DNA from: Acidobacteriota bacterium
Lineage (GTDB): Bacteria; Acidobacteriota; UBA890
Length of the DNA: 64,000 nt
NCBI GenBank assembly: GCA_002731215.1
Contig: PCAP01000060.1
Span: 97 to 64,096, forward strand
Direction: 5' to 3'
Part shown: positions 1 through 64,000 of the stretch, one piece after another
How the letters are laid out: the number at the start of each line of letters is the position of its first letter
How positions within the stretch are numbered: the first letter of the stretch is position 1
Program-made: the position numbers and the translations under genes
The notes under the pieces: generated by a model
Database searches by the model: none
The model's input: the letters and a program-made list of their open reading frames with translations, nothing else
What the model was told of the DNA's origin: nothing

Positions 1-245
1 CAACGACGGTCATGAAACTCCGCTTTGACGAAGGTCTCGACGCTGCCGCCGCACTTGATATTGCTATCGAAGCACTTTTCCAGGCAGCTGATGAGGACAG
101 TGCTACTGGTGGTCCCGACATGGTCCGTGGAATATTTCCTGTCATGGCAACTATCACAGCAAATGGCTTTGAGAGAGTTTCCGAAGAGGACGTGGCAGAG
201 AGGACCACTCTCCTCCTCGAACAGCTAACTGCTAGAAGACAATGA
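1..245 (+). CDS. prcB: proteasome subunit beta, C-terminal fragment; the gene continues upstream of the window
   Basis: The ORF is open to the window edge, with an in-frame 77-aa tail. prcA and pafA follow directly, as in actinobacterial Pup-proteasome loci. The identity rests on synteny; I did not recognise a motif in the fragment. Confidence 0.5.
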   Translation, partial: TTVMKLRFDEGLDAAAALDIAIEALFQAADEDSATGGPDMVRGIFPVMATITANGFERVSEEDVAERTTLLLEQLTARRQ

Positions 246-278
246 CCAGCCCCGGCTGCTGTTGAGAGGACCTGGCCA

Positions 279-956
279 ATGACTGTTCCCATGTACGTAT
301 CGCCGGAACAGGTGATGAAGGACCGGGCCGATTATGCCCGTAAGGGGATTGCTCGAGGACGAGCCGCCGTGGCCAGCATTTACACTGACGGGGTCTTGCT
401 GTGTGCGGAAAATCCTTCGAACACTCTTCGGAAGGTGAGCGAGATCTACGATCGCATCGGCTTCATGGGCGTCGGCAAGTACAACGAGTTCGACCAACTC
501 CGCATCGCTGGTGTGCGACATGCTGATCTGAAGGGTTACTCCTACAGCCGGGCCGATGTGGACGCACGTTGGTTGGCCAACCAGTATGCACAGATTCTGG
601 GCCAGTACTTCACGCATGAGATGAAGCCTCTCGAGGTCGAGATGTTGATTGCGGAAATTAGTGCTGAGCCTGGAGATGACCGCTTGTTCCACCTCCTCTA
701 CGACGGAACGGTTATGGACACTACGACCCATGTCGTGATTGGTGGCGAAGCCGACTCGATTAGGGAACGTTTGGAGGGATCGTGGTCGCCGGATGCAGAA
801 CTGGGTGCTGCTCTGCGCGATGCGGTTGACGCGCTGGCCGGATCTAACAGGACTCTCGCACCCGAAGACATAGAGGTAGCAGTCCTTGCAAGAGACAACG
901 GCAGGCGCGCATTCCGGCGCCTTGAGGGTGAGGCGTTGGCCACACTCCTGAGCTGA
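279..956 (+). CDS. prcA: 20S proteasome subunit alpha
   Basis: 225 aa with proteasome alpha-type sequence ([22 protein letters not shown]). It sits between prcB' and pafA. Confidence 0.85.
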
Positions 957-969
957 CGGCAGGCTACCC

Positions 970-2328
970 GTGGAGCGGCGCATCTATGGGATCGAAAATG
1001 AGTTTGGAGTCACCTGCACGCTTGATGGCCAGCGCCGCCTGAGTCCTGATGAGGTTGCCCGATACCTGTTTCGCAAAGTGGTCGACTGGGGTAGAAGCTC
1101 GAACGTGTTCCTAGTAAACGGAGCCCGCCTCTACCTGGATGTTGGTTCCCATCCAGAATACGCCACTCCCGAGTGCGACTCAGTTGAGAGCGTTGTTGTC
1201 CACGAGAAAGCGGGGGAGAGAATCCTTGAGCAACTAGTGAGCACGGCTGAGACACGTCTGAAGGAAGAAGGCATCAACGGAGAGATTTTTCTCTTTAAGA
1301 ACAACACAGACTCAGCTGGAAACTCCTATGGGTGCCATGAGAACTATCTGACTACAAGACGCGATGATGCCTCTGAATACACTGAAACGCTCATCCCGTT
1401 CCTTATCAGCCGCCAGATCTACGCGGGGGCGGGAAAGGTGCTTCAAACTGCTCGTGGTGCCATGTATTGCATCAGCCAACGCGCCGAGCACATTTGGGAA
1501 GGTGTCTCCAGTGCTACGACTCGTTCAAGACCGATAATCAACTCAAGGGATGAACCACACGCCGACGCTGAACGCTTTCGTCGTCTCCACGTGATTGTGG
1601 GCGACTCCAACATGAACGAATACGCCTCCTTCTTGAAGGTTGGAGCGTGTGGAATTCTTCTACGTATGCTTGAAGATCCCGGTGTTGTCTTGCGTGATCT
1701 GACCCTCGAGAACCCGATTAGGGCCATCCGCGAGATCAGCCACGATCCGACGTGTCAACGGCGAGTACGCCTGGCAAACGGTCGTGAGCTAACTGCCCTT
1801 GACATACAGAGTGAGTTCCTAGAGAGGGCGCTCAGATTCGCAGAACATCGTGATTTGAGCAATGAAGAGAAAAGGGTCCTGGAGATGTGGCAGCACTGCC
1901 TCGAGGGTCTAGCCAAGGACCCGATGGACCTGGTCGCAGAGTGCGACTGGGTTGCCAAGTTACTCCTGGTAGACGGCTATAAGGCGCGCCACAACCTCCC
2001 CCTTTCGGATCCAGCCGTAGCGTTGGTAGATCTCCAATATCATGATGTAGATCAACGCCGGGGGCTTTTCTACCGTCTACAAGATCGGGGACTCGTGGAG
2101 CGGACCACAAACGATGCTGCCATCGAAGATGCCAAGGTGCATGCGCCTAGCACCACCCGGGCGCGTCTCCGAGGCGAGTTCATTAGGCGCGCGAAGGAGC
2201 GAAACCGGGACTACACAGTCGATTGGGTACATCTGAAGTTGAACGATCAAGCCCAACGGACCGTGTTATGCAAGGACCCGTTTCGAGCTTATGACGACAG
2301 GGTCCAGAAACTCATTGATTCACTCTGA
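970..2328 (+). CDS. pafA: Pup--protein ligase
   Basis: 452 aa with an N-terminal [10 protein letters not shown] motif typical of the PafA/Dop carboxylate-amine ligase family. It lies immediately downstream of prcA. Confidence 0.9.
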
Positions 2329-2360
2329 AACAGCTTCGGCAGTATGTCTAGGCTTGCAGG

Positions 2361-3284
2361 ATGAAGAAGTTGGAGCGGATGCTCAACCTGGTTGCGGCAC
2401 TATTGGCAACCGAGCGCCCTCTAAGTCGACAGGATTTACGCGGCAAGCTTCCCCATGGTTCGTATTCGGACAACGATGAAAGCTTTAGGCGCACTTTCGA
2501 ACGCGATAAGGATGAGCTTCGCTCAATGGGGCTACCTCTATCTGTCGAAAACGTACCTGGTACTGATCCGCCTCTCGACGGCTATCGGATCCGGCCTGGA
2601 GACTACGAGGCTGACCTTCCTGCACTGACCCCCGCCGAACTAGCTGCCCTGCACCTGGCCTCCAACCTCGTTCGTCTAGACGATGTCCCGCGGTCGGACC
2701 CGTTTTGGCAGTTGGGAGGAGTTGCACAATCCGATTCTCCTCAAGTGGGAGCGGTTGCTGATGTCCCTGCCGACGACGTCATCAGATTGCTGATGTCGGC
2801 GACCGCCGAGAGGAGGATCGTGAGATTCACCTACAACACCAATAGCCGAGTTGTCGAACCACACCGGCTCGTGTTCACCCGTGGCCGCTGGTACCTGGCC
2901 GGCCATGACCAAGGACCGAATGAGGCACGGCAGTTTCGTGTTGACCGGATAGGGGGGCCGGTGGACTGCAGCGAAGGAGATGCTTTCGTTAGGCCCGAGG
3001 ATCCGGTTGATGTAAGCATCGAACCAGCTTGGCGCTATGGCGAGGACGGTACCCTAATCGCTCGCCTGCTCGTACATGAGCGTCACATTCCCTGGGTCTC
3101 CGACTTCCTTGGACCGACCGGCGTGGTCGAGCATCTAGCGGATGGTTCTGCCATCTTTGAAGAGCCCGTAAGTAACCGAGCGGCATTCAGATCCTTTGTA
3201 CTCACGTTCCTAGATGGCGCGGAGGTACTCGGCCCAGAAGAGTTACGGAGCGATTTTATTAATTGGCTCGAGCCACTCCGATGA
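2361..3284 (+). CDS. pafB: proteasome accessory factor B (HTH-WYL transcriptional regulator)
   Basis: N-terminal winged HTH (LNLVAALLATERPLSRQDL) and a WYL-like domain (GRWYLAGHD). It overlaps pafC as in mycobacteria. Confidence 0.8.
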   Translation: MKKLERMLNLVAALLATERPLSRQDLRGKLPHGSYSDNDESFRRTFERDKDELRSMGLPLSVENVPGTDPPLDGYRIRPGDYEADLPALTPAELAALHLASNLVRLDDVPRSDPFWQLGGVAQSDSPQVGAVADVPADDVIRLLMSATAERRIVRFTYNTNSRVVEPHRLVFTRGRWYLAGHDQGPNEARQFRVDRIGGPVDCSEGDAFVRPEDPVDVSIEPAWRYGEDGTLIARLLVHERHIPWVSDFLGPTGVVEHLADGSAIFEEPVSNRAAFRSFVLTFLDGAEVLGPEELRSDFINWLEPLR

Positions 3285-4234
3285 ACAGCCTGACTGCACT
3301 AGAACGACTTCGCCGTCTCCTGGCCGTAATCCCATGGGTGGTGGACCAGGATGGGCCTCTGATTGAAGAGATCGTTGAGAGGTTTGACTACAGCAGGGAT
3401 GAATTGCTTGACGACCTCGAACACGTTTTGTTTTTCGTCGGCGTCCACCCATTCACCCCCGATTGCCTGATTGACGTGACAGTCTCTGAGGATCGAGTCT
3501 GGATTCAGTACGCGGACTGGTTCAGACGCCCTATGCGCCTGAGTGCTGCAGAGATGTTGCAGATCTATGCCGCGGGTCGTTCTGTTGTCGAAATCACCGG
3601 CGATAACCACCTTGGACCCCTTGAGCGCGCACTAACCAAGTTGGCAAGTGGCATGATTTCTGGGAGCAACGAGACAGTTGAGGTGCGGCTCGGAGCTGGC
3701 TCCATGGAGATCATCGACGTTGTCAGATCAGCGATCGCTGATCGAAAATCAATTGATATCGACTACTACTCCTATGGACGAGATACTGCTGGAGCCCGCC
3801 TCGTGGATCCACACAGGTTCTACGCAGACAAAGGCCACTGGTACGTTGCTGGCCACTGCCATAAAGCTGCTTCTCAGAGGGTCTTTCGCGTCGATCGCAT
3901 CAGCCGGTGTGACGAAACCTCCTTGGAGTTCGAGAGGCCCTTGTTGGATGAGGACCACGATTATCAGATTCCCACCGATGGCCGCCTTCCTGAAGTTCTT
4001 CTCGAGTTGGCATCGGAAGCTAGGTGGGTCGTCGAAGAATATCCCCATAGTGGCGTAGAGGAGGAATCTGGTGGCAAGTTGCGCGTGCGCCTCCCGGTCT
4101 CCTCAGCACACTGGTTGGAGCGCTTGCTGCTGCGTCTTGGGCCAACCGGAAAAGTCATCAAATGGCCTGATGGACTTGGAATGGAACTCCGCTCTGAAGC
4201 TGCTCAGCGCATCCTGGCCCTCTATGGTGTCTGA
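3263..4234 (+). CDS. pafC: proteasome accessory factor C (WYL-domain protein)
   Basis: Paralogue of pafB with a WYL motif (GHWYVAGHC). It has a 22-nt overlap with pafB. Confidence 0.8.
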   Translation: MARATPMNSLTALERLRRLLAVIPWVVDQDGPLIEEIVERFDYSRDELLDDLEHVLFFVGVHPFTPDCLIDVTVSEDRVWIQYADWFRRPMRLSAAEMLQIYAAGRSVVEITGDNHLGPLERALTKLASGMISGSNETVEVRLGAGSMEIIDVVRSAIADRKSIDIDYYSYGRDTAGARLVDPHRFYADKGHWYVAGHCHKAASQRVFRVDRISRCDETSLEFERPLLDEDHDYQIPTDGRLPEVLLELASEARWVVEEYPHSGVEEESGGKLRVRLPVSSAHWLERLLLRLGPTGKVIKWPDGLGMELRSEAAQRILALYGV

Positions 4235-4254
4235 CCGCCACCGGTCCCACCTGC

Positions 4255-5238
4255 ATGGGGGCTAGGTTCGGAGTTATGGAAGGTGAACAGTTCGAAGGCG
4301 ATGAAGGGCCTGATCTTGAGGACACCTGGGCTGACGAACTCATAGAACGTGCAAGGGCTAAGAGTGCTGCTCATCCAGAGTCATTTTCCGGTGAGCCTGT
4401 TCCGAACGAGGGTCATCCACCTGAGAAGCATGCCGATGCTGAGTCGAAGGACACCGATCCGGGACTTCCAACAATGAGGGAACCAACAACTGATCATCGA
4501 CCCCCGTTGGTTACCTTCGAAGATCTCCACGGTTCGTCGGCATCGGTTCTTGAGTCGCCGCCTGAAGTATCCCAGGCCCCTGCTCCACGCCTTGACCAAC
4601 CAGACCTCCGGTTCACCTCTAAAACACCAGCTGTTGGGAGCGTCCAACAGGTTGACCTCGGCCTACCGGGGCCCCGACACGGTTTGGGAAAAGTCCTTTT
4701 CGAATGGGGAAGTGTGATTGTGGCTGCCCTAGCGATGGCCCTCTTGGTGAAAGCCTTCTTGTTTCAGGCCTTTTACATCCCCTCACCGTCTATGGAGCCG
4801 ACTCTCGACAATGGCGACCGCATCATTGTCAACAAACTCAGTTACAGGTTGCATGACGTCAACAGAGGTGATGTCGTGGTCTTCAAAGACCCGCAGGGAG
4901 CAGTGAACGGAATCGAAGACTTGATCAAGCGCGTTGTTGCACTCCCCGGTGAGACCATTAGTACGGAGGCTGGAAGGGTGCTCATCAATGGTGGCTTGCT
5001 CCTGGAACCCTACCTAATCTCCCAGGACCTAACGGGGGGTTTCAGCCTTCCGCCCGGATGTCAGAATCCGACGAACGCCTCCGACGGTTGCCTCGTGCCA
5101 CCAGGTCACGTGTTCGTACTAGGTGACAATAGGACCAACTCCAAAGATGGACGGTTCTTTGGTCCGATCCCTGAGGGTTCGATTATTGGGCGGGCTTTTC
5201 TCCGGGTTTGGCCTCTCAACGACATTGGCCGTCTGTGA
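4255..5238 (+). CDS. lepB: signal peptidase I (S26) with a long acidic/Pro-rich N-terminal extension
   Basis: S26 boxes are present: SPSMEPTL (catalytic Ser), KRVVALPGE (catalytic Lys) and GDNRTNSKDGR. There is a single TM segment before the catalytic domain and about 150 aa of low-complexity N-terminus. Confidence 0.8.
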   Translation: MGARFGVMEGEQFEGDEGPDLEDTWADELIERARAKSAAHPESFSGEPVPNEGHPPEKHADAESKDTDPGLPTMREPTTDHRPPLVTFEDLHGSSASVLESPPEVSQAPAPRLDQPDLRFTSKTPAVGSVQQVDLGLPGPRHGLGKVLFEWGSVIVAALAMALLVKAFLFQAFYIPSPSMEPTLDNGDRIIVNKLSYRLHDVNRGDVVVFKDPQGAVNGIEDLIKRVVALPGETISTEAGRVLINGGLLLEPYLISQDLTGGFSLPPGCQNPTNASDGCLVPPGHVFVLGDNRTNSKDGRFFGPIPEGSIIGRAFLRVWPLNDIGRL

Positions 5239-5295
5239 GTCGCTTACCAGCTCCCTTCTAAGTTTCCGGCTTTCAAGCACCGGTAGGCTCAACGA

Positions 5296-5631
5296 ATGGG
5301 AAATCTGGGAGGAAGTGAGATTCTTGTCATTCTCCTCATTGGTCTCTTGGTGCTGGGACCCACAAGACTGCCTGAACTCACCCGCCAGATAGGTCGTGCG
5401 CTGAGAGAGGTCCGCAAAGTGACTACGGGGTTCCAAGAGGAGTTGCGCGCTGCCGTTGAAGACCCCATCGTTGAGGCGGAGGCGCGAATACGAGGGACCG
5501 TTCTGACCTCTGAAACCGCCGAGAACCAAGGAACGGAAGCTCGATCAGACATTTCTGACTCAAATGAGAAGAGCGAACCGACGGGAAGTAACGGAACCCA
5601 GCTTGAAAAGACAACTCAGGAAGACGACTGA
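5296..5631 (+). CDS. tatA: twin-arginine translocase subunit, TatA/TatB family
   Basis: N-terminal TM helix plus amphipathic helix. The hinge motif is LGP-RLPE, which is TatB-like rather than the F-G-KKLP of TatA. It is directly upstream of tatC. Confidence 0.8.
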   Translation: MGNLGGSEILVILLIGLLVLGPTRLPELTRQIGRALREVRKVTTGFQEELRAAVEDPIVEAEARIRGTVLTSETAENQGTEARSDISDSNEKSEPTGSNGTQLEKTTQEDD

Positions 5632-5639
5632 AGCTCGAG

Positions 5640-6410
5640 ATGTCTGACAACAGATCCGGCACGATGTCCCTCGTCTCCCACCTTGAGGAACTTCGAAAGC
5701 GCATCCTGCTCTCCCTGCTTGGCGTTGCCATCGGCGCTGTTGCTTGCTGGGTGCTCTACCCACAAATTCTCGATCTGCTATTAAGGCCCTACTGCAGCAT
5801 TCGTGGTAAAACCGCCGCGGAATCTGTATTTGGCAGCGGGTGTGAGCTACTGGTGACTGATCCGTTGGAGCCCTTTTCAGTGCGCCTCAGCGTTGCCGGG
5901 TACGGCGGTCTGGCCCTAGCCATGCCGGTATTGCTCTGGCATCTCTGGCGTTTTATCGTGCCGGGGCTCTATTCGCGAGAAAGACGATGGGCAATTCCGT
6001 TCGTCTTGTCAGGCCTGGTTCTGTTCGCCGGTGGCTGTGCTCTCGCCTACTGGAGTATCCCTAGGGCTCTTGACTTCCTCGTCGATATCGGTGGCCCTGA
6101 CTTGATCAGCGTGTTTTCACCAGCCAAGTACATCAGTTTCGTCATCAAGATGACCATGGCCTTTGGTATCGGTTTCGAGTTTCCCCTGATCCTCGTTTTC
6201 CTGCAGTTGATCGGTATCCTCACGCCGGCCGCTCTCCGTCGGTCCCGCCGTTACGCCATCATCGGAATAGTCACCTTGGTTGCCATCCTGACGCCGAGCG
6301 GTGATCCATTTACACTCTTGATTCTCTCTGGACCGATGTGGCTCTTTTATGAGATTTCGATCTTGATTGGAGCACTTCGTCAGCGACGACAGAGACGTGC
6401 CGAAGATTGA
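5640..6410 (+). CDS. tatC: twin-arginine translocase subunit TatC
   Basis: 256 aa with six predicted TM segments and an N-terminal TatC signature (HLEELRKRIL). It overlaps helY by 4 nt. Confidence 0.85.
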   Translation: MSDNRSGTMSLVSHLEELRKRILLSLLGVAIGAVACWVLYPQILDLLLRPYCSIRGKTAAESVFGSGCELLVTDPLEPFSVRLSVAGYGGLALAMPVLLWHLWRFIVPGLYSRERRWAIPFVLSGLVLFAGGCALAYWSIPRALDFLVDIGGPDLISVFSPAKYISFVIKMTMAFGIGFEFPLILVFLQLIGILTPAALRRSRRYAIIGIVTLVAILTPSGDPFTLLILSGPMWLFYEISILIGALRQRRQRRAED

Positions 6411-8437
6411 TACCCGTTTGGCCGTTCAAGCTCGACAGCTTCCAGAATGAGGCGATCAAGTCCATAGACGGGGGACACTCGGTCCTTGTGGCGGCACCCA
6501 CATCCAGTGGCAAGACGGTCGTTGCCGAGCATGCAATCAACAGCGCTATAGCAGCCGGTTCCAGGGCCTTCTACACGGCACCCATCAAGGCCCTGTCGAA
6601 CCAGAAGTTCAGAGACCTCACGCGAATGCTGGGACCTGGCCAGGTGGGTCTTTTGACTGGCGACAACGCCATCTCACCAGGGGCACAGGTAGTCGTGATG
6701 ACCACCGAGGTTCTAAGGAATATGCTTTATTCGGACTCCGAGGCTGTTGACGACCTTGGCTGGGTTGTCCTCGACGAGGTGCACTTCCTGGAAGATCCCT
6801 ACCGTGGCGCGGTTTGGGAAGAGGTACTCCTAAACCTTCCCGGTCACGTCAGGGTCGTGGCATTGTCAGCCACCGTTTCGAACGCTGAAGAACTCGGTTC
6901 CTGGCTGAATGAAATTCGGGGAACTACGGATGTAATCGTGGAAAGGAACCGACCGGTTCCATTACGTAGTCTCTACCTCATCTCTGAGCGCCGTGGAAAG
7001 AGGCAGCTTCACCGGGTGCCTATCTCCAAGGGTGGCGAATCCAATACCAAAGGAGAACGCTACGACCTCGAAGGGCGAAGGGCACGGGGTCGGCAAGCAT
7101 ACGGTTGGTCGCCACCCAAACGGAGAGAGGTCCTTCGCGAACTCCAACGCAGCCACCTGCTACCAGCCATTCACTTCATATTTAGTCGGGCTGGATGTGA
7201 TGACGCACGTGACTCGCTAATTCGCGATGGGATCAATCTCAATAGCCAGAGCGAAAATGCTGAGGTGGAGTCATTCTTGTCGTCGCGGCTTATGGATCTC
7301 TCACCTGAAGATCAGAATGTACTCAGTGTCAGCCAGTGGAAAGAAGGCCTCAGGAGGGGAATAGCGGCCCACCACGCTGGCATTCTGCCCCTCTTCAAGG
7401 AATTGACTGAAGAGTTGTTCGCGTCAGGCCTCTTGAAGGTCGTCTACGCAACCGAGACCCTGGCTCTAGGTGTGAACCTGCCGGCTCGCTCAGTGGTCAT
7501 AGAGAAGCTGATGAAGTTCACTGGTGATACCCATGAATTGCTCACACCTGGACAGTTCGCGCAGTTAACCGGTAGGGCTGGAAGGCGCGGCATCGATGCC
7601 GAAGGAAGTGCTCTTATCTGCTGGTCACCCTTCGTTACGTTCAAACAGGTTGCCGAACTGGCACGAAGCAATGAGTTCCTCCTGAAATCCGCCTTTAGGC
7701 CGACCTACAACATGATCGCAAACTTGATGGCTACCCGTACGAGAGAAGAGTCCCGGGACCTCCTGGCACGGTCCTTCGCCCAATTTCAGACTCACAGTCG
7801 CCAAACCGAGGCCTCGAACCTCGTCCAAATTGTGGACCGCATGGAACGTGTTCTTGAGCAAAGAGAGATGGCTTCATCGTGGCAACTAACAGAGCGTGGA
7901 AAACCCTTAGCGAGGATCCACAACGAAGCCGACCTGTTGGTAGTCGAGGCTCTTCGAGCTCGGCTGCTAGATGGCCTCACACCCGGAGAGACAGCGGCTG
8001 TCGTGTCGTGTCTGACCTACAAAAAGCGAGGTCCCCGTAATCTCATGGTGCCCGAACCAGGCGGTCGGATCGGGAGGAGGATCCGATCAATTTCAGACCT
8101 CAGTCGGAGCATCCGGGAGGAAAGCGCCGACCAGGGGGTAGCCCACGAGTTTCAGACATCTCACGGTCTGGCTGAGAGGATAATGCATTGGGTGGATGGA
8201 GGCAGCCTCACGAGTGCCCTAGAGGGGACTATGAGCGCTGGGGAGTTTGTCCGTAACGTGCGACTCGTCTCCGACCTGCTCGGACAGATCGAAAAGGTCG
8301 CCGACCCCGAGCTAGCTGCAGCAGCATTTCAAGCCATCGGCAACCTAGAAAGAGGTGTGGTTGTTATGGCTGGTGCAGTCTCCGAGTCGGCACCCCGCCA
8401 TCCCACTGTTACTGCTGATAGTCCGGAAGCGGCATAA
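6407..8437 (+). CDS. helY: Ski2-like DEAD/DEAH-box RNA helicase HelY, compact form
   Basis: Walker A (APTSSGKT), DEVH box, SAT and QLTGRAGRRG motifs. Conserved synteny downstream of tatC. At 676 aa it is roughly 230 aa shorter than mycobacterial HelY. Confidence 0.8.
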   Translation: MIPVWPFKLDSFQNEAIKSIDGGHSVLVAAPTSSGKTVVAEHAINSAIAAGSRAFYTAPIKALSNQKFRDLTRMLGPGQVGLLTGDNAISPGAQVVVMTTEVLRNMLYSDSEAVDDLGWVVLDEVHFLEDPYRGAVWEEVLLNLPGHVRVVALSATVSNAEELGSWLNEIRGTTDVIVERNRPVPLRSLYLISERRGKRQLHRVPISKGGESNTKGERYDLEGRRARGRQAYGWSPPKRREVLRELQRSHLLPAIHFIFSRAGCDDARDSLIRDGINLNSQSENAEVESFLSSRLMDLSPEDQNVLSVSQWKEGLRRGIAAHHAGILPLFKELTEELFASGLLKVVYATETLALGVNLPARSVVIEKLMKFTGDTHELLTPGQFAQLTGRAGRRGIDAEGSALICWSPFVTFKQVAELARSNEFLLKSAFRPTYNMIANLMATRTREESRDLLARSFAQFQTHSRQTEASNLVQIVDRMERVLEQREMASSWQLTERGKPLARIHNEADLLVVEALRARLLDGLTPGETAAVVSCLTYKKRGPRNLMVPEPGGRIGRRIRSISDLSRSIREESADQGVAHEFQTSHGLAERIMHWVDGGSLTSALEGTMSAGEFVRNVRLVSDLLGQIEKVADPELAAAAFQAIGNLERGVVVMAGAVSESAPRHPTVTADSPEAA

Positions 8438-8443
8438 AAGGCC

Positions 8444-9052
8444 ATGCCACTGTCTAGAGGTGCAGACTGGGGTGGAAGCGGCCCTCCGCCGGGCGGGTAT
8501 GTTCTGGCTGCCAGCGATCTTGAAGTTCGCAGAATTGTGACCCGGGCTCGCTCTTCGGGAGCAGATATTCCCGTGATCAAACTCACAGGGGGCGATCTCT
8601 GGAGGTCGCTTGGTGGAAGAAACCCGGAACGGCCATTCTCTGAAAACTTAACCACGGTGGGAGTCGACGTCGGCTCTGCTCTACTAGACGGTCAGATCTA
8701 CTGGTTCATTGCACACCTAGTAGCCCGTCGAACCTGGTTCAGCGGTCGGTGCTGGGTAGCAGCCAATTCGTCACACTATGGTTCTTGGAACTTGGCCCCT
8801 CGAGCACATCCCGGCGATGGCCTTCTGGATCTCCTGGACTCGGACTTACCGTTGTTTCAACGGCTACAGGCGCAGAGAAGGCTGCACGCTGGTATTCACG
8901 TTCCACATCCCGGTATCGCTTACAAGAGACTTCCAGCAAGTCAGGTCACATTTCCAAAGGCAGTACCTGTCTATCTCGACTCTGAACGCGTAGGGACCTT
9001 CAGGAACGTCTCTGTACGGATTGAGGAATCTGCCCTTGAACTGGTTCTCTAA
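8444..9052 (+). CDS. hypothetical protein resembling only the C-terminal accessory domain of DAGK/YegS-type lipid kinases
   Basis: Contains HYGSWNLAPRAHPGDGLLDLL and C-terminal VYLDSERVG motifs like the YegS/DgkA accessory domain. The N-terminus has only a degenerate GGD (no GGDGT). It starts 7 nt after helY. Confidence 0.4.
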   Translation: MPLSRGADWGGSGPPPGGYVLAASDLEVRRIVTRARSSGADIPVIKLTGGDLWRSLGGRNPERPFSENLTTVGVDVGSALLDGQIYWFIAHLVARRTWFSGRCWVAANSSHYGSWNLAPRAHPGDGLLDLLDSDLPLFQRLQAQRRLHAGIHVPHPGIAYKRLPASQVTFPKAVPVYLDSERVGTFRNVSVRIEESALELVL

Positions 9053-9107
9053 GATGTGGCGACCCCAGGCAAAAGCCAGACTTGGACGAGAACGCTAGGA
9101 TTCCTTA

Positions 9108-10322
9108 ATGGCAGCCGTTTCGAGCATCGCCAGGGCAAAAGAGAAGGCTCTGAAGAGGATAGACGAGCTCGCTGACACCCTCATTAGCGTCTCACACCAG
9201 ATCCACACTCAACCCGAACTGGGTTTCAAGGAACACATCGCTCACGAGATTCTCACTGGAATACTTGAAGAAGAGGGCCTGGAGGTTGTCAAATCTGCCT
9301 ACGGGCTGGACACAGCATTCGTGGCCTCGGCAGGTAGTAGGGGACCAGTAGTGGCGGTGTTGTGCGAATACGACGCGCTGCCCGGAATCGGACATGCATG
9401 CGGGCACAACCTCATTGCTGCGGCTGGGCTGGGCGCTGGGCTGGCTGCAGCTGCTGTAGCTGACGATCTGACTGGACGCATACGGATTCTCGGTACACCA
9501 GCAGAAGAAGGAGGAGGCGGAAAGGTGCTGATGCTTGAGAGGGGAGCATTTGAGGAAGTGGACGCCGCACTGATGGTTCACCCAGCAGACGCTGATCTGC
9601 GCAGCATTTCGAGCCTTGCCGTCCAACAGATCAGCGTGGTCTATACCGGCAAGGCGGCACACGCTGCAGCGGCGCCCGAAGCTGGCCTCAACGCACTGGA
9701 CGCAGCCGTCCTCGGATACATGAACGTCGGAGCACTCCGCCAGCACATCTCGCCGGAAGAACGAATACATGGAATTTTCACAAATGCGGGCCAACGGGCC
9801 AACATCGTGCCTGAGGAGACATCTGCGAGCTGGTACGTTCGCTCGCCAGATCGTGCAGGTGTAGATGCATTGGCGCAACGGGTTATCGCATGCCTTGAGG
9901 CCGGAGCGGCAGCAAGCGGTTGTTCTATAAACTGCGAACTGGGTCAGCCCGTCTACAACGAGGTAAAAGACAACCAGGCTCTACTTGACCGCTACGTGGC
10001 CAACTCTGTCAGCCTTGGGCGTGAAGTCCACCCCACCAACGGCCACCAGGTAGTCGGCAGTACCGACCTCGGCAACGTCAGTTATGCGGTGCCGGCAATT
10101 CACCCCATGATCAAGGCAGCGCCTTTAGGGACGGCAATCCATACCAACGACTTCGCGACTGCGGCCGTGAGCCAAGAAGCCGACCTTTCAGTTCTCCACG
10201 CCGCCCGCACAATGGCACTCACAGTCGTGGACTGCTGGACTGACGATCGGACACTGGAGGCAGCCAGGGCTGAATTTGCTTCCGCCGGTGGTGTCCGCGA
10301 AGGCGACGACGCGACGCCCTAG
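9108..10322 (+). CDS. M20D-family amidohydrolase/peptidase (hippurate hydrolase / AbgB-like)
   Basis: Metal-binding motifs ACGHN and GTPAEEGGGGK are present, with overall M20 architecture across 404 aa. Confidence 0.8.
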   Translation: MAAVSSIARAKEKALKRIDELADTLISVSHQIHTQPELGFKEHIAHEILTGILEEEGLEVVKSAYGLDTAFVASAGSRGPVVAVLCEYDALPGIGHACGHNLIAAAGLGAGLAAAAVADDLTGRIRILGTPAEEGGGGKVLMLERGAFEEVDAALMVHPADADLRSISSLAVQQISVVYTGKAAHAAAAPEAGLNALDAAVLGYMNVGALRQHISPEERIHGIFTNAGQRANIVPEETSASWYVRSPDRAGVDALAQRVIACLEAGAAASGCSINCELGQPVYNEVKDNQALLDRYVANSVSLGREVHPTNGHQVVGSTDLGNVSYAVPAIHPMIKAAPLGTAIHTNDFATAAVSQEADLSVLHAARTMALTVVDCWTDDRTLEAARAEFASAGGVREGDDATP

Positions 10323-10333
10323 CCTCAGCGCCC

Positions 10334-11968
10334 GTGTCCACCTACGTAGCTGAGGAGTTCAGCGCTGACGAGGCAGACGTACTGCGTCGTTACTTCACGA
10401 ACTTGGACCAACCTGTGTTCGCTCTGGTTAATCTGCCAGAGGTGGTGAAGGGGGCACTCTTCGCGCGTTACTCGCGATCCGAAAAGAGTCTCAGACGACT
10501 GTTCCTCGAGGAGTTTGTAGGTGAACTGGACGTTTCCGGCGATGAGACTATCGATGCAACGGTGGGACTACGTCGCGCAGAAGAACTCTATGACCGTGTC
10601 TTTTTCGAGTTCGGCGACGACAGCGTCGCCCAGTTAGGGGGTGTTCACCTAGCCTGTGAGCAGGCCTCAAACCTGCTCACCAAGGTGCTTGAGTGGGGTC
10701 GCATGATGTCCTACCTTGAGCAGTCTACTCGCTATATAGCGTATGACTTGAGGCTCGGCGGACGGTACCGCTACTACCGGGACCCAGAGATCCTTTCATC
10801 ACCACTGGGAGCCAGGTACATCTCTGACATGGACCGGCTCTTTGAGAACTACGCCGAGATGGTTCCGCTCATGGTCAACCATTTTCGGGCTAAAACACCA
10901 AAGGTCGAAAGGGACTCGGACTTCGTTTATCGCCAGGCATTGGCTGCCAAAGCATTCGATTCTGTTAGGGGAATGCTTCCTGCCGCCTCACTCTCGAACG
11001 TTGGCATCTATGCATCCGGGCAGGCCTACGAGGCGCTTCTCGTCCGCATGCGGGCCCACCCGCTCCCTGAGGCCAGGACCTATGCCGAAATGATGTTGAC
11101 CGAACTCCGCAAGGTCATTCCATCATTCCTCAAGCGAGTCGACCTGCCTGATAGGGGAGCGGCGGTAGGCGCCTATGGCATCGACTGTAGAGAGCGAGTT
11201 GCAGACATCGCCGATGAACTATTTCCTTCCGGGGAGCCTATTGATGACGTGAAGTTGGTCGATTTGACTGACTTTGATCCGGATGCCGAGGTCAAGTTGG
11301 TTGCAGCCGTTCTCTACCCCTTTACGAACCGACCGGACCGGAGAGTAGAGGATCGGGTTGGGGCCATGACAGTTGCAGAACGCCTATCCGTACTCAAGGC
11401 TTTTGTCGGAGACCGGTCCAACCGGCGCCATCGCCCCGGCAGGGCCCTCGAAAGGCCTTCCTACCGCTTTGACATACTGTCCGACTACGGGGCCTTTCGA
11501 GACCTACAGCGTCACCGAATGATGACTCTGGACTGGCAACGTCTTAGCACTACGCACGGTTACGTGAGGCCCCCAGAGGTCGATGCTGCAGGCTTCACGG
11601 ATCAGTTCGACGCTTCTATGAACCGCTCGGCAGCCCTCCACGATGCGTTGCAACCGGCATTTCCGGATCAGGCATCGTACGCTGCCTCTCTCGCTCACCG
11701 TGTTCGCTACATGATGCAGATGAACGCCAGGGAGGCGATGCATGTACTTGAGCTACGTACGTCCCCTCAGGGGCATCCCGCGTATCGTGAAGTGTGCCAG
11801 CAGATGCACACTCTTATCCGAGATGTGGCCGGACACCGGGCTATTGCCGAGATGATGGTTTTCGTCGATCACTCCTCAGGCACTGACCTAGAGCGCCTTG
11901 ACTCAGAGCGTCGAAGCGAGCAAAAGAGGGTTCAGGCTGTTGACACGTCAGACTCCTCAATCGGTTGA
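10334..11968 (+). CDS. ThyX-like (FAD-dependent thymidylate synthase fold) protein with two tandem ThyX-like halves
   Basis: Half 1 has ARYSRS and HLACEQAS, resembling ThyX GRACYQS and HASV. Half 2 has RHR at DLQRHRMMTL, but the spacing to Ser is non-canonical. Total length is 544 aa. Confidence 0.45.
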   Translation: MSTYVAEEFSADEADVLRRYFTNLDQPVFALVNLPEVVKGALFARYSRSEKSLRRLFLEEFVGELDVSGDETIDATVGLRRAEELYDRVFFEFGDDSVAQLGGVHLACEQASNLLTKVLEWGRMMSYLEQSTRYIAYDLRLGGRYRYYRDPEILSSPLGARYISDMDRLFENYAEMVPLMVNHFRAKTPKVERDSDFVYRQALAAKAFDSVRGMLPAASLSNVGIYASGQAYEALLVRMRAHPLPEARTYAEMMLTELRKVIPSFLKRVDLPDRGAAVGAYGIDCRERVADIADELFPSGEPIDDVKLVDLTDFDPDAEVKLVAAVLYPFTNRPDRRVEDRVGAMTVAERLSVLKAFVGDRSNRRHRPGRALERPSYRFDILSDYGAFRDLQRHRMMTLDWQRLSTTHGYVRPPEVDAAGFTDQFDASMNRSAALHDALQPAFPDQASYAASLAHRVRYMMQMNAREAMHVLELRTSPQGHPAYREVCQQMHTLIRDVAGHRAIAEMMVFVDHSSGTDLERLDSERRSEQKRVQAVDTSDSSIG

Positions 11969-12077
11969 ATGGCAAGGCATCCATAGGCGTATGCCTAGTT
12001 GGCTCTAATGGTGGTGTCCAAAGGCACCAGAACCTGTCTATGATCCGGCCGCGATCCGAAGAACACCCGAGGGAACA

Positions 12078-12512
12078 ATGAGCGACAACGAAACTACTGA
12101 CGAACCGCCCGGCGAGGACTTTGAGGGGGAACCGCCCGGCGAGGACTTTGAGGGAGAACCGCCCGGTGAGGACTTCGAAGGCGATGATGATGCACCTAAG
12201 TCCGACGAGGATGAAGACGAAGATGAAGACGAAGCTGGCCCTCGTGCTACAAGTGCTGCTGCTGCAGACGATGAGGACGACCTTGATCCAGATGACGTCG
12301 AAGCTGATTTAGATGCAATCCTCAAGGAACGGATTGCAGCTGGCGACGACGACGACGACGAAGGCGCCACGCAGGCAACTTCGATAGCGACCGACAGCAT
12401 CGAGGAACGTCAAGAAACTGAGCTTCACTGCCCTCACTGCTTCCTACTCGTGCAGGCGAGTGCAGTCGCTGAGACTGGTGAATGCGGACACTGCGGTGGC
12501 CCCATTTCGTGA
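12078..12512 (+). CDS. DUF4193-like acidic protein with C-terminal CxxC...CxxC zinc ribbon
   Basis: Highly acidic N-terminus. C-terminal HCPHCFLLVQASAV...CGHCGG matches the DUF4193 pattern. It contains three perfect EPPGEDFEG repeats. Confidence 0.6.
   Translation: MSDNETTDEPPGEDFEGEPPGEDFEGEPPGEDFEGDDDAPKSDEDEDEDEDEAGPRATSAAAADDEDDLDPDDVEADLDAILKERIAAGDDDDDEGATQATSIATDSIEERQETELHCPHCFLLVQASAVAETGECGHCGGPIS
12102..12182 (+). repeat. perfect tandem repeat, 3 x 27 bp (encodes EPPGEDFEG x3)
   Basis: The unit gaaccgcccggcgaggactttgaggg(g/a) is read three times consecutively in the sequence. The third copy has synonymous changes. Confidence 0.85.
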
Positions 12513-13005
12513 GACTTTCGGATTGCTGAGAGTGGAAGCAGCGCGACGGGCGACTACAGAAGACCAAGTAGCTTTGGTGGCACTCTTGGGTTCTGCTCGC
12601 TCAGAACTGGTGGACAAACGAGGAGGGCAAGTGTTGGCACTCCGCGACAATGCTGCTCACGACCTGCCTGCTTACGTTGAGACTTGTCTCTCCTCACAAG
12701 AGATGGTTGTCGCCATCGGCACGTTCGACAAGGTCCCAATGGGCTTTGGCCTGATGCGAACCTTTCGGGCTGCCGACGATGCCATCCATGCTGTGATCAA
12801 GGAGCTGTTTGTCGAACCTGAAGCCAGGTCAGTCGGGATTGGCGAAGCTCTTTTGATGTTCATGCTTGATGCCGCTAGAAAGCGAAACGCGCTCGGGATT
12901 GAAGCACTTGCACTTCCAGGCGACAGAGAAACAAAGAACTTCTTTGAGACACAGGGAATGTCGGCTCGAGCGCTTGTGGTACACCGCTGGCTGGATGACC
13001 GGTGA
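12460..13005 (+). CDS. GNAT family N-acetyltransferase; the true start is probably TTG/GTG near 12523-12532
   Basis: Acetyl-CoA binding motif VEPEARSVGIGEALL (R/Q-x-x-G-x-G/A). The ATG ORF overlaps the upstream gene by 52 nt, so an internal start is likely. Confidence 0.6.
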   Translation: MQSLRLVNADTAVAPFRETFGLLRVEAARRATTEDQVALVALLGSARSELVDKRGGQVLALRDNAAHDLPAYVETCLSSQEMVVAIGTFDKVPMGFGLMRTFRAADDAIHAVIKELFVEPEARSVGIGEALLMFMLDAARKRNALGIEALALPGDRETKNFFETQGMSARALVVHRWLDDR

Positions 13006-13427
13006 GTGTCGGAGGGCCACAACTCTGCGTTGGCGCTATCGCCGTAGATGGAGCAAACCTCCTCATGATTCGACGCGGCACTGTGCCGGGAGTTGGCAGG
13101 TGGTCACTGCCTGGAGGTCGAATTGAGGCAGGGGAATCAGTGGTTTCAGCAGTGGTCCGAGAACTGAGAGAGGAAACCGGCCTTGAAGGTGTCTGCGGTG
13201 CCTTCACCGGTTGGGTAGAACGCTTTGGGACAGATCACCACCACGTGATCCTCAACTTCCAAGCAGCGGTCCTCGATGCTACTGAGCCCGTTGCAGGTGA
13301 CGATGCCAGCGCTGCACGTTGGGTGCCCCTAGCGGATGTTGGGAAACTGGATCTTGTGGACGGACTGGAGGTATTCCTAACTGATCATGGCGTGCTCGGG
13401 ACCGGAGGTGCTCTGGGAATCTCCTGA
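13002..13427 (+). CDS. NUDIX hydrolase
   Basis: Nudix box GGRIEAGESVVSAVVRELREETGL. GTG start overlapping the GNAT stop (GTGA). Confidence 0.8.
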   Translation: MSVGGPQLCVGAIAVDGANLLMIRRGTVPGVGRWSLPGGRIEAGESVVSAVVRELREETGLEGVCGAFTGWVERFGTDHHHVILNFQAAVLDATEPVAGDDASAARWVPLADVGKLDLVDGLEVFLTDHGVLGTGGALGIS

Positions 13428-13434
13428 ACTTTTT

Positions 13435-14214
13435 TCAGCGACCCTTCCAGACAGGGTTCCGCTTTTCTATGAACGCACGAGGGCCTTCTAGGAAGTCTTC
13501 GCTACGCCAGACAGCCTGACTTTCAGAGGTCACAACGGTGTTCGCCTCCTTATCGGACAAGAAACGCGTTGCCAGAATTGAACGTCGAGATGAACGTACT
13601 GCCAAGGGGGCATTGGCGTTGATCTCAGCAGCAAGATCTAGTGCTACCTCAAGGGCCCTGCCGGGTTCGGTTAAGCGGTTGACCATTCCATACCGGTGGG
13701 CGTCTTCAGCGCTGAGGTCACGACCGGTGAGCGCAAGTTCCATTGCAACGGTCGGAGGAAGGAAATACGGCAGACGAAAGAGGCCACCTGCTGCGGCAAT
13801 CAGCGATCTCTTAACCTCAGGGATACCAAAATGCGCGGCTGTGGACGCCACAACCAGGTCGCAGGCCAGGACAATCTCGGTTCCGCCGGCTACTGCCGGA
13901 CCGTCAACCACTGCAATGAGGGGCTTGGAGCGTTCTCTGTCTACGAGGCCTGCGAAACCACCCTTGGTGGTTGTTAGGTTGGCTGAACCGCTGGCAATTG
14001 CCTTTAGATCGGCCCCTGCACAGAACGCGGGCCCATTCGAACACAGGAGTCCCACCCATGCCTGGTCGTCCTGTTCTAGTTGGTCAACGGCGGTTTCAAT
14101 AGCTTCAGCCATCTCAGAGTTGATTGCGTTGCGAGCATCAGGCCGGTTCATGCGTATGAACCCCACCCGGTCGATTGACTCGTACTCGACGATCACGCCG
14201 GCGACACTAGCCAC
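13435..14214 (-). CDS. enoyl-CoA hydratase/isomerase (crotonase family)
   Basis: Crotonase motifs FCAGADL and GGTEIVLACD are present. The start was trimmed to GTG at 14214, because the longer ATG ORF overlaps the upstream gene. Confidence 0.8.
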   Translation of the reverse strand: MASVAGVIVEYESIDRVGFIRMNRPDARNAINSEMAEAIETAVDQLEQDDQAWVGLLCSNGPAFCAGADLKAIASGSANLTTTKGGFAGLVDRERSKPLIAVVDGPAVAGGTEIVLACDLVVASTAAHFGIPEVKRSLIAAAGGLFRLPYFLPPTVAMELALTGRDLSAEDAHRYGMVNRLTEPGRALEVALDLAAEINANAPLAVRSSRRSILATRFLSDKEANTVVTSESQAVWRSEDFLEGPRAFIEKRNPVWKGR

Positions 14215-14248
14215 CGTTTGGAGCGGGTCCGACGTCGGGCCCTCAGCC

Positions 14249-15538
14249 CTAGAAGGCTGTCGGACGGCGTGGTCGTCGACTGCGGCGAGTGGGAGCAGGT
14301 TTGATTCCAAAACTACTCGCCACATCAGGGACGTTCATGGACACCCTTCGTACAACCTCAAGCAACTCCTCAGCAGGTTCTGCTGGGAGGCCTTCAGGAA
14401 CTACGCGAAGGTGAACAGGGGAGAGTGCAACAGCGTCGATGATCGTCGCCCAGCGGTCCTGGCTGATCTGAGAGGTGAGGCTGGCATTTGCTGCTTCGGC
14501 AAGGCGATCTAGCTCAGCTGGCGGTAGGGGAGCGCCGGCTTTGGGCGGCCTTGAACTAAGGCGCAACGCACGTACGATCCGACCCGAATCGAGCGTGCTG
14601 CGGACCTCGTTCATCCATTCCGTGTGTTCTCGATCAACCCTTGTTGCGAGTTCTTCCCGTAGCTTCCCAGCGAGTTCTCGTGTCTCGTCGCTTCGTGCTG
14701 CCGTGTCGGATGCGACGACAACGGAGCGAAGGTCGCGCAAATCAACCTCGGCGATACCAGTTAGGGCTGCCTCTGCACGGTCATGCCAGTCGGCTGTCCG
14801 CAGCGAAGGATAGATTCTCTCGCCGAGTTGAACTAGGAGACTCGTCGGAATCTCCGGCTCACCTGCCTCCAAAGCGGCCTTGTTCTGTGCCTCAACTGTG
14901 TCGCGCAGTCCCGGGATGCCACCACGTGCCAGAATTTGTCCAATCAGGTGCAGTTCTTCCGGTAAAGCTGCCAAGGCGGCCTTGCGGTGTTTCCTACGTG
15001 GCCGCAGGCGTTTCGGCTTCGGTGGGCCTTCGGTGGCGGTGGAGGGGCTAGCAGTAGCACCTTTACGTGAACGACGCCTGCTGGACTCCTTCTTCTTGTT
15101 GCTCGACCCCGTTTCGCCATCACTCCTAGTACTTTGACTCCGCTCACCGCGTTCTTTGCGCCGACCCTTCCCATCCTTTCCGTCTCTACGGCGACCTCTG
15201 GGCTTGTCGTCACTGTGTGGGCTTTCACCCTTACGACCAGAGCGTCCCTTTTTCGCAAGCGTTGTGATGACCTGAGGTTCGTTGCGTCCGCTGCCAAGGA
15301 TTTCGAGAAGGTCAGGCTGATCACTGCCGGCCTTTGGTAGAAGCAATGCTGTGATCTCGAGGCCATCCAAAAATTGTTCGGTTTCAGCACGGAGCTGATC
15401 GCCCACTGCTGCGCCAGTGGGAAGAAGACTGCCATCGAGGGTTCCTCGTGGCTCTCGAGCCCCTGCGGCCCTCCAGGTCCAGGATCCGTCGTCGCGGCTA
15501 CTTGTCAGTTCGATCTCGATACGTGGCATGGCCCACAA
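14249..15538 (-). CDS. conserved hypothetical protein with a central Arg/Lys/Ser-rich low-complexity linker of about 110 aa
   Basis: 429-aa ORF with coding-like composition. The N-terminal and C-terminal globular parts are joined by KKGRSGRKGESP...RLRPRRKHRK. The start abuts the AT-rich island. Confidence 0.5.
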   Translation of the reverse strand: MWAMPRIEIELTSSRDDGSWTWRAAGAREPRGTLDGSLLPTGAAVGDQLRAETEQFLDGLEITALLLPKAGSDQPDLLEILGSGRNEPQVITTLAKKGRSGRKGESPHSDDKPRGRRRDGKDGKGRRKERGERSQSTRSDGETGSSNKKKESSRRRSRKGATASPSTATEGPPKPKRLRPRRKHRKAALAALPEELHLIGQILARGGIPGLRDTVEAQNKAALEAGEPEIPTSLLVQLGERIYPSLRTADWHDRAEAALTGIAEVDLRDLRSVVVASDTAARSDETRELAGKLREELATRVDREHTEWMNEVRSTLDSGRIVRALRLSSRPPKAGAPLPPAELDRLAEAANASLTSQISQDRWATIIDAVALSPVHLRVVPEGLPAEPAEELLEVVRRVSMNVPDVASSFGIKPAPTRRSRRPRRPTAF

Positions 15539-15655
15539 CGCTAGCCGTAAGGAAGGGGATGGCTACTTGAAGGCAACTACTTTGATTGTTCAAATCCACC
15601 ACTTGTGTAGATAATGTATATTATCATCTATTCCAATAGTTGAAGATCAGGGACT
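15539..15655. promoter_or_regulatory. AT-rich (about 30-35% GC) divergent intergenic island between the 14249-15538 gene and the xer-like gene
   Basis: There is a sharp GC drop relative to the roughly 60% GC flanks. It contains TTGATT and TAGATAAT/TATATTAT promoter-like hexamers and the dif-like palindrome. Confidence 0.6.
15604..15631. other. dif-like 28-bp candidate Xer recombination site (11-6-11): tgtgtagataa-tgtata-ttatcatctat
   Basis: The central hexamer TGTATA and inner arms ATAA/TTAT are identical to the E. coli dif core (CATAA-TGTATA-TTATG). The arms are partially palindromic (GATAA...TTATC). It lies 24 bp upstream of a XerC/D-type recombinase gene. Confidence 0.4.
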
Positions 15656-16690
15656 ATGGAGCAAATGGCCTACAGGGTTCTCCCAGAGACTGAGGACATG
15701 TCAGCCGTCTTTCATGAATGGCTTGCAGACTTGCCGCTGTACGAGGACAAGCCGCCTAACACGATTCGCGCCTACAGCCAGGGAGTCCGAAGGCTCGTGT
15801 CTCACGCAGGCGTAGCTCCAAGTTCCTTTGCTCCTGATGCTCTTGACCAAGCACTCCTTACAGATGCCGTACGGGAAATGCGGGCGAGCGGAGAGGTCTC
15901 CAAGGCGACCCTCAACCAAAGCCTCGCTGCTCTTCGATCCTTCTTTGACTGGTGCCTCACTAAGCGCCTTGTGGACACTGTCCCTGACATCGGCCGAATT
16001 CGAAAACTGGCCAAGTTGGAAGTTCCACAAGTGGATCCTGAGTACTTTCGGCCTGGCGAAATTCGGGATCTCTATATTGCAGCCACCGAGCCCGGCGACC
16101 GGTCAAGCCGCGTCCGCTGGGCGTCCAGGGACCTCGCAATGTGTGCATTTCTTGCGGTTCTAGGGCTGCGGGCCTCCGAGTTGACGGACGCTGACATTGG
16201 CTGGGTGACACGCGAGCGCCTAGATGACCTAGCAGGAAGAGCTACATGGATGATGCAGGTCCTTGGAAAGGGACGCAGGATTCGCCACCTTCCACTCTCA
16301 CCCGAACTCATCGATGCCAACACCCTTTGGCAAGCAGAACGTGAGGACCGATTTGGCGTAGCTCGTTCCGACGATCCCTTGTTCCTCACCAATGATGGCG
16401 AACGGTTCAACTATCGCCGACTCAGGTACTGGCTCCTTACCCTTAACCGGCAGGCAGGCTTGCGCAATCGTTCTTTGCATTCGCTTCGGCACACGGCTGG
16501 TGTTCAGTTGGCTTCTGACGGCGTTCCCATGAACGTGATTCAAAGTCTCCTGGGACATGCCAGCATTACGACCACTGGGATTTACACAGCGATTGCGGGT
16601 GGTGAGCTGGTCGGAGTCGTAGCGAGATCTGGGGCTAACACACTCCTTGGTGACACACTCAAAGGTGACTCCAAGGATGTTGGAGGATGA
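15656..16690 (+). CDS. tyrosine site-specific recombinase, XerC/XerD-like
   Basis: N-terminal SAM-like core-binding domain (TIRAYSQGVRRL). Catalytic residues are R in the ASELTDADI region, HSLRHT (H-x-x-R) and LLGHASITTTGIYT (H...Y), closely resembling Xer LLGHSDLSTTQIYT. Confidence 0.8.
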   Translation: MEQMAYRVLPETEDMSAVFHEWLADLPLYEDKPPNTIRAYSQGVRRLVSHAGVAPSSFAPDALDQALLTDAVREMRASGEVSKATLNQSLAALRSFFDWCLTKRLVDTVPDIGRIRKLAKLEVPQVDPEYFRPGEIRDLYIAATEPGDRSSRVRWASRDLAMCAFLAVLGLRASELTDADIGWVTRERLDDLAGRATWMMQVLGKGRRIRHLPLSPELIDANTLWQAEREDRFGVARSDDPLFLTNDGERFNYRRLRYWLLTLNRQAGLRNRSLHSLRHTAGVQLASDGVPMNVIQSLLGHASITTTGIYTAIAGGELVGVVARSGANTLLGDTLKGDSKDVGG

Positions 16691-17235
16691 GCAGGACAAC
16701 AAAGGCACGTTTGCTGGTTGCCGCACCTGAGTTGGCTGATCCGAACTTCTTCAGGACCGTCCTCCTCATGGTCGAACACAACGGTGAAGGTGCTCTCGGA
16801 TTGGTGCTGAATCGACCTCTTCTAGTTTCCGCGGCTGAGGCTGTTCCCCATTGGGCAGGCCTCATTGAGCCACCGGGACTACTGCACTCGGGTGGTCCGG
16901 TATCTCAGGGGTCAATCGTGGGCCTCGGCCTGGCTCCGGAAGGTGGGCATCCATGTGTGACTCCCCTGCTTGGACCTCTCGGCGTAGTTGACCTTCACGG
17001 TCATCCTGAACAAGCCTCTGGCATCTCCTCAATTCGACTCTTTTCGGGCTATTCGGGCTGGTCTGCAGGTCAACTGGAGGAGGAGCTGGCGGTGGGATCT
17101 TGGTTTGTCCTAGAGGCACAGCCGTTAGATGCAACATCGACGGACCCGCAAGGGCTGTGGTCGGCAGTACTTGCCCGGCAGACAGGTCTCCTCGGTCAGA
17201 TGGGCGCCTATCCGGATGACCCATCGGTCAACTGA
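16687..17235 (+). CDS. YqgE/AlgH family protein (UPF0301/DUF179)
   Basis: 182 aa with an N-terminal LLVAAPELADPNFFRTVLLMVEHN motif characteristic of YqgE/AlgH. ATGA overlap with the recombinase. Confidence 0.75.
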   Translation: MSRTTKARLLVAAPELADPNFFRTVLLMVEHNGEGALGLVLNRPLLVSAAEAVPHWAGLIEPPGLLHSGGPVSQGSIVGLGLAPEGGHPCVTPLLGPLGVVDLHGHPEQASGISSIRLFSGYSGWSAGQLEEELAVGSWFVLEAQPLDATSTDPQGLWSAVLARQTGLLGQMGAYPDDPSVN

Positions 17236-17258
17236 TTCTGGGGCCAGTCCAAGTAGTT

Positions 17259-17843
17259 CTATCTCTTCGAGCGTTGCAGCGAGTGACCGGTAGGCGCGGG
17301 TGCTAGAAGTGGTGGATAAAAGAGTGGACTCTCATCTGGGACGGCTCCACGCTTGAGAAGGATGCTGAGCACACTACCTAGTGCCCGACTGTCGTCTAGT
17401 GCCCTGTGAGCACCGTTCAGGTCAACTCCAAGTGCCCTGGAAAGATTCCCGAGGCTTCCTGGGAGACCCAGCCCCTTCGCTAGTGGCACAGTGTCAATCG
17501 CACAAAGATCGATTGCTCCAAGCCCGACACGTTCCCATTCAGCTTTCACGAATCCGATGTCAAATCGTGCATTGTGAGCCACTGGGATAGAGCCCGACAA
17601 TTCCACCATCAAATCTCCCGCAACCTCTCGAAATGTCGGAGCGCCCACAAGGAGGTCGTGGCTTATCCCGTGAATGTCGGTTCGTCCAAGATCCGATGTT
17701 TCCGCGTCGATAAGGGTGCTCCACTCCCCCACCAGTTCGCCAGTGGAAGTGATCTTTACTACGGCTACCTCAATTACACGCGCTGTGTGGGGATCGAGGC
17801 CAGTCGTCTCTACGTCAAAGCAGGAATAGACAGTACGTGTCAT
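17259..17843 (-). CDS. DnaQ-like 3'-5' exonuclease (DEDDh; DNA polymerase III epsilon-like)
   Basis: Exo I motif FDVETTGLD, Exo II, and Exo III H-x4-D (AHRALDD). The start was set at the internal Met preceding the Exo I motif. Confidence 0.75.
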   Translation of the reverse strand: MTRTVYSCFDVETTGLDPHTARVIEVAVVKITSTGELVGEWSTLIDAETSDLGRTDIHGISHDLLVGAPTFREVAGDLMVELSGSIPVAHNARFDIGFVKAEWERVGLGAIDLCAIDTVPLAKGLGLPGSLGNLSRALGVDLNGAHRALDDSRALGSVLSILLKRGAVPDESPLFYPPLLAPAPTGHSLQRSKR

Positions 17844-17953
17844 CGATGCCGAACAAAGCACTTGACAGGTCTGATGAAGAAACTATTACCCATGCCGGGA
17901 CCGTAGCCGCCCGGTGCTGATTCTGTAGCTCTCCTGCCAGTACGGTCTCGCCG

Positions 17954-19222
17954 GTGGTAGAAAGCGACGGGGGGCCGGAGGCTCGAGCGCAAGAAAATCT
18001 GCAACGACGGACACTTCGTACGTTGATGGCCGGCCTGATACCGGCCGGTGCTGCCATGACTGCTGCCTACTCGGCCGCGGCAGTATTGGGTGAAGAACTT
18101 TCGGGTAGTGAAATGCTTGGAGGACTTGCCGCATCAGGATTGACCACAGGTTCGGCCCTAGCGATCCTGCCCCTCGCCCGCCTCATGTCTAGATATGGTC
18201 GTCGGCCCGGCCTCGTTGCCGGCTACACAACCGCTGCAATCGGGACGACTTTTTGCATGTTGTCGGCGATCACAGGGTGCTACATCCTTCTTGTTCCTGG
18301 GATGCTTGGCGTTGGTGCCGGCAATGCAGCAAACCTTGCGGCACGCTTTGCCGCATCAGATCTAGCGCCCGAAGAGGGACGCGCACGGGCAATTGGGACG
18401 TTGGTGTGGGCCTCAACTATCGGTGCCGTTGTAGGACCATCGATTGGACTGGGTCCAGCGAAGTCATTTGCTGGCCTGCTCGGTGTATCAGTTCTGGCCG
18501 GCCCCTACATGGCTTCAACTGCATTGTTCGTGAGCGCTGCTCTCATAGTTGGAAGATACCTAAGACCGGATCCACTCGTGGTGGCGGGAGGCGTAGGAGG
18601 TACCGGCACCAAGGAGGGCCGTCATCTCGCTGAAGCGGCACGAAGCCTCATAGGGTCGGCCACAGGGCGTCTTGCTGTGCTATCGATGGTTGTAGGTCAC
18701 ATCGTGATGGTCGGTGTTATGACGATGACCCCCCTGCATCTACGCGACGGGGATCACGAACTGGAAATAATCGGCTTTGTCATATCACTCCATATCATCG
18801 GGATGTACGCATGTGCTCCGGTGGTCGGGTGGCTAACGGACCACTTGGGGCCGTTAATCGTTCTGGCAACTGGCGGCCTCATCTTGTTCATTGGTTCAGA
18901 GATGGCAAGCCGAACAAACCCCGAGGATTCTCTAGGGATCTTTATCGGTCTGTTCCTAATCGGACTTGGTTGGAACTTTGGCCTGATCTCCTCCTCGGCA
19001 TTGCTTGTAGTTGAATTTGATGGACCGGAGAGGGTCCGGGTGCAGGGCCTAGCTGATTTGGGAATGACCGCAGCTGGTGCCCTTGCGGGTTTGGGTTCGG
19101 GTGTATTCGTCACGTTTAGTGGCTTTCACACCCTTGCCCATAACAGCGCTCTGATTGGCCTGTTCCCTACCGTTGCTGTCATCATGATGGTCATCAGGTC
19201 GCGACGACCTTCTATTCGCTAA
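17954..19222 (+). CDS. MFS transporter
   Basis: About 12 predicted TM helices and an MFS loop motif (MSRYGRRPG). Confidence 0.75.
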   Translation: MVESDGGPEARAQENLQRRTLRTLMAGLIPAGAAMTAAYSAAAVLGEELSGSEMLGGLAASGLTTGSALAILPLARLMSRYGRRPGLVAGYTTAAIGTTFCMLSAITGCYILLVPGMLGVGAGNAANLAARFAASDLAPEEGRARAIGTLVWASTIGAVVGPSIGLGPAKSFAGLLGVSVLAGPYMASTALFVSAALIVGRYLRPDPLVVAGGVGGTGTKEGRHLAEAARSLIGSATGRLAVLSMVVGHIVMVGVMTMTPLHLRDGDHELEIIGFVISLHIIGMYACAPVVGWLTDHLGPLIVLATGGLILFIGSEMASRTNPEDSLGIFIGLFLIGLGWNFGLISSSALLVVEFDGPERVRVQGLADLGMTAAGALAGLGSGVFVTFSGFHTLAHNSALIGLFPTVAVIMMVIRSRRPSIR

Positions 19223-19276
19223 AGGTCCTGCTTTAGTGCTCTGTGTTACTCAACGACGTAGAGGTAACGTCTGACT

Positions 19277-19972
19277 ATGTCCTCTGAGGGTGGGCCGCCA
19301 GTTCTGTTGCTTCATGGGTTCGGGACGTCGTACCAAACCACTTGGGAAAACAGTGGATGGACGTCTCTACTGGCAGATGCCGGTCGAGATGTCATACCGG
19401 TCGACCTGCTGGGTCATGGAAACGCGCCAAGGCCCACGGATCCCGAGGCCTACCAGGATCTTGAGGGGAAAGTCCTTTCGACGATTCCGGAAAGACCAGT
19501 AGACGCGATTGGGTTTTCTATGGGTGCTCGAGTACTGCTGGTATTGGCCTCGACCTGTCCTGCAAGATTCAACAGGCTAGTTGTTGCTGGTGTTGGCAGG
19601 AACCTTTTCGAGGATGATCCGGCAAGGAGCAGAGCCATCATTGAAGCTGTCCGGACTGGACAAGCCGAGGACCCTGAGCTCTCATACTTTGCTCGACTGC
19701 CTGAGTCTCCTGGTGCCGACAGGGAGGCACTGGTAGCGTTTCTCAGCCGTCCCGATCCTCCTGCTGTGACTGAGGAGAGTTTGGCTGCGGTAACAGCGCC
19801 GGTTCATGTGGTCCTAGGTGACGAAGACTTTGCCGGCCCCCCTGACCGCCTTGTAGCTGCCCTGCCCAACGCGACACTTACAACCTTGTCTGGCGTGGAC
19901 CATTTTGCGACTCCAGAAAATTTTGGTTTCATCGACGCTGCTCTGGAGTTCATAGACGCCCAACCGTTCTAG
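19277..19972 (+). CDS. alpha/beta hydrolase fold protein
   Basis: HGFG oxyanion motif (LLLHGFGTS) and nucleophile elbow GFSMGA. Confidence 0.75.
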   Translation: MSSEGGPPVLLLHGFGTSYQTTWENSGWTSLLADAGRDVIPVDLLGHGNAPRPTDPEAYQDLEGKVLSTIPERPVDAIGFSMGARVLLVLASTCPARFNRLVVAGVGRNLFEDDPARSRAIIEAVRTGQAEDPELSYFARLPESPGADREALVAFLSRPDPPAVTEESLAAVTAPVHVVLGDEDFAGPPDRLVAALPNATLTTLSGVDHFATPENFGFIDAALEFIDAQPF

Positions 19973-20006
19973 AATTTCGATCGAACCAGTCCAGCTTGCT
20001 AGCAGT

Positions 20007-21467
20007 TCATCGTAGAGGTGCCGTATTGGGCAAGATCGCAGTTGGCAGTGATGTCGCCCCGAGGAGGAACTCATCCACCGATGCAGCACAGGACCGGCCC
20101 TCTGCGATCGCCCAAACGATAAGGGACTGACCCCGACCCATATCCCCGCATACAAACACACCGTCAGTCGATGTCGAAAAGGACTCGTCTCGGGCAATGT
20201 TGCCCCTCGAGTCAAGACCCAAATCAAGTTCTGCTGTCAACCCTTCTGTCTCTGGCCCTGTAAAGCCCAGGGCCAACAACACGAGATCAGCAGGAAACAC
20301 CTCTTCCGAACCGTCGATCTTTTCGAAGTGCGGACGCCCATCAGCCATCCTGGTGCTAACTCCATGGGTCCGCAGGAAGGCCACGTGTCCGTCCTTGCCC
20401 AAGAATTCTTCAGTGTTGATTGCGAATCGCCGCTGGCCGCCCTCCTCGTGTGACGAGGAAACCCTGTAGAGGGCTGGCCAGGTTGGCCAAGGACTATCTT
20501 CAGTGCGAAATTCAGATGGGCGCGGCATTATTTCAAACTGCTGGACGCTCGTAGCACCCTGCCGAAGGGCAGTTCCAAGGCAATCCGCTCCAGTATCTCC
20601 GCCCCCAATTACCACCACCTGCTTCCCATTTGCAGAAACCGGTGAGTTCTCCAAATCTCCCTCTTGCACACGATTGGCCCACGGCAGGTACTCCATTGCC
20701 TGCACGATCCCACTTAGTGCCCTTCCTGGAATCGTTAGGTCTCGCGCCCTAGTAGCACCGCAGGCCAGTACAACAGCGTCGTAGTCACTCTTGAGTTCTG
20801 TGAGTGCGATATCAGTTCCGATGCTCGTCTGAGTACGAAACTCTGTACCTTCGGCCTCCATCTGCGCCAGGCGTCTGTCAAGGTGTTGCTTCTCCAGCTT
20901 GAATTCAGGAATACCAAACCTGAGCAGGCCTCCTATCCGGTCATCTCGTTCAAATACGACCACTTCATGACCAGCGCGAGTCAGTTGCTGTGCCACTGCC
21001 AGTCCAGCTGGACCTGAGCCAACCACCGCGACCCGTCGACCACTTCTCTGTGACGCCGGGAGTGGTTTGATCCACCCTTCTTCCCAAGCCCGGTCCACAA
21101 TTGATACCTCGACTTGTTTGATAGTGACGGCAGGTTCACTAATACCAAGGACACAAGCCGTTTCACACGGAGCGGGACAAAGGCGGCCAGTGAATTCTGG
21201 GAAATTATTCGTTGCATGGAGGCGTTCAACCGCCTCGCGCCACTGGCCTCGGTAGGTAAGGTCATTCCAGTCGGGAATCAGGTTTCCAAGAGGACAGCCG
21301 TGGTTACAAAAGGGAATTCCGCAGTCCATGCACCTGCTTGCCTGGCGCTTCAGGTCGAGCTCGGGAAACGGCTCAGATACCTCTTTCCAGTCCCGCAAAC
21401 GAACCGGGACCGAGCGACGCTCGGGAAGTTGTCGCTCGTACTTGATGAATCCACGGATATCTCCCAC
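20007..21467 (-). CDS. gltD: glutamate synthase (NADPH) small subunit
   Basis: 4Fe-4S Cys cluster (CMDCGIPFCNHGCP) and FAD/NAD Rossmann motifs (VAVVGSGPAGL, VVVIGGGDTGAD). GTG start at 21467 with a GGGAGAAG RBS, directly after the gltB stop. Confidence 0.85.
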   Translation of the reverse strand: MGDIRGFIKYERQLPERRSVPVRLRDWKEVSEPFPELDLKRQASRCMDCGIPFCNHGCPLGNLIPDWNDLTYRGQWREAVERLHATNNFPEFTGRLCPAPCETACVLGISEPAVTIKQVEVSIVDRAWEEGWIKPLPASQRSGRRVAVVGSGPAGLAVAQQLTRAGHEVVVFERDDRIGGLLRFGIPEFKLEKQHLDRRLAQMEAEGTEFRTQTSIGTDIALTELKSDYDAVVLACGATRARDLTIPGRALSGIVQAMEYLPWANRVQEGDLENSPVSANGKQVVVIGGGDTGADCLGTALRQGATSVQQFEIMPRPSEFRTEDSPWPTWPALYRVSSSHEEGGQRRFAINTEEFLGKDGHVAFLRTHGVSTRMADGRPHFEKIDGSEEVFPADLVLLALGFTGPETEGLTAELDLGLDSRGNIARDESFSTSTDGVFVCGDMGRGQSLIVWAIAEGRSCAASVDEFLLGATSLPTAILPNTAPLR

Positions 21468-21480
21468 TACCGCTTCTCCC

Positions 21481-24400
21481 TCATCGTTTGGTCGAAGCCA
21501 TGATTGCCTCACCCTCGTCACGCCCAGCAGTACGTGCAGCAGCAGCGGCTTCGAGCACACGCTTGTAGTCAATGGGCATGACCTTGAAGAACTGGTCACT
21601 GCTTGCTGTCCAGCTAGCGAGTAGGCCCTCCGTCAGACCAGAGTCTGTTTCTGCCACGTGACGTTGGAGTACATCTAGTAGCCAGTCTCGATCCTGCTCA
21701 TCGAGTTCCTCCAATAGCACCATCTCTGTGTTGATCCTCGGTCTTGATACTCCGTACGGGTCGTGAACGAAAGCGATTCCACCCGACATCCCCGCTGCGA
21801 AGTTCCGCCCGACTCCACCGAGGACCACAGCTTGCCCCCCAGTCATGTACTCACAGCCGTGATCTCCGACCCCTTCGACCACAGCTAGGGCGCCAGAGTT
21901 GCGGACACAAAACCGCTCTCCAACGCGACCCCGGATGAATGCCTCTCCAGAGGTTGCGCCATAAAGGATGACATTTCCTGCTATCACCTGCTCTTCGGCT
22001 ACGAATGGTGAATCCGTCGGCGGTCTCACGACGATGCGTCCGCCAGACAGGCCCTTGCCGACGTAGTCGTTTGCATCACCCACTAGGCGTAGTGTGATGC
22101 CACGTGGCATAAACGCTCCAAGACTATTTCCGGCAGAACCCGCCAAGTTGATCGTAATAGTGTTGTCAGGAAGGCCTTTACTGCCGTGGCGCTTCGTCAA
22201 CTCATAGCCGAGCATCGTCCCCACAGTCCGATTCACGTTTCGAATAGGGACAGTGATGGTGGTCGGTGATCCATTTTCTAGCGAGGCCCCGGCCATCCTG
22301 ATGAGATCATTATCCAGGGCAGCCTCGAGCCCGTGGTCCTGTCCGCCTGTGTTGCACCTGTGGGCGTCATCGCTGATCTGGGGCATGTGAAGGATTGGTG
22401 AAAGGTCCAAATTCGCTGCTTTCCAGTGGTCTACGGCATCAACGGTGTCGAGGCACTGAACTTGACCAATGGCTTCCTCAATTGTCCGAAAGCCAAGAAA
22501 TGCGAGAATTTCCCTCACCTCTTCAGCCAGATATTCAAAGAACGCCACCACAAACTCAGGCTTTCCAGAGAACTTCTTTCTCAGCTCTGGATTCTGGGTA
22601 GCGACGCCCACGGGACAGGTATCAAGGTGGCAAACACGCATCATCACGCAGCCCGAAACCACGAGCGGAGCGGTGGCAAAGCCGAACTCGTCTGCACCTA
22701 GAAGGGCGGCGATTACCACATCCCGGCCGGTCTTAAGTTGGCCGTCCACCTGCACAACGATCCGGTCACGAAGGTCGTTCATCAAAAGGGTCTGCTGAGT
22801 CTCAGCAAGGCCCAACTCCCACGGGGCACCAGCGTGTTTGATCGATGTCAACGGAGATGCCCCGGTCCCCCCATCGTGACCTGAAATCAACACCACATCG
22901 GCATGCGCTTTGGAGACGCCTGCAGCCACGGTGCCAACACCGACTTCGGCAACCAGTTTGACGTGAACCCGGCTGGTCGGGTTTGAGTTCTTGAGGTCGT
23001 GAATCAGTTGAGCCAGGTCCTCAATTGAGTAGATGTCGTGGTGCGGGGGAGGCGAGATGAGTGCCACACCGGGTGTAGAGTGGCGAGTCTTGGCTATCCA
23101 GGGGTAGACCTTGTGGCCCGGCAACTGGCCTCCCTCTCCCGGTTTTGCTCCTTGGGCCATCTTGATCTGCAGATCGTCGCTATTGACCAAGTACTCACTT
23201 GTTACCCCGAAGCGTCCTGATGCCACCTGCTTAATGGCCGATCGGCGAAGGTCACCGTTCCGTTCGGGTAGGTATCGGGAGGGGTCCTCGCCTCCCTCGC
23301 CAGTATTTGATTTCCCACCGAGCCTGTTCATCGCAACAGCGAGGGTCTCGTGAGCCTCAGCCGAGATCGAGCCATAAGACATGGCACCGGTAGCAAAACG
23401 CTTGACTATCTCACTGACGGGTTCGACCTCCTCGAGTGGGATCGAGCCTTGCAGGTCCCCGCGTAGGCGGAAAAGGCCGCGAAGTGTTGCTAGTTCTCGA
23501 GCCTGGTCGTCTACCAATTGGGTGTATTCCTTGAAAACGTCATAGCGGCCAGAACGGGTTGCATGTTGTAGACGGAATACTGTTTCGGGATTGAAAAGAT
23601 GATGCTCGCCTTCGCTACGCCACTGGTACTCACCCCCTACGCTGAGGGTTCGGTGTGCTTGCTCTTGCGCACGTTCAGAAAAGGCCGAACCATGGCGCTG
23701 GGCGACTTCATCAGCGAGTACATCAAAGCTGACACCTCCGAGACGACTCACTGTTCCCCTAAAGCAGAGTTCAATGACGTCGCTTGCGAGTCCAATTGAT
23801 TCGAAGATTTGGGCTCCCGTGTAAGAAGAAACCGTCGAGATTCCCATCTTGGACATCACCTTCAGCAGCCCTTTGTCGCAAGCCTTCACAAAGTTTTGCC
23901 GAGCTGTATCAGGAGAAAGCTGAGGGTCCAGACCGTGGGCTCCCGTCTTAATCATCTGGTCGATGGACTCAAAGGCCATGTACGGGCATACTCCCCCGGC
24001 ACCGAATCCAAGGAGAAGTGCAATGTGATGCACCTCACGAGCATCACCACTTTCCACTACCAACCCCACGAGCGTCCGGGTCTTTTTGCTGATCAGGTGG
24101 TGGTGGATGGCCCCGGTAGCCAACAACGACGGAATCGCTGCCATTTCGAAATCCGCCCTCCGGTCACTTATTACGATGACGTTGGCCCCTTCAGTAATAG
24201 CCTTCGATGCCTCAGCTCTAAGAGTTTCCAGGGCGCTGGTAAGGCCGATACCGCCCTTTTGCACCGGGTAGAGGGCGTCTAGGACTCGCGCTTTTAAACC
24301 CGAAGGTTCGCTGACACCGTCGAGGTTGACGAGCATTGCCATCTCTGCCTCAGTCAAGACAGGATGAGGAAGACGTATTTGACGACAACTCTCAGGGCCC

Positions 24401-26121
24401 GGACTCAGTAGGTTCCCCTCTGCTCCAATATTCCCACAGACCGCGGTAATGAGTTCTTCGCGCATGGCATCAAGCGGCGGATTGGTGACCTGAGCGAACA
24501 ACTGTTGGAAGTAGTCGTAAAGGAGTCTCGGGCGTCGGGAAAGCACAGCAACGGGCGTGTCCGATCCCATGGATCCGATTGCTTCCCTAGCATCTCTAGC
24601 CATTGGTGCAAGAATGAGCTTGAGTTCTTCAAGGGTGTAGCCAAAGGCCTGTTGGCGGCTAAGTACTCTTGAGTCATTGTTTGCTCGGTTAGGTCCAGGT
24701 GACAGGTCGTTCAGGTGGACCAGATTTGAATCCAACCACTCTCTATAGGGGTGGGCGGCGGCCAAATCAGCCTTGATCTCATCATCGCGGATGATTCTCC
24801 CCTGCTCCGTATCGATGAGAAACATCCGACCGGGCTCCAGGCGACCTTTCTCGATCACTTTTGCGGAGGGAATGTCGACCACCCCTACCTCACTAGCCAT
24901 TACCACCAAATCATCGTCGGTGACCCAGTATCGGCTTGGCCGAAGGCCGTTCCGGTCTAACACAGCTCCGACGACTGTTCCGTCAGTAAAGGCGATCGAA
25001 GCTGGGCCGTCCCATGGTTCCATTAACGAGGCGTGGTACTCGTAGAAAGCAGCGCGATCCGCGTCCATCTCGCGGTGGTTCTCCCATGGCTCAGGGATCA
25101 TCATCATGACCGCCTCAGGAAGCGAATATCCGCCCATACACAGGAGTTCCAGCACTTCGTCAAAGCCAGCAGTGTCGCTTGCGCCAGGCGTGCAAATTGG
25201 AAAGATCCGTTTCAGGTCACCAGGTAGAAGATCACTTTCGAGCAAAGCTTCCCTAGCGCGCATCCAGTTCCGATTCCCTTGGACCGTGTTTATCTCCCCG
25301 TTGTGAGCGATCAAGCGGTACGGATGAGCAAGCGGCCAGGAGGGGAAAGTGTTTGTGGAGAATCTGGAATGAACGAGTGCCAGGGCACTGGTCAGGCGCG
25401 GATCGGTAAGGTCTGGGAAGAACTGGGACAACTGGGTTGTTGTCAGCATCCCTTTGTAAACGATCGTCTGAGATGAGAGGGAACCAAAGTAGACACCACT
25501 TTGTTGAGTACCTGCGGTCCCCATTCCTGTATCAGCGCTCGCGTCTGGATCGATGCCGATCTCGTGTTCTGTCCGTTTCCGAAGCACATAAGCGAGGCGA
25601 TCCAAGTGAGCTCCGACAGCTCGCCCAGAGCCTCGATTGCGAGACGCAATGAAGACTTGCCGGAAAGTTGGTTCGCTTGCTTTGGCTACCGAGCCGATCA
25701 TCGAGTCATCAATGGGAAGGTCCCGCCAGCCAAGAACCTCTAGTCCTTCTTCTCCCGCTAGGGCATTGACAGCCTGTTCTACCTGTCCTGCCTCGGCAGA
25801 GTCGCGCGGGAGGAAGGCAATTCCCGTCGCATACTGGCCACGCTCAGGTAGTTCAAAGTTGACTATTTCACGGTAGAAGGCATCAGGCACCTGAAGCAAA
25901 ATGCCTGCCCCGTCGCCGGTATTGGTTTCGGCTCCGAGCGCTCCGCGATGGGCCATATTGCACAAAGCCGCGATGCCAAGTTCGACGATTTCGTGGCTGG
26001 CTTGGCCACGTAAGTGGCAAACAAAGTTGACGCCACATGCATCGTGTTCAAAACGGGGCTCATAGAGACCTTTGGTCTGCGAGCTGGCTGTTGGCATAGC
26101 ATTCTTTCTGCGCGTATCCAT
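21481..26121 (-). CDS. gltB: glutamate synthase large subunit
   Basis: 1546 aa. N-terminal amidotransferase Cys (HDACGVNFV), FMN-binding and GXGXG C-terminal domains. Adjacent to gltD. Confidence 0.9.
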
Positions 26122-26333
26122 GATGGGGTTTGAAACTCTTTGGCTCTAGACGTCACTGGCCAGAGCGCATGGCTGTCGAAGTCAGCACAGGATCGGCCAC
26201 GACATTGTGGCTCCCCTCCGGAAGTGCCGGAGCCATGGGAGGAGTGGCACCAATGCGCAGCCAACTCCCTGATCTGGGCTCCCAATATAGTTCAGGACGT
26301 TGCGACATCCCATCTCTGGCTTTGCCAGCAGCA

Positions 26334-27869
26334 TCACGCTCGATGGAAGTCAAACCTCTCTTGGAGGGTCCGGTACGGGGTGACGAGCATCAGGAGCATC
26401 GGGAAAAGCTCCAGCCGTCCAATGAGCATCAAGAGAGCCAACACAAGACGTGCAGGGGTGGCGAACCCGTCTACGAACGATGCCGTTGGCCCTGCCTTGT
26501 TCAGAGCGGGCCCCATATTCCCAAGAGACCCGATGACACCGCTGAACGCGGTTACAAGATCCGTGCCGAGAGCAGCTACAACGAGTGTCCCGGACACCAC
26601 AAGAATCCCAAAAATAATCATGAAGCCAGCTATGCGCTCAACCAGCGGCTCTGCCATCGTGCTGCCGCCGTGTCTTACCAGTAAGACAGCCCTTGGGTAG
26701 CGAATGCTACGGATAGTCCTTCGAGCATGCGACAGTCCCACAACGAGCCTCATGACCTTGACACCACCGGAGGTTGAGCCAGTGCAGCCACCCGATACCA
26801 GCAGGACTAGCAGGACCATCTGGGGGCCAGCTGCCCAAGTAACGAAGTCGCCGTTGGTGCCTGGCCCCGTCGCGTTGCCAAAACCACCACTGGTTCCGAG
26901 GGTTACAACATTGAAGACAGCCGCCCGGAGTGCGTTGGTGGGCCCCATCCCCTCACTGCACAGCAGAAGTGTCACCAGTACGGTGGACCCGGTCAATAGC
27001 CAGATGTAGGCCCGGAACTCTGGGTCCTCTAGGTGAACCGGTCGGTGTGATGAGAGAGTCCTTGAGTGCAGGGTGAAGCTTGCAGCACCAAGTACCAGAC
27101 CAATCATGATGACCATCTCGACTGCCACGCTGTCCCAGTACCCGATAGATGCGTCTCGAGTGGAGAATCCTCCTGTCGACGCGGTAGTGAACGCGTGTGC
27201 AACGGCATCAAATGGCGACATTCCTACAGCAAAGAGAGCCACTGCGATGAGAGCGGTAAGACCAGCGTAGAGGTACCAGAATCGTCTAGCAGTCTGGGCC
27301 ATTCTAGGGGCTAGACGGTCCCCACCAGCCCCGGGGGCCTCTGCTCCAATCAACCCGAGACCACTTGCCCGGAGAGCTGGAAGTACCGTCACTACAAGAA
27401 CGACTATTCCCATTCCGCCGATCCACTGGGTGAACTGGCGGTACATCAGAATGCCGGGCCCTTGGTCGGAGATCAGGTTGTGTGAGCCAAATATTGTCGA
27501 TCCTGTACACGAATATCCGGACACCGACTCGAATAGAGCATCAGCAAAGACAACTGGCAACGTGATTCCCGAGCGTTGGAAGGTCCCAGCGAATAGGTAT
27601 GGAAGTGCACCGAATGCAGAGACGACTAGCCATGTTCCGGCCACTGCGTTAAAGACAGTTGCACGGTCGACTTGACCGGGGCGTGTAAACAGCCAAAGGG
27701 AGGCCCCTGGGACAAGAGTGAGCACAGCCGCTAGCAGAATCGAAGCTCCATGTGTTCCTCCTAAAGCTTCAAGAACGGCTGATGCGAACATTCCTACAGC
27801 GACGAACATCAGGGCGATTCCGGCTACATGCCCAGTTGTGGTCTCCCACTTCGTTTCAAAGAAACTCAC
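26334..27869 (-). CDS. trkH: TrkH/KtrB-family potassium transporter
   Basis: Polytopic membrane protein with repeated pore-loop glycine motifs (TGGF, SGGF). Confidence 0.8.
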   Translation of the reverse strand: MSFFETKWETTTGHVAGIALMFVAVGMFASAVLEALGGTHGASILLAAVLTLVPGASLWLFTRPGQVDRATVFNAVAGTWLVVSAFGALPYLFAGTFQRSGITLPVVFADALFESVSGYSCTGSTIFGSHNLISDQGPGILMYRQFTQWIGGMGIVVLVVTVLPALRASGLGLIGAEAPGAGGDRLAPRMAQTARRFWYLYAGLTALIAVALFAVGMSPFDAVAHAFTTASTGGFSTRDASIGYWDSVAVEMVIMIGLVLGAASFTLHSRTLSSHRPVHLEDPEFRAYIWLLTGSTVLVTLLLCSEGMGPTNALRAAVFNVVTLGTSGGFGNATGPGTNGDFVTWAAGPQMVLLVLLVSGGCTGSTSGGVKVMRLVVGLSHARRTIRSIRYPRAVLLVRHGGSTMAEPLVERIAGFMIIFGILVVSGTLVVAALGTDLVTAFSGVIGSLGNMGPALNKAGPTASFVDGFATPARLVLALLMLIGRLELFPMLLMLVTPYRTLQERFDFHRA

Positions 27870-29365
27870 GAGCTGGCTCGGTGCCGGCGCGCCAAGTAAC
27901 GACGCCTGGGTCTGATTCTGTTGCCAACAATGCGCACGAGGGCGGCGATCGCAAGGACGGCTGGATAGATGGAAAGGCGACCGAAAATCATTGCTGGAAG
28001 CAGTGCCATGCGAACACTGGAGGGCCAGTTGATCGGATCAACGATCTCACCGCTGAGGGTGCGCACGGGGCCAGCCGTTGCCGTTGCGTGTATGGCTGCA
28101 GAAAGAGCGCCAACTAGATCTAAGCCCAATACTGCAACTAACAGCGCCGTAGCAAAGACCACGGCTACGAACAGAAATTGCAGCACAACTATCTGGCGGA
28201 GCGTTTCTTCGCGGGCGATGCGCCCAGCCAGCCGAACCTTGAGCACTGCCCTTGGATGAAGTTGTCTTGCCATTTCCCGCATGGCCAACTTCATTAGAAC
28301 CCGGTGTTGTCGTACTTGAAGGCCACCACCAGCGGACCCACTCATGGCACCAACAGATATCAACAGGAGCAGAAGAACGGGCGCAGCGGGTGCCCAGTTT
28401 CCAGGCACAGACATAGGAAATCCGGTCGTGGAAATAGAAGCTGCAACGACGAAGAGGCCTTGCCGGAGCCCGGTGAGGTCGGGTCCCGTGGCCCACAGAG
28501 CAAGGAGCAGAACTCCCACTCCATGCAGGCCTAGGTACAACATGAGACCTGTCTGACGATGGGGCCTTCCGCCACCTCTTACCAAATGCCAAATCGTCAC
28601 CAGGCTGGACCCCGCCAAAATCATGCCTGCAATGGCAACCCACTGGACTGCAGGGTCTGCGAACTCGGTGGGGCTATTAGTAAAGCCCCCAGTTGAGAGG
28701 GTCGACATAGCAAGGAGTGCGGCCTCAAACGGCGCCTTTCGCGCCAGCATGTAGCCAAACCAAACCAAAACGGTGCAAGGGATGTAGAGCAGGGCAATGT
28801 TTCGGACACCCGACCACTTGTCCGGAACTAGTGGTCGGTGATTGGCAGAGTTGGAGCGGTCGGTAAATTCGCGGCCGAATCCAAAAAATGGAAGGACTAT
28901 AATTCCTGTTAGTAGGGCGGCGAAACCACCTATCCACTGGCTCGACGCCCGCAAGAACCGGAGTCCGTAACCGAGGTCTCTCGGGTCGATGACACTTAAG
29001 GCTGTGGTGGTGATTCCTGTGGTGGCTTCAAAAAGGGCGCTATCAGGGCTCTGGATCGCACCGGTGAGGAGATACAGGGCGGCAAGAAGAAGGACCGCTA
29101 GGAAGACCCCTAGTGTCGTTGTTGCGAGGACGTCAGCGGGCCGAATGTTGTCTGGGTTCTGGACTCTGCCTACCAATAAGATTCCCGCGAAGACCATGGC
29201 ACTTCCCATGATGAGTAGCGTTGGTGAATCAGCACCTTGCTTAAACAGGTCGATCAATCCAGAACAGACAGACAAGGTACCGATCGACAAGAGGGCTGCA
29301 GACACCGCCCATGCAGTTGCTGCAGTCCAAGACGCCCACTGGCGAATGGTCGTCCTGGCAGCCAC
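27866..29365 (-). CDS. TrkH/KtrB-family potassium transporter, second paralogue
   Basis: Same architecture as the downstream trkH (STGGF, TTGFPMS). 4-nt overlap with the downstream paralogue. Confidence 0.75.
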   Translation of the reverse strand: MAARTTIRQWASWTAATAWAVSAALLSIGTLSVCSGLIDLFKQGADSPTLLIMGSAMVFAGILLVGRVQNPDNIRPADVLATTTLGVFLAVLLLAALYLLTGAIQSPDSALFEATTGITTTALSVIDPRDLGYGLRFLRASSQWIGGFAALLTGIIVLPFFGFGREFTDRSNSANHRPLVPDKWSGVRNIALLYIPCTVLVWFGYMLARKAPFEAALLAMSTLSTGGFTNSPTEFADPAVQWVAIAGMILAGSSLVTIWHLVRGGGRPHRQTGLMLYLGLHGVGVLLLALWATGPDLTGLRQGLFVVAASISTTGFPMSVPGNWAPAAPVLLLLLISVGAMSGSAGGGLQVRQHRVLMKLAMREMARQLHPRAVLKVRLAGRIAREETLRQIVVLQFLFVAVVFATALLVAVLGLDLVGALSAAIHATATAGPVRTLSGEIVDPINWPSSVRMALLPAMIFGRLSIYPAVLAIAALVRIVGNRIRPRRRYLARRHRASS

Positions 29366-29387
29366 GGGAATATCTGTCCCGGTGGGG

Positions 29388-30791
29388 TCAGGCGAACAGG
29401 GCGGTGACCCTGTCGACCGACTCCGGCTTGGCTAAGACCACTACATGGTCTCGAGCGCGCAGGGTGCTACGCCCTCGGGCGATTTGGGGCTTCCCGTCTC
29501 TGACAATTGCCCCAATCAGGGATTCGTGTGGCATATGGAGTTCAGCCACTGTGCTTCCCGCACAAATGCACGATTCGGATACCGCGAACTCAAGGATCTC
29601 CACATCACCTTGGAGATATGTGGCGACAGCGGCGACTGTACCGACATCGCCACGAACAAACCTGAGCACGCTGTTGGCAGTAGCAGTCCTCGGGCTAAGT
29701 GTTGCTCCGACCTGATGAGTTTCGAGGAGGTCAAGGAGTTTGAGACGGTGCACTACAGCGATGGTCTTGACCGCCGCCTCAGAGCCCTGCTGCCTGGTCC
29801 CTGCTGCCTTGGCATAGAGGCACGCAAGTACGTTGGAATCGTCTTCCCCTGTAAGAGCGATTACGACATCTTGTGCACCCACATCGGCCTCTTCGAGCAT
29901 GTCGGCGTCGACAATGTCGCCCCTGAAGATGAGAGTTCGGGGTAGTTCTTCGGCAAGTTCGATCGCTCTTTTCTCATCATGTTCGATTATTGCTACGTCC
30001 ACACCTCGGTCGATGAGCGATTCCGCCAGCATCTGTGCCGTTCGACCCCCACCTAGGAGGAGAGCGCGGGTCGGCATCTCTCTAGCGATTCCCAGCCGAT
30101 GGGTCACCTCTTTAAGAGCTCTTTGCTTGCAGATGATTCGGAGCAGATCGCCCTCCACGAGGACTTCGTCAGCCCGGGGAATGAATGTCACATCTTGCCC
30201 GGATTTCTCGTTTTCGGATCCGGAGCGGGTGATTGTGCCGACGATAAAGTCCCAATCTGGTTCCAATTCCTGACCCAATGCGCCCAATGTGACGCCGACC
30301 AGTGGTGCGTGTGCAGGCAACTTCACCCCAATGACCACAACTTCTCCATCGGCCATTCTTGCTACATCCAGGGCTCCTGGATACTCCATCAGCCGCAGAA
30401 CCTGTTGGGCAACCTCTTCATCAGGATCAATAACGAGATGGTCGGTTACACCTTTGAAGAGATCTCTGACCTCTTGGCGTCGTAGGCGGCGAGACTCCAC
30501 CCTGACAATCGTCTTTTGGACCCCGGCCTGTCGTGCGAGAAGAGCGGATAGCAGGTTTGCCTCGTCATTGGCTGTCACGGCAACGAGTAGGTCAGCCTGG
30601 TCAAGTCCCGCCTTTTGCAGGCAACTTGGATCAGTGCCGCTGCCCTTCACAGCGAGCACGTCGAGGTCTTTGTCGATCTCTCGGAATCTTTCAGGGTCGA
30701 CCTCGATCAGCGCTATGTCGTGTTCTTGGCCACTCAGGCGGTCGGCGACGTAAGTACCGACCTCTCCAGCACCCACAACGATGATGTACAC
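29388..30791 (-). CDS. trkA: Trk system potassium uptake protein TrkA (double RCK/NAD-binding)
   Basis: Two Rossmann GxGxxG motifs (VVGAGEVG, LLGGGRTA) and RCK_C domains across 467 aa. Confidence 0.85.
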   Translation of the reverse strand: MYIIVVGAGEVGTYVADRLSGQEHDIALIEVDPERFREIDKDLDVLAVKGSGTDPSCLQKAGLDQADLLVAVTANDEANLLSALLARQAGVQKTIVRVESRRLRRQEVRDLFKGVTDHLVIDPDEEVAQQVLRLMEYPGALDVARMADGEVVVIGVKLPAHAPLVGVTLGALGQELEPDWDFIVGTITRSGSENEKSGQDVTFIPRADEVLVEGDLLRIICKQRALKEVTHRLGIAREMPTRALLLGGGRTAQMLAESLIDRGVDVAIIEHDEKRAIELAEELPRTLIFRGDIVDADMLEEADVGAQDVVIALTGEDDSNVLACLYAKAAGTRQQGSEAAVKTIAVVHRLKLLDLLETHQVGATLSPRTATANSVLRFVRGDVGTVAAVATYLQGDVEILEFAVSESCICAGSTVAELHMPHESLIGAIVRDGKPQIARGRSTLRARDHVVVLAKPESVDRVTALFA

Positions 30792-30794
30792 CGG

Positions 30795-31367
30795 CTAATC
30801 CTCGCCTATCTGTGGCTTACGGAGGAGGATGCCCTGCTCAGTTGCAAGGATGTCGAGGGGTACGTCCCATGACTGGGCATTGAGAGATGGGACGACCTGG
30901 AAGCTGTGTGCAATACCAATTAGGAGAGGCGGTGCCGGTGCCTCAAGCCGAAAAGCGAATGTCCGATCGTAATAGCCAGCTCCGTGGCCCATTCGATTGC
31001 ATCTTTTGTCTGCTACCACTACAGGGACGAGAACCACATCAAGGTCACGTAGCGATACCCGTTCACCACTAACAGGTTGCCTAATGCCGAATGGGCCCGG
31101 TTGTAGCGGTCCACTCGGCAGGACGAACTCAAGTACTCCACCTGGTCTTACCACAGGAAGAGCGATACGGGTCTCTACAGCTTCAAGGATTGGCCAAGGA
31201 TCAATCTCACCCCGGATGCCGACATACGCTGCAACCAATTCTGCTTCACAAAACTCCTCCAACTGCTTGACGCGTCTCATCACAAGCGCACTCGCATCGT
31301 GCACCACTTCCGGGGAGAGCAAAGCCCTTTGTCGCGACATCCCGTCACGAATGGCCTCTTCTTGCAT
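30795..31367 (-). CDS. 5-formyltetrahydrofolate cyclo-ligase
   Basis: GHGAGYYDR motif and overall MTHFS length. The start was chosen at an internal Met; alternatives are 31340 and 31448. Confidence 0.7.
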   Translation of the reverse strand: MQEEAIRDGMSRQRALLSPEVVHDASALVMRRVKQLEEFCEAELVAAYVGIRGEIDPWPILEAVETRIALPVVRPGGVLEFVLPSGPLQPGPFGIRQPVSGERVSLRDLDVVLVPVVVADKRCNRMGHGAGYYDRTFAFRLEAPAPPLLIGIAHSFQVVPSLNAQSWDVPLDILATEQGILLRKPQIGED

Positions 31368-31582
31368 ACACCGATGTTTACCTAGCAGACGCTTTGATTC
31401 CAGTACCGGGTGACATATGTCGCCAAGCAGATGTTTGAAGCACGCCATTCAGGTCACTAGCGTCACGACGGTTCTAGTTCCGGGGCATCAAACACATCCG
31501 TCCCAGAGCTCAGGAATCCGTCGATTGGCCACCGTGCCGAATCCACACGACAAACGTTCCCAACATCTCAGGAGATCGACCC

Positions 31583-33679
31583 TTGGAAGCCATCCCTTAC
31601 CTAGCCGCAGCCTCATCGGTGATGGGTCTCGCACTGGCTGGTTACTTTTACAGTTCCGTGCGGGCTGCCAGCCCAGGAGACCAACGGATGGTCTTCCTTA
31701 TGACGGAGATCCAAAAAGGAGCACGTGCCTTCCTCAAGAAGGAGTACACGTGGGTATCGGGTTTTGTAGCGGTCATGGCTGTCCTGATCGCTGTCCTAAT
31801 CGCTCCGACAGCTGCCCTTACCTACGTCCTTGGAGCGGTCCTCTCCGCAACTGCCGGCTACGTGGGTATGACAGTCGCCACGATGGCCAACGCCCGTACC
31901 ACTGAGGCTGCCAAACAGGGGCCTGGCAAGGCCTTACCGATTGCTTTTCGAGGCGGAGCAGTAATGGGGTTCTCAGTCGCCGGCCTCGCCCTCGGCGGGC
32001 TAATGCTCGTCTACATCCTCTTCGTCCTCGTAGTCGGAGTGGAGGATGCCTTCGAGGTTGTAACTGCTTACGGCCTAGGGGCTTCGTCTATAGCTTTGTT
32101 TTCTCGTGTAGGTGGCGGCATCTACACCAAGGCAGCTGATGTCGGTGCTGATCTTGTGGGCAAAGTTGAGGCAGGTATACCGGAAGATGATCCTCGCAAC
32201 CCCGCAACAATCGCAGACAACGTAGGCGACAACGTAGGCGACGTCGCCGGCATGGGCGCTGACCTCTTCGAAAGCTATGCCGGTTCGATCATCGCACCGA
32301 TTTCTCTTGTGGCCTTCGCTTTAGGCCTAGGGGCTGAGCATGCTTCGACTACTACCAACATCTCTCTTTTGTCCTTTCCAATTGCCATTGCCTTTGCCGG
32401 CATGCTGGCTTCTATCTTCGGCTCGTTTCTTGTGAGGGGAGGCGACTCCACGGACACGAAAGCACTCAGCAAGGCCCTGCACATGGGTACGAACTCAGCG
32501 ATGTTCATAACCGCTGTTGCAACCGTCCTGATCGCCTTCTGGTTGTTTGGTTCAGACGCGGCATTCGATAACCCTCTTGGCCTCGCTATTGCAGTGATCG
32601 GTGGTCTGGTCGTTGGATGGGCACTCGGCAAGACCGCTGAGTACTACACCTCTGATCACTTCGGCCCAGTAAAGAAGATCGCTGGTCAAACGGAGACAGG
32701 TCCTGCGACCACGATCCTTGGTGGCATATCGGCTGGCATGGTCTCAGTTGCTGCCTCAGTGGCCCTGTTGGCCGTGGGGGTGGCTCTCGCCTACTGGGGC
32801 GGCGAAATGGCATTTGACTCGATCGGTAACCTCGACGGCGGCATCTATGGCATAGCCGTTGCCGCCATAGGAATGCTCTCAACACTCGGCGTTGTGGTCT
32901 CAGTCGATGCCTACGGTCCGATCGCGGATAATGCAGGTGGTATCGCCGAGATGGCCGAGTTGGATCCAAGTGTTCGTGAGGTGACCGATGCTCTGGACTC
33001 CTTGGGAAACACCACTGCAGCCGTCGCCAAAGGTTTTGCTGTCGGCTCAGCTGCTCTAACCGCATTGGCACTCTTCAAGAGCTTTGAGTTTGCAGTTGTA
33101 CAGGCGGGGGGCACTCTCTCGCTAAACATCGGCGAGGTAGCGGTCTTCGTTGGCCTCTTTATCGGCGCCATGCTTCCATTCCTGTTCGCCGCACTCACCA
33201 TTGACGCTGTCGGACGAGCAGCCCAAGAAATGATCGAGGAGGTTCGTCGGCAGTTCCGCGAGATCCCAGGTCTTCGCGAAGGCAAGCCAGGGGTCAATCC
33301 TGACTCTGCACGTTGTGTAGAGATTTCGACTGCAGCATCCCTGAAGGAGATGCTTGTTCCTGGTGCTCTCGCCGTGGTGGTTCCTCTAGTCATTGGCTTC
33401 GTGAATATTGATGCCCTTGGAGGGTTTCTTGCCGGGGCCCTAGTTTCGGGGTTCTGTTTGGCAATATTCATGGCCAATGCTGGTGGTGCCTGGGACAACG
33501 CCAAGAAGTACATCGAAGCCGGCGCAATGGGGGGCAAGGGCTCCGATAGTCACAAGGCGGCTGTCGTCGGTGACACAGTGGGAGACCCCTTCAAGGACAC
33601 GTCCGGCCCGGCTATGAACATTCTCATCAAGGTCATGACGATCGTCTCGCTGGTCTTCGCTTCGGCGTTCGTTGGGTAG
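31583..33679 (+). CDS. hppA: membrane-bound proton/sodium-translocating pyrophosphatase
   Basis: 698 aa with about 15 TM helices and an H+-PPase signature ([28 protein letters not shown]). Confidence 0.9.
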
Positions 33680-34529
33680 TACCGACTCCGTGGAACGGCC
33701 AACTGCTCGCCGCTATCAGGGAAAGATCAAGGGAGTCGTACTGGACTGGAGTGGGACAACGGTCGATGCTTACGTGATAGCACCGGCGATGGCGTTTGTT
33801 GAAGTGTTCCGGAAGCATGGCGTAGAAGTCACGATGCAGGAAGCCCGCAAGCCGATGGGCTTGCGGAAAGACCTCCACCTTGAGGCTCTTGCAGACTTGC
33901 CTGCGGTGAGCGAACGGTGGGCTGAGGTCCACGGCCATTATCCGGAAAAAGCTGAGATTAATGCCATGTTCGAAGACTTCGTTCCCCTACAGGTAGGAAT
34001 CCTCCCTCGTCACGCTGCTCTCTTGCCAGGTATTGCAGAACTGGCCGACCGTTTGCGTGCCGAACACAACATCCGAATCGGTGTTTCGACTGGCTTCACT
34101 AGGCCAATGGTCGACCTGCTCCTCAAGTACGCAGCGGAGCAGGGGTTCCTACCTGACTGTGCAGTAGCGGGTGATGAAGTTGAAAACGGTGTCCGGCCCA
34201 AGCCGTTCATGGTCTACCGGAACATGGATCTGATGGACGTTCACCCTATTCAGGCTGTTGTGAAAGTCGACGACACGGGCTCCGGTGTGTCTGAGGGCAT
34301 TGAGGCTGGTTGCTGGACGGTCGGGATTGCTGGCTATAGCAACTATCTCAATATCAACTCCTTGAGTGAGGCTGACGCTATCTCAGCAGAAGACTTTGCT
34401 GATCGCCTTGCGTTAGCCCGTACAGAACTTTGGAAGGCAGGGGCTCACTACGTGATAGATGAACCGCTCGAGTTGCTTACCGCCATCAAAGACATCAACA
34501 ACCGACTGGCAACAGGCGACTCTCCCTGA
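33672..34529 (+). CDS. phnX: phosphonoacetaldehyde hydrolase (phosphonatase), HAD superfamily
   Basis: [12 protein letters not shown] motif I, EARKPMGL (Schiff-base Lys), [10 protein letters not shown], and [21 protein letters not shown] matching PhnX KVGDTVSDMKEGRNAGMWTVG. It overlaps the end of hppA by 8 nt. Confidence 0.75.
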
Positions 34530-34537
34530 TTCTGTCC

Positions 34538-35317
34538 TCAGGCCTCAGGCGTCACATAGGCCGCACTCAGACCTCCATCCACCATGAGGTCCGTGCCGGT
34601 TACATAGGACGATTCGTTTGACGCCAGCCAGAGAGCGGCCTCCGCCATCTCCGAAGCTTCCCCAAAGCGGCCCATCGGTATGTGTACAAGACGGCGATCC
34701 TTCTTTTCGGTCGTATCTAGGAAGTTCATTAACAGATCAGTCCTGAGGGGCCCTGGGCAAAGTGAGTTCACACGGATGTTTTGTCTGGCATGGACGATGG
34801 CCAACTCACGAGTGAGGGCCTGGACTGCACCCTTGGATGCCGTATAGGCGATTTGGGAGGTAGCGGAACCCATAACGGCTACAAAGGAGGCTGTGTTGAT
34901 TATTGAACCGCCACCAGATGCGAGCATCGCTGGAATCTCGTACTTGCATCCGAAAAACACTCCTTTGGCATTGACCCCCATGGTCAAGTCCCAAATACTC
35001 TCCTCAGTGTCTACGGCATTCCCGTCGTCGGGATGCATTATTCCAGCGTTGTTGAAGGCCACGTGTAGGGCGCCGTATTCCTCAACTGTCGTCGCCACTA
35101 CCCGGTCCATATCACCGGCTTTGGAGACATCTGCGACCAACGATATTGCGCTGCCTCCAGCGCTGGTGATTGCCGCAGCGGTTGCAACGTTTCGCTCCTT
35201 GACAGTATCTACGCACGCCACTTTGGCGCCGTTGGCTGCAAACAAGATCGCTGACTCGTGTCCGATGCCTGATGCAGCACCGGTAACCAAGGCGACTTTC
35301 CCCTCGAGTCTTGTCAT
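34538..35317 (-). CDS. SDR family oxidoreductase
   Basis: TGAASGIG cofactor motif, NNAG, and a Y-x3-K active site (YTASK). The start was set at Met preceding the Rossmann motif. Confidence 0.8.
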   Translation of the reverse strand: MTRLEGKVALVTGAASGIGHESAILFAANGAKVACVDTVKERNVATAAAITSAGGSAISLVADVSKAGDMDRVVATTVEEYGALHVAFNNAGIMHPDDGNAVDTEESIWDLTMGVNAKGVFFGCKYEIPAMLASGGGSIINTASFVAVMGSATSQIAYTASKGAVQALTRELAIVHARQNIRVNSLCPGPLRTDLLMNFLDTTEKKDRRLVHIPMGRFGEASEMAEAALWLASNESSYVTGTDLMVDGGLSAAYVTPEA

Positions 35318-35351
35318 CGGCTCCCCTCGATGTTTAGCGGCTTGACCAAGA

Positions 35352-36515
35352 TCAGCCCGGCAAGACAATCATCGGGTCCTTGGGTTCCCCACCCGTGCGT
35401 ACCTCGAAGTGCAGGTGTGGACCCGTGGACCAGCCGGTGGACCCGCATCGCCCAATTACGTCACCAGTTTGGAGTGTGTGGCCTTTAGAAACCAGGAGTT
35501 CCTCTTGGTGCGCATAGACGGTAATGACTGGCCCTTCATGTTCAATCAAAACAACATTGCCGAAGCCGTTTTTCCAACCTGCAAAGCGCACCACTCCTGC
35601 TTTGGCTGCCCAAACAGGCTGGTTTAGGACACAGCCAATGTCTACCCCGTTGTGCTGGCGGCTGGTGCCGAAGATCGGATGAATCCTGACACCAAAGCCA
35701 GAACCAATCTTTCCTTCAATTGGCATTATGAAACCAGCACCGGATTCTTTGGTGAGGTCAGGAGCAGAACGTCGCAGTTCCTCAGCAATCAGATTGTCGA
35801 TTAAGACGGCCATCTGGTACTGCTCGCGTTCGAGCTGCTTAAGTGCAGCTTCGTGTTCCTCGATTCGAAGTTCAAGTTCGTCCCGCACTTCTTCCTGTGA
35901 ACTGATACGTCGATCCAACACCAGCAGGGAAGATTCCAATTCCCGTTGCTCATATTCAGCATCCAGGATGGCGGCATCGGCATATCGGGCAATGGCTTCC
36001 ATCTCCCTTTCAAGCGTGTGTAGGCGTTCCAAGAGATCTGAGCGATTGCCTGTCACCACATCAAGAATGGCGGACTTTCTGATGCCAGCCGAGAGGTCTT
36101 CGGCCTCAAGCAGGATGCCAGGCCGGAGTCCAGATATGTAGACATCTACAGCCAGTTTCTCTACGCGGGCCCGAACTTCTTGAATCTCAGATCCCACCTG
36201 CTCAACCTCAACCCAGCGAAGCGTTGCTTCGGCTTCGGCGACCTCGATTGCCTGACGCGAGGAAGCGATCTTGGCTAGTTGGAGTGATACCGCATCATCG
36301 AGAGCTCCGAGCGCTCCCGAAACCTCAGCGTCCTCGGCTTCGACCAATTCCAGCGCTTCAGCCGCATCGGCTGCGCGATGTTTTGCGGCTTCCCTGCGAT
36401 CTCTAGCCTCGCGGATTGATTCGGTCTCACCGGAAGCTCCGGTAGGCATGAGAACAACCAGTACAGCGACGAGGGCGATCAGGGTGCGTAGGAGAGAGGC
36501 TGGTCTGGGTGTCAT
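35352..36515 (-). CDS. secreted M23 family metallopeptidase with N-terminal coiled-coil (EnvC-like)
   Basis: Signal peptide, about 230 aa of heptad-rich region, and C-terminal M23 motifs (HNGVDI, HLHFEV). Confidence 0.8.
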   Translation of the reverse strand: MTPRPASLLRTLIALVAVLVVLMPTGASGETESIREARDRREAAKHRAADAAEALELVEAEDAEVSGALGALDDAVSLQLAKIASSRQAIEVAEAEATLRWVEVEQVGSEIQEVRARVEKLAVDVYISGLRPGILLEAEDLSAGIRKSAILDVVTGNRSDLLERLHTLEREMEAIARYADAAILDAEYEQRELESSLLVLDRRISSQEEVRDELELRIEEHEAALKQLEREQYQMAVLIDNLIAEELRRSAPDLTKESGAGFIMPIEGKIGSGFGVRIHPIFGTSRQHNGVDIGCVLNQPVWAAKAGVVRFAGWKNGFGNVVLIEHEGPVITVYAHQEELLVSKGHTLQTGDVIGRCGSTGWSTGPHLHFEVRTGGEPKDPMIVLPG

Positions 36516-36629
36516 GGTCTCAGTGCCAGTTGTGGCGTGATGACCAGCAAGGCTACAGGGCGATCCGTTCCACTATTTGACACGACACCAACCCTGACTG
36601 GGAGAACCAATCAGTTGAAGAAACACTGG

Positions 36630-38900
36630 CTATTCGAGTGCCAACTCCATTCTCATTGCTAGCAGGGCATCTTCTGTGGTCTCGCCCACTCCCCTACTTG
36701 GCAAGTGAATAACAACCTCACGGAGTGTGCCGGTAAATGGAAAGGGTCCGACGTACTCCTCTGACACAGCCGACAGAGCATCACGCCCTACGTCGAGCCC
36801 CGTCGAACCAAGAATCCGTATAACGAAGGGCACAGGCATCGAGCCGCCCGCCTCTCCATCCAGCAGCAACGTCGCTGTACCTGTACTCCCATCGCGGTAG
36901 AAGTGCACACCTACGGTTGCTTCGCCTATTGGGAGGTGTTGCAGACTTCGGACGACGTGGTGGTCTGTGAAGATGTTGTAGTCGAAGACTAGGCGTTCCT
37001 CTTTGACAAATAGGGAAAGACCCAGGTTCTCCGTGCCGACTGCCATTATCACTCCTTCACCACCCTCAGGTCGCAAGATTGAAGCCTCGACTAGGAAGGA
37101 GCGATTGCCGAGGGTGGCGGCGGCACCAGCTGGAATGTGTGAGATCGGAGGGGTGTAGCGGTAGGTCCGGCCCTGGTGGGGCGTGCCGGGGCCAAACCGA
37201 GGTCGGAATAGTTCAAGTGTTCGGTCGTCAAGTGGTAGGACCCCGTTCGACTCTGCCTCTGCCCACCAAAGGTCAATCAGGGACTTCAGTCGTTCTGGTT
37301 CTGCTTCTGCTAGGTCGTTTGTCTCTGACACGTCCTTGTCAAGGTGGAAGAGTTCCCAACGTTCCTCGTCATAGGGAGCGTCAGGGACATGTCGCGTTAC
37401 TGCCTTCCATCCATCGCTACAGATGGCCCTGTGTCCGAACATTTCGAAGTACTGGGCTCCCTTTCTTGTTGGCTCTTCGGGCCCATTGAAGGTGTACTCA
37501 AGACTTGTTCCAGTCATCGGCGTCAACTCACGTCCGTTGCGCTGGGCGGGCATGTCAAGACCAACCAGGTCCAAGAGAGTGGGTGTTAGGTCTGTGATGT
37601 GGTGGAATTGGTTCCGTCTACCACCCGACTCACTGATTCCGCCCGGCCAGTGAATGATCAATGGATCTCTCACTCCGCCGCCGTGAGTGGTCTGCTTATA
37701 CCACCTCATCGGCGTATTACCCGCCTGAGCCCACCCCCACGGGTAGTTGCTATGTGAGTGAGGGCCCCCAATGTCATCAAGCCGCTCGACAGCGGAGTCG
37801 ACATCCTCCTGGAAGTTGTTGAAGTACTTCATTTCGTCGGTCACTCCAGTGGGGCCACCCTCTTGACTTGCACCGTTGTCTGACAGCAACATCACCACGG
37901 TGTCATCCAAGATGCCAAGGAGTTCAAGGTGGTCGATGAGGCGACCGATCTGCGCGTCGGTGTGGTCAAGCATCGCGGCAAATGCCTCCTGGAGCCGACA
38001 AGCAAAACGTTGCTGGTTATGGCTGAGGTCATCCCATGCCTCTACTCCGGGATTTCTTGGGGCCAAGATCGTGTCGGGCGGGACAACTCCGAGTTCTAGT
38101 TGGTTCTGGAACCATTCCTGTCTCGTGATATCCCAGCCAGCATCGAATTGCCCCTTGTACTTTTCCAGATATGGTCTTGGCGCCTGATGCGGCGCGTGTG
38201 TGGCTCCAAACGCCAAGTAGAGAAAAAACGGCCTATCTGGCCTGAGGGACCTGGTGTCACTCACGAAGCCAATGGCCTTGTCTACGAGGTCTTCACTGAC
38301 GTGGTAGCCGTCTTCAGGCTCCGCTGGGGGGTCTATGTGATGGTTATCTGCCGTTAACTCTGGGTGGAACTGATCAGTTTCTCCCTGCAAGAAGCCGTAG
38401 AAGCGGTCAAAACCTCGCTGCAGTGGCCAATGATCGAACGGCCCAGCAGCGGATGCCTGAGCCATGGGGGCTAAGTGCCACTTGCCCACACAGGCGGTTG
38501 CGTAACCGTTGTCCTTTAGTACCTCGGCGACTGTCGCAGCATGGTCAGCTATGTAGCCGCGCATGTGTGGATACCCGCTGTCGAAGTTGGAGACAGCTCT
38601 CATGCCAACGGAGTGATGGTTGCGACCGGTTAGAAGACAGGCGCGAGTTGGTGAACAAAGCGCAGTGGTGTGGAAGTTTGTATACCTGAGACCACTCTCA
38701 GCGAGTCGGTCAATGTTGGGCGTGTCGATGCTTGAGCCATAGCAACCCAAGTGAGCGAAGCCTGTGTCATCAAGTAGGACCACCAAAACGTTCGGGCTGT
38801 CCTCGGGTGCTGTTGCTGTCTCGGGCCACCAGGGTTCCGACTCGGCATGTGTTCGACCGATAGTTCCTTTGAAGGCGCTGTCTTCGCCTCTCCTACCCAT
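36630..38900 (-). CDS. arylsulfatase (type I sulfatase, Cys-type) with a C-terminal extension domain of about 250 aa
   Basis: Sulfatase signature CSPTRACLLTGR (C-x-P-x-R formylglycine site) and metal ligands (LLDDTG). 756 aa. Confidence 0.85.
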   Translation of the reverse strand: MGRRGEDSAFKGTIGRTHAESEPWWPETATAPEDSPNVLVVLLDDTGFAHLGCYGSSIDTPNIDRLAESGLRYTNFHTTALCSPTRACLLTGRNHHSVGMRAVSNFDSGYPHMRGYIADHAATVAEVLKDNGYATACVGKWHLAPMAQASAAGPFDHWPLQRGFDRFYGFLQGETDQFHPELTADNHHIDPPAEPEDGYHVSEDLVDKAIGFVSDTRSLRPDRPFFLYLAFGATHAPHQAPRPYLEKYKGQFDAGWDITRQEWFQNQLELGVVPPDTILAPRNPGVEAWDDLSHNQQRFACRLQEAFAAMLDHTDAQIGRLIDHLELLGILDDTVVMLLSDNGASQEGGPTGVTDEMKYFNNFQEDVDSAVERLDDIGGPHSHSNYPWGWAQAGNTPMRWYKQTTHGGGVRDPLIIHWPGGISESGGRRNQFHHITDLTPTLLDLVGLDMPAQRNGRELTPMTGTSLEYTFNGPEEPTRKGAQYFEMFGHRAICSDGWKAVTRHVPDAPYDEERWELFHLDKDVSETNDLAEAEPERLKSLIDLWWAEAESNGVLPLDDRTLELFRPRFGPGTPHQGRTYRYTPPISHIPAGAAATLGNRSFLVEASILRPEGGEGVIMAVGTENLGLSLFVKEERLVFDYNIFTDHHVVRSLQHLPIGEATVGVHFYRDGSTGTATLLLDGEAGGSMPVPFVIRILGSTGLDVGRDALSAVSEEYVGPFPFTGTLREVVIHLPSRGVGETTEDALLAMRMELALE

Positions 38901-39253
38901 TGTTGATTACTACTTCCGTTGCAGATGGAAGTGGGTCCTTTGTGCCCAATCTGGCAATTTCACCAAGGCACATATCGACTCGTACGGGCATCTGGCATCT
39001 CCACTTCAGGCAAAACGGCTCCTTGAAACTCATTGTGCCGCTATCGGTAGGACGTGCGCTTAGCACGAAATTCCTACCAGACAGTCTGTGAACCACGGTC
39101 TCGCCCTCCAATGCCTAAGCCTCGAAAGCCCGAAGGCAGAAGCGTTTGTGAACTCGGCCATCGAGTTCCTTCCGTGCAGCACAATATTAGGGCCCAGGAC
39201 GCTGCTGAACGGAGTCGGGCCTATGCTCCGACTGGACTACCAGGAGCGACACC

Positions 39254-40159
39254 GTGGAACCTGAAGAAGTTTCTGACTTGTTCGATCCGAAGCGATGGGT
39301 GCCTGTCGAAGGATTTGACTCGGGTGATGTGACGTATCACCGATGTATCGACCAGGGCACAGTGCGGATCGCATTTAACCGGCCAGAAGTGCGCAATGCC
39401 TTTCGGCCTTCGACCGTTGATGAGCTATACAGGGTTCTTGATCACGCTCGGATGTGGACCGATGTCGGTACGGTTCTTCTCACCGGCAATGGCCCCTCCC
39501 CCAGCGATGGAGGCTGGGCATTCTGTTCTGGTGGTGACCAGCGGATTCGTGGATCCGACGGCTACAGGTACTCCGATGAGGATGGCGCATTTGACGCGGG
39601 CCGCACTGGAAGACTTCACATTCTTGAGGTACAGCGGCTAATCCGCTTCATGCCGAAGGTGGTGATCGCTGTAGTTCCTGGTTGGGCTGTTGGCGGAGGT
39701 CACAGCATCCATGTGGTCTGCGACCTGACCCTTGCCAGTCGCCAACATGGTGCCTTCAAGCAGACCGATGCCGATGTGGCGAGCTTTGACGGTGGGTTCG
39801 GATCGGCATACCTCGCTCGTCAAATCGGGCAAAAGCGTGCTAGAGAAATCTTCTTTTTGGGTCGCACCTATTCCGCTGAAGAGGCGCAAGCTATGGGGAT
39901 GGTGAACGCTGTCGTGAACCATGACGATCTCGAGAATGTCGCCTTGGAATGGGCAGCCGAGGTGAACGCCAAAAGCCCTACCGCTCAACGGATGCTCAAG
40001 TTCTCCTTCAACCTTATTGACGATGGCCTGGTGGGACAGCAGGTCTTTGCCGGAGAGGCAACGAGACTTGCCTACGGAACTGATGAGGCTGCTGAGGGGC
40101 GTGATGCGTTCTTAGAAAAGCGGCCTCAGGACTACTCGGAGTACCCCTATCACTTCTGA
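39254..40159 (+). CDS. menB: 1,4-dihydroxy-2-naphthoyl-CoA synthase
   Basis: Crotonase fold with MenB-specific GNGPSPSDGGWAFCSGGDQ and a C-terminal Tyr-rich tail. Confidence 0.75.
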   Translation: MEPEEVSDLFDPKRWVPVEGFDSGDVTYHRCIDQGTVRIAFNRPEVRNAFRPSTVDELYRVLDHARMWTDVGTVLLTGNGPSPSDGGWAFCSGGDQRIRGSDGYRYSDEDGAFDAGRTGRLHILEVQRLIRFMPKVVIAVVPGWAVGGGHSIHVVCDLTLASRQHGAFKQTDADVASFDGGFGSAYLARQIGQKRAREIFFLGRTYSAEEAQAMGMVNAVVNHDDLENVALEWAAEVNAKSPTAQRMLKFSFNLIDDGLVGQQVFAGEATRLAYGTDEAAEGRDAFLEKRPQDYSEYPYHF

Positions 40160-40189
40160 TTGCTGCCTCAAACAGCTGAGAAGTACCAC

Positions 40190-40828
40190 TTACCCACTAC
40201 GCATCTCCTCAACCACCGAATCGGCCCGTTCGACGCAGCGAACGAGCGCTGCTCTGACAAGCTCGGTGGCCTCACGGGGTTCAGCGGCATGGATGACACC
40301 AAGCACCTCGCTACGCAAGGCGAGGGGGTAACGGTTCCAGGGCCTGATTCGCGGTGTTTTTGAACTACGAGGCCAAAATGCCTCCGTCCCACTAGCCCCA
40401 TTTGCTATGAGTGGCAGACCCGTGCTGACCGCGAGCCACCCAACCCCTTGGTGGGTCCGACCCACACCATCTTCTCTCCACTCCTCGACTGGAACGACCC
40501 TGCCTTCCGGCATGATGGCTACTGGCCAGCCCGCTTCCAGTTCGACTGTTGCCAGGTCTAGCGCCTCGACACCATCAACAGGTATGCATCCAAGGCGATG
40601 CAGCAATGGCCCTATGACGGGCATTTGAAAATATGCAGCCGCAACCAGAGGTCGGATCGGCCTTTCCCAGGAATGGAAGGTAACCGAAGCAAGTAGCAGG
40701 TCGGCCAGACTCCGGTGGTTAGCTGCATAAATGGCAGGCCCTGGGCCAATTTCTGGAGGAGGGCCAATATTCGCCCTGGTAAGCACGCCCATTACTCTGC
40801 TAACCGTCCGCATGGTCGACATGATCAT
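40190..40828 (-). CDS. lysophospholipid acyltransferase (PlsC family)
   Basis: H-x4-D motif (NHRSLAD) and PEG motif (MPEGR). The start was trimmed to an internal Met to avoid a 95-nt same-strand overlap. Confidence 0.65.
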   Translation of the reverse strand: MIMSTMRTVSRVMGVLTRANIGPPPEIGPGPAIYAANHRSLADLLLASVTFHSWERPIRPLVAAAYFQMPVIGPLLHRLGCIPVDGVEALDLATVELEAGWPVAIMPEGRVVPVEEWREDGVGRTHQGVGWLAVSTGLPLIANGASGTEAFWPRSSKTPRIRPWNRYPLALRSEVLGVIHAAEPREATELVRAALVRCVERADSVVEEMRSG

Positions 40829-40874
40829 CGCTTGTTCGTCCGGATCAGGTAGGGGTGTTGTCGACACCATGCCC

Positions 40875-41930
40875 TCAGTCGCCCTTCGTCCTGCGACAAC
40901 CCAGGGACGTGTCATGACCCTGCCGGCGCGCACGGACTGCCCATACGCAAATGTGTAATGCCTTATCAACAGTTACGTTGGGTACTTGGAAATGGAAGCG
41001 ATGTTCCTCGCTTGTTTTGGCGACGATTGATGGCTCCTGTCCGGTCACTGTCACGCGAATGGGCAAACCACCGTCTGGCAGGTCTGCATCGAACGCCCAG
41101 CCTTCCACCGAAGCTTCCTGGTTGACAATTTCATACTTGTCGATCAGACCCACAGGTGGATCACCAGGTGTGAGGTACGCCATTCTGGAGAACTCAGAAT
41201 CTTCGTTTCTGCATCCCGGCAGGGCCTCAAAGATCCATCCTTGCGCGGAATAGTTGGCAAGTACTCGTTCAGCAATATGAAGCGTCAACCATTTGCGGTC
41301 ATGCAGCAACACGACCATGCCGTCACGCTCACGCTTCTTCAAATAGGCGAGTACGTCTTCGATGGGAGGGTCACGCCACTCTTGCGGATCGGCGGTCCAG
41401 CCAGCAAGAGTCATCCCCAACTCCGGGCCCAGTTGGCCCAAGATCGTTCCCACTTCGCCGTAGGGGGCACGAAAGCAACTAGGCCTATAGCCCATCAACT
41501 TTTCAAGGCCGGAAGAGGCCCGAGCCACTTCTGCTAAAGCCTGCTCGCCTTTCAGCCTGGAGAGATCGCTATGCCTCCAGGTGTGATTGCCGATCGTGTG
41601 GCCACTACTTAGGAGTGCCTGGGTGATTTCTGGATCCCAGCGCGCTGCTATCGCCTCACCGGTTGGAAAAAATGATGCGCGTGCTCCAAAACGGTCAAGA
41701 AGATCAAGCAGCATCGGAGTGAACAACCAGTGTGGTCCGTCGTCGAAACTCAGGTACATAACTGGTGAGGCTTCGGTGTAGCTCACACGGACTTCCTCGG
41801 ATCCACCTGCTGACTCTCTTGAAATCGCAGGAAGAAGTGCGCCTGTAAGAGCTACTAAGAGTAGAGCAAGTCGGCTGCGACGGCCCTTTGGCCGTTGCTC
41901 AGGTGGTGCCGTAGATCCGGTCACCGGCAT
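40875..41930 (-). CDS. secreted polysaccharide deacetylase (NodB/CE4)
   Basis: Signal peptide. NodB motif 1 LSFDDGP and H-x-x-x-H motif (HTWRH). Confidence 0.75.
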
Positions 41931-42549
41931 CGCCCAGGCCCGGCATGATGTAGCCGACCTCGTTTAGACACTCGTCCACAGCACCAGTCCATATGTCAAC
42001 ATCTGGATGGGCCGCATGGAGCGCTGCCACTCCCTCGGGTGCAGCTAGGAGGCATAGGAAGCGAATTGCCCCAGGTCCATCTGCTTTGACACGATCAAGT
42101 GCCGCAGTAGCAGAATTGCCGGTAGCGAGCATCGGATCTACGACAATCACAGCTCTGCCGTCCATCGGTGGAAACTTGCAGTAGTACTCGACTGCCTCAA
42201 GCGTGTCATGGTCCCTGTAGAGACCTACAAAACCGACCCTCGCTCCTGGAATGACCCTCAGCACACCATCCAATAGGCCGTTACCTGCACGCAATATCGA
42301 CACTACAACCGGGTCGTCAACCAGTTCAGGAGCTGACATCGTTGTCAGTGGAGTACGGATCTCAACCGGATGCAATGCCAACTCCCTGGTTATCTCGTAG
42401 GTGAGCAGGAGGCTCGTCTCAGTAAGAAGTTGACGAAAGCGCTCACTTGGCGTTTCCTCCCTTCGCATCTGAGTCAACTTGTGCTGGACCAGTGGGTGAT
42501 CGACGACGTGCAGGCGAGGTGTAGGCGTTATTTCTGTCTCCTCTTTCAT
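41899..42549 (-). CDS. upp: uracil phosphoribosyltransferase
   Basis: PRPP-binding motif [12 protein letters not shown] and C-terminal [12 protein letters not shown]. Confidence 0.85.
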
Positions 42550-42700
42550 AGTTCAACCATATTCCGAAATTCTTCTACTCCTTTACGCGCGATTCAGGAT
42601 CTGAAGCCCCTAGTCTCCTCGCGACCTACAAGTAGATGGAAGTTTGGTCATCACCTGCACCGCTTGGGTGTCTTGCGAAGCTTTCAGACAGGAACTGGGA

Positions 42701-43990
42701 ATGTCACGCCACGGATATAGGTACTCGGCAGGCAGCTTGATCCGACATGGCCTCACCCGCGGCGAGTGGCCACGCATGTGGAGTAAGCCAGAGCGCCGGA
42801 GCACTTATGACGTAGTCATCGTTGGTGGCGGGTTACATGGTCTTGCCACCGCCTATTACCTAGCAAAGAACCACGGTATGACAAATGTTGCTGTGGTCGA
42901 TAAGGGCTACTTGGGCGCTGGTGGCTCTGGGCGAAATACGGCGATAGTTCGATCCAATTACCTGACCCCAGAGGGAGTGGCGTTTTACGACCGCTCGCTT
43001 CACCTCTACAACAACATGGCAACCGACCTAAACCTCAATGTCATGCTGTCAAAGCGAGGGCACCTAACCCTCGCCCACACGGACTCGGCACTTCGAACTA
43101 TGAATTGGCGGGCCGAGGTCAACAAGCTGCTCGATATCGATTCGAGTGTCATCGGCCCGAAGGAAGTCAAGCGCCTAACGCCCAGTCTTGACGTGTCGCC
43201 TGACACTAGATACCCGATTCTTGGCGCCCTCTACCATCCACCCGGTGGCATTGTCAGACACGATGCTGTCGTCTGGGGATACGCAAGGGCAGCCGCCTAC
43301 CTAGGCGTACACCTACTGCAGGGGACAGAAGTTCTGGACATCACCTGCACGGGTGGTGATGGACCTCAAGGCAAAGGTCCTGGCGGAAGGGTGACTGGCA
43401 TTCATACCAGTCGTGGAGATATCAATTCCCCAGTCGTCGTCAACTGCACCGCAGGTTGGGCATCTCTTATCTCAAACATGGCAGGCATACCACTAGCAAT
43501 CACCACTCACCCTCTCCAAGCAGCGGTGACTGAACCCTGCAAGGTCTTCCTTCCGACAGTCGTAGTATCCGGGTCACTTCACGTGTACGTCAGCCAGACT
43601 GACCGCGGTGAACTGGTGTTTGGCGCATCAGTCGATCCTGTCGGCACATATCGACTCAACGGCACTCTTGAGTTCACCGAGGAGTTGGCCGGCCACGTCT
43701 TGGAGTTGATGCCGGGAATCTCCAAGATGCGCCTCATGCGCCAGTGGTCCGGCCTCTGCGATATGACCCCCGACTACTCCCCTATCATGGGCTTCACACC
43801 TGTAGAGGGTTACTTCGTAGACGTTGGTTGGGGAACATACGGCTTCAAGGCCGGACCGGTAGCCGGAGAAACCATGGCGGAGACGATTGCCAACGGCTGT
43901 ACAGCCGAACTGATCGCTCCGTTCTCAATCGATCGTTTCACCGACGGAGATCTCGTCGGTGAAAAAGGCGCAGCAGCAGTGGGCCACTGA
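42701..43990 (+). CDS. soxB: sarcosine oxidase subunit beta
   Basis: FAD Rossmann motif DVVIVGGGLHGLATAY, covalent-flavin His region, and N-terminus MSRHGYRYSAGSLIRHGL typical of SoxB. Followed by soxDAG. Confidence 0.85.
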   Translation: MSRHGYRYSAGSLIRHGLTRGEWPRMWSKPERRSTYDVVIVGGGLHGLATAYYLAKNHGMTNVAVVDKGYLGAGGSGRNTAIVRSNYLTPEGVAFYDRSLHLYNNMATDLNLNVMLSKRGHLTLAHTDSALRTMNWRAEVNKLLDIDSSVIGPKEVKRLTPSLDVSPDTRYPILGALYHPPGGIVRHDAVVWGYARAAAYLGVHLLQGTEVLDITCTGGDGPQGKGPGGRVTGIHTSRGDINSPVVVNCTAGWASLISNMAGIPLAITTHPLQAAVTEPCKVFLPTVVVSGSLHVYVSQTDRGELVFGASVDPVGTYRLNGTLEFTEELAGHVLELMPGISKMRLMRQWSGLCDMTPDYSPIMGFTPVEGYFVDVGWGTYGFKAGPVAGETMAETIANGCTAELIAPFSIDRFTDGDLVGEKGAAAVGH

Positions 43991-44238
43991 TGATTGTTGT
44001 ACCTTGCCCTAGCTGCGGCCCACGCAACTCGTCAGATTTGCGTAATGCTGGCGAAGTCGTACCTCGGCCCGACCCTGATACAGCCACCCTCACCGAATGG
44101 CGCTCCTACCTGTACCTTCGAGAGAATCCGGCTAGTTGGGTGACCGAGACCTGGTACTGCCGCAATGGATGTCGTCGATATTTCACCATTGAGCGAAATA
44201 CTGCAACCAACGAGATTCGGGAATCAGACACCACATGA
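43990..44238 (+). CDS. soxD: sarcosine oxidase subunit delta
   Basis: 82 aa with CPSCG...CRNGC zinc-ribbon-like Cys pairs. Positioned between soxB and soxA. Confidence 0.8.
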   Translation: MIVVPCPSCGPRNSSDLRNAGEVVPRPDPDTATLTEWRSYLYLRENPASWVTETWYCRNGCRRYFTIERNTATNEIRESDTT

Positions 44239-47093
44239 GCAGCCACCGCATCCTGTCCCGGCCCGGTGAACTGATAGACCGTTCTACGCGTCTCTCATTT
44301 ACGTGGAATGGTCGGCCCTACACGGGCTACAAGGGGGACACGATTGCCTCTGCACTAGCTGCTGAAGGTGTTGGGGTGTTTTCGAGAGGGCTGAAGTATC
44401 ACAGACGTCGAGGTATCCTCACCGCCGACCATTGGGATCCGAACCTTGCTGTACAAGTTGGTGACGAGCCGAACGTACGAGCTGGAAGCCGCCGCCTAGT
44501 CGAAGGCATGCAGGTCACGGCCCAAAATGTGTGGCCATGCCTTCGATTCGATATTGGGACAGCAACTCGACTGGTGGGTCGGTTCCTTTCGGCCGGCTTC
44601 TACTACAAGACTTTCATGCGGCCGCGGTTCCTTTGGAACCACGTTTACCAGCGCGTCCTCCGAAAGTTCGCGCCCGGCGGGCAGGTCCACTGGCAGACGA
44701 AGTCTCACGACAACTACGACAAGCGTTACGCGCACCCCGACGTCTTAGTTGCTGGGGGTGGACCCGCTGGAATCGCTGCTGCCCTGGCTGCTGCAAAAGC
44801 CGGTGCCTCAGTAATGCTTGTAGAACAGGAACCCGAACTCGGAGGGCACCTCCGGTGGGGTGGGCCTGACGATCTTTCTGTGCTGGATGGACTGTTGGAG
44901 GCTGTTCAGTCCTGCTCCGGTATTGAAATCCTTTGCGATTCCGTTGTCACAGGTCGCTATGACCACAACTGGGTCGCGATCATGCAGCGGAGCCATCCAG
45001 TGGCTCTCGAACGCCTCATTAAGGCCCGCGTAGGCTCACTTGTTGTCGCTCCAGGCCTTATTGAGCGACCATACGTGTTCGCCGGCAACGACACTCCTGG
45101 TGTGATGCTTTCCGGCGCAGTGAAGCGCCTCATCAACCTTTGGGCTGTAAGTCCGGGTCATCGTGCAGTGGTGTTTAGCGCTAACCTTGAGGGTGATGCC
45201 GTTCTGGCAGACCTTGAGTCTGCTGGGGTAGAAGTCGTCGCGGTGCTGGATGCTCGTGCTGGCGACGACGTGGTCAGGGTCAAAGGGAAGGGTCGAGTGA
45301 AGACCATCCTTACCGGAGACGGCCAGACCCTTGAGGCCGACCTTCTGGTGACCGCAGTCGGCTGGACTTCCCCCACTTCCCTCTTGAATATGGCTGGTGA
45401 CCGGCCCGTTTATGACCAGGTGGCAGCGCGCTACTTTCCCCAGTCCCTTCCCGACAATGTCCTTGCGACAGGTGGCATTACTGGTGATGGCTCGATCACC
45501 GAACTGGTAGCACACGGTCGTGAGACAGGTACCTTGGCCGCCAGTCGTGCAATGCGGATTCGACATGATCGAATGTCTGCAACTGCACGCTCGCCTAAGC
45601 CATCTTTTGATCGGCCTGCTGCAGTTTCTGACGAACGGGTCCCCTTGAGGCGCGTACCCCACCCGGAGTGCTACCAGAGTTCAACCCATGGTCTCGTGGA
45701 CTTCTCGGAAGACATTTCATCCAAGGACCTGATCCAAGCAGCCGCGGAGGGCTTTGATTCGATTGAGTTGATGAAGCGCTACACCACGGTCACCATGGGG
45801 CCGTCACAGGGCAAATTGGAGACTGTCAATGCTGCGGCTGTTCTAGCCGAGGCCCGCCAGACCGCGATAGTGGATGTGGGAACGACTGTGTGGCGACCTC
45901 CCTTCGCTCCTGTCTCTTTGGGGGCCCTTGCGGGTCAGAGTTTTGAACCAACCCGCCGATCCGCCATACAGAACTGGCATGAGGCAAATGGTGCAACCAA
46001 CATGTTGGCTGGCCAATGGGTTCGTCCCGATCACTATGGCAACCCTATGGCCGAAGTTGCCAATGTTCGAAACAACGTCGGATTGATCGATGTCACCCCC
46101 CTCGGCAAACTGGATCTTCGTGGACCAGATGTCTCGCGACTACTTGATTTGGTCTATGTCAACAAGTGGCAAAACCTTGAAATCGGCCGTGTTCGCTATG
46201 GGGTCATGGTCGCTGAGGATGGCGTCGTTTCAGACGATGGTGTTACTGGGAGGCTCGCTGAAGAACACTACTTAATGACGACCACCTCTTCAGGCGCTGG
46301 GGCGGTATGGGAGATGCTGGAGGACTGGCTTCAGACGTACCGGCCTGAATGGGAGGTCCACGTGACACCCGTTACTGGTGGGCTAACAAGCATCAACGTT
46401 GCAGGCCCCAGGTCGCGTGAACTTCTCAAGCGGCTTGTCGATGATGTCGATCTGTCCGCCACTGCGTTTCCTTACTTCAGCGTTCGTAAGGGGTCGGTTG
46501 CTGGAGTTCAGGATTGCATTATCTGGCGAATTGGGTTTACCGGAGAGTTGTCCTATGAGATTCATGCACATTCGGGCTACGCACTACATATCTGGGAAGC
46601 CCTCCTAGGAGCGGGTTCAGACCTTGGAGTGGCTCCTTTCGGGGTCGAGGCCCAACGCATCCTGCGCCTTGAAAAAGGGCACTACATAGTTGGACAGGAC
46701 ACCGATGGCCTCAGCAAGGCACCGACGGCAAGCCTGGGTGGACTGGTGAAGTTGGACAAACTCGACACCATTGGACTACCAGAACTTCGCGCTGCCTTCC
46801 AGCGAAGCGATCTACCGGTGCTCGTCGGCCTCCAAACCGAAGATCCCAGCATTGTTCCCGAAGAGGCTTGTCAGATTGTCAGTAGCGATGGCAACGAGAT
46901 TCTTGGACGGATCACATCGAGCCGAATGTCTCCCACCCTGGGACGGTCTGTTTGTCTCGCACAGGTGTATTCCTCACTCGCTGCTGCCGGAACGTTGCTA
47001 ACAGTGAAGTTGGTCGATGGCAGGCGAGTCAAAGCCACTGTTCAAGAACAGCATGCCCACGTAGATCCTGAAGGCGAGCGTCAACGTGTCTGA
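44235..47093 (+). CDS. soxA: sarcosine oxidase subunit alpha
   Basis: 952 aa with an NAD/FAD Rossmann motif (VLVAGGGPAGIAAAL) and a C-terminal GcvT-like aminomethyltransferase domain. Confidence 0.85.
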   Translation: MSSHRILSRPGELIDRSTRLSFTWNGRPYTGYKGDTIASALAAEGVGVFSRGLKYHRRRGILTADHWDPNLAVQVGDEPNVRAGSRRLVEGMQVTAQNVWPCLRFDIGTATRLVGRFLSAGFYYKTFMRPRFLWNHVYQRVLRKFAPGGQVHWQTKSHDNYDKRYAHPDVLVAGGGPAGIAAALAAAKAGASVMLVEQEPELGGHLRWGGPDDLSVLDGLLEAVQSCSGIEILCDSVVTGRYDHNWVAIMQRSHPVALERLIKARVGSLVVAPGLIERPYVFAGNDTPGVMLSGAVKRLINLWAVSPGHRAVVFSANLEGDAVLADLESAGVEVVAVLDARAGDDVVRVKGKGRVKTILTGDGQTLEADLLVTAVGWTSPTSLLNMAGDRPVYDQVAARYFPQSLPDNVLATGGITGDGSITELVAHGRETGTLAASRAMRIRHDRMSATARSPKPSFDRPAAVSDERVPLRRVPHPECYQSSTHGLVDFSEDISSKDLIQAAAEGFDSIELMKRYTTVTMGPSQGKLETVNAAAVLAEARQTAIVDVGTTVWRPPFAPVSLGALAGQSFEPTRRSAIQNWHEANGATNMLAGQWVRPDHYGNPMAEVANVRNNVGLIDVTPLGKLDLRGPDVSRLLDLVYVNKWQNLEIGRVRYGVMVAEDGVVSDDGVTGRLAEEHYLMTTTSSGAGAVWEMLEDWLQTYRPEWEVHVTPVTGGLTSINVAGPRSRELLKRLVDDVDLSATAFPYFSVRKGSVAGVQDCIIWRIGFTGELSYEIHAHSGYALHIWEALLGAGSDLGVAPFGVEAQRILRLEKGHYIVGQDTDGLSKAPTASLGGLVKLDKLDTIGLPELRAAFQRSDLPVLVGLQTEDPSIVPEEACQIVSSDGNEILGRITSSRMSPTLGRSVCLAQVYSSLAAAGTLLTVKLVDGRRVKATVQEQHAHVDPEGERQRV

Positions 47094-47658
47094 CATCCAC
47101 TACAGAAGTGCTGTTGAGTTTCCATTCCTGTCAGCACCTGACGGCAGCATCTCTCTAGCAGACCACTCCGAGTACACCAAGGTCCTAGTCCGTGCTGACA
47201 GGAAAACCGCTGCTGGAAAGCACCTCAAGGTCTCTTATGGGCGGAGTCGTAGTAGGGATGGCATCCTCATTTGTGGCAGCCGGCCAGATGAGTGGACTCT
47301 CTTGTCAGAAGCACACCGGAGCACCGAGGTGGCCGAATCAGTGCCTAGAGATGGCTTCGTCAGTGTTGTCGACATCACACATGCCCGGACGATGTTTCGG
47401 ATCTCGGGCTCATGCGCTGTAGACGCCCTTGCAAAGGTCTGCAACGTGGACCTTGCCGACCACATGACACCCGATGGAGCTGTCTTTTCCGGTTCTATCG
47501 CGAAGGTAGGCTGTGACGTGGTTCGCAACGACCAAGAGGCAGGTCGTTCCTATCTGATCGCATGTGAGCGTTCTTTTGGTAAGTACTTGTTCGCCGTAGT
47601 GGCAGATGCCTGTGCCGAATTTGGAATTGCAATTCCGTCGGGCATGTCAACCCATTAG
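47086..47658 (+). CDS. soxG: sarcosine oxidase subunit gamma
   Basis: 190 aa. Position and size fit the gamma subunit. It overlaps the soxA stop. Confidence 0.7.
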   Translation: MSDIHYRSAVEFPFLSAPDGSISLADHSEYTKVLVRADRKTAAGKHLKVSYGRSRSRDGILICGSRPDEWTLLSEAHRSTEVAESVPRDGFVSVVDITHARTMFRISGSCAVDALAKVCNVDLADHMTPDGAVFSGSIAKVGCDVVRNDQEAGRSYLIACERSFGKYLFAVVADACAEFGIAIPSGMSTH

Positions 47659-47864
47659 TCCTGGTTGGGCTCGTTTGCCTGGTCAGAATTTGATTGCCAA
47701 GTGGGTCGCCCCGCGACTTGATTGAGCAGTGGATCAGTCCGGGAAAATTGGTGTGGTAAGCCGTTGCATTTCGCTGCGGCGGACCTAGATTGCGCGGAGT
47801 GGTCTCGCTGGAGTGCACCCCCGCACGCTCAGAAGCTTTTGTGACCAACCTAGAGGTGTGATCG

Positions 47865-48356
47865 ATGTCTCCAAGTCCTGAACCTGTCATGGTTTGGCAT
47901 ACCGTCGTACCTCAAGCCTGGATCGACTACAACGGCCATCTCACCGAAGGCTTTTACGGCGTGGCCTTCGGCGAAGCCACAGATGAGTTGCTAGTGCATC
48001 TCGGCTTCGGACAGGAGTACCGCGACCGATGTGGAACCTTCTACACCGTTGAGACCCATATCCGTTTCCTTCGGGAAGTCCGTCAGGGATCCACTATCGC
48101 AACGAAATCACGAGTGCTCGGAGTCGACAACAAGCGTCTTCACCTCCACCATGATCTTCTTGTCGATGAAGATCCGGTTCCAGTTGCCACGCAAGAGGTG
48201 ATGCTGTTACACGTGTCGCAGCCCGCAGATGGAGGGCCGCCGCGAACGTCATTAATTCACGAACCCATTCTCGGACAATCCCACACCATCGCTGAGGCCC
48301 ACGCCACAGTCGCCAGTCCCGATCATGTCGGTCGCGGAATCCAGAATCTCCGTTGA
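47865..48356 (+). CDS. hotdog-fold acyl-CoA thioesterase (YbgC/4HBT-like)
   Basis: WIDYNGHLTEGFY active-site region typical of 4HBT thioesterases. Confidence 0.7.
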   Translation: MSPSPEPVMVWHTVVPQAWIDYNGHLTEGFYGVAFGEATDELLVHLGFGQEYRDRCGTFYTVETHIRFLREVRQGSTIATKSRVLGVDNKRLHLHHDLLVDEDPVPVATQEVMLLHVSQPADGGPPRTSLIHEPILGQSHTIAEAHATVASPDHVGRGIQNLR

Positions 48357-49654
48357 ACCAGACACTTTCTGAAAGAACTGCGCCTTCGGCCCTTGTAGGC
48401 GTATGGGCCCTCTTCTTGGGTTTCGCCTTCCTCCAGGTTGGAAATGGTCTCCAACGAATTCTGTTACCGCTCCGCGCCGAGTCAGAAGGTTTCAGCGCAG
48501 GGTCCATGGGTGCGGTCATGGCCTTTCACTTTGCCGGCTATTTGGTAGGCGCTAAGGGAATCCCTCGGGCGCTCAGCTCCGTGGGCCACATCAGGGTGTA
48601 CGCAGCTCTGGCATCCCTAGCGTCGACAGCAGTACTGGTCAATGCTGTTCTTGTTCAACCTCTGACCTGGGGCCTTGTCTACTTCGTGGGCGGTGCTTGC
48701 AACGCAGGCGTGTATGTGGTCCTCGAGAGTTGGCTCAATGACCGTGCTACCAACGAAACCCGGGGGCGGATTCTCGGTCTATACATGATGATCTCGATGG
48801 CCGGAACTGCTGGAGGGCAGTTACTGGTCAATGTTGGACCGCCAGATGGCTTTCAGCTCTTTGTTCTTTCGTCGGTACTAATTTCATTTGCAGTCCTCCC
48901 GGTGACCCTCTCCGCAGCTACAACTGCACCGGCACCCAGCACCGAAACGATGCCGGTAAGGGAGCTATACAAGACCATCCCTTTGGCTGTGGTCGGGATC
49001 GTCCTCTGTTCTTTCGTCCAATCGGCATCGACCAGCATGGCAGCTGTATTTGGGACCACAGCGGGACTCAGTACACAACGCGTAGCCCTCTTCACCTCAG
49101 CTGCAGTGATTGGTGCCGTTTTGTTGCAGATGCCACTCGGCAACCTGTCGGACCGCTATCCACGACGAGCCGTGATTCTCTCAGTGGCTTCCATTGCTCT
49201 TGGCCTTGCAATTGTCGGAGCTATGACCCCAGTAAACAGTCTGCTTCTAGTACCCCTGAATTTGGCTTTCGGGGCATTTGTCTTTCCCATGTACGGACAG
49301 TTCGTAGCTCTTGCAAATGACTGGATTCCTCCAGAAAAGCGGGTTGCAGCAGCCTCGGCCCTGGTTTTGGTATCTAGTGCGGGGGCTGTGGCGGCCCCGA
49401 TTGTGCTCGGCATCGCGATCGAGCAGTTTGGTCCGATCGGGTACTTCATTTCGCTTGCTGTTGTGCTGGCGGTCCTAGTTTCCTACCTCGGGTACCGAAG
49501 TCAGGTTCGCGAGGCAGTCCCGCTAGACAAGCAGTCGACCTTTCAACCGGTACTTGCTCGATCAGGCGAGATCGCCCACTCTGTGGGTCGATGGGTCAGA
49601 CATCCCCTTGCTGAGTGGAATCGCAGTGTCCCCGACGGTGAAAACGACAGCTGA
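48353..49654 (+). CDS. MFS transporter
   Basis: 12 TM helices with MFS loop motifs. 4-nt overlap with the thioesterase gene. Confidence 0.75.
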   Translation: MNQTLSERTAPSALVGVWALFLGFAFLQVGNGLQRILLPLRAESEGFSAGSMGAVMAFHFAGYLVGAKGIPRALSSVGHIRVYAALASLASTAVLVNAVLVQPLTWGLVYFVGGACNAGVYVVLESWLNDRATNETRGRILGLYMMISMAGTAGGQLLVNVGPPDGFQLFVLSSVLISFAVLPVTLSAATTAPAPSTETMPVRELYKTIPLAVVGIVLCSFVQSASTSMAAVFGTTAGLSTQRVALFTSAAVIGAVLLQMPLGNLSDRYPRRAVILSVASIALGLAIVGAMTPVNSLLLVPLNLAFGAFVFPMYGQFVALANDWIPPEKRVAAASALVLVSSAGAVAAPIVLGIAIEQFGPIGYFISLAVVLAVLVSYLGYRSQVREAVPLDKQSTFQPVLARSGEIAHSVGRWVRHPLAEWNRSVPDGENDS

Positions 49655-49780
49655 CTTAGCCTCTTGAAACCGGCAGAGCCTTAAGGCAGTTGTCCCAAAA
49701 ATCGACACAACGGTTCCTGGCCATCTTCAAGCGCCCCTATCTCTATGGCTTCGGCCTGAGAGACCTTCCGCTTGCGCAAG

Positions 49781-51412
49781 TTAGGGGTACGCACCGTCCA
49801 CCAGTCCAGATTCCTTGTCCATTGTCTTGAGGCCATCGATTCCCAGAAGAAGTTGCACTGCGGTTCGTACTCCGCTGTCAGCTGCGACCGTTCCATGCCG
49901 ATGGAGCATCGACAGCATCGTCCGCCTACGCAACAAGTCTCCAGGTCGAACAATCCGTTCGTGTCGACCCATCACCAGCACCTCTGCCTTGCTCAGGGGG
50001 TCGAGGATGCTCATTGGTTGTGCCAAGTCTTCATCACCCCGAACAAGATCCAAAACTTCGTCCATGCGTGTACCGTGTCGCCGCCAGATGAGAGCAGCAA
50101 CTTCTCGGTCAATGTCCAATCTTGCTGCTCTGTCCAACGCGAGTACACGCTCACCTTTAGAAGCTTCACCGAACCACCGAGCAACTGGCGGCATCGGTTG
50201 CAAACCACAGTCACTGACAGCTTCGACGACCTCAGCGCCCACATTCAGACAATCTGACAGTTTTCCACCTAGGACTGACACGACTCGTCTTCGCTTGTCA
50301 GCCTCTACTGCATGACGGCGTGATAACTCTGTCCAATCACGGCGTTTCGCAGAGCCACCCGGTGGGACAACCAAGGCTCGAACACCGCACCGCTCGGAGA
50401 TTACATCGGCCGTATCTAAGGGGGTTTCAAGGTCAAGCCTCTGGTTCACCTGGTCGAGGAGAAATGCCCTGTCTGCATCGCTGACAGCGACGTCAGGATC
50501 ATCGACAGAAGTGTCCGTTGTTCCGATCACGGAACGGTGCCCCATCGGAAGAATATAAAAAAGCCGTTCGGCATCGTCGAAGAAAGCGAGGATTCTCCCG
50601 GAGTCAGTCACCTGGGGCACAGTTAGGTGAACTCCCTTCGAAAACACCAGACGGTTGGCAGTAGTCGTCCCTGTAAGAGACCCAAGGACTGGCACTTCCG
50701 GTCCGGCTGTATTTACTAGCACCTGTGCGGTTGACTCAAGAACAGAGTCCGTTACCTGGTCGCGGATCATCAACTTCCAGGTTCCTGCGGCGAACTCAGC
50801 TGACTCCAACTTCGCGTAGTTAGCAACGACAGCCCCATGCTTCTCGGCGCCGATAATCATCTCAGACACGAATCGCGAGTCGTTGTCAGCAAGGAGATAG
50901 TCGGAGTACTCGATTCCTCCCCTGATCCCGTTGGTTGCCACTGCAGGCTCCAAGCGGTGGATCGTAGATCTATTTCTATGGCGAGGACGTGCTGTATGAA
51001 AGCGGCCAAGACCCCAATAGGCGTTAGCGCCGAGGGCAGCGAACCATGGAGCAAAGGTGGCGCCCTGTTCAAGCACCGCCATGAAACGCTTTTCAAGCAT
51101 CTGTGTCGGATACGCGGCGGCTAGCCGGTTCCTTGAACGACACAGCCCGGCCACAAGACCAATGTCGTAACTCTCTAGGTATTTGAAGCCCCCCCAAATC
51201 ATGTTGGAGGACTCTTGGCTCGTTCCCGAGGCAAAGTCATCGGCCTCAACAATTCCGACCTTTAGACCGTGCGCAGAAAGAGAGAGTGCTGCGACGGCAC
51301 CGTTGATACCACCGCCGACTACCACCACATCAAATCTGGAGGCCGTCAACCTGTCAAAAGAATCATCTCGCTGCAACGTTTCACCGTGGCGATGGGGCTT
51401 GTCCAAATGCAC
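49781..51412 (-). CDS. glpD: FAD-dependent glycerol-3-phosphate dehydrogenase
   Basis: FAD motif DVVVVGGGINGAVAAL plus GlpD/GlpA family central and C-terminal domains across 543 aa. Confidence 0.8.
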   Translation of the reverse strand: MHLDKPHRHGETLQRDDSFDRLTASRFDVVVVGGGINGAVAALSLSAHGLKVGIVEADDFASGTSQESSNMIWGGFKYLESYDIGLVAGLCRSRNRLAAAYPTQMLEKRFMAVLEQGATFAPWFAALGANAYWGLGRFHTARPRHRNRSTIHRLEPAVATNGIRGGIEYSDYLLADNDSRFVSEMIIGAEKHGAVVANYAKLESAEFAAGTWKLMIRDQVTDSVLESTAQVLVNTAGPEVPVLGSLTGTTTANRLVFSKGVHLTVPQVTDSGRILAFFDDAERLFYILPMGHRSVIGTTDTSVDDPDVAVSDADRAFLLDQVNQRLDLETPLDTADVISERCGVRALVVPPGGSAKRRDWTELSRRHAVEADKRRRVVSVLGGKLSDCLNVGAEVVEAVSDCGLQPMPPVARWFGEASKGERVLALDRAARLDIDREVAALIWRRHGTRMDEVLDLVRGDEDLAQPMSILDPLSKAEVLVMGRHERIVRPGDLLRRRTMLSMLHRHGTVAADSGVRTAVQLLLGIDGLKTMDKESGLVDGAYP

Positions 51413-51622
51413 TCCTCATGTCTAGCGCCCTGCCTGACGTTAAATGCAACTACTACATGGCCTGGGTCAGGCAGCACATATATACGCCTTCGATCAAGGC
51501 TAAACACGCATCCTTTCAGAAGTAGGAATCAGAGGATCTGCCGCATTGACCCTCTCGCCAAATGCACTATCCAGCACCGAATTCGTCAGTCCTGGCGGCA
51601 TGAACTGCTGTAGCGAACCTGA

Positions 51623-51910
51623 TTAGCAGGCTAGAAGTCGATTAAGTGATTTGGAAAAACCACTTGGTGGGTTAGCGACCTCAACGAGTTTGTTCCTTGA
51701 ACGCTCCCCTCCCACAATGCTCACCGATTGTTTAGGCAACTCGAGTGCACCAGCAAGAGCGCCAATCACTGCTCTGTTGGCCTTCCCATCAACAGCAGGA
51801 ACCTGGACTGTCACAAGTAGCACCCTTTGTGGTCCCCAAGTTCCCCCCACGCTTACTCTGGGTGCTCGGGGTTTGACACGAACCGGAAACCTCAAAGATT
51901 CCGAAGCCAT
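51623..51910 (-). CDS. DUF167 (YggU-like) family protein
   Basis: 95 aa. The VDGKANRAVIGALAGALELPKQSVSIVGGERSRNK motif is typical of DUF167/UPF0235. Confidence 0.65.
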   Translation of the reverse strand: MASESLRFPVRVKPRAPRVSVGGTWGPQRVLLVTVQVPAVDGKANRAVIGALAGALELPKQSVSIVGGERSRNKLVEVANPPSGFSKSLNRLLAC

Positions 51911-52717
51911 TCAGGACTGTTCCACTTCCGGTAGCAGCATCGCCAATTGTCGGGACCTGGCGAATAGCGCACCTGTCGAATCCCATAGGGTGCCAGATTC
52001 AATCATCCTCCCGGCGTGGAGGTCCTCAGTAACGAACCTCCCGCATACCCAGCCAGGAGCTGGTCTTTGACGAACATGAACTGTCAACTCGATCGTCGGT
52101 ACCCACCCAACCTGGCCAAGCAGGCCAAAGATCGGTGGTGGGAACGCATCCGCGAATAGGACCGCCGAGAGGGTGTCCGGTTCGCGACCATCGGCAAACC
52201 TGATCCAACCAATTGTCTCTGCCTGTCCAAGAGTTGTAGCGGTCGCATACTCGGGATGGACCCGCATATCCACCCGGTCACGGATCTTAAGTTCGATACC
52301 TTGTTCCAGCCCAGAACGACTAACGCAGTCTTCCGGAGGCGGCATGTCTGGCATCGTCTCGGTCACGACTTGGCCGTGACCAGGAGCACTATCGAGACAA
52401 CCGAAGGCTGCAAGTACCTCAAGTCGCTTAGTTCCCTTTTGGCTGAGACCCGCTCGTGCCGTCGTGACACTTCGTCCGGCGCGGAGGATTGATGCGGTCA
52501 GGTCAGCCCTAGTGCCTGCAGCCCCTGGGCGAAGAAAGTGGGCCGTGACCGAAATCGGATCAGGGTGAGAGCAAAGTTGTCGTATGGGCTGAAGGGTTGA
52601 CGCCACCAGATAGCCACCATTTGGAAAGTCACCGATATTCCAGCAGTCTGTGAGGAGTGCCTTCCAGCGACCGTCAGCCGTTTGCTCAGCAGCGGTCTCG
52701 AGGTCAAATTGGTAAGT
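51911..52717 (-). CDS. acyl-CoA thioesterase II-like (double hotdog)
   Basis: TesB-like two-hotdog architecture. GTG start chosen where it overlaps the ALDH stop (GTGA), because the longer ATG ORF overlaps the ALDH gene by 170 nt. Confidence 0.6.
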   Translation of the reverse strand, partial: TYQFDLETAAEQTADGRWKALLTDCWNIGDFPNGGYLVASTLQPIRQLCSHPDPISVTAHFLRPGAAGTRADLTASILRAGRSVTTARAGLSQKGTKRLEVLAAFGCLDSAPGHGQVVTETMPDMPPPEDCVSRSGLEQGIELKIRDRVDMRVHPEYATATTLGQAETIGWIRFADGREPDTLSAVLFADAFPPPIFGLLGQVGWVPTIELTVHVRQRPAPGWVCGRFVTEDLHAGRMIESGTLWDSTGALFARSRQLAMLLPEVEQS

Positions 52718-54192
52718 CACCGCATGACGAAGGGGTTCGACATCGGTTGGTCTGATGTATTGATCCAAACACTCTTGGTTCGCGTGTACTCGTAGATGGC
52801 ATCCATACCTGACTCGCGTCCATAACCGCTTTGGCCAAATCCACCGAACGGAGCCACAGGCGAGATTGCCCGATAGGTGTTTACCCATACGATCCCAGAG
52901 CGGATTGCAGCAGCTACGCGATGTGCGCGTGCAACATCACGTGTAAATACGCCCGCTCCTAACCCAAATTCAGTGTCATTTGCTAGCGCTAGTGCCTCCT
53001 CCTCGGTTTCAAAGGACAGGACGGACATGACCGGCCCAAATAGCTCTACCTGTGTGCTTGGGATCGCCTGGCTGGCACATCCGAGAACTGTCGGTTGGAA
53101 ATACCAGCCAGAATCCATTCCGTGTGGTCTATGGCCACCGGCGTGGAGGGTGGCCCCCTGCGAGATCGACTCGGCGACGACAGCCTCTATCCGATCGCGT
53201 TGCGCCTCTGTAGCTAGTGGCCCCATCTGTGTGTCCTCATCCAGCGGATCACCGATGCGGACGGCCTCTGCACGCCTAACTACCTCACGGATGAACTCCT
53301 CATGGATCCCTGCTTGCACGAACACCCGTGAGCCCGCAACACAACTCTGACCACTTGCTCCGAAATTGCCGGCGATCGCACCGTTTACTGCCCCTTCAAG
53401 GTCAGCATCATCAAAGATAATGATCGGTGATTTGCCGCCCAACTCCAATGAGACGTGGGCGAAGTTGGCAGCCGTATTGGCTACTACCTTACGTGCCGCC
53501 TCTATGCCACCAGTGAACGCCACACGGCTTACCAGTGGGTGTGCCGTCAGCGCTCGACCGCACGGCTCGCCAAAACCTGTGATTAGGTTGAACACCCCTG
53601 GTGGAAACCCGACCTCGTCAACCAGTTTGGCGAACTCGAGTACAGGTGCAGGTGCCTCCTCCGAGGACTTGATGACGACCGTGTTGCCAGCGGCGAGCGC
53701 TGGTGCCGTCTTTGTGGCAGTGAGGAGCATCTCTGCGTTCCACGGCACAATCCCAGCTACGACCCCGATCGGTTCACGGGTCGTAAAAACGTGGAGGCCA
53801 GGCTTATCTATCGGCAAGGTATTACCCTGAATCTTGTCTGCCAGACCTGCGTAGTAACGGTAGTACTCTGCTACATAGGCAGACTGTCCGCGAGTCTCTA
53901 CGGCCAGCTTCCCACTATCAGTGGTCTCGATGGAGCCGAGGTGTTCAGACCGTTCAGCCATCAAATCAGCTAATGCGAATAACAGTTTTCCGCGACCGGT
54001 CGGGGTCATTTCTGCCCACTCTCCCTCATAGAGAGCACGCCTAGCTGCCCGTACCGACCTATCGACGTCTTCCTCTGCGGCAGCGGGGGCAGTCGCCCAG
54101 GCCACACCTGTCGCCGGGTTCGCGGATTCAAAGCGACTGCCGTCTGCTGCCTCACAGAACTCACCGTCGATATACATCTGGTAGTAGATCAT
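52717..54192 (-). CDS. NAD(P)-dependent aldehyde dehydrogenase
   Basis: ALDH motifs ELGGKSP (Glu active site) and GQSCVAGSR (catalytic Cys) across 491 aa. Confidence 0.9.
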   Translation of the reverse strand: MIYYQMYIDGEFCEAADGSRFESANPATGVAWATAPAAAEEDVDRSVRAARRALYEGEWAEMTPTGRGKLLFALADLMAERSEHLGSIETTDSGKLAVETRGQSAYVAEYYRYYAGLADKIQGNTLPIDKPGLHVFTTREPIGVVAGIVPWNAEMLLTATKTAPALAAGNTVVIKSSEEAPAPVLEFAKLVDEVGFPPGVFNLITGFGEPCGRALTAHPLVSRVAFTGGIEAARKVVANTAANFAHVSLELGGKSPIIIFDDADLEGAVNGAIAGNFGASGQSCVAGSRVFVQAGIHEEFIREVVRRAEAVRIGDPLDEDTQMGPLATEAQRDRIEAVVAESISQGATLHAGGHRPHGMDSGWYFQPTVLGCASQAIPSTQVELFGPVMSVLSFETEEEALALANDTEFGLGAGVFTRDVARAHRVAAAIRSGIVWVNTYRAISPVAPFGGFGQSGYGRESGMDAIYEYTRTKSVWINTSDQPMSNPFVMR

Positions 54193-54971
54193 TGTGTCGC
54201 CCCCGTTTCTAGAAAGTTGATTAGCGCTGTGACAAACAACTCAGGTGCCTCGATTGGGGGCAGGTGGTGCAGCTTGTTCAAGATGCGGGCCTGTCCATTC
54301 TGGACAGCTCCTGCCAATGCAGTGGACATCTCTACCGTTGAACCGAGGTCAAACTCTCCTGTCATAGCGAGGACGGGCTCTTGGATTCGTTGCGCCCCTT
54401 CTGGCATCAGCGGGTCGCCTTCAATGAACAGGTTATAAGCCTTCAAATATGCGGATAGGTCAGTCGACTGAAGTCTTTCCCGTATGGCGAGGACACGCTC
54501 TGGATGCTCGGCTTGCCATGCGGGTTTGAACCAGCGGTCAACAGCCATCTTGGCTACCGCGTTCATTCCGTCTGTCTCTGTGATAGCCAGACGCTCCTTG
54601 AGTTCCTCAATCTGATTGGCACTCCGATCAAACACAGTGTTCAACAACACCAATTTTCCAAAACGACCTTGATTGCGTATAGAGGTGGCTAGGGCCACCA
54701 TCCCCCCCAGGGATATGCCGACAACCTCTGGTTGATCCAAGTCTTGTGATTGAACTACGTGAAGGAGTTCCGACACGAAGTCTTCTATGCTCCGATCACC
54801 CGGCAAGTCTGGAGTACGACCGTGGCCCATCATGTCATATCTCACGATTCTCCTGTGGCCCGCCAGGCTGCTGGCCACAAGGTCCCACATGGTGTGATCC
54901 AGTCCAACACCGTGGATTAAGAGAAGAGGTGCCCCAGTACCCTCTACCCGGATAAAAGTCTCGTGCTTCAT
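54189..54971 (-). CDS. alpha/beta hydrolase (enol-lactonase-like)
   Basis: HGVG oxyanion motif (LLLIHGVGLD) and nucleophile elbow GISLGG. Confidence 0.75.
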   Translation of the reverse strand: MKHETFIRVEGTGAPLLLIHGVGLDHTMWDLVASSLAGHRRIVRYDMMGHGRTPDLPGDRSIEDFVSELLHVVQSQDLDQPEVVGISLGGMVALATSIRNQGRFGKLVLLNTVFDRSANQIEELKERLAITETDGMNAVAKMAVDRWFKPAWQAEHPERVLAIRERLQSTDLSAYLKAYNLFIEGDPLMPEGAQRIQEPVLAMTGEFDLGSTVEMSTALAGAVQNGQARILNKLHHLPPIEAPELFVTALINFLETGATQ

Positions 54972-55555
54972 TCAGGGTTGAGGCCCATTTCCTCCATATC
55001 GGAGTAACGGTTGCCTATCCGATGGTGGGGTCTCCCACCTATGGATGCACCGATGGCAATGACGATCTCATCAGGACCGGGCGCGTCGGCCACGTGCATC
55101 TCAAGGGTGAGATAGTGGGATCTCCAGCCTGGGTCAACCTTGTGCATCATGGGAATCGAAATGAGCGCTCCTGGCCCACCCCTCGTGTTCGTGAACGAAA
55201 GGTATGAAGATCCACGCACTGCATCCCTGAACACGTTCCCAAATCTGAGCGTGTGGATTATCGCCGAGCCATGCTCGACCTCGCCTGAAGTTCCGACCAT
55301 CGCAGCCTTGCCATATGCCTCGACGGCTTCACCGCCTCCTGTTGCCTCGATAAGCCTAGATACGAGCAATTCGCCCATTTCCGGTGCCACCTCAAGAATC
55401 TCGGGAGACAGATCTTCCACGAAACCAGCTCCAGCCCATGGGTTGGCAATGACAGCGCCGACACCAAATAACAACAGGGGTGGTTCGGCCACACGTCCAC
55501 CCTCGATCAGGACCTCCTCGGAATGTAGGACCAACTTGCGCACTTGGAGAGCCAT
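54968..55555 (-). CDS. 'amino acid synthesis' family protein (PF06684-like), function unknown
   Basis: 195 aa. N-terminal VRKLVLHSEEVLIEGGRVAEPPLLLFGVGAVIANPWAG closely resembles the PF06684 family N-terminus. Confidence 0.55.
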   Translation of the reverse strand: MALQVRKLVLHSEEVLIEGGRVAEPPLLLFGVGAVIANPWAGAGFVEDLSPEILEVAPEMGELLVSRLIEATGGGEAVEAYGKAAMVGTSGEVEHGSAIIHTLRFGNVFRDAVRGSSYLSFTNTRGGPGALISIPMMHKVDPGWRSHYLTLEMHVADAPGPDEIVIAIGASIGGRPHHRIGNRYSDMEEMGLNPE

Positions 55556-56721
55556 CAGACCATTTCACTCCGGAGTTGCTCCTCTGGGAAGAGAGGCATC
55601 ACCTGCTCGGTAAACATGGTGATGCTGTCCATCACAGCCTCGTGCGGCACCCCGGGGAAACTGGACCACAACAGGAGGGTTTTCAGGTTCAACTTGTCTC
55701 TCATCTCTTGGATCTGTTCAGCGACGTACTCGGGGGAGCCAAACAGCAGGTTGCGTGGGTGAAGCCACTCGTAGGAAAGGTGGTCCAACTTGCCACCGCC
55801 GTGAGGCAAAACCTCTCCAGGAAACATGTGGTTTCCAAGACCCCTGAAGTGGCAGACCCATTCGAGGTAAGTCAGGATCCCCTGGCCGCCAAGCCTTTCC
55901 GCCTCTTCCATTGTCTCGGTAACAAAGAGGTCGCGGACCAGCGCCACTCCATCGCCCATCTCAAGTTCTTCGCCTCGGGCCTCTGAAGCGGCATCGCGGT
56001 ACATCTCAAAGCGCGGCACCATTGCATCAGTGGGAGGGATCCAGAACATGCCCTGGAGGTCGTTCTTTGCAGCGAACTGGATTGAGGGAGGAGTGTCAAT
56101 TACCTGCCAGAGCGGTGGATGCGGCTTCTGTAATGGCCGCGGCACTACAGCTAGGGCCGTGATCTCACCAGTCTCGACGTCGGTATTTGCTCCCGTTGCT
56201 GGACTCATCGAATGCTCGAAGGTAAGCCCCGGTTGGGGAAATGTGAAGTGCTCGCCTTCGAAGGAGAAGAACTCCTCTGTCCAGCATCGCCGCATAACCT
56301 CAAGGGTCTCGGCGAATAGGGAACGGTTGAGTTCCGAGTTCCTTACGTCGGAGGCGGGGTTCATGTTGACGGCCTCACGGGGATAAATACCCCGTCCGAC
56401 ACCGACCTCCAAACGACCAGCACTCATGTGGTCAAGCATTGCAAGATCCTCGGCAAGCCGGATCGGATGGTGAAAAGTAATGATGCTGGCAGCCTGCCCG
56501 ACTCTGATCTGTTCTGTGCGTGCAGCCAGATCAGCTGTCATGAGGATCGGGTTTGGGCAGACCTCCAACCCCTCGTGGCCAAAGTGGTGCTCAGTTGTCC
56601 AAATTGAATGCCAGCCGTTTCGATCACAGTAGCTGGCTATCTCACGACCCTCCTCAACCACTTCGTGAAATGGCTTGGTGAGTCCGATGTTGTTTTGGTT
56701 TAGAAAATAACCGAAGTGCAT
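55555..56721 (-). CDS. LLM-class flavin-dependent oxidoreductase (luciferase-like)
   Basis: TIM-barrel LLM motifs (IWTTEHHF, GRLEVGVGRG). The start was set at Met of MHFGYFL. Confidence 0.8.
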   Translation of the reverse strand: MHFGYFLNQNNIGLTKPFHEVVEEGREIASYCDRNGWHSIWTTEHHFGHEGLEVCPNPILMTADLAARTEQIRVGQAASIITFHHPIRLAEDLAMLDHMSAGRLEVGVGRGIYPREAVNMNPASDVRNSELNRSLFAETLEVMRRCWTEEFFSFEGEHFTFPQPGLTFEHSMSPATGANTDVETGEITALAVVPRPLQKPHPPLWQVIDTPPSIQFAAKNDLQGMFWIPPTDAMVPRFEMYRDAASEARGEELEMGDGVALVRDLFVTETMEEAERLGGQGILTYLEWVCHFRGLGNHMFPGEVLPHGGGKLDHLSYEWLHPRNLLFGSPEYVAEQIQEMRDKLNLKTLLLWSSFPGVPHEAVMDSITMFTEQVMPLFPEEQLRSEMV

Positions 56722-56866
56722 GTCCGTAATCTCTGTCAGGCGACTGGTCCCTGGGCACACACCGTTTTTCCTCGCTGCCTGCCCGACTCGAGGTTCGCAT
56801 GATGCTAGGACGCCGCCAACGTTTAGGTCAACGTCGCACACAAGCCTGGTTAGTTTGAAATCTGAT

Positions 56867-58036
56867 TTACCCGATCACCGGCAGTTCCCGTTCTGCGCGC
56901 CATGAGAGCAAATGTGCGCCGTCCTCTCGGATCACCACGTTCTCCTCATGAAGCATCAACTTGCCTGGTTCCCAGGTAAAGCCAGGTTCCAAAGTGAGCA
57001 CCATGCCTTCAACAATCTCGGTGGCATCTCCAGCAGTATTTGAAGGCCATTCGGTCACCTGCATTCCTAGCCCATGTCCGAGTCGACCGACCGAGTTGCC
57101 AAGGGAGCCACCATCAGTGAGAACTTCAGCCGTGGCAGCCCAAACATCGCTAGTGGTTGCACCAGGACGCATCGATGCGAGCCCGGCTTCTGTTGCCTCC
57201 CAGACTGTCCGGTAGGCCTGCGCTGCACCCGGATCAGGCTCTCCAAAGGAATAGTTGCGATCAAAGTCACTGAAATAGCCGGCGTACGTTGAACCTGTGT
57301 CGAACATGAGTAGGTCTCCGCGTTCGATTACTCGGTCGGTCGGCTGCTTGATCACGTCCGAGAAGCCCGGTCCGCTTGCCCCAACCAGGTAGGGCACATC
57401 GTCAGCGCCTCTTCGCAGAAGTTCGATCTTGAAGGCCTTGAATGCGTCTCGTTCGCTCATCCCAATACCCACGAGCTCTGGAAGTACAGCGAATGACTCG
57501 GAGACAATCCTGCAGATGTGGGTGATATTGGCTATCTCCGCCTCAGACTTGACCATACGCAAGGAGCGCACAATGTTCGTTGCATCAACGAGAGTGGCAT
57601 CCCCTAAGTGCCTCTGAAGCATTTCATAGTCGCTTAGAGGCATCCGCAGGTGCGTCTCCGCGGCCATTGGAAGGCCGATCCGACCGGCTGGACCGGCTAG
57701 ATCAAGGAGTGTGGAGGCGAGCAAGGTGACACCTTCGTCCTCTGGTTGCGGAGCTGGCCATGTGCGGATGTCATCAACCCATGTGCCTGACATCGCGCTC
57801 TCCCCTATTCCAGGAATGACAGCGATGGGCTTTCCCTCCGTGGGGATCACTGTGAACCAGGGACGCGTCGGGCTCTGCCAAAACGGCGTATGGAAGCCAG
57901 TGAAGTATCTGACCTCGGGTTCGGTGCATACGAGAAGGCAGGCGACTCCAGCCTGTGCCATTTTCGCCTGGGCCGCCTGGGTTCGACGTCTAAATTCAGA
58001 CTCGGGGAACCCGCGAGATGGAGTCAGTTCATTCAA
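56867..58036 (-). CDS. M24 family hydrolase, creatinase/prolidase/ectoine-hydrolase (DoeA/EutD)-like
   Basis: Creatinase N-terminal domain (FRRRTQAAQAKMAQAGVACLLV) plus pita-bread catalytic domain with metal ligands (FDTGSTYAGYFSD...LEPG). Probable TTG start overlapping the upstream stop (TTGA). Confidence 0.7.
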   Translation of the reverse strand: MNELTPSRGFPESEFRRRTQAAQAKMAQAGVACLLVCTEPEVRYFTGFHTPFWQSPTRPWFTVIPTEGKPIAVIPGIGESAMSGTWVDDIRTWPAPQPEDEGVTLLASTLLDLAGPAGRIGLPMAAETHLRMPLSDYEMLQRHLGDATLVDATNIVRSLRMVKSEAEIANITHICRIVSESFAVLPELVGIGMSERDAFKAFKIELLRRGADDVPYLVGASGPGFSDVIKQPTDRVIERGDLLMFDTGSTYAGYFSDFDRNYSFGEPDPGAAQAYRTVWEATEAGLASMRPGATTSDVWAATAEVLTDGGSLGNSVGRLGHGLGMQVTEWPSNTAGDATEIVEGMVLTLEPGFTWEPGKLMLHEENVVIREDGAHLLSWRAERELPVIG

Positions 58037-58812
58037 CTGGCACCCACATTTTGCTCGAGTGTGAAGAGACGTCCTAAGTCTTGAACCTCGTCGTCTACTC
58101 CAGCCAGTCTCAACATGTGCCATATGAGCGCGAGGTTGCTCGATACGACAGGCTTGCCCATGCGGTGTTCAATATCTGTAACCACTCCGAAGGTTCTGAG
58201 ACTGGTACAGGAGACGAATACCGCCTCGCATACGTCAGCCCCACCCACACGGACTGCGGCGTCGGCTACAGCCTGCTCTGAAATCCTTGCGACCAGGTGG
58301 TCATCTGGTTCAAGAAAAGAAGCTACGGCTACCACCTCGATACCGACAGACTCGAAGTGCCCGACTATGCGGCGTGTCACATCAGCCGTGTAGGGAGTGA
58401 CCACACCGATTCTTTGAACCCCAAGAGCGGTAAAGGCAGCAACAGCTGCTTTGATGGGATTGGTAGATGGCACCCCAGGGTGGGCCGAGTCGAATGCTGC
58501 CTCAACGGCAGGCTCACCTATGAGGGTGGCTGCCGACGTGCAACCGTAACCGATGGCATCCAGTTTGAGTTCAATGGGAAGCAGGGACGCCGCCAGAGGC
58601 AACCTCTCCTCCATAGCTGTCAAGGTTTCAGGGGTGACTGTGGCATCGTTGGCTATTCGCGCGATGTAGTGCGTTACCTCTTTTATCCGAATTTCTCGAA
58701 GTTCAGCCTCAAGTGTGTGATCGGACTCCAGGACGACAACTCCCAGTTTTGCGCGCCTGCCAAGACCCTCATCCGTTGTGAACTCGAGTTGGACTAGGTC
58801 AAGTTCGCTCAC
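58033..58812 (-). CDS. Asp/Glu/hydantoin racemase superfamily protein (maleate isomerase / arylmalonate decarboxylase / EutA-like)
   Basis: Two catalytic Cys contexts, GYGCTSA and VFVSCTSLRT, match the maleate isomerase motifs. Confidence 0.7.
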   Translation of the reverse strand: MSELDLVQLEFTTDEGLGRRAKLGVVVLESDHTLEAELREIRIKEVTHYIARIANDATVTPETLTAMEERLPLAASLLPIELKLDAIGYGCTSAATLIGEPAVEAAFDSAHPGVPSTNPIKAAVAAFTALGVQRIGVVTPYTADVTRRIVGHFESVGIEVVAVASFLEPDDHLVARISEQAVADAAVRVGGADVCEAVFVSCTSLRTFGVVTDIEHRMGKPVVSSNLALIWHMLRLAGVDDEVQDLGRLFTLEQNVGAS

Positions 58813-59681
58813 ATGTCCACCGTGTAGAGCTCCTGTTGGTTGAAAAATGATGCCCCCGTGGGTACTTCTGGATACTCCATCTCAACGTCAGTGCATCTCA
58901 ACCGGTTGGTGGCTTCGCCCCGCAGTACCTCACCTTCGTAGATAGATGGTACGTGACAGACCTGTAGTGGCTTGCAGTCCTCGGCCTTGTACCCACAGAT
59001 GAACACAGTGCGAGGCTGATCTGAAAGATTTGGCATCGATCCATGCAGGGTGCGCCCATGCATGAGAGCCGCTGACCCGGATGATCCTAGGATTGGGACC
59101 CTTAGAGCACTTGCTTTTTCGAGCACGGAGTTTGAAACAGTGCCTGTGAACACCCCGTCATGCCAGTGGTCATACAGGGGTCCTCTGTGGCTGCCAGGTA
59201 CGACTTCAAGCGGGCCGTTTTCCTTAGTTATCTCATCGATGAAGTAGAGCACGGTGATCATGTCATCGTTGGTGTGGGGCTCGAAAAGGAAGTCCTGGTG
59301 CCACTTCACTTCAGTACTTGTGCCAGGCAACTTGGAATTCACCTTGGAGTGACCGAACGCCACGTTCGGTCCGATCAGTTGGGCCACCGCGTCTACAGCG
59401 AGACACGAACGCATAACGTCAAGGTAGGCGTCTGACAGTTCAATGGGGGAAGCAACGCGTCGTATGGCAGGTGTCTCTGCGGTGTGACCGGGCTCCAGAT
59501 CAAAACGAGGTCTTCCATCCTGCATGTGGCCATATGGTTCGGTGTGGGAACGGCTTTCGTCGATCCATCCCTCAAACTCAACTGCCAAGGTCGCAATCTT
59601 CTCAACGGGCACCGCATTTTCGAGCAGCAGGTAGCCGTTACTCCAAAATGAGTCGATCTGTGCCTGATCCAAAACCTGCAT
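58809..59681 (-). CDS. phytanoyl-CoA dioxygenase (PhyH) family Fe(II)/2-oxoglutarate oxygenase
   Basis: H-x-D...H facial triad context (KWHQDFLF...PGSHRG). The start was set at MQVLDQAQIDSFWSNGYLLLEN; the ORF can extend to 59843. Confidence 0.7.
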   Translation of the reverse strand: MQVLDQAQIDSFWSNGYLLLENAVPVEKIATLAVEFEGWIDESRSHTEPYGHMQDGRPRFDLEPGHTAETPAIRRVASPIELSDAYLDVMRSCLAVDAVAQLIGPNVAFGHSKVNSKLPGTSTEVKWHQDFLFEPHTNDDMITVLYFIDEITKENGPLEVVPGSHRGPLYDHWHDGVFTGTVSNSVLEKASALRVPILGSSGSAALMHGRTLHGSMPNLSDQPRTVFICGYKAEDCKPLQVCHVPSIYEGEVLRGEATNRLRCTDVEMEYPEVPTGASFFNQQELYTVDM

Positions 59682-59900
59682 CTCGAGACTCCAAACACTT
59701 GAATTTGGTAGCCGGCTCAGCGCTACACTACCGCTTCCTTTTTGCTGCAGCCACGTGCCGTTTGCGTCTGAAGGGCGTCTTGGATATTTCAAATAGTGCT
59801 GGGTGAATCCACGAGCCCTGCCGAAATACGTACAAGCCATCACTGATTCCTGTCCGTTTTCTGCGTTGCGACTGGATCAGACATTGGTCAGACTGTTCAA

Positions 59901-60815
59901 ATGCGTATCGCAGCTGTCCAGGCAACTCCAACCTTTCTCAACCGCGAAGGCAGCATTGAAATTGTCCTTAATCGGATCTCCGAGGCAGCAGCTGGCGGTG
60001 CTGACTTGGTGGCCTTTCCTGAAGTATTTGTACCCGGGTATCCAATCTGGCTAGACCGCACCAACGCTGCCGCTTGGGAGGATGCGAACCAGCAGGCTGC
60101 ATATTCTTTGTACCTGGAGCAATCCGTTGAGGTGTACGGACCCGAATTCGCCACAGTTGTCGAGGCTGTAAGGCAAGCTGGGTTATTCGCCTATGTGGGC
60201 GTGGTTGAGCGTGCTGCCTCTATCGGCTCTGCCTACTGCTCGCTGGTTGCAATCGACCCCAGTGAGGGGATAGTTGGAATCCACCGAAAGTTGAAGCCGA
60301 CCTTTGCTGAGCGGCTCGTATGGGCTGACGGCGATGGTGCTGGTCTGGTAGCCCACGAGCACTGTGGGGTTCGCCTCACTGGTCTCAACTGCTGGGAGAA
60401 CTGGATGCCGTTGGCGAGAGCCGCCATGTACGAATCAGGCTCGCAAGTGCATGTAGCTGCATGGCCTGGTTCTGTGGGCCTAACCGAAGACATAACGCGT
60501 TTCGTCGCTCGTGAAGGGCGGCTGTTCGTGGTCAGCGTGGGGGCTATCTACCGATCCGAACACGTACCCGATGACTTTCCTCTGCGTAACGCTCTCCCTG
60601 AAGGAGAGCGTTACCACAATGGAGGTACCTGTGTCGCAGGACCAGATGGTGAGTGGGTTATCGAACCAGTTCGAAACGAAGAAGGCATCGTATGGGCTGA
60701 TCTAGATATCGGCGAGGTTGCTAAACAGCGTCAAAACTTCGACCCTGCTGGCCATTACTCTCGCCCCGATGTGCTCCACTTAGAGGTGAACCGTTCCCGT
60801 CTGACATCTCCTTAA
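59901..60815 (+). CDS. nitrilase / C-N hydrolase family protein
   Basis: E-K-C triad with the nitrilase signature LNCWENWMP (catalytic Cys). Confidence 0.85.
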   Translation: MRIAAVQATPTFLNREGSIEIVLNRISEAAAGGADLVAFPEVFVPGYPIWLDRTNAAAWEDANQQAAYSLYLEQSVEVYGPEFATVVEAVRQAGLFAYVGVVERAASIGSAYCSLVAIDPSEGIVGIHRKLKPTFAERLVWADGDGAGLVAHEHCGVRLTGLNCWENWMPLARAAMYESGSQVHVAAWPGSVGLTEDITRFVAREGRLFVVSVGAIYRSEHVPDDFPLRNALPEGERYHNGGTCVAGPDGEWVIEPVRNEEGIVWADLDIGEVAKQRQNFDPAGHYSRPDVLHLEVNRSRLTSP

Positions 60816-60824
60816 CGCCCTGAA

Positions 60825-61547
60825 ATGCTTCATCGGATCACAGATCACCCGGTTTTAACATTCGACTGCTACGGAACCCTCATCGACTGGGAAGGGGGTA
60901 TTTGGGAGGCCCTTCAACCTCTTCTACGTACCAGACCTGATCAAGTCTTCGACCGTGCTCATGTGATCGCCACCTTCAACCACTTCGAAGGACTTCAACA
61001 GGCTGCTACGCCGACACTTGTTTACCCCAAGGTCCTTGAACAGGTTCACCATTCACTTGCAGCCCATCTTGGTTTAGAGTCTTCTGATCCGCTTGACCAG
61101 GCGTTCGGCGCCTCGGTACCGCAGTGGCCTGCGTTTTCGGATTCAAGCGCCGCTCTTCTGTTTCTGTCGGACCACTTTGATCTTGTAATCCTGTCAAATG
61201 TGGACCGCGCTGGATTCGCTGCATCTAACGAACTGTTGGGAGTCGAGTTTGACGCCATCTATACGGCAGAGGAAATCGGCTCCTACAAACCCGAACAAGC
61301 CAACTTCAGGTATCTGATTGAACACTTAGCTTGCGATCTCGGCCACGAAAAGAAAGAGATCCTCCACATAGCTGAGAGCATTCGACACGACCATGTGCCG
61401 GCGCGACAGATTGGCCTTCACAACGTCTGGATAGATCGCAACCGACTCTCAGATACTTTGAAATCCGGTCTGCCAGCCTATGAGAACCTCTTCTTTTCTA
61501 TGGCCGAGTTGGTCACTGCAGTCACAAGAGAACTGGTCGGTGCCTAG
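60825..61547 (+). CDS. HAD-superfamily hydrolase, haloacid dehalogenase type II-like
   Basis: N-terminal FDCYGTLID (D-x-Y-G-T nucleophile motif), SN motif (ILSNVD), and C-terminal K...D motifs. Confidence 0.75.
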   Translation: MLHRITDHPVLTFDCYGTLIDWEGGIWEALQPLLRTRPDQVFDRAHVIATFNHFEGLQQAATPTLVYPKVLEQVHHSLAAHLGLESSDPLDQAFGASVPQWPAFSDSSAALLFLSDHFDLVILSNVDRAGFAASNELLGVEFDAIYTAEEIGSYKPEQANFRYLIEHLACDLGHEKKEILHIAESIRHDHVPARQIGLHNVWIDRNRLSDTLKSGLPAYENLFFSMAELVTAVTRELVGA

Positions 61548-62077
61548 TAGAGGGCCATGAGTTCGGCTACGACAATCAGAACCACGACGGTCAGGTTTAT
61601 CAGGCGGAATAGGCCGAACGGAGATTTGGCGAAGTTGCGACCAATTTGGCTATTGGCCATCTCATCGTCCATGTCTTTGGCGCACGCTCCGATGTCTTGG
61701 ATGCACCCGTCGGTCCAGATCGCCGCCCAGAGTGACCCCAGAACCGCCCAAGCCGCTAAAGCAAGAGTGGCCCCATCTGCCTTAAGGCCATCTGCACCGA
61801 ACACGATCACCGCGACAATTCCAGAATGGGCGATGACAAACGGGAGGATTATTGCCCTCAGGTCAGCGGCCCGATTGGCAATTTGATTTGTCAATAGATC
61901 AGCGCGCATTAGTTCAGTCTCCAATTTCTGATACCAACCGGTCCCTCCGGCTCCTGTGAAGACTAGTGCTACAACCAATACTCTCGGTAGCCCAAATAGA
62001 ACTTGGTGATACTCAGATTTCCAACCCGTACCACCGTTCTCCGAACTGACACGCGAGCGTGTTTGATCTAAAGTCAC
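61544..62077 (-). CDS. hypothetical membrane protein (3-4 TM)
   Basis: 177-aa ORF with hydrophobic segments. 4-nt overlap with the convergent HAD gene end. No family recognised. Confidence 0.45.
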   Translation of the reverse strand: MTLDQTRSRVSSENGGTGWKSEYHQVLFGLPRVLVVALVFTGAGGTGWYQKLETELMRADLLTNQIANRAADLRAIILPFVIAHSGIVAVIVFGADGLKADGATLALAAWAVLGSLWAAIWTDGCIQDIGACAKDMDDEMANSQIGRNFAKSPFGLFRLINLTVVVLIVVAELMALY

Positions 62078-62111
62078 TGCCTTCCAGCAAACGTGAAAAT
62101 GGGGGACGTGC

Positions 62112-62750
62112 GTGATGAAGCTATGGAATCGGATTTTTCAGATGCAGGCAGGCCGGACGGCCGAAGCGTCGGCGGCGCTGGTCGATGTCCACCAGGCCAT
62201 CAACTCAATGTCGGACTATGGGTACTCATTGTGGGAGACAATCGTGGGACCGACTAACCAGTTCGCGGCCTCCGCTCTCTGCTCTAATGTCGAAGAATTC
62301 TTTTCTGGAGCACCCATGCATGACAACGTTGACGGTGCTGCCTTGGGATCCAAGGCAGCAGATGTGAACACTCTGGTGGACGGCCCCGCTGATGACTCGC
62401 TATGGAACATCGTGCACGTGCTCGGCGACTGGTCGTCGGTACCGAATATCCTTTCCGACGTCGTCAGCAAGGTTCCAATGGACCAAATGGCTCCGACCGT
62501 GGAGGCCACGGTGGAGTTCGCTGAGTACATGCACGGGCTTGCTGGCACGCCGGTTACTGTCTGCACGAGCTTCTGGGGAACCGGCCCGTCTGTTCGCATG
62601 TACTGGGGATACGAGTCCATGGGCGACTGGGATGAGCGGTCCACCCGTGGAATGGGCGACCCGGGATTCCACCAGCGCAACGCGGCACTAGCCGCCCTGC
62701 CGGGCGTGGAGATGGCAGCCAGGAGTGGAGTTTTCCGTCGCCTAGTCTGA
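62112..62750 (+). CDS. hypothetical protein
   Basis: 212-aa ORF with coding-like composition. No family recognised by eye. Confidence 0.45.
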   Translation: MMKLWNRIFQMQAGRTAEASAALVDVHQAINSMSDYGYSLWETIVGPTNQFAASALCSNVEEFFSGAPMHDNVDGAALGSKAADVNTLVDGPADDSLWNIVHVLGDWSSVPNILSDVVSKVPMDQMAPTVEATVEFAEYMHGLAGTPVTVCTSFWGTGPSVRMYWGYESMGDWDERSTRGMGDPGFHQRNAALAALPGVEMAARSGVFRRLV

Positions 62751-62780
62751 GGCCTGATTCATCAACGCCGTTCAGAAATC

Positions 62781-63380
62781 CTAACTGACGGCTTCAGTTG
62801 AGCCGAAATCCACTGGCCATTCTGTCTTCTTATCAACTTTTACCTTGCTGAGGTTTGCTCCGGCAAGGTCCGCTCCAGCAAGGTTCGCTCCGGCAAGGTC
62901 CGCTCCGAAGAGGTCTGCTCCTTTGAGGTTCGCCCCTTCGAGGTCCGCGTAAAAGAACTTCGTTCCTCTGAGTTGCGCTCTCTCGAACTGTGCCCATTTG
63001 AGGAGCCCATAGCCAAACACCGCCAAGCAAAGATTTGCTTCGTTTAGGTTCGCCGAAACAGACTCTGCCAAGAATAGGTTTGCACCGTTGAGGTTCGCTC
63101 CTGCAAGGTTCGCTCCTGCAAGGTTCACACCTTCAAGATTTGCCGCTCTGAGATTCGCACCCTTGAGGATCGCCCCTTGAAGGGTTGCACCTTTGAGATT
63201 CGCGTCTTTAAGGTTGGCCCCTTCGAGTATCAGGCCTTCAAGAAGTGCCCTGTGGAGGTTTGCACCGTTGAGGTTCGCTCCTGCAAGGTTCGCTCCTGCA
63301 AGGTTCACACCTTCAAGATTTGCCGCTCTGAGATTCGCTCCCGGCCTGATCTTGTAGCCGTTGACTTCCACGGCCTCCAC
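62781..63380 (-). CDS. pentapeptide repeat protein (Qnr/MfpA-like size)
   Basis: 199 aa, almost entirely A(N/D)LxG/ANLxx pentapeptide repeats. It contains an internal 28-aa duplicated block. Confidence 0.85.
   Translation of the reverse strand: MEAVEVNGYKIRPGANLRAANLEGVNLAGANLAGANLNGANLHRALLEGLILEGANLKDANLKGATLQGAILKGANLRAANLEGVNLAGANLAGANLNGANLFLAESVSANLNEANLCLAVFGYGLLKWAQFERAQLRGTKFFYADLEGANLKGADLFGADLAGANLAGADLAGANLSKVKVDKKTEWPVDFGSTEAVS
63076..63338. repeat. exact 83-bp direct repeat (copies 63076-63158 and 63256-63338) inside the first pentapeptide-repeat gene
   Basis: Both copies read identically: aggtttgcaccgttgaggttcgctcctgcaaggttcgctcctgcaaggttcacaccttcaagatttgccgctctgagattcgc. Shorter ~24-bp blocks (ccctagtcaggttcgccc type) also recur at 63536-63640 in the second gene. 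Confidence 0.8.
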
Positions 63381-63414
63381 AGTACGGGCCGACCAGCAGC
63401 CCTGCCAGAACGGC

Positions 63415-63903
63415 CTAGTCGAAGGTCACTCCGGCGGCTTCCAAGTCAAGCCCCTCAGGCCAGATCGTACCCTCGTCAGCTCCCATCCCTTTAAGGTTCG
63501 CCCCGGTGAGGTTCGCCCCAGTGAGGTACGTCCCTTCGAGGTTCGCCCTAGTCAGGTTCGCCCTAGTCAGGTTCGCCCAGGTGAGGTTCGCCCCTTCGAG
63601 GTTCGCCCTAGTCAGGTTCGCCCTAGTCAGGTTCGCCCTAGTCAGACTCATAAATGTGAGGTCGGCACCGGTAAGATTCGCCCTGAAGAGGTGAGCCCCT
63701 TCGAGGTTCGCCCTAGTCAGGTTCGCCCCGGTGAGGTATGCCCCGGTGAGGTATGCCCCGGTGAGGTTTGCCCCTTGGAGGTTCGCCCCTTCGAGATTCA
63801 CCCTGGTGAGGTTCACCCTGAATAGGTACGCCCCTTTAAGGTTTGCCCCTTTAAGGTATGCCCCTGGTTCGATCTCGTAGCTGTTGATCTCCACAACAAG
63901 CAC
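63415..63903 (-). CDS. pentapeptide repeat protein, tandem paralogue
   Basis: 162 aa of ANLT(R/G)ANL pentapeptide repeats. The N-terminus (VVEINSYEIEPGAYLKGANL) parallels the downstream paralogue (VEVNGYKIRPGANLRAANL). Confidence 0.85.
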   Translation of the reverse strand: MLVVEINSYEIEPGAYLKGANLKGAYLFRVNLTRVNLEGANLQGANLTGAYLTGAYLTGANLTRANLEGAHLFRANLTGADLTFMSLTRANLTRANLTRANLEGANLTWANLTRANLTRANLEGTYLTGANLTGANLKGMGADEGTIWPEGLDLEAAGVTFD

Positions 63904-64000
63904 TGTATGGGTCGATCAGCGGAACTGCCAGACGTGGGGGCCCAAACTCACGAGCAAGCACAACCTTCGATGCCGGTCTCGGTGCATTCGTCAAGCTCGA

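What the first reader, a model, noticed from the sequence alone, without database searches (positions are those of the whole stretch)
15539..15700. dif-like Xer recombination site in an AT-rich island directly upstream of a XerC/D-type recombinase gene
The 28-mer tgtgtagataa-tgtata-ttatcatctat (15604-15631) has the 11-6-11 architecture of Xer/dif sites. Its central hexamer is identical to E. coli dif (TGTATA), with conserved ATAA/TTAT inner arms and palindromic GATAA...TTATC. It sits in the window's only strongly AT-rich stretch, 24 bp before a tyrosine recombinase with Xer-like catalytic motifs (HSLRHT, LLGHASITTTGIYT). In most bacteria, including actinobacteria, xerC and xerD are not adjacent to dif. 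A recombinase sitting next to its cognate site is the hallmark of single-recombinase systems (XerS/difSL, XerH/difH, archaeal XerA) or of integrated elements that hijack Xer. Alternatively, the palindrome is an operator in the divergent promoter region and Xer is autoregulated. Either way this is an undescribed arrangement for an actinobacterial-type genome.
Basis: partly seen in the sequence, partly recalled or inferred. Interest (0 to 1): 0.7.

Follow-up and report, generated by a model that had tools for sequence, protein, structure and literature searches.

The report
Xer-like recombinase with adjacent dif site
A 28-base, partly palindromic DNA site sits directly in front of a recombinase gene, and the pair is conserved across uncultured Acidimicrobiales, so it is most likely a self-contained system for separating joined sister chromosomes, an arrangement not yet described for actinobacteria.

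Summary
TGTGTAGATAA-TGTATA-TTATCATCTAT lies at 15604-15631. It is unique in the window, sits at the window's lowest-GC spot, and ends 24 bp (more likely 33 bp) before a 344-aa tyrosine recombinase gene.

Comparative data show it is not chance. All 40 related Acidimicrobiales loci carrying an ortholog (46-81% identity) have one 11-6-11 site just upstream, in the same orientation. Three more distant orthologs (34-36%) in the same gene neighbourhood have one too. The inner arms are invariant, the 6-bp centre varies, and site variants follow the recombinase tree. Deep-branching lineages have near-perfect inverted arms.

The protein has the full catalytic set and a Xer-type fold, closest to XerA and XerH. 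It scores far below the XerC, XerD, XerA and XerS family cut-offs. The site lacks the canonical actinobacterial XerD arm.

The locus is housekeeping, with no tRNA, no second site and no mobile-element genes. It lies 4 kb from a significant GC-skew polarity switch.

The best reading is a lineage-specific dif-xer module of the XerS/XerH type, probably with a single recombinase.

Not shown: that XerC/XerD are absent, that the site is single-copy genome-wide, or any recombination activity.

A YqgE/AlgH gene is translationally coupled to the recombinase in 32 of 33 loci.

The parts
15604..15631 (+). 28-bp core recombination site (dif-like). Left arm 15604-15614 TGTGTAGATAA, centre 15615-15620 TGTATA, right arm 15621-15631 TTATCATCTAT.
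   Evidence: Searches show that it is there and unique. Searches show one homologous site upstream of every ortholog. Positions 6-11 (AGATAA) and 18-22 (TTATC) are invariant in 28 distinct sites, the centre is variable, and the left arm is better conserved than the outer right arm.
15656..16690 (+). Xer-like tyrosine recombinase gene (344 aa from ATG 15656; the likely true start is ATG 15665, giving 341 aa).
   Evidence: Pfam Phage_integrase plus SAM-like N-terminal domain. NCBIfam XerC 125 bits and XerD 116 bits, against cut-offs of 335 and 330. R172, K205, H275, R278, H301 and Y310 are invariant in 33 homologs. AF2 pLDDT is 89, and the best PDB folds are XerA and XerH.
16687..17235 (+). YqgE/AlgH (DUF179) gene whose start overlaps the recombinase stop (ATGA). 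It is a possible partner, and its role is inferred only.
   Evidence: Pfam DUF179 and NCBIfam YqgE/AlgH. It lies directly downstream on the same strand in 32 of 33 loci with enough sequence, mostly with a 4-nt stop/start overlap, including orthologs at about 35% identity.
15539..15603 (.). Upstream non-coding stretch. It holds the conserved ATCCACC (15594-15600) just left of the site, a mini-ORF ATG-GCT-ACT-TGA (15559-15570) with a Shine-Dalgarno-like AGGAAGGGG, and GCTAGC (15540-15545) in the leader of the divergent gene. It presumably contains the promoter(s).
   Evidence: Searches show these elements conserved within the window's clade. No sigma-70-type promoter is predicted. Function is unknown.

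Best explanation
The 28-mer is the cognate core site of the recombinase encoded right after it. Together they form a vertically inherited dif-xer module of Acidimicrobiales.

Inferred mechanism, by analogy with XerS/difSL, XerH/difH and Cre/loxP:
- One recombinase monomer binds each arm. The inner GATAA/TTATC bases are common to both arms, and the outer bases are lineage-specific.
- When sister chromosomes are fused into a dimer, the two copies of the site pair.
- A tetramer exchanges the strands in two steps across the asymmetric 6-bp centre and returns monomers.
- Control by FtsK at the division septum is likely but untested.
- Near-perfect inverted arms in deep-branching lineages suggest that a single recombinase serves both arms.
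- The site lies 9-72 bp before the start codon, so occupancy probably also represses the gene's own transcription.
- The translationally coupled YqgE/AlgH protein may be an accessory factor.

Shown here: anatomy, conservation, linkage, co-inheritance of site and protein, an intact active site, a Xer-type fold, a housekeeping context, and a local GC-skew switch.

Inferred only: binding, recombination, dimer resolution, single-recombinase status, FtsK control, autoregulation, and any AlgH role.
For: 1. Linkage. All 40 of 40 loci with an ortholog (46-100% identity, GC 0.43-0.71) carry one site upstream in the same orientation. Orthologs at 34-36% identity in the same neighbourhood also carry an ATAA-N6-TTAT site.
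2. Anatomy typical of tyrosine-recombinase core sites. The layout is 11-6-11, the inner arms are invariant, and the centre is variable and asymmetric. Arms match 10 of 11 as inverted repeats in L163, L165 and L171, and 9 of 11 (my count from the printed site) in L166.
3. Site variants, in both arms and centre, map onto recombinase clades.
4. Uniqueness. There is one site per locus in 357 kb of Acidimicrobiales DNA, scoring 23-45 bits against 13.5 bits or less for anything else off the site itself; the site's own reverse strand reaches 18.4. In the metagenome pattern scan, by my count 17 of about 22 hits in DNA of at least 55% GC sit in front of the recombinase gene; itself reports 17 recombinase-linked hits among 144.
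5. Protein. The catalytic R-K-H-R-H-Y residues are invariant. It is a two-domain simple recombinase whose best folds are XerA and XerH, and its best PDB sequence hits are XerD and XerA.
6. dif hallmarks (PMC2731167). The site is non-coding and the lowest-GC spot of the window. The cumulative G-C maximum is at 19,826, which is 4.2 kb away, with a change-point permutation p of 0.0036. Eleven consecutive + strand genes lie on the left and six consecutive - strand genes on the right of the 13-20 kb zone.
7. The housekeeping neighbourhood (pafA, pafBC, tatAC, helY, thyX ... gltDB, trk) has no tRNA gene.
8. XerS/difSL was discovered from this same signature (PMC1914069).
Against: Only 64 kb of the genome is available. 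Single-copy status genome-wide, the global GC-skew maximum, and the absence of XerC/XerD and of a canonical dif are therefore all untested.

Much of the GC-skew signal tracks gene orientation. After correction the replication component is weak: GC3 skew of + strand genes is -0.113 on the left against -0.142 on the right, and of - strand genes +0.175 (only 3 genes) against +0.069. Several related loci show a plateau and no switch. Conserved gene order also makes the loci non-independent.

A cultured member of the class, Acidimicrobium ferrooxidans, has a predicted canonical-type dif at its skew shift point, so the class is not uniformly non-canonical.

In the crown group the arms are asymmetric, with a well-conserved left arm and a variable outer right arm. 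That is the pattern also seen in two-recombinase XerC/XerD sites.

There is no experimental evidence.
Confidence: 0.6

Rival explanations
1. The site is a two-recombinase dif. This protein binds the well-conserved left arm, like XerD. A second Xer paralog encoded elsewhere binds the variable right arm. The system would then be a divergent XerC/XerD-type system that happens to have one xer gene next to dif.
For: Arm conservation in the crown group is asymmetric, with TGTCAAGATAA in 19 of 28 sites against a variable outer right arm. A. ferrooxidans appears to have a canonical-type dif, so XerC/XerD exist in the class. A NUDIX gene lies nearby, as it does next to xerD in mycobacteria (plus my own recollection of the mycobacterial gene order).
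Against: Deep-branching lineages have arms matching 9-10 of 11 as inverted repeats, which fits one protein on both arms. The protein is equidistant from XerC and XerD and far below both cut-offs. There is no second recombinase in the window. The known single-recombinase sites difSL and difH also have imperfect arms (PMC9765430).
Confidence: 0.15
2. The site is a regulatory element only. The palindrome would be an operator, or a pair of -10-like boxes, controlling the recombinase gene and sometimes the divergent gene. Real recombination would happen elsewhere or not at all.
For: The site lies 9-72 bp before the start codon. GATAAT and ATTATC resemble -10 hexamers. The site resembles Fur-type GATAAT repeats, from my own knowledge.
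Against: Conservation covers 11-bp arms with an exact 6-bp spacer and a free centre, not a -10/-35 layout. No sigma-70 promoter is predicted. No other copy exists upstream of any other gene in 357 kb, so this is not a regulon operator. The arms change together with the recombinase lineage. In most lineages the region is not a divergent promoter. A second, real recombination site elsewhere would recombine with this copy.
Confidence: 0.08
3. The site is one end of an excision, inversion or integration system. A partner site would lie outside the window, as in a domesticated element or a developmental excision like XisA/nifD. Alternatively the site serves mainly as an attachment site for mobile elements.
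For: The recombinase gene abuts a site, as in integration modules (PMC1914069). One high-GC phage contig carries a look-alike site in an intergenic region. L171 has two overlapping sites.
Against: There is no partner site within 15 kb to the left or 48 kb to the right. Housekeeping gene order is conserved on both sides down to 35% identity. There is no tRNA, and no phage, transposon or conjugation gene turned up among the roughly 30 window genes scanned against Pfam. The phage match has no demonstrated link to Acidimicrobiales and is within chance expectation for that scan.
Confidence: 0.1
4. The site is a chance AT-rich palindrome in an intergenic region.
For: Short AT-rich palindromes are common in intergenic DNA, and most metagenome pattern hits were chance matches in AT-rich genomes.
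Against: None of 100 shuffles contain the 28-mer. The site is conserved in position, orientation and register in more than 40 loci across GC 0.43-0.71, while the flanks diverge.
Confidence: 0.01

Closest known systems
XerS/difSL of streptococci and lactococci (PMC1914069)
   Same: The site lies immediately upstream of its recombinase gene and forms one conserved module. The module sits in the GC-skew shift region. The arms are imperfect inverted repeats. It was found through the same comparative signature.
   Different: The protein is not a XerS ortholog (NF003462 scores 52 bits against a cut-off of 267). The centre is 6 bp, not 11 bp, and the site is 28 bp, not 31 bp. The phylum differs. xerS is monocistronic, whereas here the gene is translationally coupled to algH. 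Single-recombinase status is proven for XerS and untested here.
XerH/difH of Campylobacter and Helicobacter (PMC2731167, PMC5241119)
   Same: It is a single Xer recombinase usually linked to its site. The site has two conserved inverted repeats around a variable hexanucleotide. XerH is among the best structural matches (5jjv, 5jk0).
   Different: Sequence similarity is marginal (PDB phmmer E=5e-4). The arm sequence differs, and the phylum differs.
XerL/dif of Legionellales (PMC9765430)
   Same: It is a lineage-specific divergent Xer that homology searches had missed. Its arms are long uninterrupted inverted repeats, like the deep-branching sites here.
   Different: xerL lies more than 400 kb from dif, or on a plasmid, whereas here the two are always adjacent. 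No IMEX is known here.
Archaeal XerA/dif
   Same: It is a single simple tyrosine recombinase. XerA (5hxy) is the top structural hit and the second-best sequence hit.
   Different: NF040815 scores 94 bits against a cut-off of 220. This is a bacterial lineage.
Canonical actinobacterial XerC/XerD with dif (e.g. Frankia CACGCCGATAA-TGCACA-TTATGTCAAGT; PMC3025954)
   Same: The layout is 11-6-11 with a GATAA...TTAT inner core. The presumed function is the same. The phylum is the same.
   Different: The outer arms do not match in either orientation, and there is no TTATGTCAAGT arm. The protein scores about 120 bits against cut-offs of about 330. In the canonical system the xer genes are not next to dif.

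Membership tests
dif site (generic hallmarks, Carnoy & Roten 2009, PMC2731167) | About 28-31 bp, with two inverted-repeat arms around a 6-8 bp less conserved centre | tested here: met
   The 11-6-11 layout holds in all related sites. The inner arms are invariant and the centre is variable.
dif site (generic hallmarks) | Intergenic, with G+C lower than the genome | tested here: met
   The site is non-coding, and its GC of 0.23-0.34 is the window minimum against a window mean of 0.56.
dif site (generic hallmarks) | Single copy per chromosome | tested here: inconclusive
   There is one copy in the 64-kb window and one per locus in 357 kb. The rest of the genome is not available.
dif site (generic hallmarks) | Located at the replication terminus (cumulative GC-skew maximum) | tested here: inconclusive
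   The local maximum is at 19,826, which is 4.2 kb from the site, with change-point p=0.0036. Gene orientation converges. The signal is partly explained by gene orientation, only 64 kb is seen, and some related loci plateau.
dif site (generic hallmarks) | Recombined by its Xer recombinase on chromosome dimers, under FtsK control | not testable with these tools
   This needs binding, cleavage and in vivo resolution assays.
Canonical XerC/XerD | The protein reaches the equivalog cut-off of TIGR02224 (XerC) or TIGR02225 (XerD) | tested here: not met
   It scores 125.2 bits against 335.15, and 115.6 bits against 329.6. PGAP names cluster members only 'tyrosine-type recombinase/integrase'.
Canonical XerC/XerD | The site carries the conserved XerD arm (TTATGTNAANT; actinobacterial TTATGTCAAGT) | tested here: not met
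   There is no match in either orientation beyond GATAA/TTAT.
Single-recombinase dif-xer module (XerS/XerH type) | The site is physically linked to the recombinase gene throughout the lineage | tested here: met
   All 40 of 40 loci show it, plus the orthologs in L166, L169/L170 and L171.
Single-recombinase dif-xer module (XerS/XerH type) | Only one Xer recombinase in the genome, sufficient for recombination | not testable with these tools
   There is no second recombinase in the window.
Single-recombinase dif-xer module (XerS/XerH type) | Orthology to XerS, XerA or XerH | tested here: not met
   XerS scores 52 bits against 267, and XerA 94 bits against 220. XerH has PDB E=5e-4. The family forms its own cluster: 19 representatives have E<1e-30, and below them only generic hits appear.
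Simple tyrosine recombinase (Xer-like) | Core-binding plus catalytic domains, no arm-binding domain, and the catalytic residues R-K-H-R-H-Y | tested here: met
   Pfam domains. R172, K205, H275, R278, H301 and Y310 are invariant. The AF2 model has pLDDT 89, and its best folds are XerA, XerH, IntI, Cre and XerD.
IMEX or integrated mobile element | Two site copies bracketing foreign DNA, with mobile-element genes or a tRNA target | tested here: not met
   There is a single site and no tRNA. The flanks are conserved housekeeping genes.

The most novel reading that the evidence does not exclude
Acidimicrobiales resolve chromosome dimers with an independently evolved single-recombinase system. Its recombinase is produced in fixed proportion with a YqgE/AlgH (DUF179) protein that acts as a dedicated accessory or control subunit of the recombination. 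This would give that widespread family of unknown function its first molecular role. It would also provide an alternative or addition to FtsK control.
Probability: 0.15. Interest if true: 0.8.

Novelty: new variant of a known kind. Interest (0 to 1): 0.58.

Why it matters
Chromosome dimer resolution is nearly universal, yet only four non-canonical systems are described: XerS, XerH, XerL and XerA. This would be another one. It would be the first in Actinomycetota, in an order abundant in the oceans and known almost only from metagenomes.

It offers a compact 28-bp site plus one gene that can be tested directly in E. coli or in vitro. The site could mark replication termini in Acidimicrobiales MAGs. 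The natural series from near-perfect to asymmetric arms could show how recombinase and site co-evolve. The invariant coupling to a YqgE/AlgH gene suggests a testable function for that protein family.

Four literature searches found no description of this system for Acidimicrobiia.

Tried and rejected
- A search for strand-skewed oligomers that flip at the site (KOPS-like) was uninformative. The top hit, AGGTTCGC, is a 15-bp periodic repeat inside pentapeptide-repeat genes.
- The metagenome scan with TGTCAAGATAA-N6-TTATCA returned mostly chance matches in AT-rich DNA. It was useful only after filtering by GC.
- The viral scan gave 23 hits, nearly all AT-rich chance matches. One high-GC phage has a look-alike site, but there is no link to Acidimicrobiales and no match in the phage database. 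It is not used as evidence.
- The Rfam, tRNA and promoter/terminator scans of the region found nothing.
- No canonical actinobacterial dif is present in the window.
- The idea that positions 1 and 6 of the centre covary (T..A or C..G) holds in the first 18 loci but fails in deeper lineages (CTTAGA, CTGCTC, CGTATC). I dropped it as a general rule.
- A 344-aa ORF at 58809-59843 gave a weak tblastn hit but is a PhyH dioxygenase, not a paralog.
- Comparing GC skew left and right of the site across loci is not independent evidence, because gene order is conserved.
- I could not establish whether XerC/XerD exist in the same genomes.
Full report
**1. Observation**

The sequence TGTGTAGATAA-TGTATA-TTATCATCTAT is at 15604-15631 on the + strand. 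It has no second copy in the window at up to 3 mismatches, and none of 100 shuffles contained it. The ATAA-N6-TTAT core occurs once against 0.07 expected. The site is the lowest-GC spot of the whole window at 40, 60 and 100 nt scales.

It ends 24 bp before ATG 15656 of a 344-aa ORF. Orthologs start at MAYR/MTYR, and a 341-aa member of the same 90% cluster exists. The real start is therefore probably ATG 15665, 33 bp after the site.

The ORF has the Phage_integrase and SAM-like N-terminal domains.

**2. Organism and gene neighbourhood**

The closest relatives are all uncultured Acidimicrobiales or Acidimicrobiia MAGs, mostly marine.

- To the left of the site lie pafA, pafB, pafC, a signal peptidase, tatA, tatC, a HelY-type helicase, an M20 peptidase, thyX, a GNAT acetyltransferase and a NUDIX hydrolase, all on the + strand.
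- These are followed by an enoyl-CoA hydratase and a 426-aa protein of unknown family on the - strand.
- The site comes next, then the recombinase and a YqgE/AlgH (DUF179) gene on the + strand.
- Further right are an RNase T-like exonuclease (-), an MFS transporter and a hydrolase (+), and then gltD, gltB, trkH, trkH, trkA and a 5-formyltetrahydrofolate cyclo-ligase gene on the - strand.

There is no tRNA gene in the window and no second tyrosine recombinase. No phage, transposon or conjugation gene appeared among the roughly 30 genes scanned. The same gene order surrounds orthologs down to 35% identity. This is a stable chromosomal locus, not an island.

**3. Conservation of the site**

In the window and all 17 genome loci there is exactly one AGATAA-N6-TTATC site, always on the recombinase strand just upstream of the gene.

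Adding loci from the metagenome pattern scan and from look-ups of distant homologs gives 40 loci that encode an ortholog (46-100% identity). All 40 have the site, and there are 28 distinct 28-mers.

- Positions 6-11 (AGATAA) and 18-22 (TTATC) are invariant.
- The left arm is TGTCAAGATAA in 19 of the 28 sites. The window's clade has TGTGTAGATAA, and a low-GC clade has TTTAAAGATAA.
- The outer right arm is variable (TTATCAWnnAY).
- The 6-bp centre is free (TGTATA, CGAATG, TGGAGA, CGTGCG, CGGCGG and others).

Still more distant orthologs (34-36% identity) in the same neighbourhood have other arms around the same ATAA-N6-TTAT frame:
- TAAATAAATAA-CGTACA-TTATTTATTAT in L166
- AGTCTGGATAA-TAGGGG-TTATCACGTAA in L169
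- ATTCAGGATAA-TCCTTC-TTATCCAGAAT in L171

On a neighbour-joining tree of the recombinases, arm types and centre types fall into clades, so site and protein are inherited together. A matrix scan of 357 kb of Acidimicrobiales DNA finds one site per locus at 23-45 bits. Apart from the site's own reverse strand (up to 18.4 bits), nothing else scores above 13.5 bits.

Most of the 120 metagenome pattern hits are chance matches in AT-rich DNA. One search finds the recombinase in 17 of 144 hits. By my count of the listing, these are 17 of about 22 hits in DNA of at least 55% GC, each with the gene immediately downstream.

**4. What the anatomy implies**

The site has two 11-bp inverted elements, an exact 6-bp asymmetric spacer and a free centre, and its arms change with the protein lineage. 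This is the anatomy of a tyrosine-recombinase core site. It does not look like a promoter or a regulon operator.

In four deep-branching lineages the arms are near-perfect inverted repeats: 10 of 11 in L163, L165 and L171, and 9 of 11 (my count) in L166. This is what one expects if a single protein species occupies both arms, as in Cre/loxP or XerL/dif (PMC9765430). In the crown group, which includes the window, arm symmetry is only 5-7 of 11. The left arm there is better conserved than the right. That pattern is seen both in single-recombinase sites and in XerC/XerD sites, so it does not decide the question.

**5. The protein**

R172, K205, H275, R278, H301 and Y310 are invariant in an alignment of 33 homologs down to 32% identity. 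The AlphaFold model is confident (pLDDT 89). Its best PDB neighbours are XerA, XerH, the integron integrase, Tn1549 Int, Cre and XerD. By sequence, the best PDB hits are XerD (E=8e-11) and XerA.

The protein is nevertheless not a member of any named Xer family by the curated thresholds:

| NCBIfam model | Score (bits) | Cut-off (bits) |
|---|---|---|
| XerC | 125 | 335 |
| XerD | 116 | 330 |
| XerA | 94 | 220 |
| XerS | 52 | 267 |

In an exhaustive HMMER search of 1.84 billion representatives, only 19 clusters score below E=1e-30. Below them comes a continuum of generic Xer-like proteins at about 80-115 bits. The nearest full-length clusters outside the original set turned out to be orthologs in the same neighbourhood (P0148, P0151), or truncated paralogs without the catalytic tyrosine in other contexts (P0146, P0147).

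**6. Relation to canonical dif**

The accepted actinobacterial dif (Frankia CACGCCGATAA-TGCACA-TTATGTCAAGT; PMC3025954) shares only GATAA...TTAT with this site. The XerD arm is absent in both orientations, and no canonical dif is present in the window.

The identity of the centre with E. coli TGTATA is coincidental.

The supplement of the same paper predicts a canonical-type site for Acidimicrobium ferrooxidans (..GAGAA-GCGGTA-TTCTGTCAAGT) at 0.5 degrees from its skew shift point. At least one cultured member of the class therefore seems to use the classical system. This keeps open the possibility that the genomes studied here also carry XerC/XerD.

**7. Terminus**

Cumulative G-C rises by about 14 per kb up to 19,826 and then falls by about 15 per kb to the end of the window. 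A change-point test on shuffled 1-kb blocks gives p=0.0036. Eleven consecutive + strand genes precede the 13-20 kb zone, and six consecutive - strand genes follow it. This is the pattern of a replication terminus, and the site lies 4.2 kb from the maximum.

The evidence is suggestive, not decisive.
- Total skew largely follows gene orientation, and the orientation-corrected third-position signal is in the right direction but small.
- Only 64 kb is visible.
- Related loci show the maximum 0-5 kb to the right of the site, or a plateau.
- Those loci are not independent, because gene order is conserved.

**8. Mechanism proposed**

The recombinase binds both arms of the site. On a chromosome dimer the two copies synapse, and two pairs of strand exchanges across the 6-bp centre restore monomers. 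This is inferred by analogy with XerS/difSL, XerH/difH, XerL and XerA.

XerS/difSL was discovered from exactly this signature, a conserved recombinase gene preceded by a conserved roughly 50-bp sequence in the skew-shift region (PMC1914069).

A single site per chromosome can do nothing productive except recombine with a sister copy or with an incoming circle. This makes dimer resolution the simplest function for a conserved, single, housekeeping-embedded site.

The site lies 9-72 bp before the start codon. In most lineages it follows a co-directional solute-binding-protein gene, several of which end in hairpin plus T-run sequences that I read by eye. The promoter must therefore overlap or abut the site, so autoregulation by occupancy is likely. 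That is an inference, since no sigma-70-type promoter is predicted.

**9. Rivals**

| Reading | Estimate |
|---|---|
| Two-recombinase dif, with a partner encoded elsewhere | 0.15 |
| End of an excision, inversion or attachment system, with a partner site outside the window | 0.10 |
| Purely regulatory palindrome | 0.08 |
| Chance | 0.01 |

The arguments for and against each are given in the rival entries.

**10. Novelty**

Four literature searches found no description of a Xer system or dif for Acidimicrobiia. The known non-canonical systems are XerS, XerH, XerL and XerA.

The arrangement is a new variant of a known kind. It has the same module logic as difSL-xerS and difH-xerH. It differs in having an unrelated recombinase family, its own site, a new phylum, and a conserved translational coupling to a YqgE/AlgH gene (32 of 33 loci).

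**11. Limits**

No whole genome of the clade could be read. Single-copy status, global terminus position, and the absence of XerC/XerD and of a canonical dif are all open. No biochemical claim is shown.

Noticed in passing
window 16687-17235 (start overlaps the recombinase stop at 16687-16690, ATGA): A YqgE/AlgH (DUF179) gene is translationally coupled to the recombinase gene. It lies directly downstream on the same strand in 32 of 33 loci with enough sequence, including orthologs at about 35% identity. It is a possible accessory factor. The family has no established molecular function.
   Followed up: partly
window 15550-15570: A mini-ORF ATG-GCT-ACT-TGA (Met-Ala-Thr-stop) is preceded by a strong Shine-Dalgarno-like AGGAAGGGG. 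It is conserved with synonymous changes (GCG, ACC) in L001, L006 and L013. Its function is unknown.
   Followed up: no
window 15540-15548 and 14249-15529 (-): ACGCTAGCC, which contains the palindrome GCTAGC, is conserved in the 5' leader of the divergent 426-aa gene (MPRIEIELTS..DGSWTWRAAGARE, with a basic low-complexity linker). It is also present in L169 and L171. The protein has no Pfam, NCBIfam or PDB match, yet it is syntenic across the order.
   Followed up: partly
window 15594-15600; loci L003-L017 upstream of the site: ATCCACC lies 3-4 bp left of the site in the window's clade. A GGGGATCC-like motif lies at variable distance (15-45 bp) in other clades. It could be a promoter element, a terminator tail or an accessory site.
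   Followed up: no
L171 9934-9982: Two overlapping core sites lie in front of one ortholog: TTTTGTAGATAA-CGGATG-TTATATTCAGG and ATTCAGGATAA-TCCTTC-TTATCCAGAAT. The first has arms of the window's type, and the second has arms of its own clade.
   Followed up: no
L145 9830-9852 (identical in L148, L150, L152, L156; IMG/VR contigs, GC about 0.6): A phage contig carries TGTCAAGATAA-TGGACA-TTATCAGCACA in an intergenic region between a GP88-like gene and a terminase-small-like gene. It could be an attachment site that mimics the chromosomal site, or a chance match. The host is unknown, and there is no match in the phage database.
   Followed up: partly
P0146 (L174) and P0147 (L172): These are truncated paralogs of the recombinase family (33-37% identity) that lack the catalytic tyrosine and other active-site residues. 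They sit in other contexts, one of them next to a pentapeptide-repeat gene, and have no site and no algH. They may be non-catalytic relatives, and their genome of origin is unknown.
   Followed up: partly
window 62781-63380 (-) and 63415-63903 (-): Two adjacent pentapeptide-repeat protein genes carry a 15-bp periodic DNA repeat. AGGTTCGC occurs 24 times in the window against 2 expected, with 19 of the copies lying between 62,881 and 63,786.
   Followed up: yes
left arm of the site in most relatives (TGTCAAGATAA): The 7-mer TGTCAAG is the same as in the canonical actinobacterial XerD arm TTATGTCAAGT, but it is inverted relative to the ATAA/TTAT core. This may be coincidence or a relic, and it is not interpretable with the present data.
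   Followed up: no
P0118, P0133; L166 about 170 bp upstream of the annotated start: Some deep-branching orthologs have an N-terminal extension with a Rho_N-like domain or a Lys/Arg- and Cys-rich stretch (MPKRKNRKLRTLDCEYEGCGGPC...). The 540-560 aa versions in other clades may just be miscalled starts that read through the site.
   Followed up: no

Follow-up and report, generated by a model that had tools for sequence, protein, structure and literature searches.

The locus and its one long gap

The window, the whole 64,000-nt stretch of DNA analyzed here, contains a series of nine minus-strand ORFs, all of which were present, and the protein families proposed for them in an initial annotation agreed with Pfam in all nine cases (Table 1). 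No NCBIfam curated cut-off was reached by any of the proteins searched. G+C content is uniform along the string (54–58%). The tight coupling described earlier holds for seven of the eight junctions; at the eighth, between the M24 and luciferase-like monooxygenase (LLM) genes, where a 0–4-nt overlap had likewise been claimed, the M24 stop (56867) and the LLM ATG (56721) are separated by 145 nt. This ATG was taken as the LLM start because the Pfam domain begins there, the homologues all start with M[HRK]FGYF and it was the choice of more than one gene-calling program; an unlikely alternative, GTG 56841, would still leave 25 nt after M24. The PhyH gene most likely starts at ATG 59681, which gives the length of its homologues, rather than at 59843, and homology of the TTG-initiated M24 protein with other M24 proteins runs from residue 4–5. 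The single long gap falls at the boundary between two cassettes, a trio (PhyH, EutA-like and M24) and a core (LLM, PF06684, hydrolase and ALDH).

Table 1 Features of the locus, from high to low coordinates
Feature	Positions	Strand	Support or remark	Junction with preceding gene
Nitrilase (CN_hydrolase), divergent, conserved trio neighbor	59901..60815	+	Pfam
PhyH-family Fe(II)/2-oxoglutarate dioxygenase, 290 aa, first trio gene	58809..59681	-	Pfam PF05721, E 7.5e-27
EutA-like protein (Asp/Glu racemase / maleate isomerase / arylmalonate decarboxylase superfamily)	58033..58812	-	Pfam Amdase, E 6e-25	GTGA overlap
M24 metallohydrolase (Creatinase_N + Peptidase_M24), TTG start	56867..58036	-	Pfam	TTGA overlap
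Sigma-70-like promoter, TTGACC-18 nt-TAGCAT	56802..56831	-	Predicted
Conserved leader, candidate riboswitch aptamer	56750..56795	-	~45 nt; CCUCG-AGUCGGGCAGGCAG-CGAGG-AAAAAC-GGUGUGUGCCC
Putative expression platform	56722..56749	-	Anti-sequence GCCUGAC-A-GAG at 56731-56741
LLM flavin-dependent monooxygenase, 'type a', 388 aa	55555..56721	-	Pfam PF00296	145-nt gap
PF06684 (DUF1185, 'amino acid synthesis') protein, TgnF orthologue	54968..55555	-	Pfam, E 7e-66	One base shared
Alpha/beta hydrolase, TgnD-like	54189..54971	-	Pfam	ATGA overlap
NAD(P)-dependent aldehyde dehydrogenase (ALDH), TgnC-type	52717..54192	-	Pfam, E 6e-162	ATGA overlap
TesB-like (4HBT_3) thioesterase, GTG start	51911..52720	-	Pfam	GTGA overlap
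DUF167 (YggU family) small protein	51623..51910	-	Pfam, E 1e-19	0 nt

The predicted promoter in the gap was the only promoter-like site on either strand between 51300 and 60100. In Acidimicrobiia, and likewise in marine contigs of low GC (TTGACA...TATATT), a -35/-10 pair stands at the same distance (7–8 nt) 5' of the leader. Because the gap holds both this cross-lineage conserved promoter and a 5' leader, the last six genes appear to have their own transcription start, contrary to the single nine-gene operon originally proposed. No terminator was found 3' of M24 or elsewhere inside the string, so transcription may continue from the trio into the core.

The core and the trigonelline cluster

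The catabolic character assigned to the locus by the initial annotation agrees with our results, but its statement that no known pathway was obvious does not: the core is homologous to, and collinear in gene content with, the tgn/trc cluster of Sinorhizobium meliloti pSymA and Acinetobacter; A. baylyi TgnF is a DUF1185 protein (PMC7913881). On pSymA the order is GntR-PF06684-abH-flavin reductase-LLM-ALDH-...-SSADH (abH, alpha/beta hydrolase; SSADH, succinate-semialdehyde dehydrogenase), between the nod genes and nifB, and the cluster on a plasmid of A. venetianus is organized in the same way. Growth on trigonelline requires pSymA (PMC4207669; bioRxiv 10.1101/296483). Trigonelline (N-methylnicotinate) is a plant and algal compound. 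The link from the core to the A. baylyi Tgn proteins was drawn from the architecture of the pSymA and Acinetobacter clusters, from two citing papers and from the A. baylyi tgn work as Perchat et al. 2018 reportedly described it.

The PF06684 protein is 61% identical to its pSymA counterpart and the ALDH 58% identical to the in-cluster pSymA ALDH (36% to the cluster SSADH); between type-a and canonical clusters, these two proteins share 58–66% identity. The ALDH has the motifs for the catalytic Cys and Glu. The hydrolase, with GxSxG, Asp and His present, is only 28% identical to that of pSymA, and hydrolases of canonical tgn clusters are themselves only 34–37% identical to one another. PF06684-abH-ALDH is kept together in Pseudomonas, Rhizobium, roseobacters and Pelagibacter. 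Over 222 aa, the LLM shares 31.5% identity with the pSymA enzyme, and it is 25–31% identical to TgnB-type enzymes, compared to 62–69% among canonical clusters, so its substrate may differ. Its type is common to SAR11 and some alphaproteobacteria, and orthologues in Pelagibacteraceae and alphaproteobacteria (51–57% identity) always have PF06684-abH-ALDH directly after them. Whereas the known cluster has the order PF06684-abH-reductase-LLM-ALDH and a protein regulator, the core is ordered LLM-PF06684-abH-ALDH behind a candidate RNA leader, and the locus has no flavin reductase, SSADH, transporter or GntR regulator gene; neither the reductase nor the SSADH was found within the 64-kb window.

These comparisons suggest that the core is a variant of the trigonelline cluster tgnB/F/D/C, a part of the composite reading given below and graded jointly with it. 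By analogy, the LLM, the proposed ring-opening oxygenase, would open the pyridinium ring with O2 and flavin reduced by a reductase whose gene lies elsewhere. The ALDH would then oxidize the resulting lactol or aldehyde, and the hydrolase would yield succinate semialdehyde with release of formate, methylamine and CO2. The PF06684 protein would assist in a dehydrogenase step.

The Rut pyrimidine pathway also opens an N-heterocycle with an LLM enzyme (RutA) and includes an alpha/beta hydrolase (RutD) and a small helper with a chorismate-mutase/YjgF-like fold (RutC), but RutD scored 67.9 bits, below its cut-off of 238.5, and RutA, RutB, RutC, RutE and RutF were not among the NCBIfam matches that came back for the nine proteins or the nitrilase. 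Orthology of the PF06684 protein and ALDH indicates tgn instead of Rut. The homarine operon homABCDER (PMC13236597) serves catabolism of an isomeric N-methylpyridinium carboxylate, encodes peptidase-like and ALDH-like proteins and is co-induced with sarcosine-oxidase-like genes; Sox-like genes lie at 42644–47658 of the window. Judged by their descriptions, neither the FAD-binding HomA (~230 aa) nor HomB (~570 aa) has a counterpart here.

The leader upstream of the LLM gene

The leader pattern occurred once in the window and in none of 100 shuffles. It matched model R1 with 65.6 bits (E 7e-18), a score that is partly by construction because the R1 alignment includes this very element. About 40 distinct instances were found in Actinomycetota and Proteobacteria, always on the sense strand, 0–63 nt 5' of an ORF and 7–8 nt past a -10 box, with no common regulator gene adjacent. 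Among Acidimicrobiia the block is near-invariant, although the LLMs are just 68–89% identical. No Rfam 15 family matched it by sequence or covariance model, and the literature searched contained no report of the element or of a trigonelline riboswitch.

The element is predicted to fold as an H-type pseudoknot, with stem A formed by CCUCG/CGAGG and stem B by GGCAGGCA/UGUGUGCC; the loops are invariant while the stems vary. Stem A covaries at two positions with three pair types (C-G in 28 and G-C in 7; A-U in 26 and G-C in 9) and no unpaired case, perhaps reflecting two or three evolutionary events. All four inner pairs formed in 23 of 24 distinct, unfiltered metagenome matches with a conserved tail, against a background of 2/61. 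In stem B, the second copies of tandem elements change A-U to G-C and G.G to C-G, covariation that comes from this one lineage, and loci L007 and L017 each have one unpaired position. The leader thus looks like a previously uncatalogued RNA resembling a new riboswitch. It shares with the small pseudoknot riboswitches (preQ1-II, SAM-II, guanidine-III and fluoride) a length of ~45 nt, a predicted H-type pseudoknot at the mRNA 5' end, invariant loops, covarying stems, an A-rich linker and predicted translational control through an anti-sequence at the ribosome-binding site (RBS) or start codon, and differs from them in matching no Rfam 15 family and in its association with tgn and MttB genes.

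The anti-sequence of the putative expression platform is a complement of the element's 5' arm and is closely followed by a weak Shine–Dalgarno sequence and AUG 56721; the minimum free energy fold pairs CUC..GUCGGGC with GCCUGAC.GAG. Equivalent anti-sequences cover the RBS in L013, L016 and L017 or codons 2–5 in low-GC marine operons, and no clear one was seen in MttB-class and some alphaproteobacterial leaders. Under the proposed mechanism, the mRNA of the second cassette would begin with the ~45-nt element from its own sigma-70-like promoter. Without ligand, the 5' arm would pair with the anti-sequence at the ribosome-binding region and block translation; ligand, most likely trigonelline, would stabilize the pseudoknot, free that region and turn translation on.

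In metagenomes, the leader was found 5' of canonical tgnD-A-B-C operons, whose LLM is 62–69% identical to that of pSymA, and of MttB-family methyltransferase genes, one of them with a binding protein encoded 3' of it that shares 69% identity with the solute-binding protein of the pSymA tgn cluster; it also precedes the variant type-a operons. The ligand is therefore probably trigonelline, from the tgnD-A-B-C and MttB associations. If so, this would be an ON switch that senses a catabolic substrate, with gene associations unlike those of any known class.

Tgn-like chemistry acting on another N-heterocycle or pyridinium (for example, another N-methylated pyridine carboxylate or a nicotinate derivative), with the leader sensing that compound or an intermediate common with the tgn pathway, is unlikely. 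The oxygenase as the sole non-orthologous component, the missing reductase and the 2OG oxygenases and other transporters adjoining SAR11 type-a clusters would fit such a substrate. However, the leader has the same loop and tail nucleotides before type-a and canonical operons, which argues for the same ligand, the PF06684 protein and ALDH are conserved across both cluster types, and the MttB gene with a tgn-type binding protein has the same leader. We regard it as quite improbable that the 45-nt block acts as DNA, being the operator of a repressor or activator, or as an RNA that binds no ligand (an sRNA target or RNase site). Its position at about +1, directly past the -10 box, is a classic operator site, and it includes inverted repeats; yet the symmetric stems change compensatorily while the asymmetric loops stay invariant, the opposite of a protein-contacted palindrome. 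The strictly sense orientation, the span of two phyla with no shared adjoining regulator, the constraint of downstream anti-sequences on codons 2–5 ('xDL') and the absence of the leader from clusters with GntR regulators also speak against an operator.

The trio and its relation to the core

The PhyH protein has HxD (H128-Q-D) and the distal His, the EutA-like protein two catalytic-type Cys motifs (GCTSA and SCTS) and the M24 protein all five metal-ligand motifs. An ectoine flavor had been suggested for the EutA-like/M24 pair, and EctD, EutA and DoeA were indeed among the best or near-best NCBIfam matches of the trio, but all scored far under the cut-offs (54.8/336.5, 208.7/318 and 69.9/613 bits, respectively). 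EutA was the top family for the racemase-like protein; in the PDB, this protein is related to arylmalonate decarboxylase and maleate isomerase. DoeA was among the matches for M24, yet the closest PDB relative is the dipeptidase PepE (4ege), with DoeA and creatinase far weaker. The trio thus shares three superfamilies with ectoine/hydroxyectoine catabolism (DoeA/EutD, EutA and EctD-like) and differs in an M24 protein nearer to Xaa-Pro/prolidase-type dipeptidases. DoeB/EutE, EutB, EutC and Ueh/Eht transporters were looked for and not found in the set of genes examined. The best guess for the substrate, a weak one, is an ectoine-like amino compound, either cyclic or N-acylated.

The trio genes are translationally coupled and, together with the divergent nitrilase, thioesterase and DUF167 genes, make up a neighborhood that is found elsewhere with no core genes in it. 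PhyH orthologues (57–70% identity) in L217, L218 and L219, which have no core, adjoin EutA-like and M24 genes every time. Nitrilase orthologues occur in L011 (82%) and directly 3' of M24 in L219 (75%). The thioesterase gene is accessory and can accompany either cassette, 3' of the core in L007–L010 (58%) and after the trio and nitrilase in L219 (67%); DUF167 lies beside it in L011/L015 (61%), is more distant in L219 (44%) and is missing from L007–L010. Conversely, L007–L010, L013/14, L016, L017 and L028 have the core but no trio, and the full nine-gene arrangement was found in one Acidimicrobiia sub-lineage only. The idea of one functional unit is therefore not supported, as trio and core are found apart in other genomes.

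We favor, with a probability of about 0.6, reading the locus as a lineage-specific juxtaposition of a variant trigonelline operon under a candidate ON riboswitch and an unrelated, possibly ectoine-like cassette. That all nine genes form one operon for a single undescribed pathway, ectoine- or hydroxyectoine-related with extra oxidative steps, is very improbable: the seven tight junctions, the lack of a visible internal terminator, the eight-gene order from PhyH to thioesterase retained in a marine relative at 87% identity and the ectoine-type family matches of the trio are outweighed by the conserved internal promoter and leader, the separation of trio and core in most genomes examined, the homology of the core to tgn, and the low scores and missing partner genes for an ectoine route. 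A reading of the trio alone as a self-contained cassette, biochemically separate from the core, is possible but doubtful; hydroxylation, ring or amide hydrolysis and isomerization of an ectoine-like, N-acyl or cyclic amino compound would feed aminotransferases encoded nearby. Its conservation as a unit (57–70% identity) in three unrelated contexts, with RidA, DAO, amine oxidase and aminotransferase genes as neighbors, its complete catalytic motifs and the clear lead of EutA among the family matches of the EutA-like protein are consistent with this, but the sub-threshold scores and the dipeptidase-like M24 count against it, and the thioesterase and nitrilase have no part in known ectoine catabolism. 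The self-contained cassette is compatible with the juxtaposition that we prefer. Against complete independence from the core, distant EutA-like/M24 pairs adjoin tgn-like clusters in SAR11 and Ruegeria, a hint that the two cassettes may be functionally linked.

Architecture of the nine-gene string

The nine consecutive minus-strand genes and their families, as described in the initial annotation, were borne out by ORF listing, translation and Pfam; none of the nine proteins reached an NCBIfam curated cut-off. The PhyH gene starts at 59681 instead of 59843, and the TTG start of the M24 gene is backed by homology from residue 4–5 on with three other M24 proteins. The tight spacing claimed throughout was found at seven of the eight junctions, which overlap by 0–4 nt, but 145 nt separate the M24 stop (56867) from the ATG of the luciferase-like monooxygenase (LLM) gene (56721), a start backed by the Pfam domain start, the motif M[HRK]FGYF in all homologues and several gene callers. 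A consensus scan of 51300–60100 placed the sole promoter-like site inside this gap (TTGACC-18-TAGCAT, 56831–56802). A single nine-gene operon is at odds with this internal conserved promoter, with the leader that it precedes and with a gene set that splits into independently occurring cassettes. The operon boundary had been misjudged from the tight overlaps alone, the informative feature being the single long gap.

Features of the window, with positions, strand and basis of assignment
Feature	Position	Strand	Basis
PhyH	58809-59681	-	ORF + Pfam
EutA-like/Amdase family	58033-58812	-	ORF + Pfam
M24 with Creatinase_N	56867-58036	-	ORF + Pfam
Leader element (candidate riboswitch)	56750-56795	-	Alignment upstream of type-a LLM genes
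LLM	55555-56721	-	ORF + Pfam
PF06684 protein	54968-55555	-	ORF + Pfam, E 7e-66
Alpha/beta hydrolase	54189-54971	-	ORF + Pfam
ALDH	52717-54192	-	ORF + Pfam
TesB-like thioesterase	51911-52720	-	ORF + Pfam
DUF167	51623-51910	-	ORF + Pfam
4HBT_2 thioesterase overlapping MFS transporter gene	47865-49654	+	
Sarcosine-oxidase-like set	42644-47658	+	
Pentapeptide-repeat protein	62781-63380	-	
Two ORFs without Pfam hits	61544-62750		

Conservation was followed with the PF06684 protein as the anchor, using exact-match contigs and a scan of 185,579 species genomes with a 10-sequence alignment as the query. The window's population belongs to uncultured Acidimicrobiales and is present in lake and Tara metagenomes. 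In a marine relative (L011 and L015, 87% identical), the order PhyH–EutA–M24–gap–LLM–PF06684–hydrolase–ALDH–thioesterase–DUF167 is retained. Acidimicrobiia at 76–79% identity (L007–L010) have only LLM–PF06684–hydrolase–ALDH–thioesterase, behind an unrelated gene; in other Acidimicrobiia (L013, L016, L017 and L028), LLM–PF06684–hydrolase is followed by an ALDH or Ldh_2 gene and an OpuAC-type transporter adjoins. Homologues of the EutA-like protein (59–63% identity) were found in three other contexts, with PhyH (57–70%) and M24 (63–69%) adjoining in all three and no LLM, PF06684, hydrolase or ALDH gene near this trio. Behind the L219 trio come nitrilase (75%) and thioesterase (67%) genes, with DUF167 (44%) at a greater distance. 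From these contexts without the core, L219 above all, the window looks like an L219-type neighbourhood with the four-gene core (LLM, PF06684, hydrolase and ALDH) placed between M24 and thioesterase, with the caveat that the thioesterase also lies 3′ of the core in L007–L010. G+C is uniform, and no compositional sign of a recent insertion of the core was seen.

Outside the marine relative, the loci examined have the trio and the core apart; judged by gene order, the nine-gene arrangement is lineage-specific and the trio is a cassette separate from the core. The initial observation was largely right, but the evidence does not support reading the string as a single undescribed pathway of nine genes. 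Distant EutA-like/M24 pairs adjoin tgn-like clusters in SAR11 (L080 and L090) and Ruegeria (L087), so some functional link between the cassettes is conceivable. The PhyH orthologue of L007–L010 (51%) heads a PhyH–amidase–aminotransferase trio (~490–4000), 9.5 kb upstream of the core, and PhyH therefore partners different amidohydrolases by genome. One Acidimicrobiia lineage (L013/L014, 11394–16730) has an Ldh_2-family dehydrogenase in place of the core ALDH; genes for an M19 dipeptidase and for an ABC transporter of the OpuAC (betaine) type adjoin its operon.

Homology of the core to trigonelline clusters

Trigonelline (N-methylnicotinate) is an abundant nitrogen-containing metabolite that phytoplankton and plants release. 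In the scheme attributed to Perchat et al. 2018, TgnAB is said to open the ring to a lactol, which TgnC reportedly oxidizes, and TgnD reportedly hydrolyzes the TgnC product to formate, methylamine, CO2 and succinate semialdehyde. The reference cluster on S. meliloti pSymA has the order GntR–PF06684–hydrolase–flavin reductase–LLM–ALDH–NIPSNAP–ABC transporter–SSADH. It sits between nodL/noeAB and nifB/fixABCX, which we take to be the nod–nif interval where the classical trigonelline catabolic (trc) genes were mapped by Boivin et al. 1990/91. A plasmid of A. venetianus shares the pSymA architecture, and P. fulva has flavin reductase–LLM–PF06684–hydrolase–ALDH, accompanied by genes for a GntR regulator and for an NCS1 permease. 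In the genome scan, PF06684–hydrolase–...–ALDH was kept in Pseudomonas, Rhizobium, roseobacters, Achromobacter and Pelagibacteraceae, the PF06684 and ALDH proteins being 52–67% identical. Growth of S. meliloti on trigonelline needs pSymA (PMC4207669; bioRxiv 10.1101/296483), and TgnF, the DUF1185 protein of the A. baylyi ADP1 trigonelline cluster, stimulates succinate-semialdehyde dehydrogenase there (PMC7913881). About 17 kb from the pSymA cluster lie stc3 and stc4 (L216, 1–2736), the genes for demethylation of stachydrine (proline betaine), making this nod–nif region a plant-betaine catabolic island.

The nine-gene string had been described as having no obvious known pathway, but its core is homologous to this cluster. 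The core's DUF1185/PF06684 (TgnF-type) protein is 61% identical to that of pSymA and 56–67% identical to those of tgn-like loci outside Acidimicrobiia (Pseudomonas, Rhizobium, roseobacters, Pelagibacter and other taxa). The ALDH, an in-cluster enzyme of the TgnC type, shares 58% identity over 492 aa with the pSymA in-cluster ALDH versus 36% with the cluster SSADH, and 52–66% with ALDHs of other tgn-like loci. The hydrolase occupies its conserved position with GxSxG intact and is 28% identical to the pSymA hydrolase, for which canonical clusters agree mutually at 34–37%. The LLM shares 31.5% over 222 aa with that of pSymA, where canonical clusters agree at 62–69%. Because the canonical clusters are only 34–37% identical at the hydrolase but 62–69% at the LLM, the oxygenase is the real outlier of the core. 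Pelagibacteraceae and some alphaproteobacteria have orthologues of this oxygenase (type-a LLM) at 51–57% identity, with the gene order LLM–PF06684–hydrolase–ALDH in every case.

No flavin reductase homologue was found in the 64-kb window, tblastn with the pSymA SSADH, SBP and GntR proteins found nothing else there, and neither TgnE nor a dedicated transporter or regulator was seen near the core. An MFS gene, overlapped by that of a 4HBT_2 thioesterase, lies 2 kb away; the pair is kept (66% and 80%) at a similar distance from the core in the marine L011/L015, and its MFS protein could be the missing transporter. F420 dependence of the LLM is disfavoured, as its 51–54% orthologues occur in Pelagibacteraceae, which to our knowledge lack F420. 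Analogy to the Rut pathway was rejected: RutD reached only 67.9 bits (cut-off 238.5), the NCBIfam matches included no further Rut family, and orthology leads to the tgn genes. On homology and synteny, we read the core as a new version of the trigonelline pathway, one in which another oxygenase has taken over and the cluster encodes no reductase. If so, freshwater and marine Acidimicrobiia, and probably SAR11, would possess a variant pathway whose genes are currently annotated only as 'amino acid synthesis family protein' and 'LLM oxidoreductase'.

A conserved leader element and its candidate ligand

When the stretches preceding every type-a LLM gene were aligned, they revealed a leader block of ~45 nt (CCUCGAGUCGGGCAGGCAGCGAGGAWAAAAGGUGUGUGCCC) that is near-invariant in Acidimicrobiia with LLMs only 68–89% identical. 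A −35/−10 pair precedes the block in every lineage, and the block begins 7–8 nt after the −10 hexamer (TAGCAT or TAGGAT in Acidimicrobiia; TTGACA-17-TATATT in low-GC marine contigs), so it would form the 5′ end of the mRNA. In the alphaproteobacterial L054, the loops are kept while both arms of stem A (CCUCG/CGAGG) are changed. A pattern made of the loops only matched once in the window versus 0 expected, once per type-a locus carrying the block and at no other genome locus. Scanning metagenomes with it gave 120 stretches, including ~40 distinct sequences with the full element, all sense-oriented and 0–63 nt before an LLM, tgnD-type hydrolase or MttB ORF. The leader is hence of the kind expected of riboswitches, a conserved sense-strand 5′-UTR element of related genes across distant taxa, and its structure is backed by covariation through stem A. 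The five pairs of this stem show a CG/GC exchange (28/7) and an AU/GC exchange (26/9) at two positions with none unpaired, a covariation score reached by 0 of 500 shuffles; without a stem filter, all four inner pairs were present in 23 of 24 distinct tail-bearing hits versus 2 of 61 background hits. Stem B (5′-GGCAGGCA-3′ with 5′-UGUGUGCC-3′, one G.G) would cross stem A to give an H-type pseudoknot. Only the second of the tandem copies in alphaproteobacterial operons shows covariation in stem B, with A-U replaced by G-C and G.G by C-G (one compensatory pair), leaving the pseudoknot thinly supported but a plausible fold.

The leader matched no family in Rfam 15 beyond chance hits of 15.7 bits for snoU61 (cut-off 55) and 13.3 for Ms_AS-5 (cut-off 46); two scans of the window, one over 15 kb, and one of a SAR11 leader returned nothing real. 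A covariance model of the leader (R1), whose alignment included the window's own copy, matched only type-a loci among 82 sources. Blastn of the leader against plasmids gave no match, and the literature searched described neither a trigonelline riboswitch nor a matching orphan motif. In alphaproteobacterial type-a operons, a variant second copy directly follows the first (L054, 4930–4975; L105, L119/L131 and L142), reading GCUCA-AGUG(C/G)GCGCGCAG-UGAGC-CNAAUC-GGUGUGCGC with compensatory changes in the second helix. In Pelagibacteraceae with the same type-a operon, another leader is conserved, made of GCGAUACAUAACUCGUCG, a loop of variable sequence and then ACGAAAGUGGGAUCGGUCG (L075, ~8730–8800; also L060, L074, L079, L080, L082, L084 and L090); it matches no Rfam family and may be a second regulatory RNA for this operon.

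Three classes of genes follow the leader: type-a LLM–PF06684–hydrolase–ALDH operons; canonical tgnD–tgnA–tgnB–tgnC operons with a flavin reductase, whose LLM is 62–69% identical to that of pSymA and whose ALDH is 61–66% identical to that of the window; and genes for MttB-superfamily (PF06253, non-Pyl) methyltransferases of ~527 aa. The last were seen in L096, L107, L117, L122, L129, L136, L170, L173, L176 and L183; in L096, the gene after MttB encodes a binding protein that shares 69% identity with the SBP of the pSymA tgn cluster. Trigonelline, the common denominator of the three classes, ranks first among candidate ligands. Type-a and canonical operons are preceded by identical loop and tail nucleotides, which speaks for the window's core sharing its substrate with the canonical operons despite its different oxygenase. 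The leader-bearing MttB-family proteins are candidate trigonelline demethylases, which may convert trigonelline to nicotinate. The leader appears to be an uncatalogued riboswitch class common to canonical tgn operons and MttB genes. We give a probability of about 0.45 to the fuller reading, that it founds a new trigonelline-sensing class switching on canonical tgn ring cleavage, a route through the non-orthologous type-a LLM (Acidimicrobiia and some alphaproteobacteria) and the MttB route. If correct, this very small class would sense a pyridinium or quaternary-amine osmolyte, as no earlier riboswitch does, would act in abundant freshwater and marine bacteria, and could mark trigonelline-responsive genes in metagenomes and metatranscriptomes; trigonelline would be a new substrate for the MttB superfamily, and the ligand hypothesis is directly testable.

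A switching mechanism is suggested by the minimum-free-energy folds, in which the 5′ arm and AGUC(GGG) pair with a downstream complementary segment. This anti-sequence overlaps the Shine–Dalgarno sequence (GCCCGACUUGAGAGGA) in L013, L016 and L017. In the window it precedes the AUG by 10 nt (GCCUGAC-A-GAG, 56741–56731), and in canonical marine operons it covers codons 2–5 (AUG-NNU-GAC-UUG-AG), which would account for an 'xDL' that is conserved although the N-termini otherwise vary. The MttB class showed no clear anti-sequence, and no intrinsic terminator was found after the leader. Stem A and the long-range helix exclude each other. In the proposed model, ligand binding would stabilize stem A and the pseudoknot, and the ligand-bound fold would free the initiation region and turn translation ON. 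For a catabolic operon, this direction is the logical one.

The trio and neighbouring genes

We infer all functions discussed, here and above, from homology, synteny and covariation. The resemblance to ectoine catabolism noted initially holds to the extent that EctD, EutA and DoeA are the best or near-best NCBIfam relatives of the trio, yet all score far below their cut-offs (EutA, 208.7 bits versus 318; DoeA, 69.9 versus 613 and 65.6 versus 575; EctD, 54.8 versus 336.5). No ectoine partner (DoeB/EutE deacetylase, EutB or EutC; dehydratase or cyclodeaminase) occurred among the genes examined, and with these scores this led us to reject membership of the ectoine pathway. The closest relatives of the M24 protein are Xaa-Pro dipeptidases, and all five metal-ligand motifs are present. 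Creatinase is not known to have these motifs, so a creatinase tied to the nearby sarcosine-oxidase genes is unlikely, its match also being weak. AMDase has a single Cys, and the EutA-like protein keeps both; an AMDase-like decarboxylase is accordingly disfavoured and an isomerase or racemase favoured. PhyH retains its HxD...H triad. Compared by description, the homarine hom operon encodes HomA (~230 aa) and HomB (~570 aa), which have no counterpart in the trio. Elsewhere, the trio neighbours RidA, DAO, amine oxidase and aminotransferase genes. An ectoine-like or N-acyl amino-compound cassette is a doubtful assignment, weakly suggested by these families.

In L218 (3979–6123, a 3.7-Mb genome), the trio M24 protein was called at 714 aa, about twice the usual length, which reflects either a gene fusion or a wrongly called start. 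The heterotetrameric sarcosine-oxidase-like set of the window comprises a beta-like DAO protein, an alpha protein with GCV_T domains and a gamma protein; Sox-like genes also lie divergently beside the leader–tgn operon of L157, and induction of such genes together with the homarine operon has been described (PMC13236597). Beyond the nitrilase/HAD pair, the pentapeptide-repeat gene and the two Pfam-less ORFs, one membrane-bound-looking, are conserved in same-species contigs.
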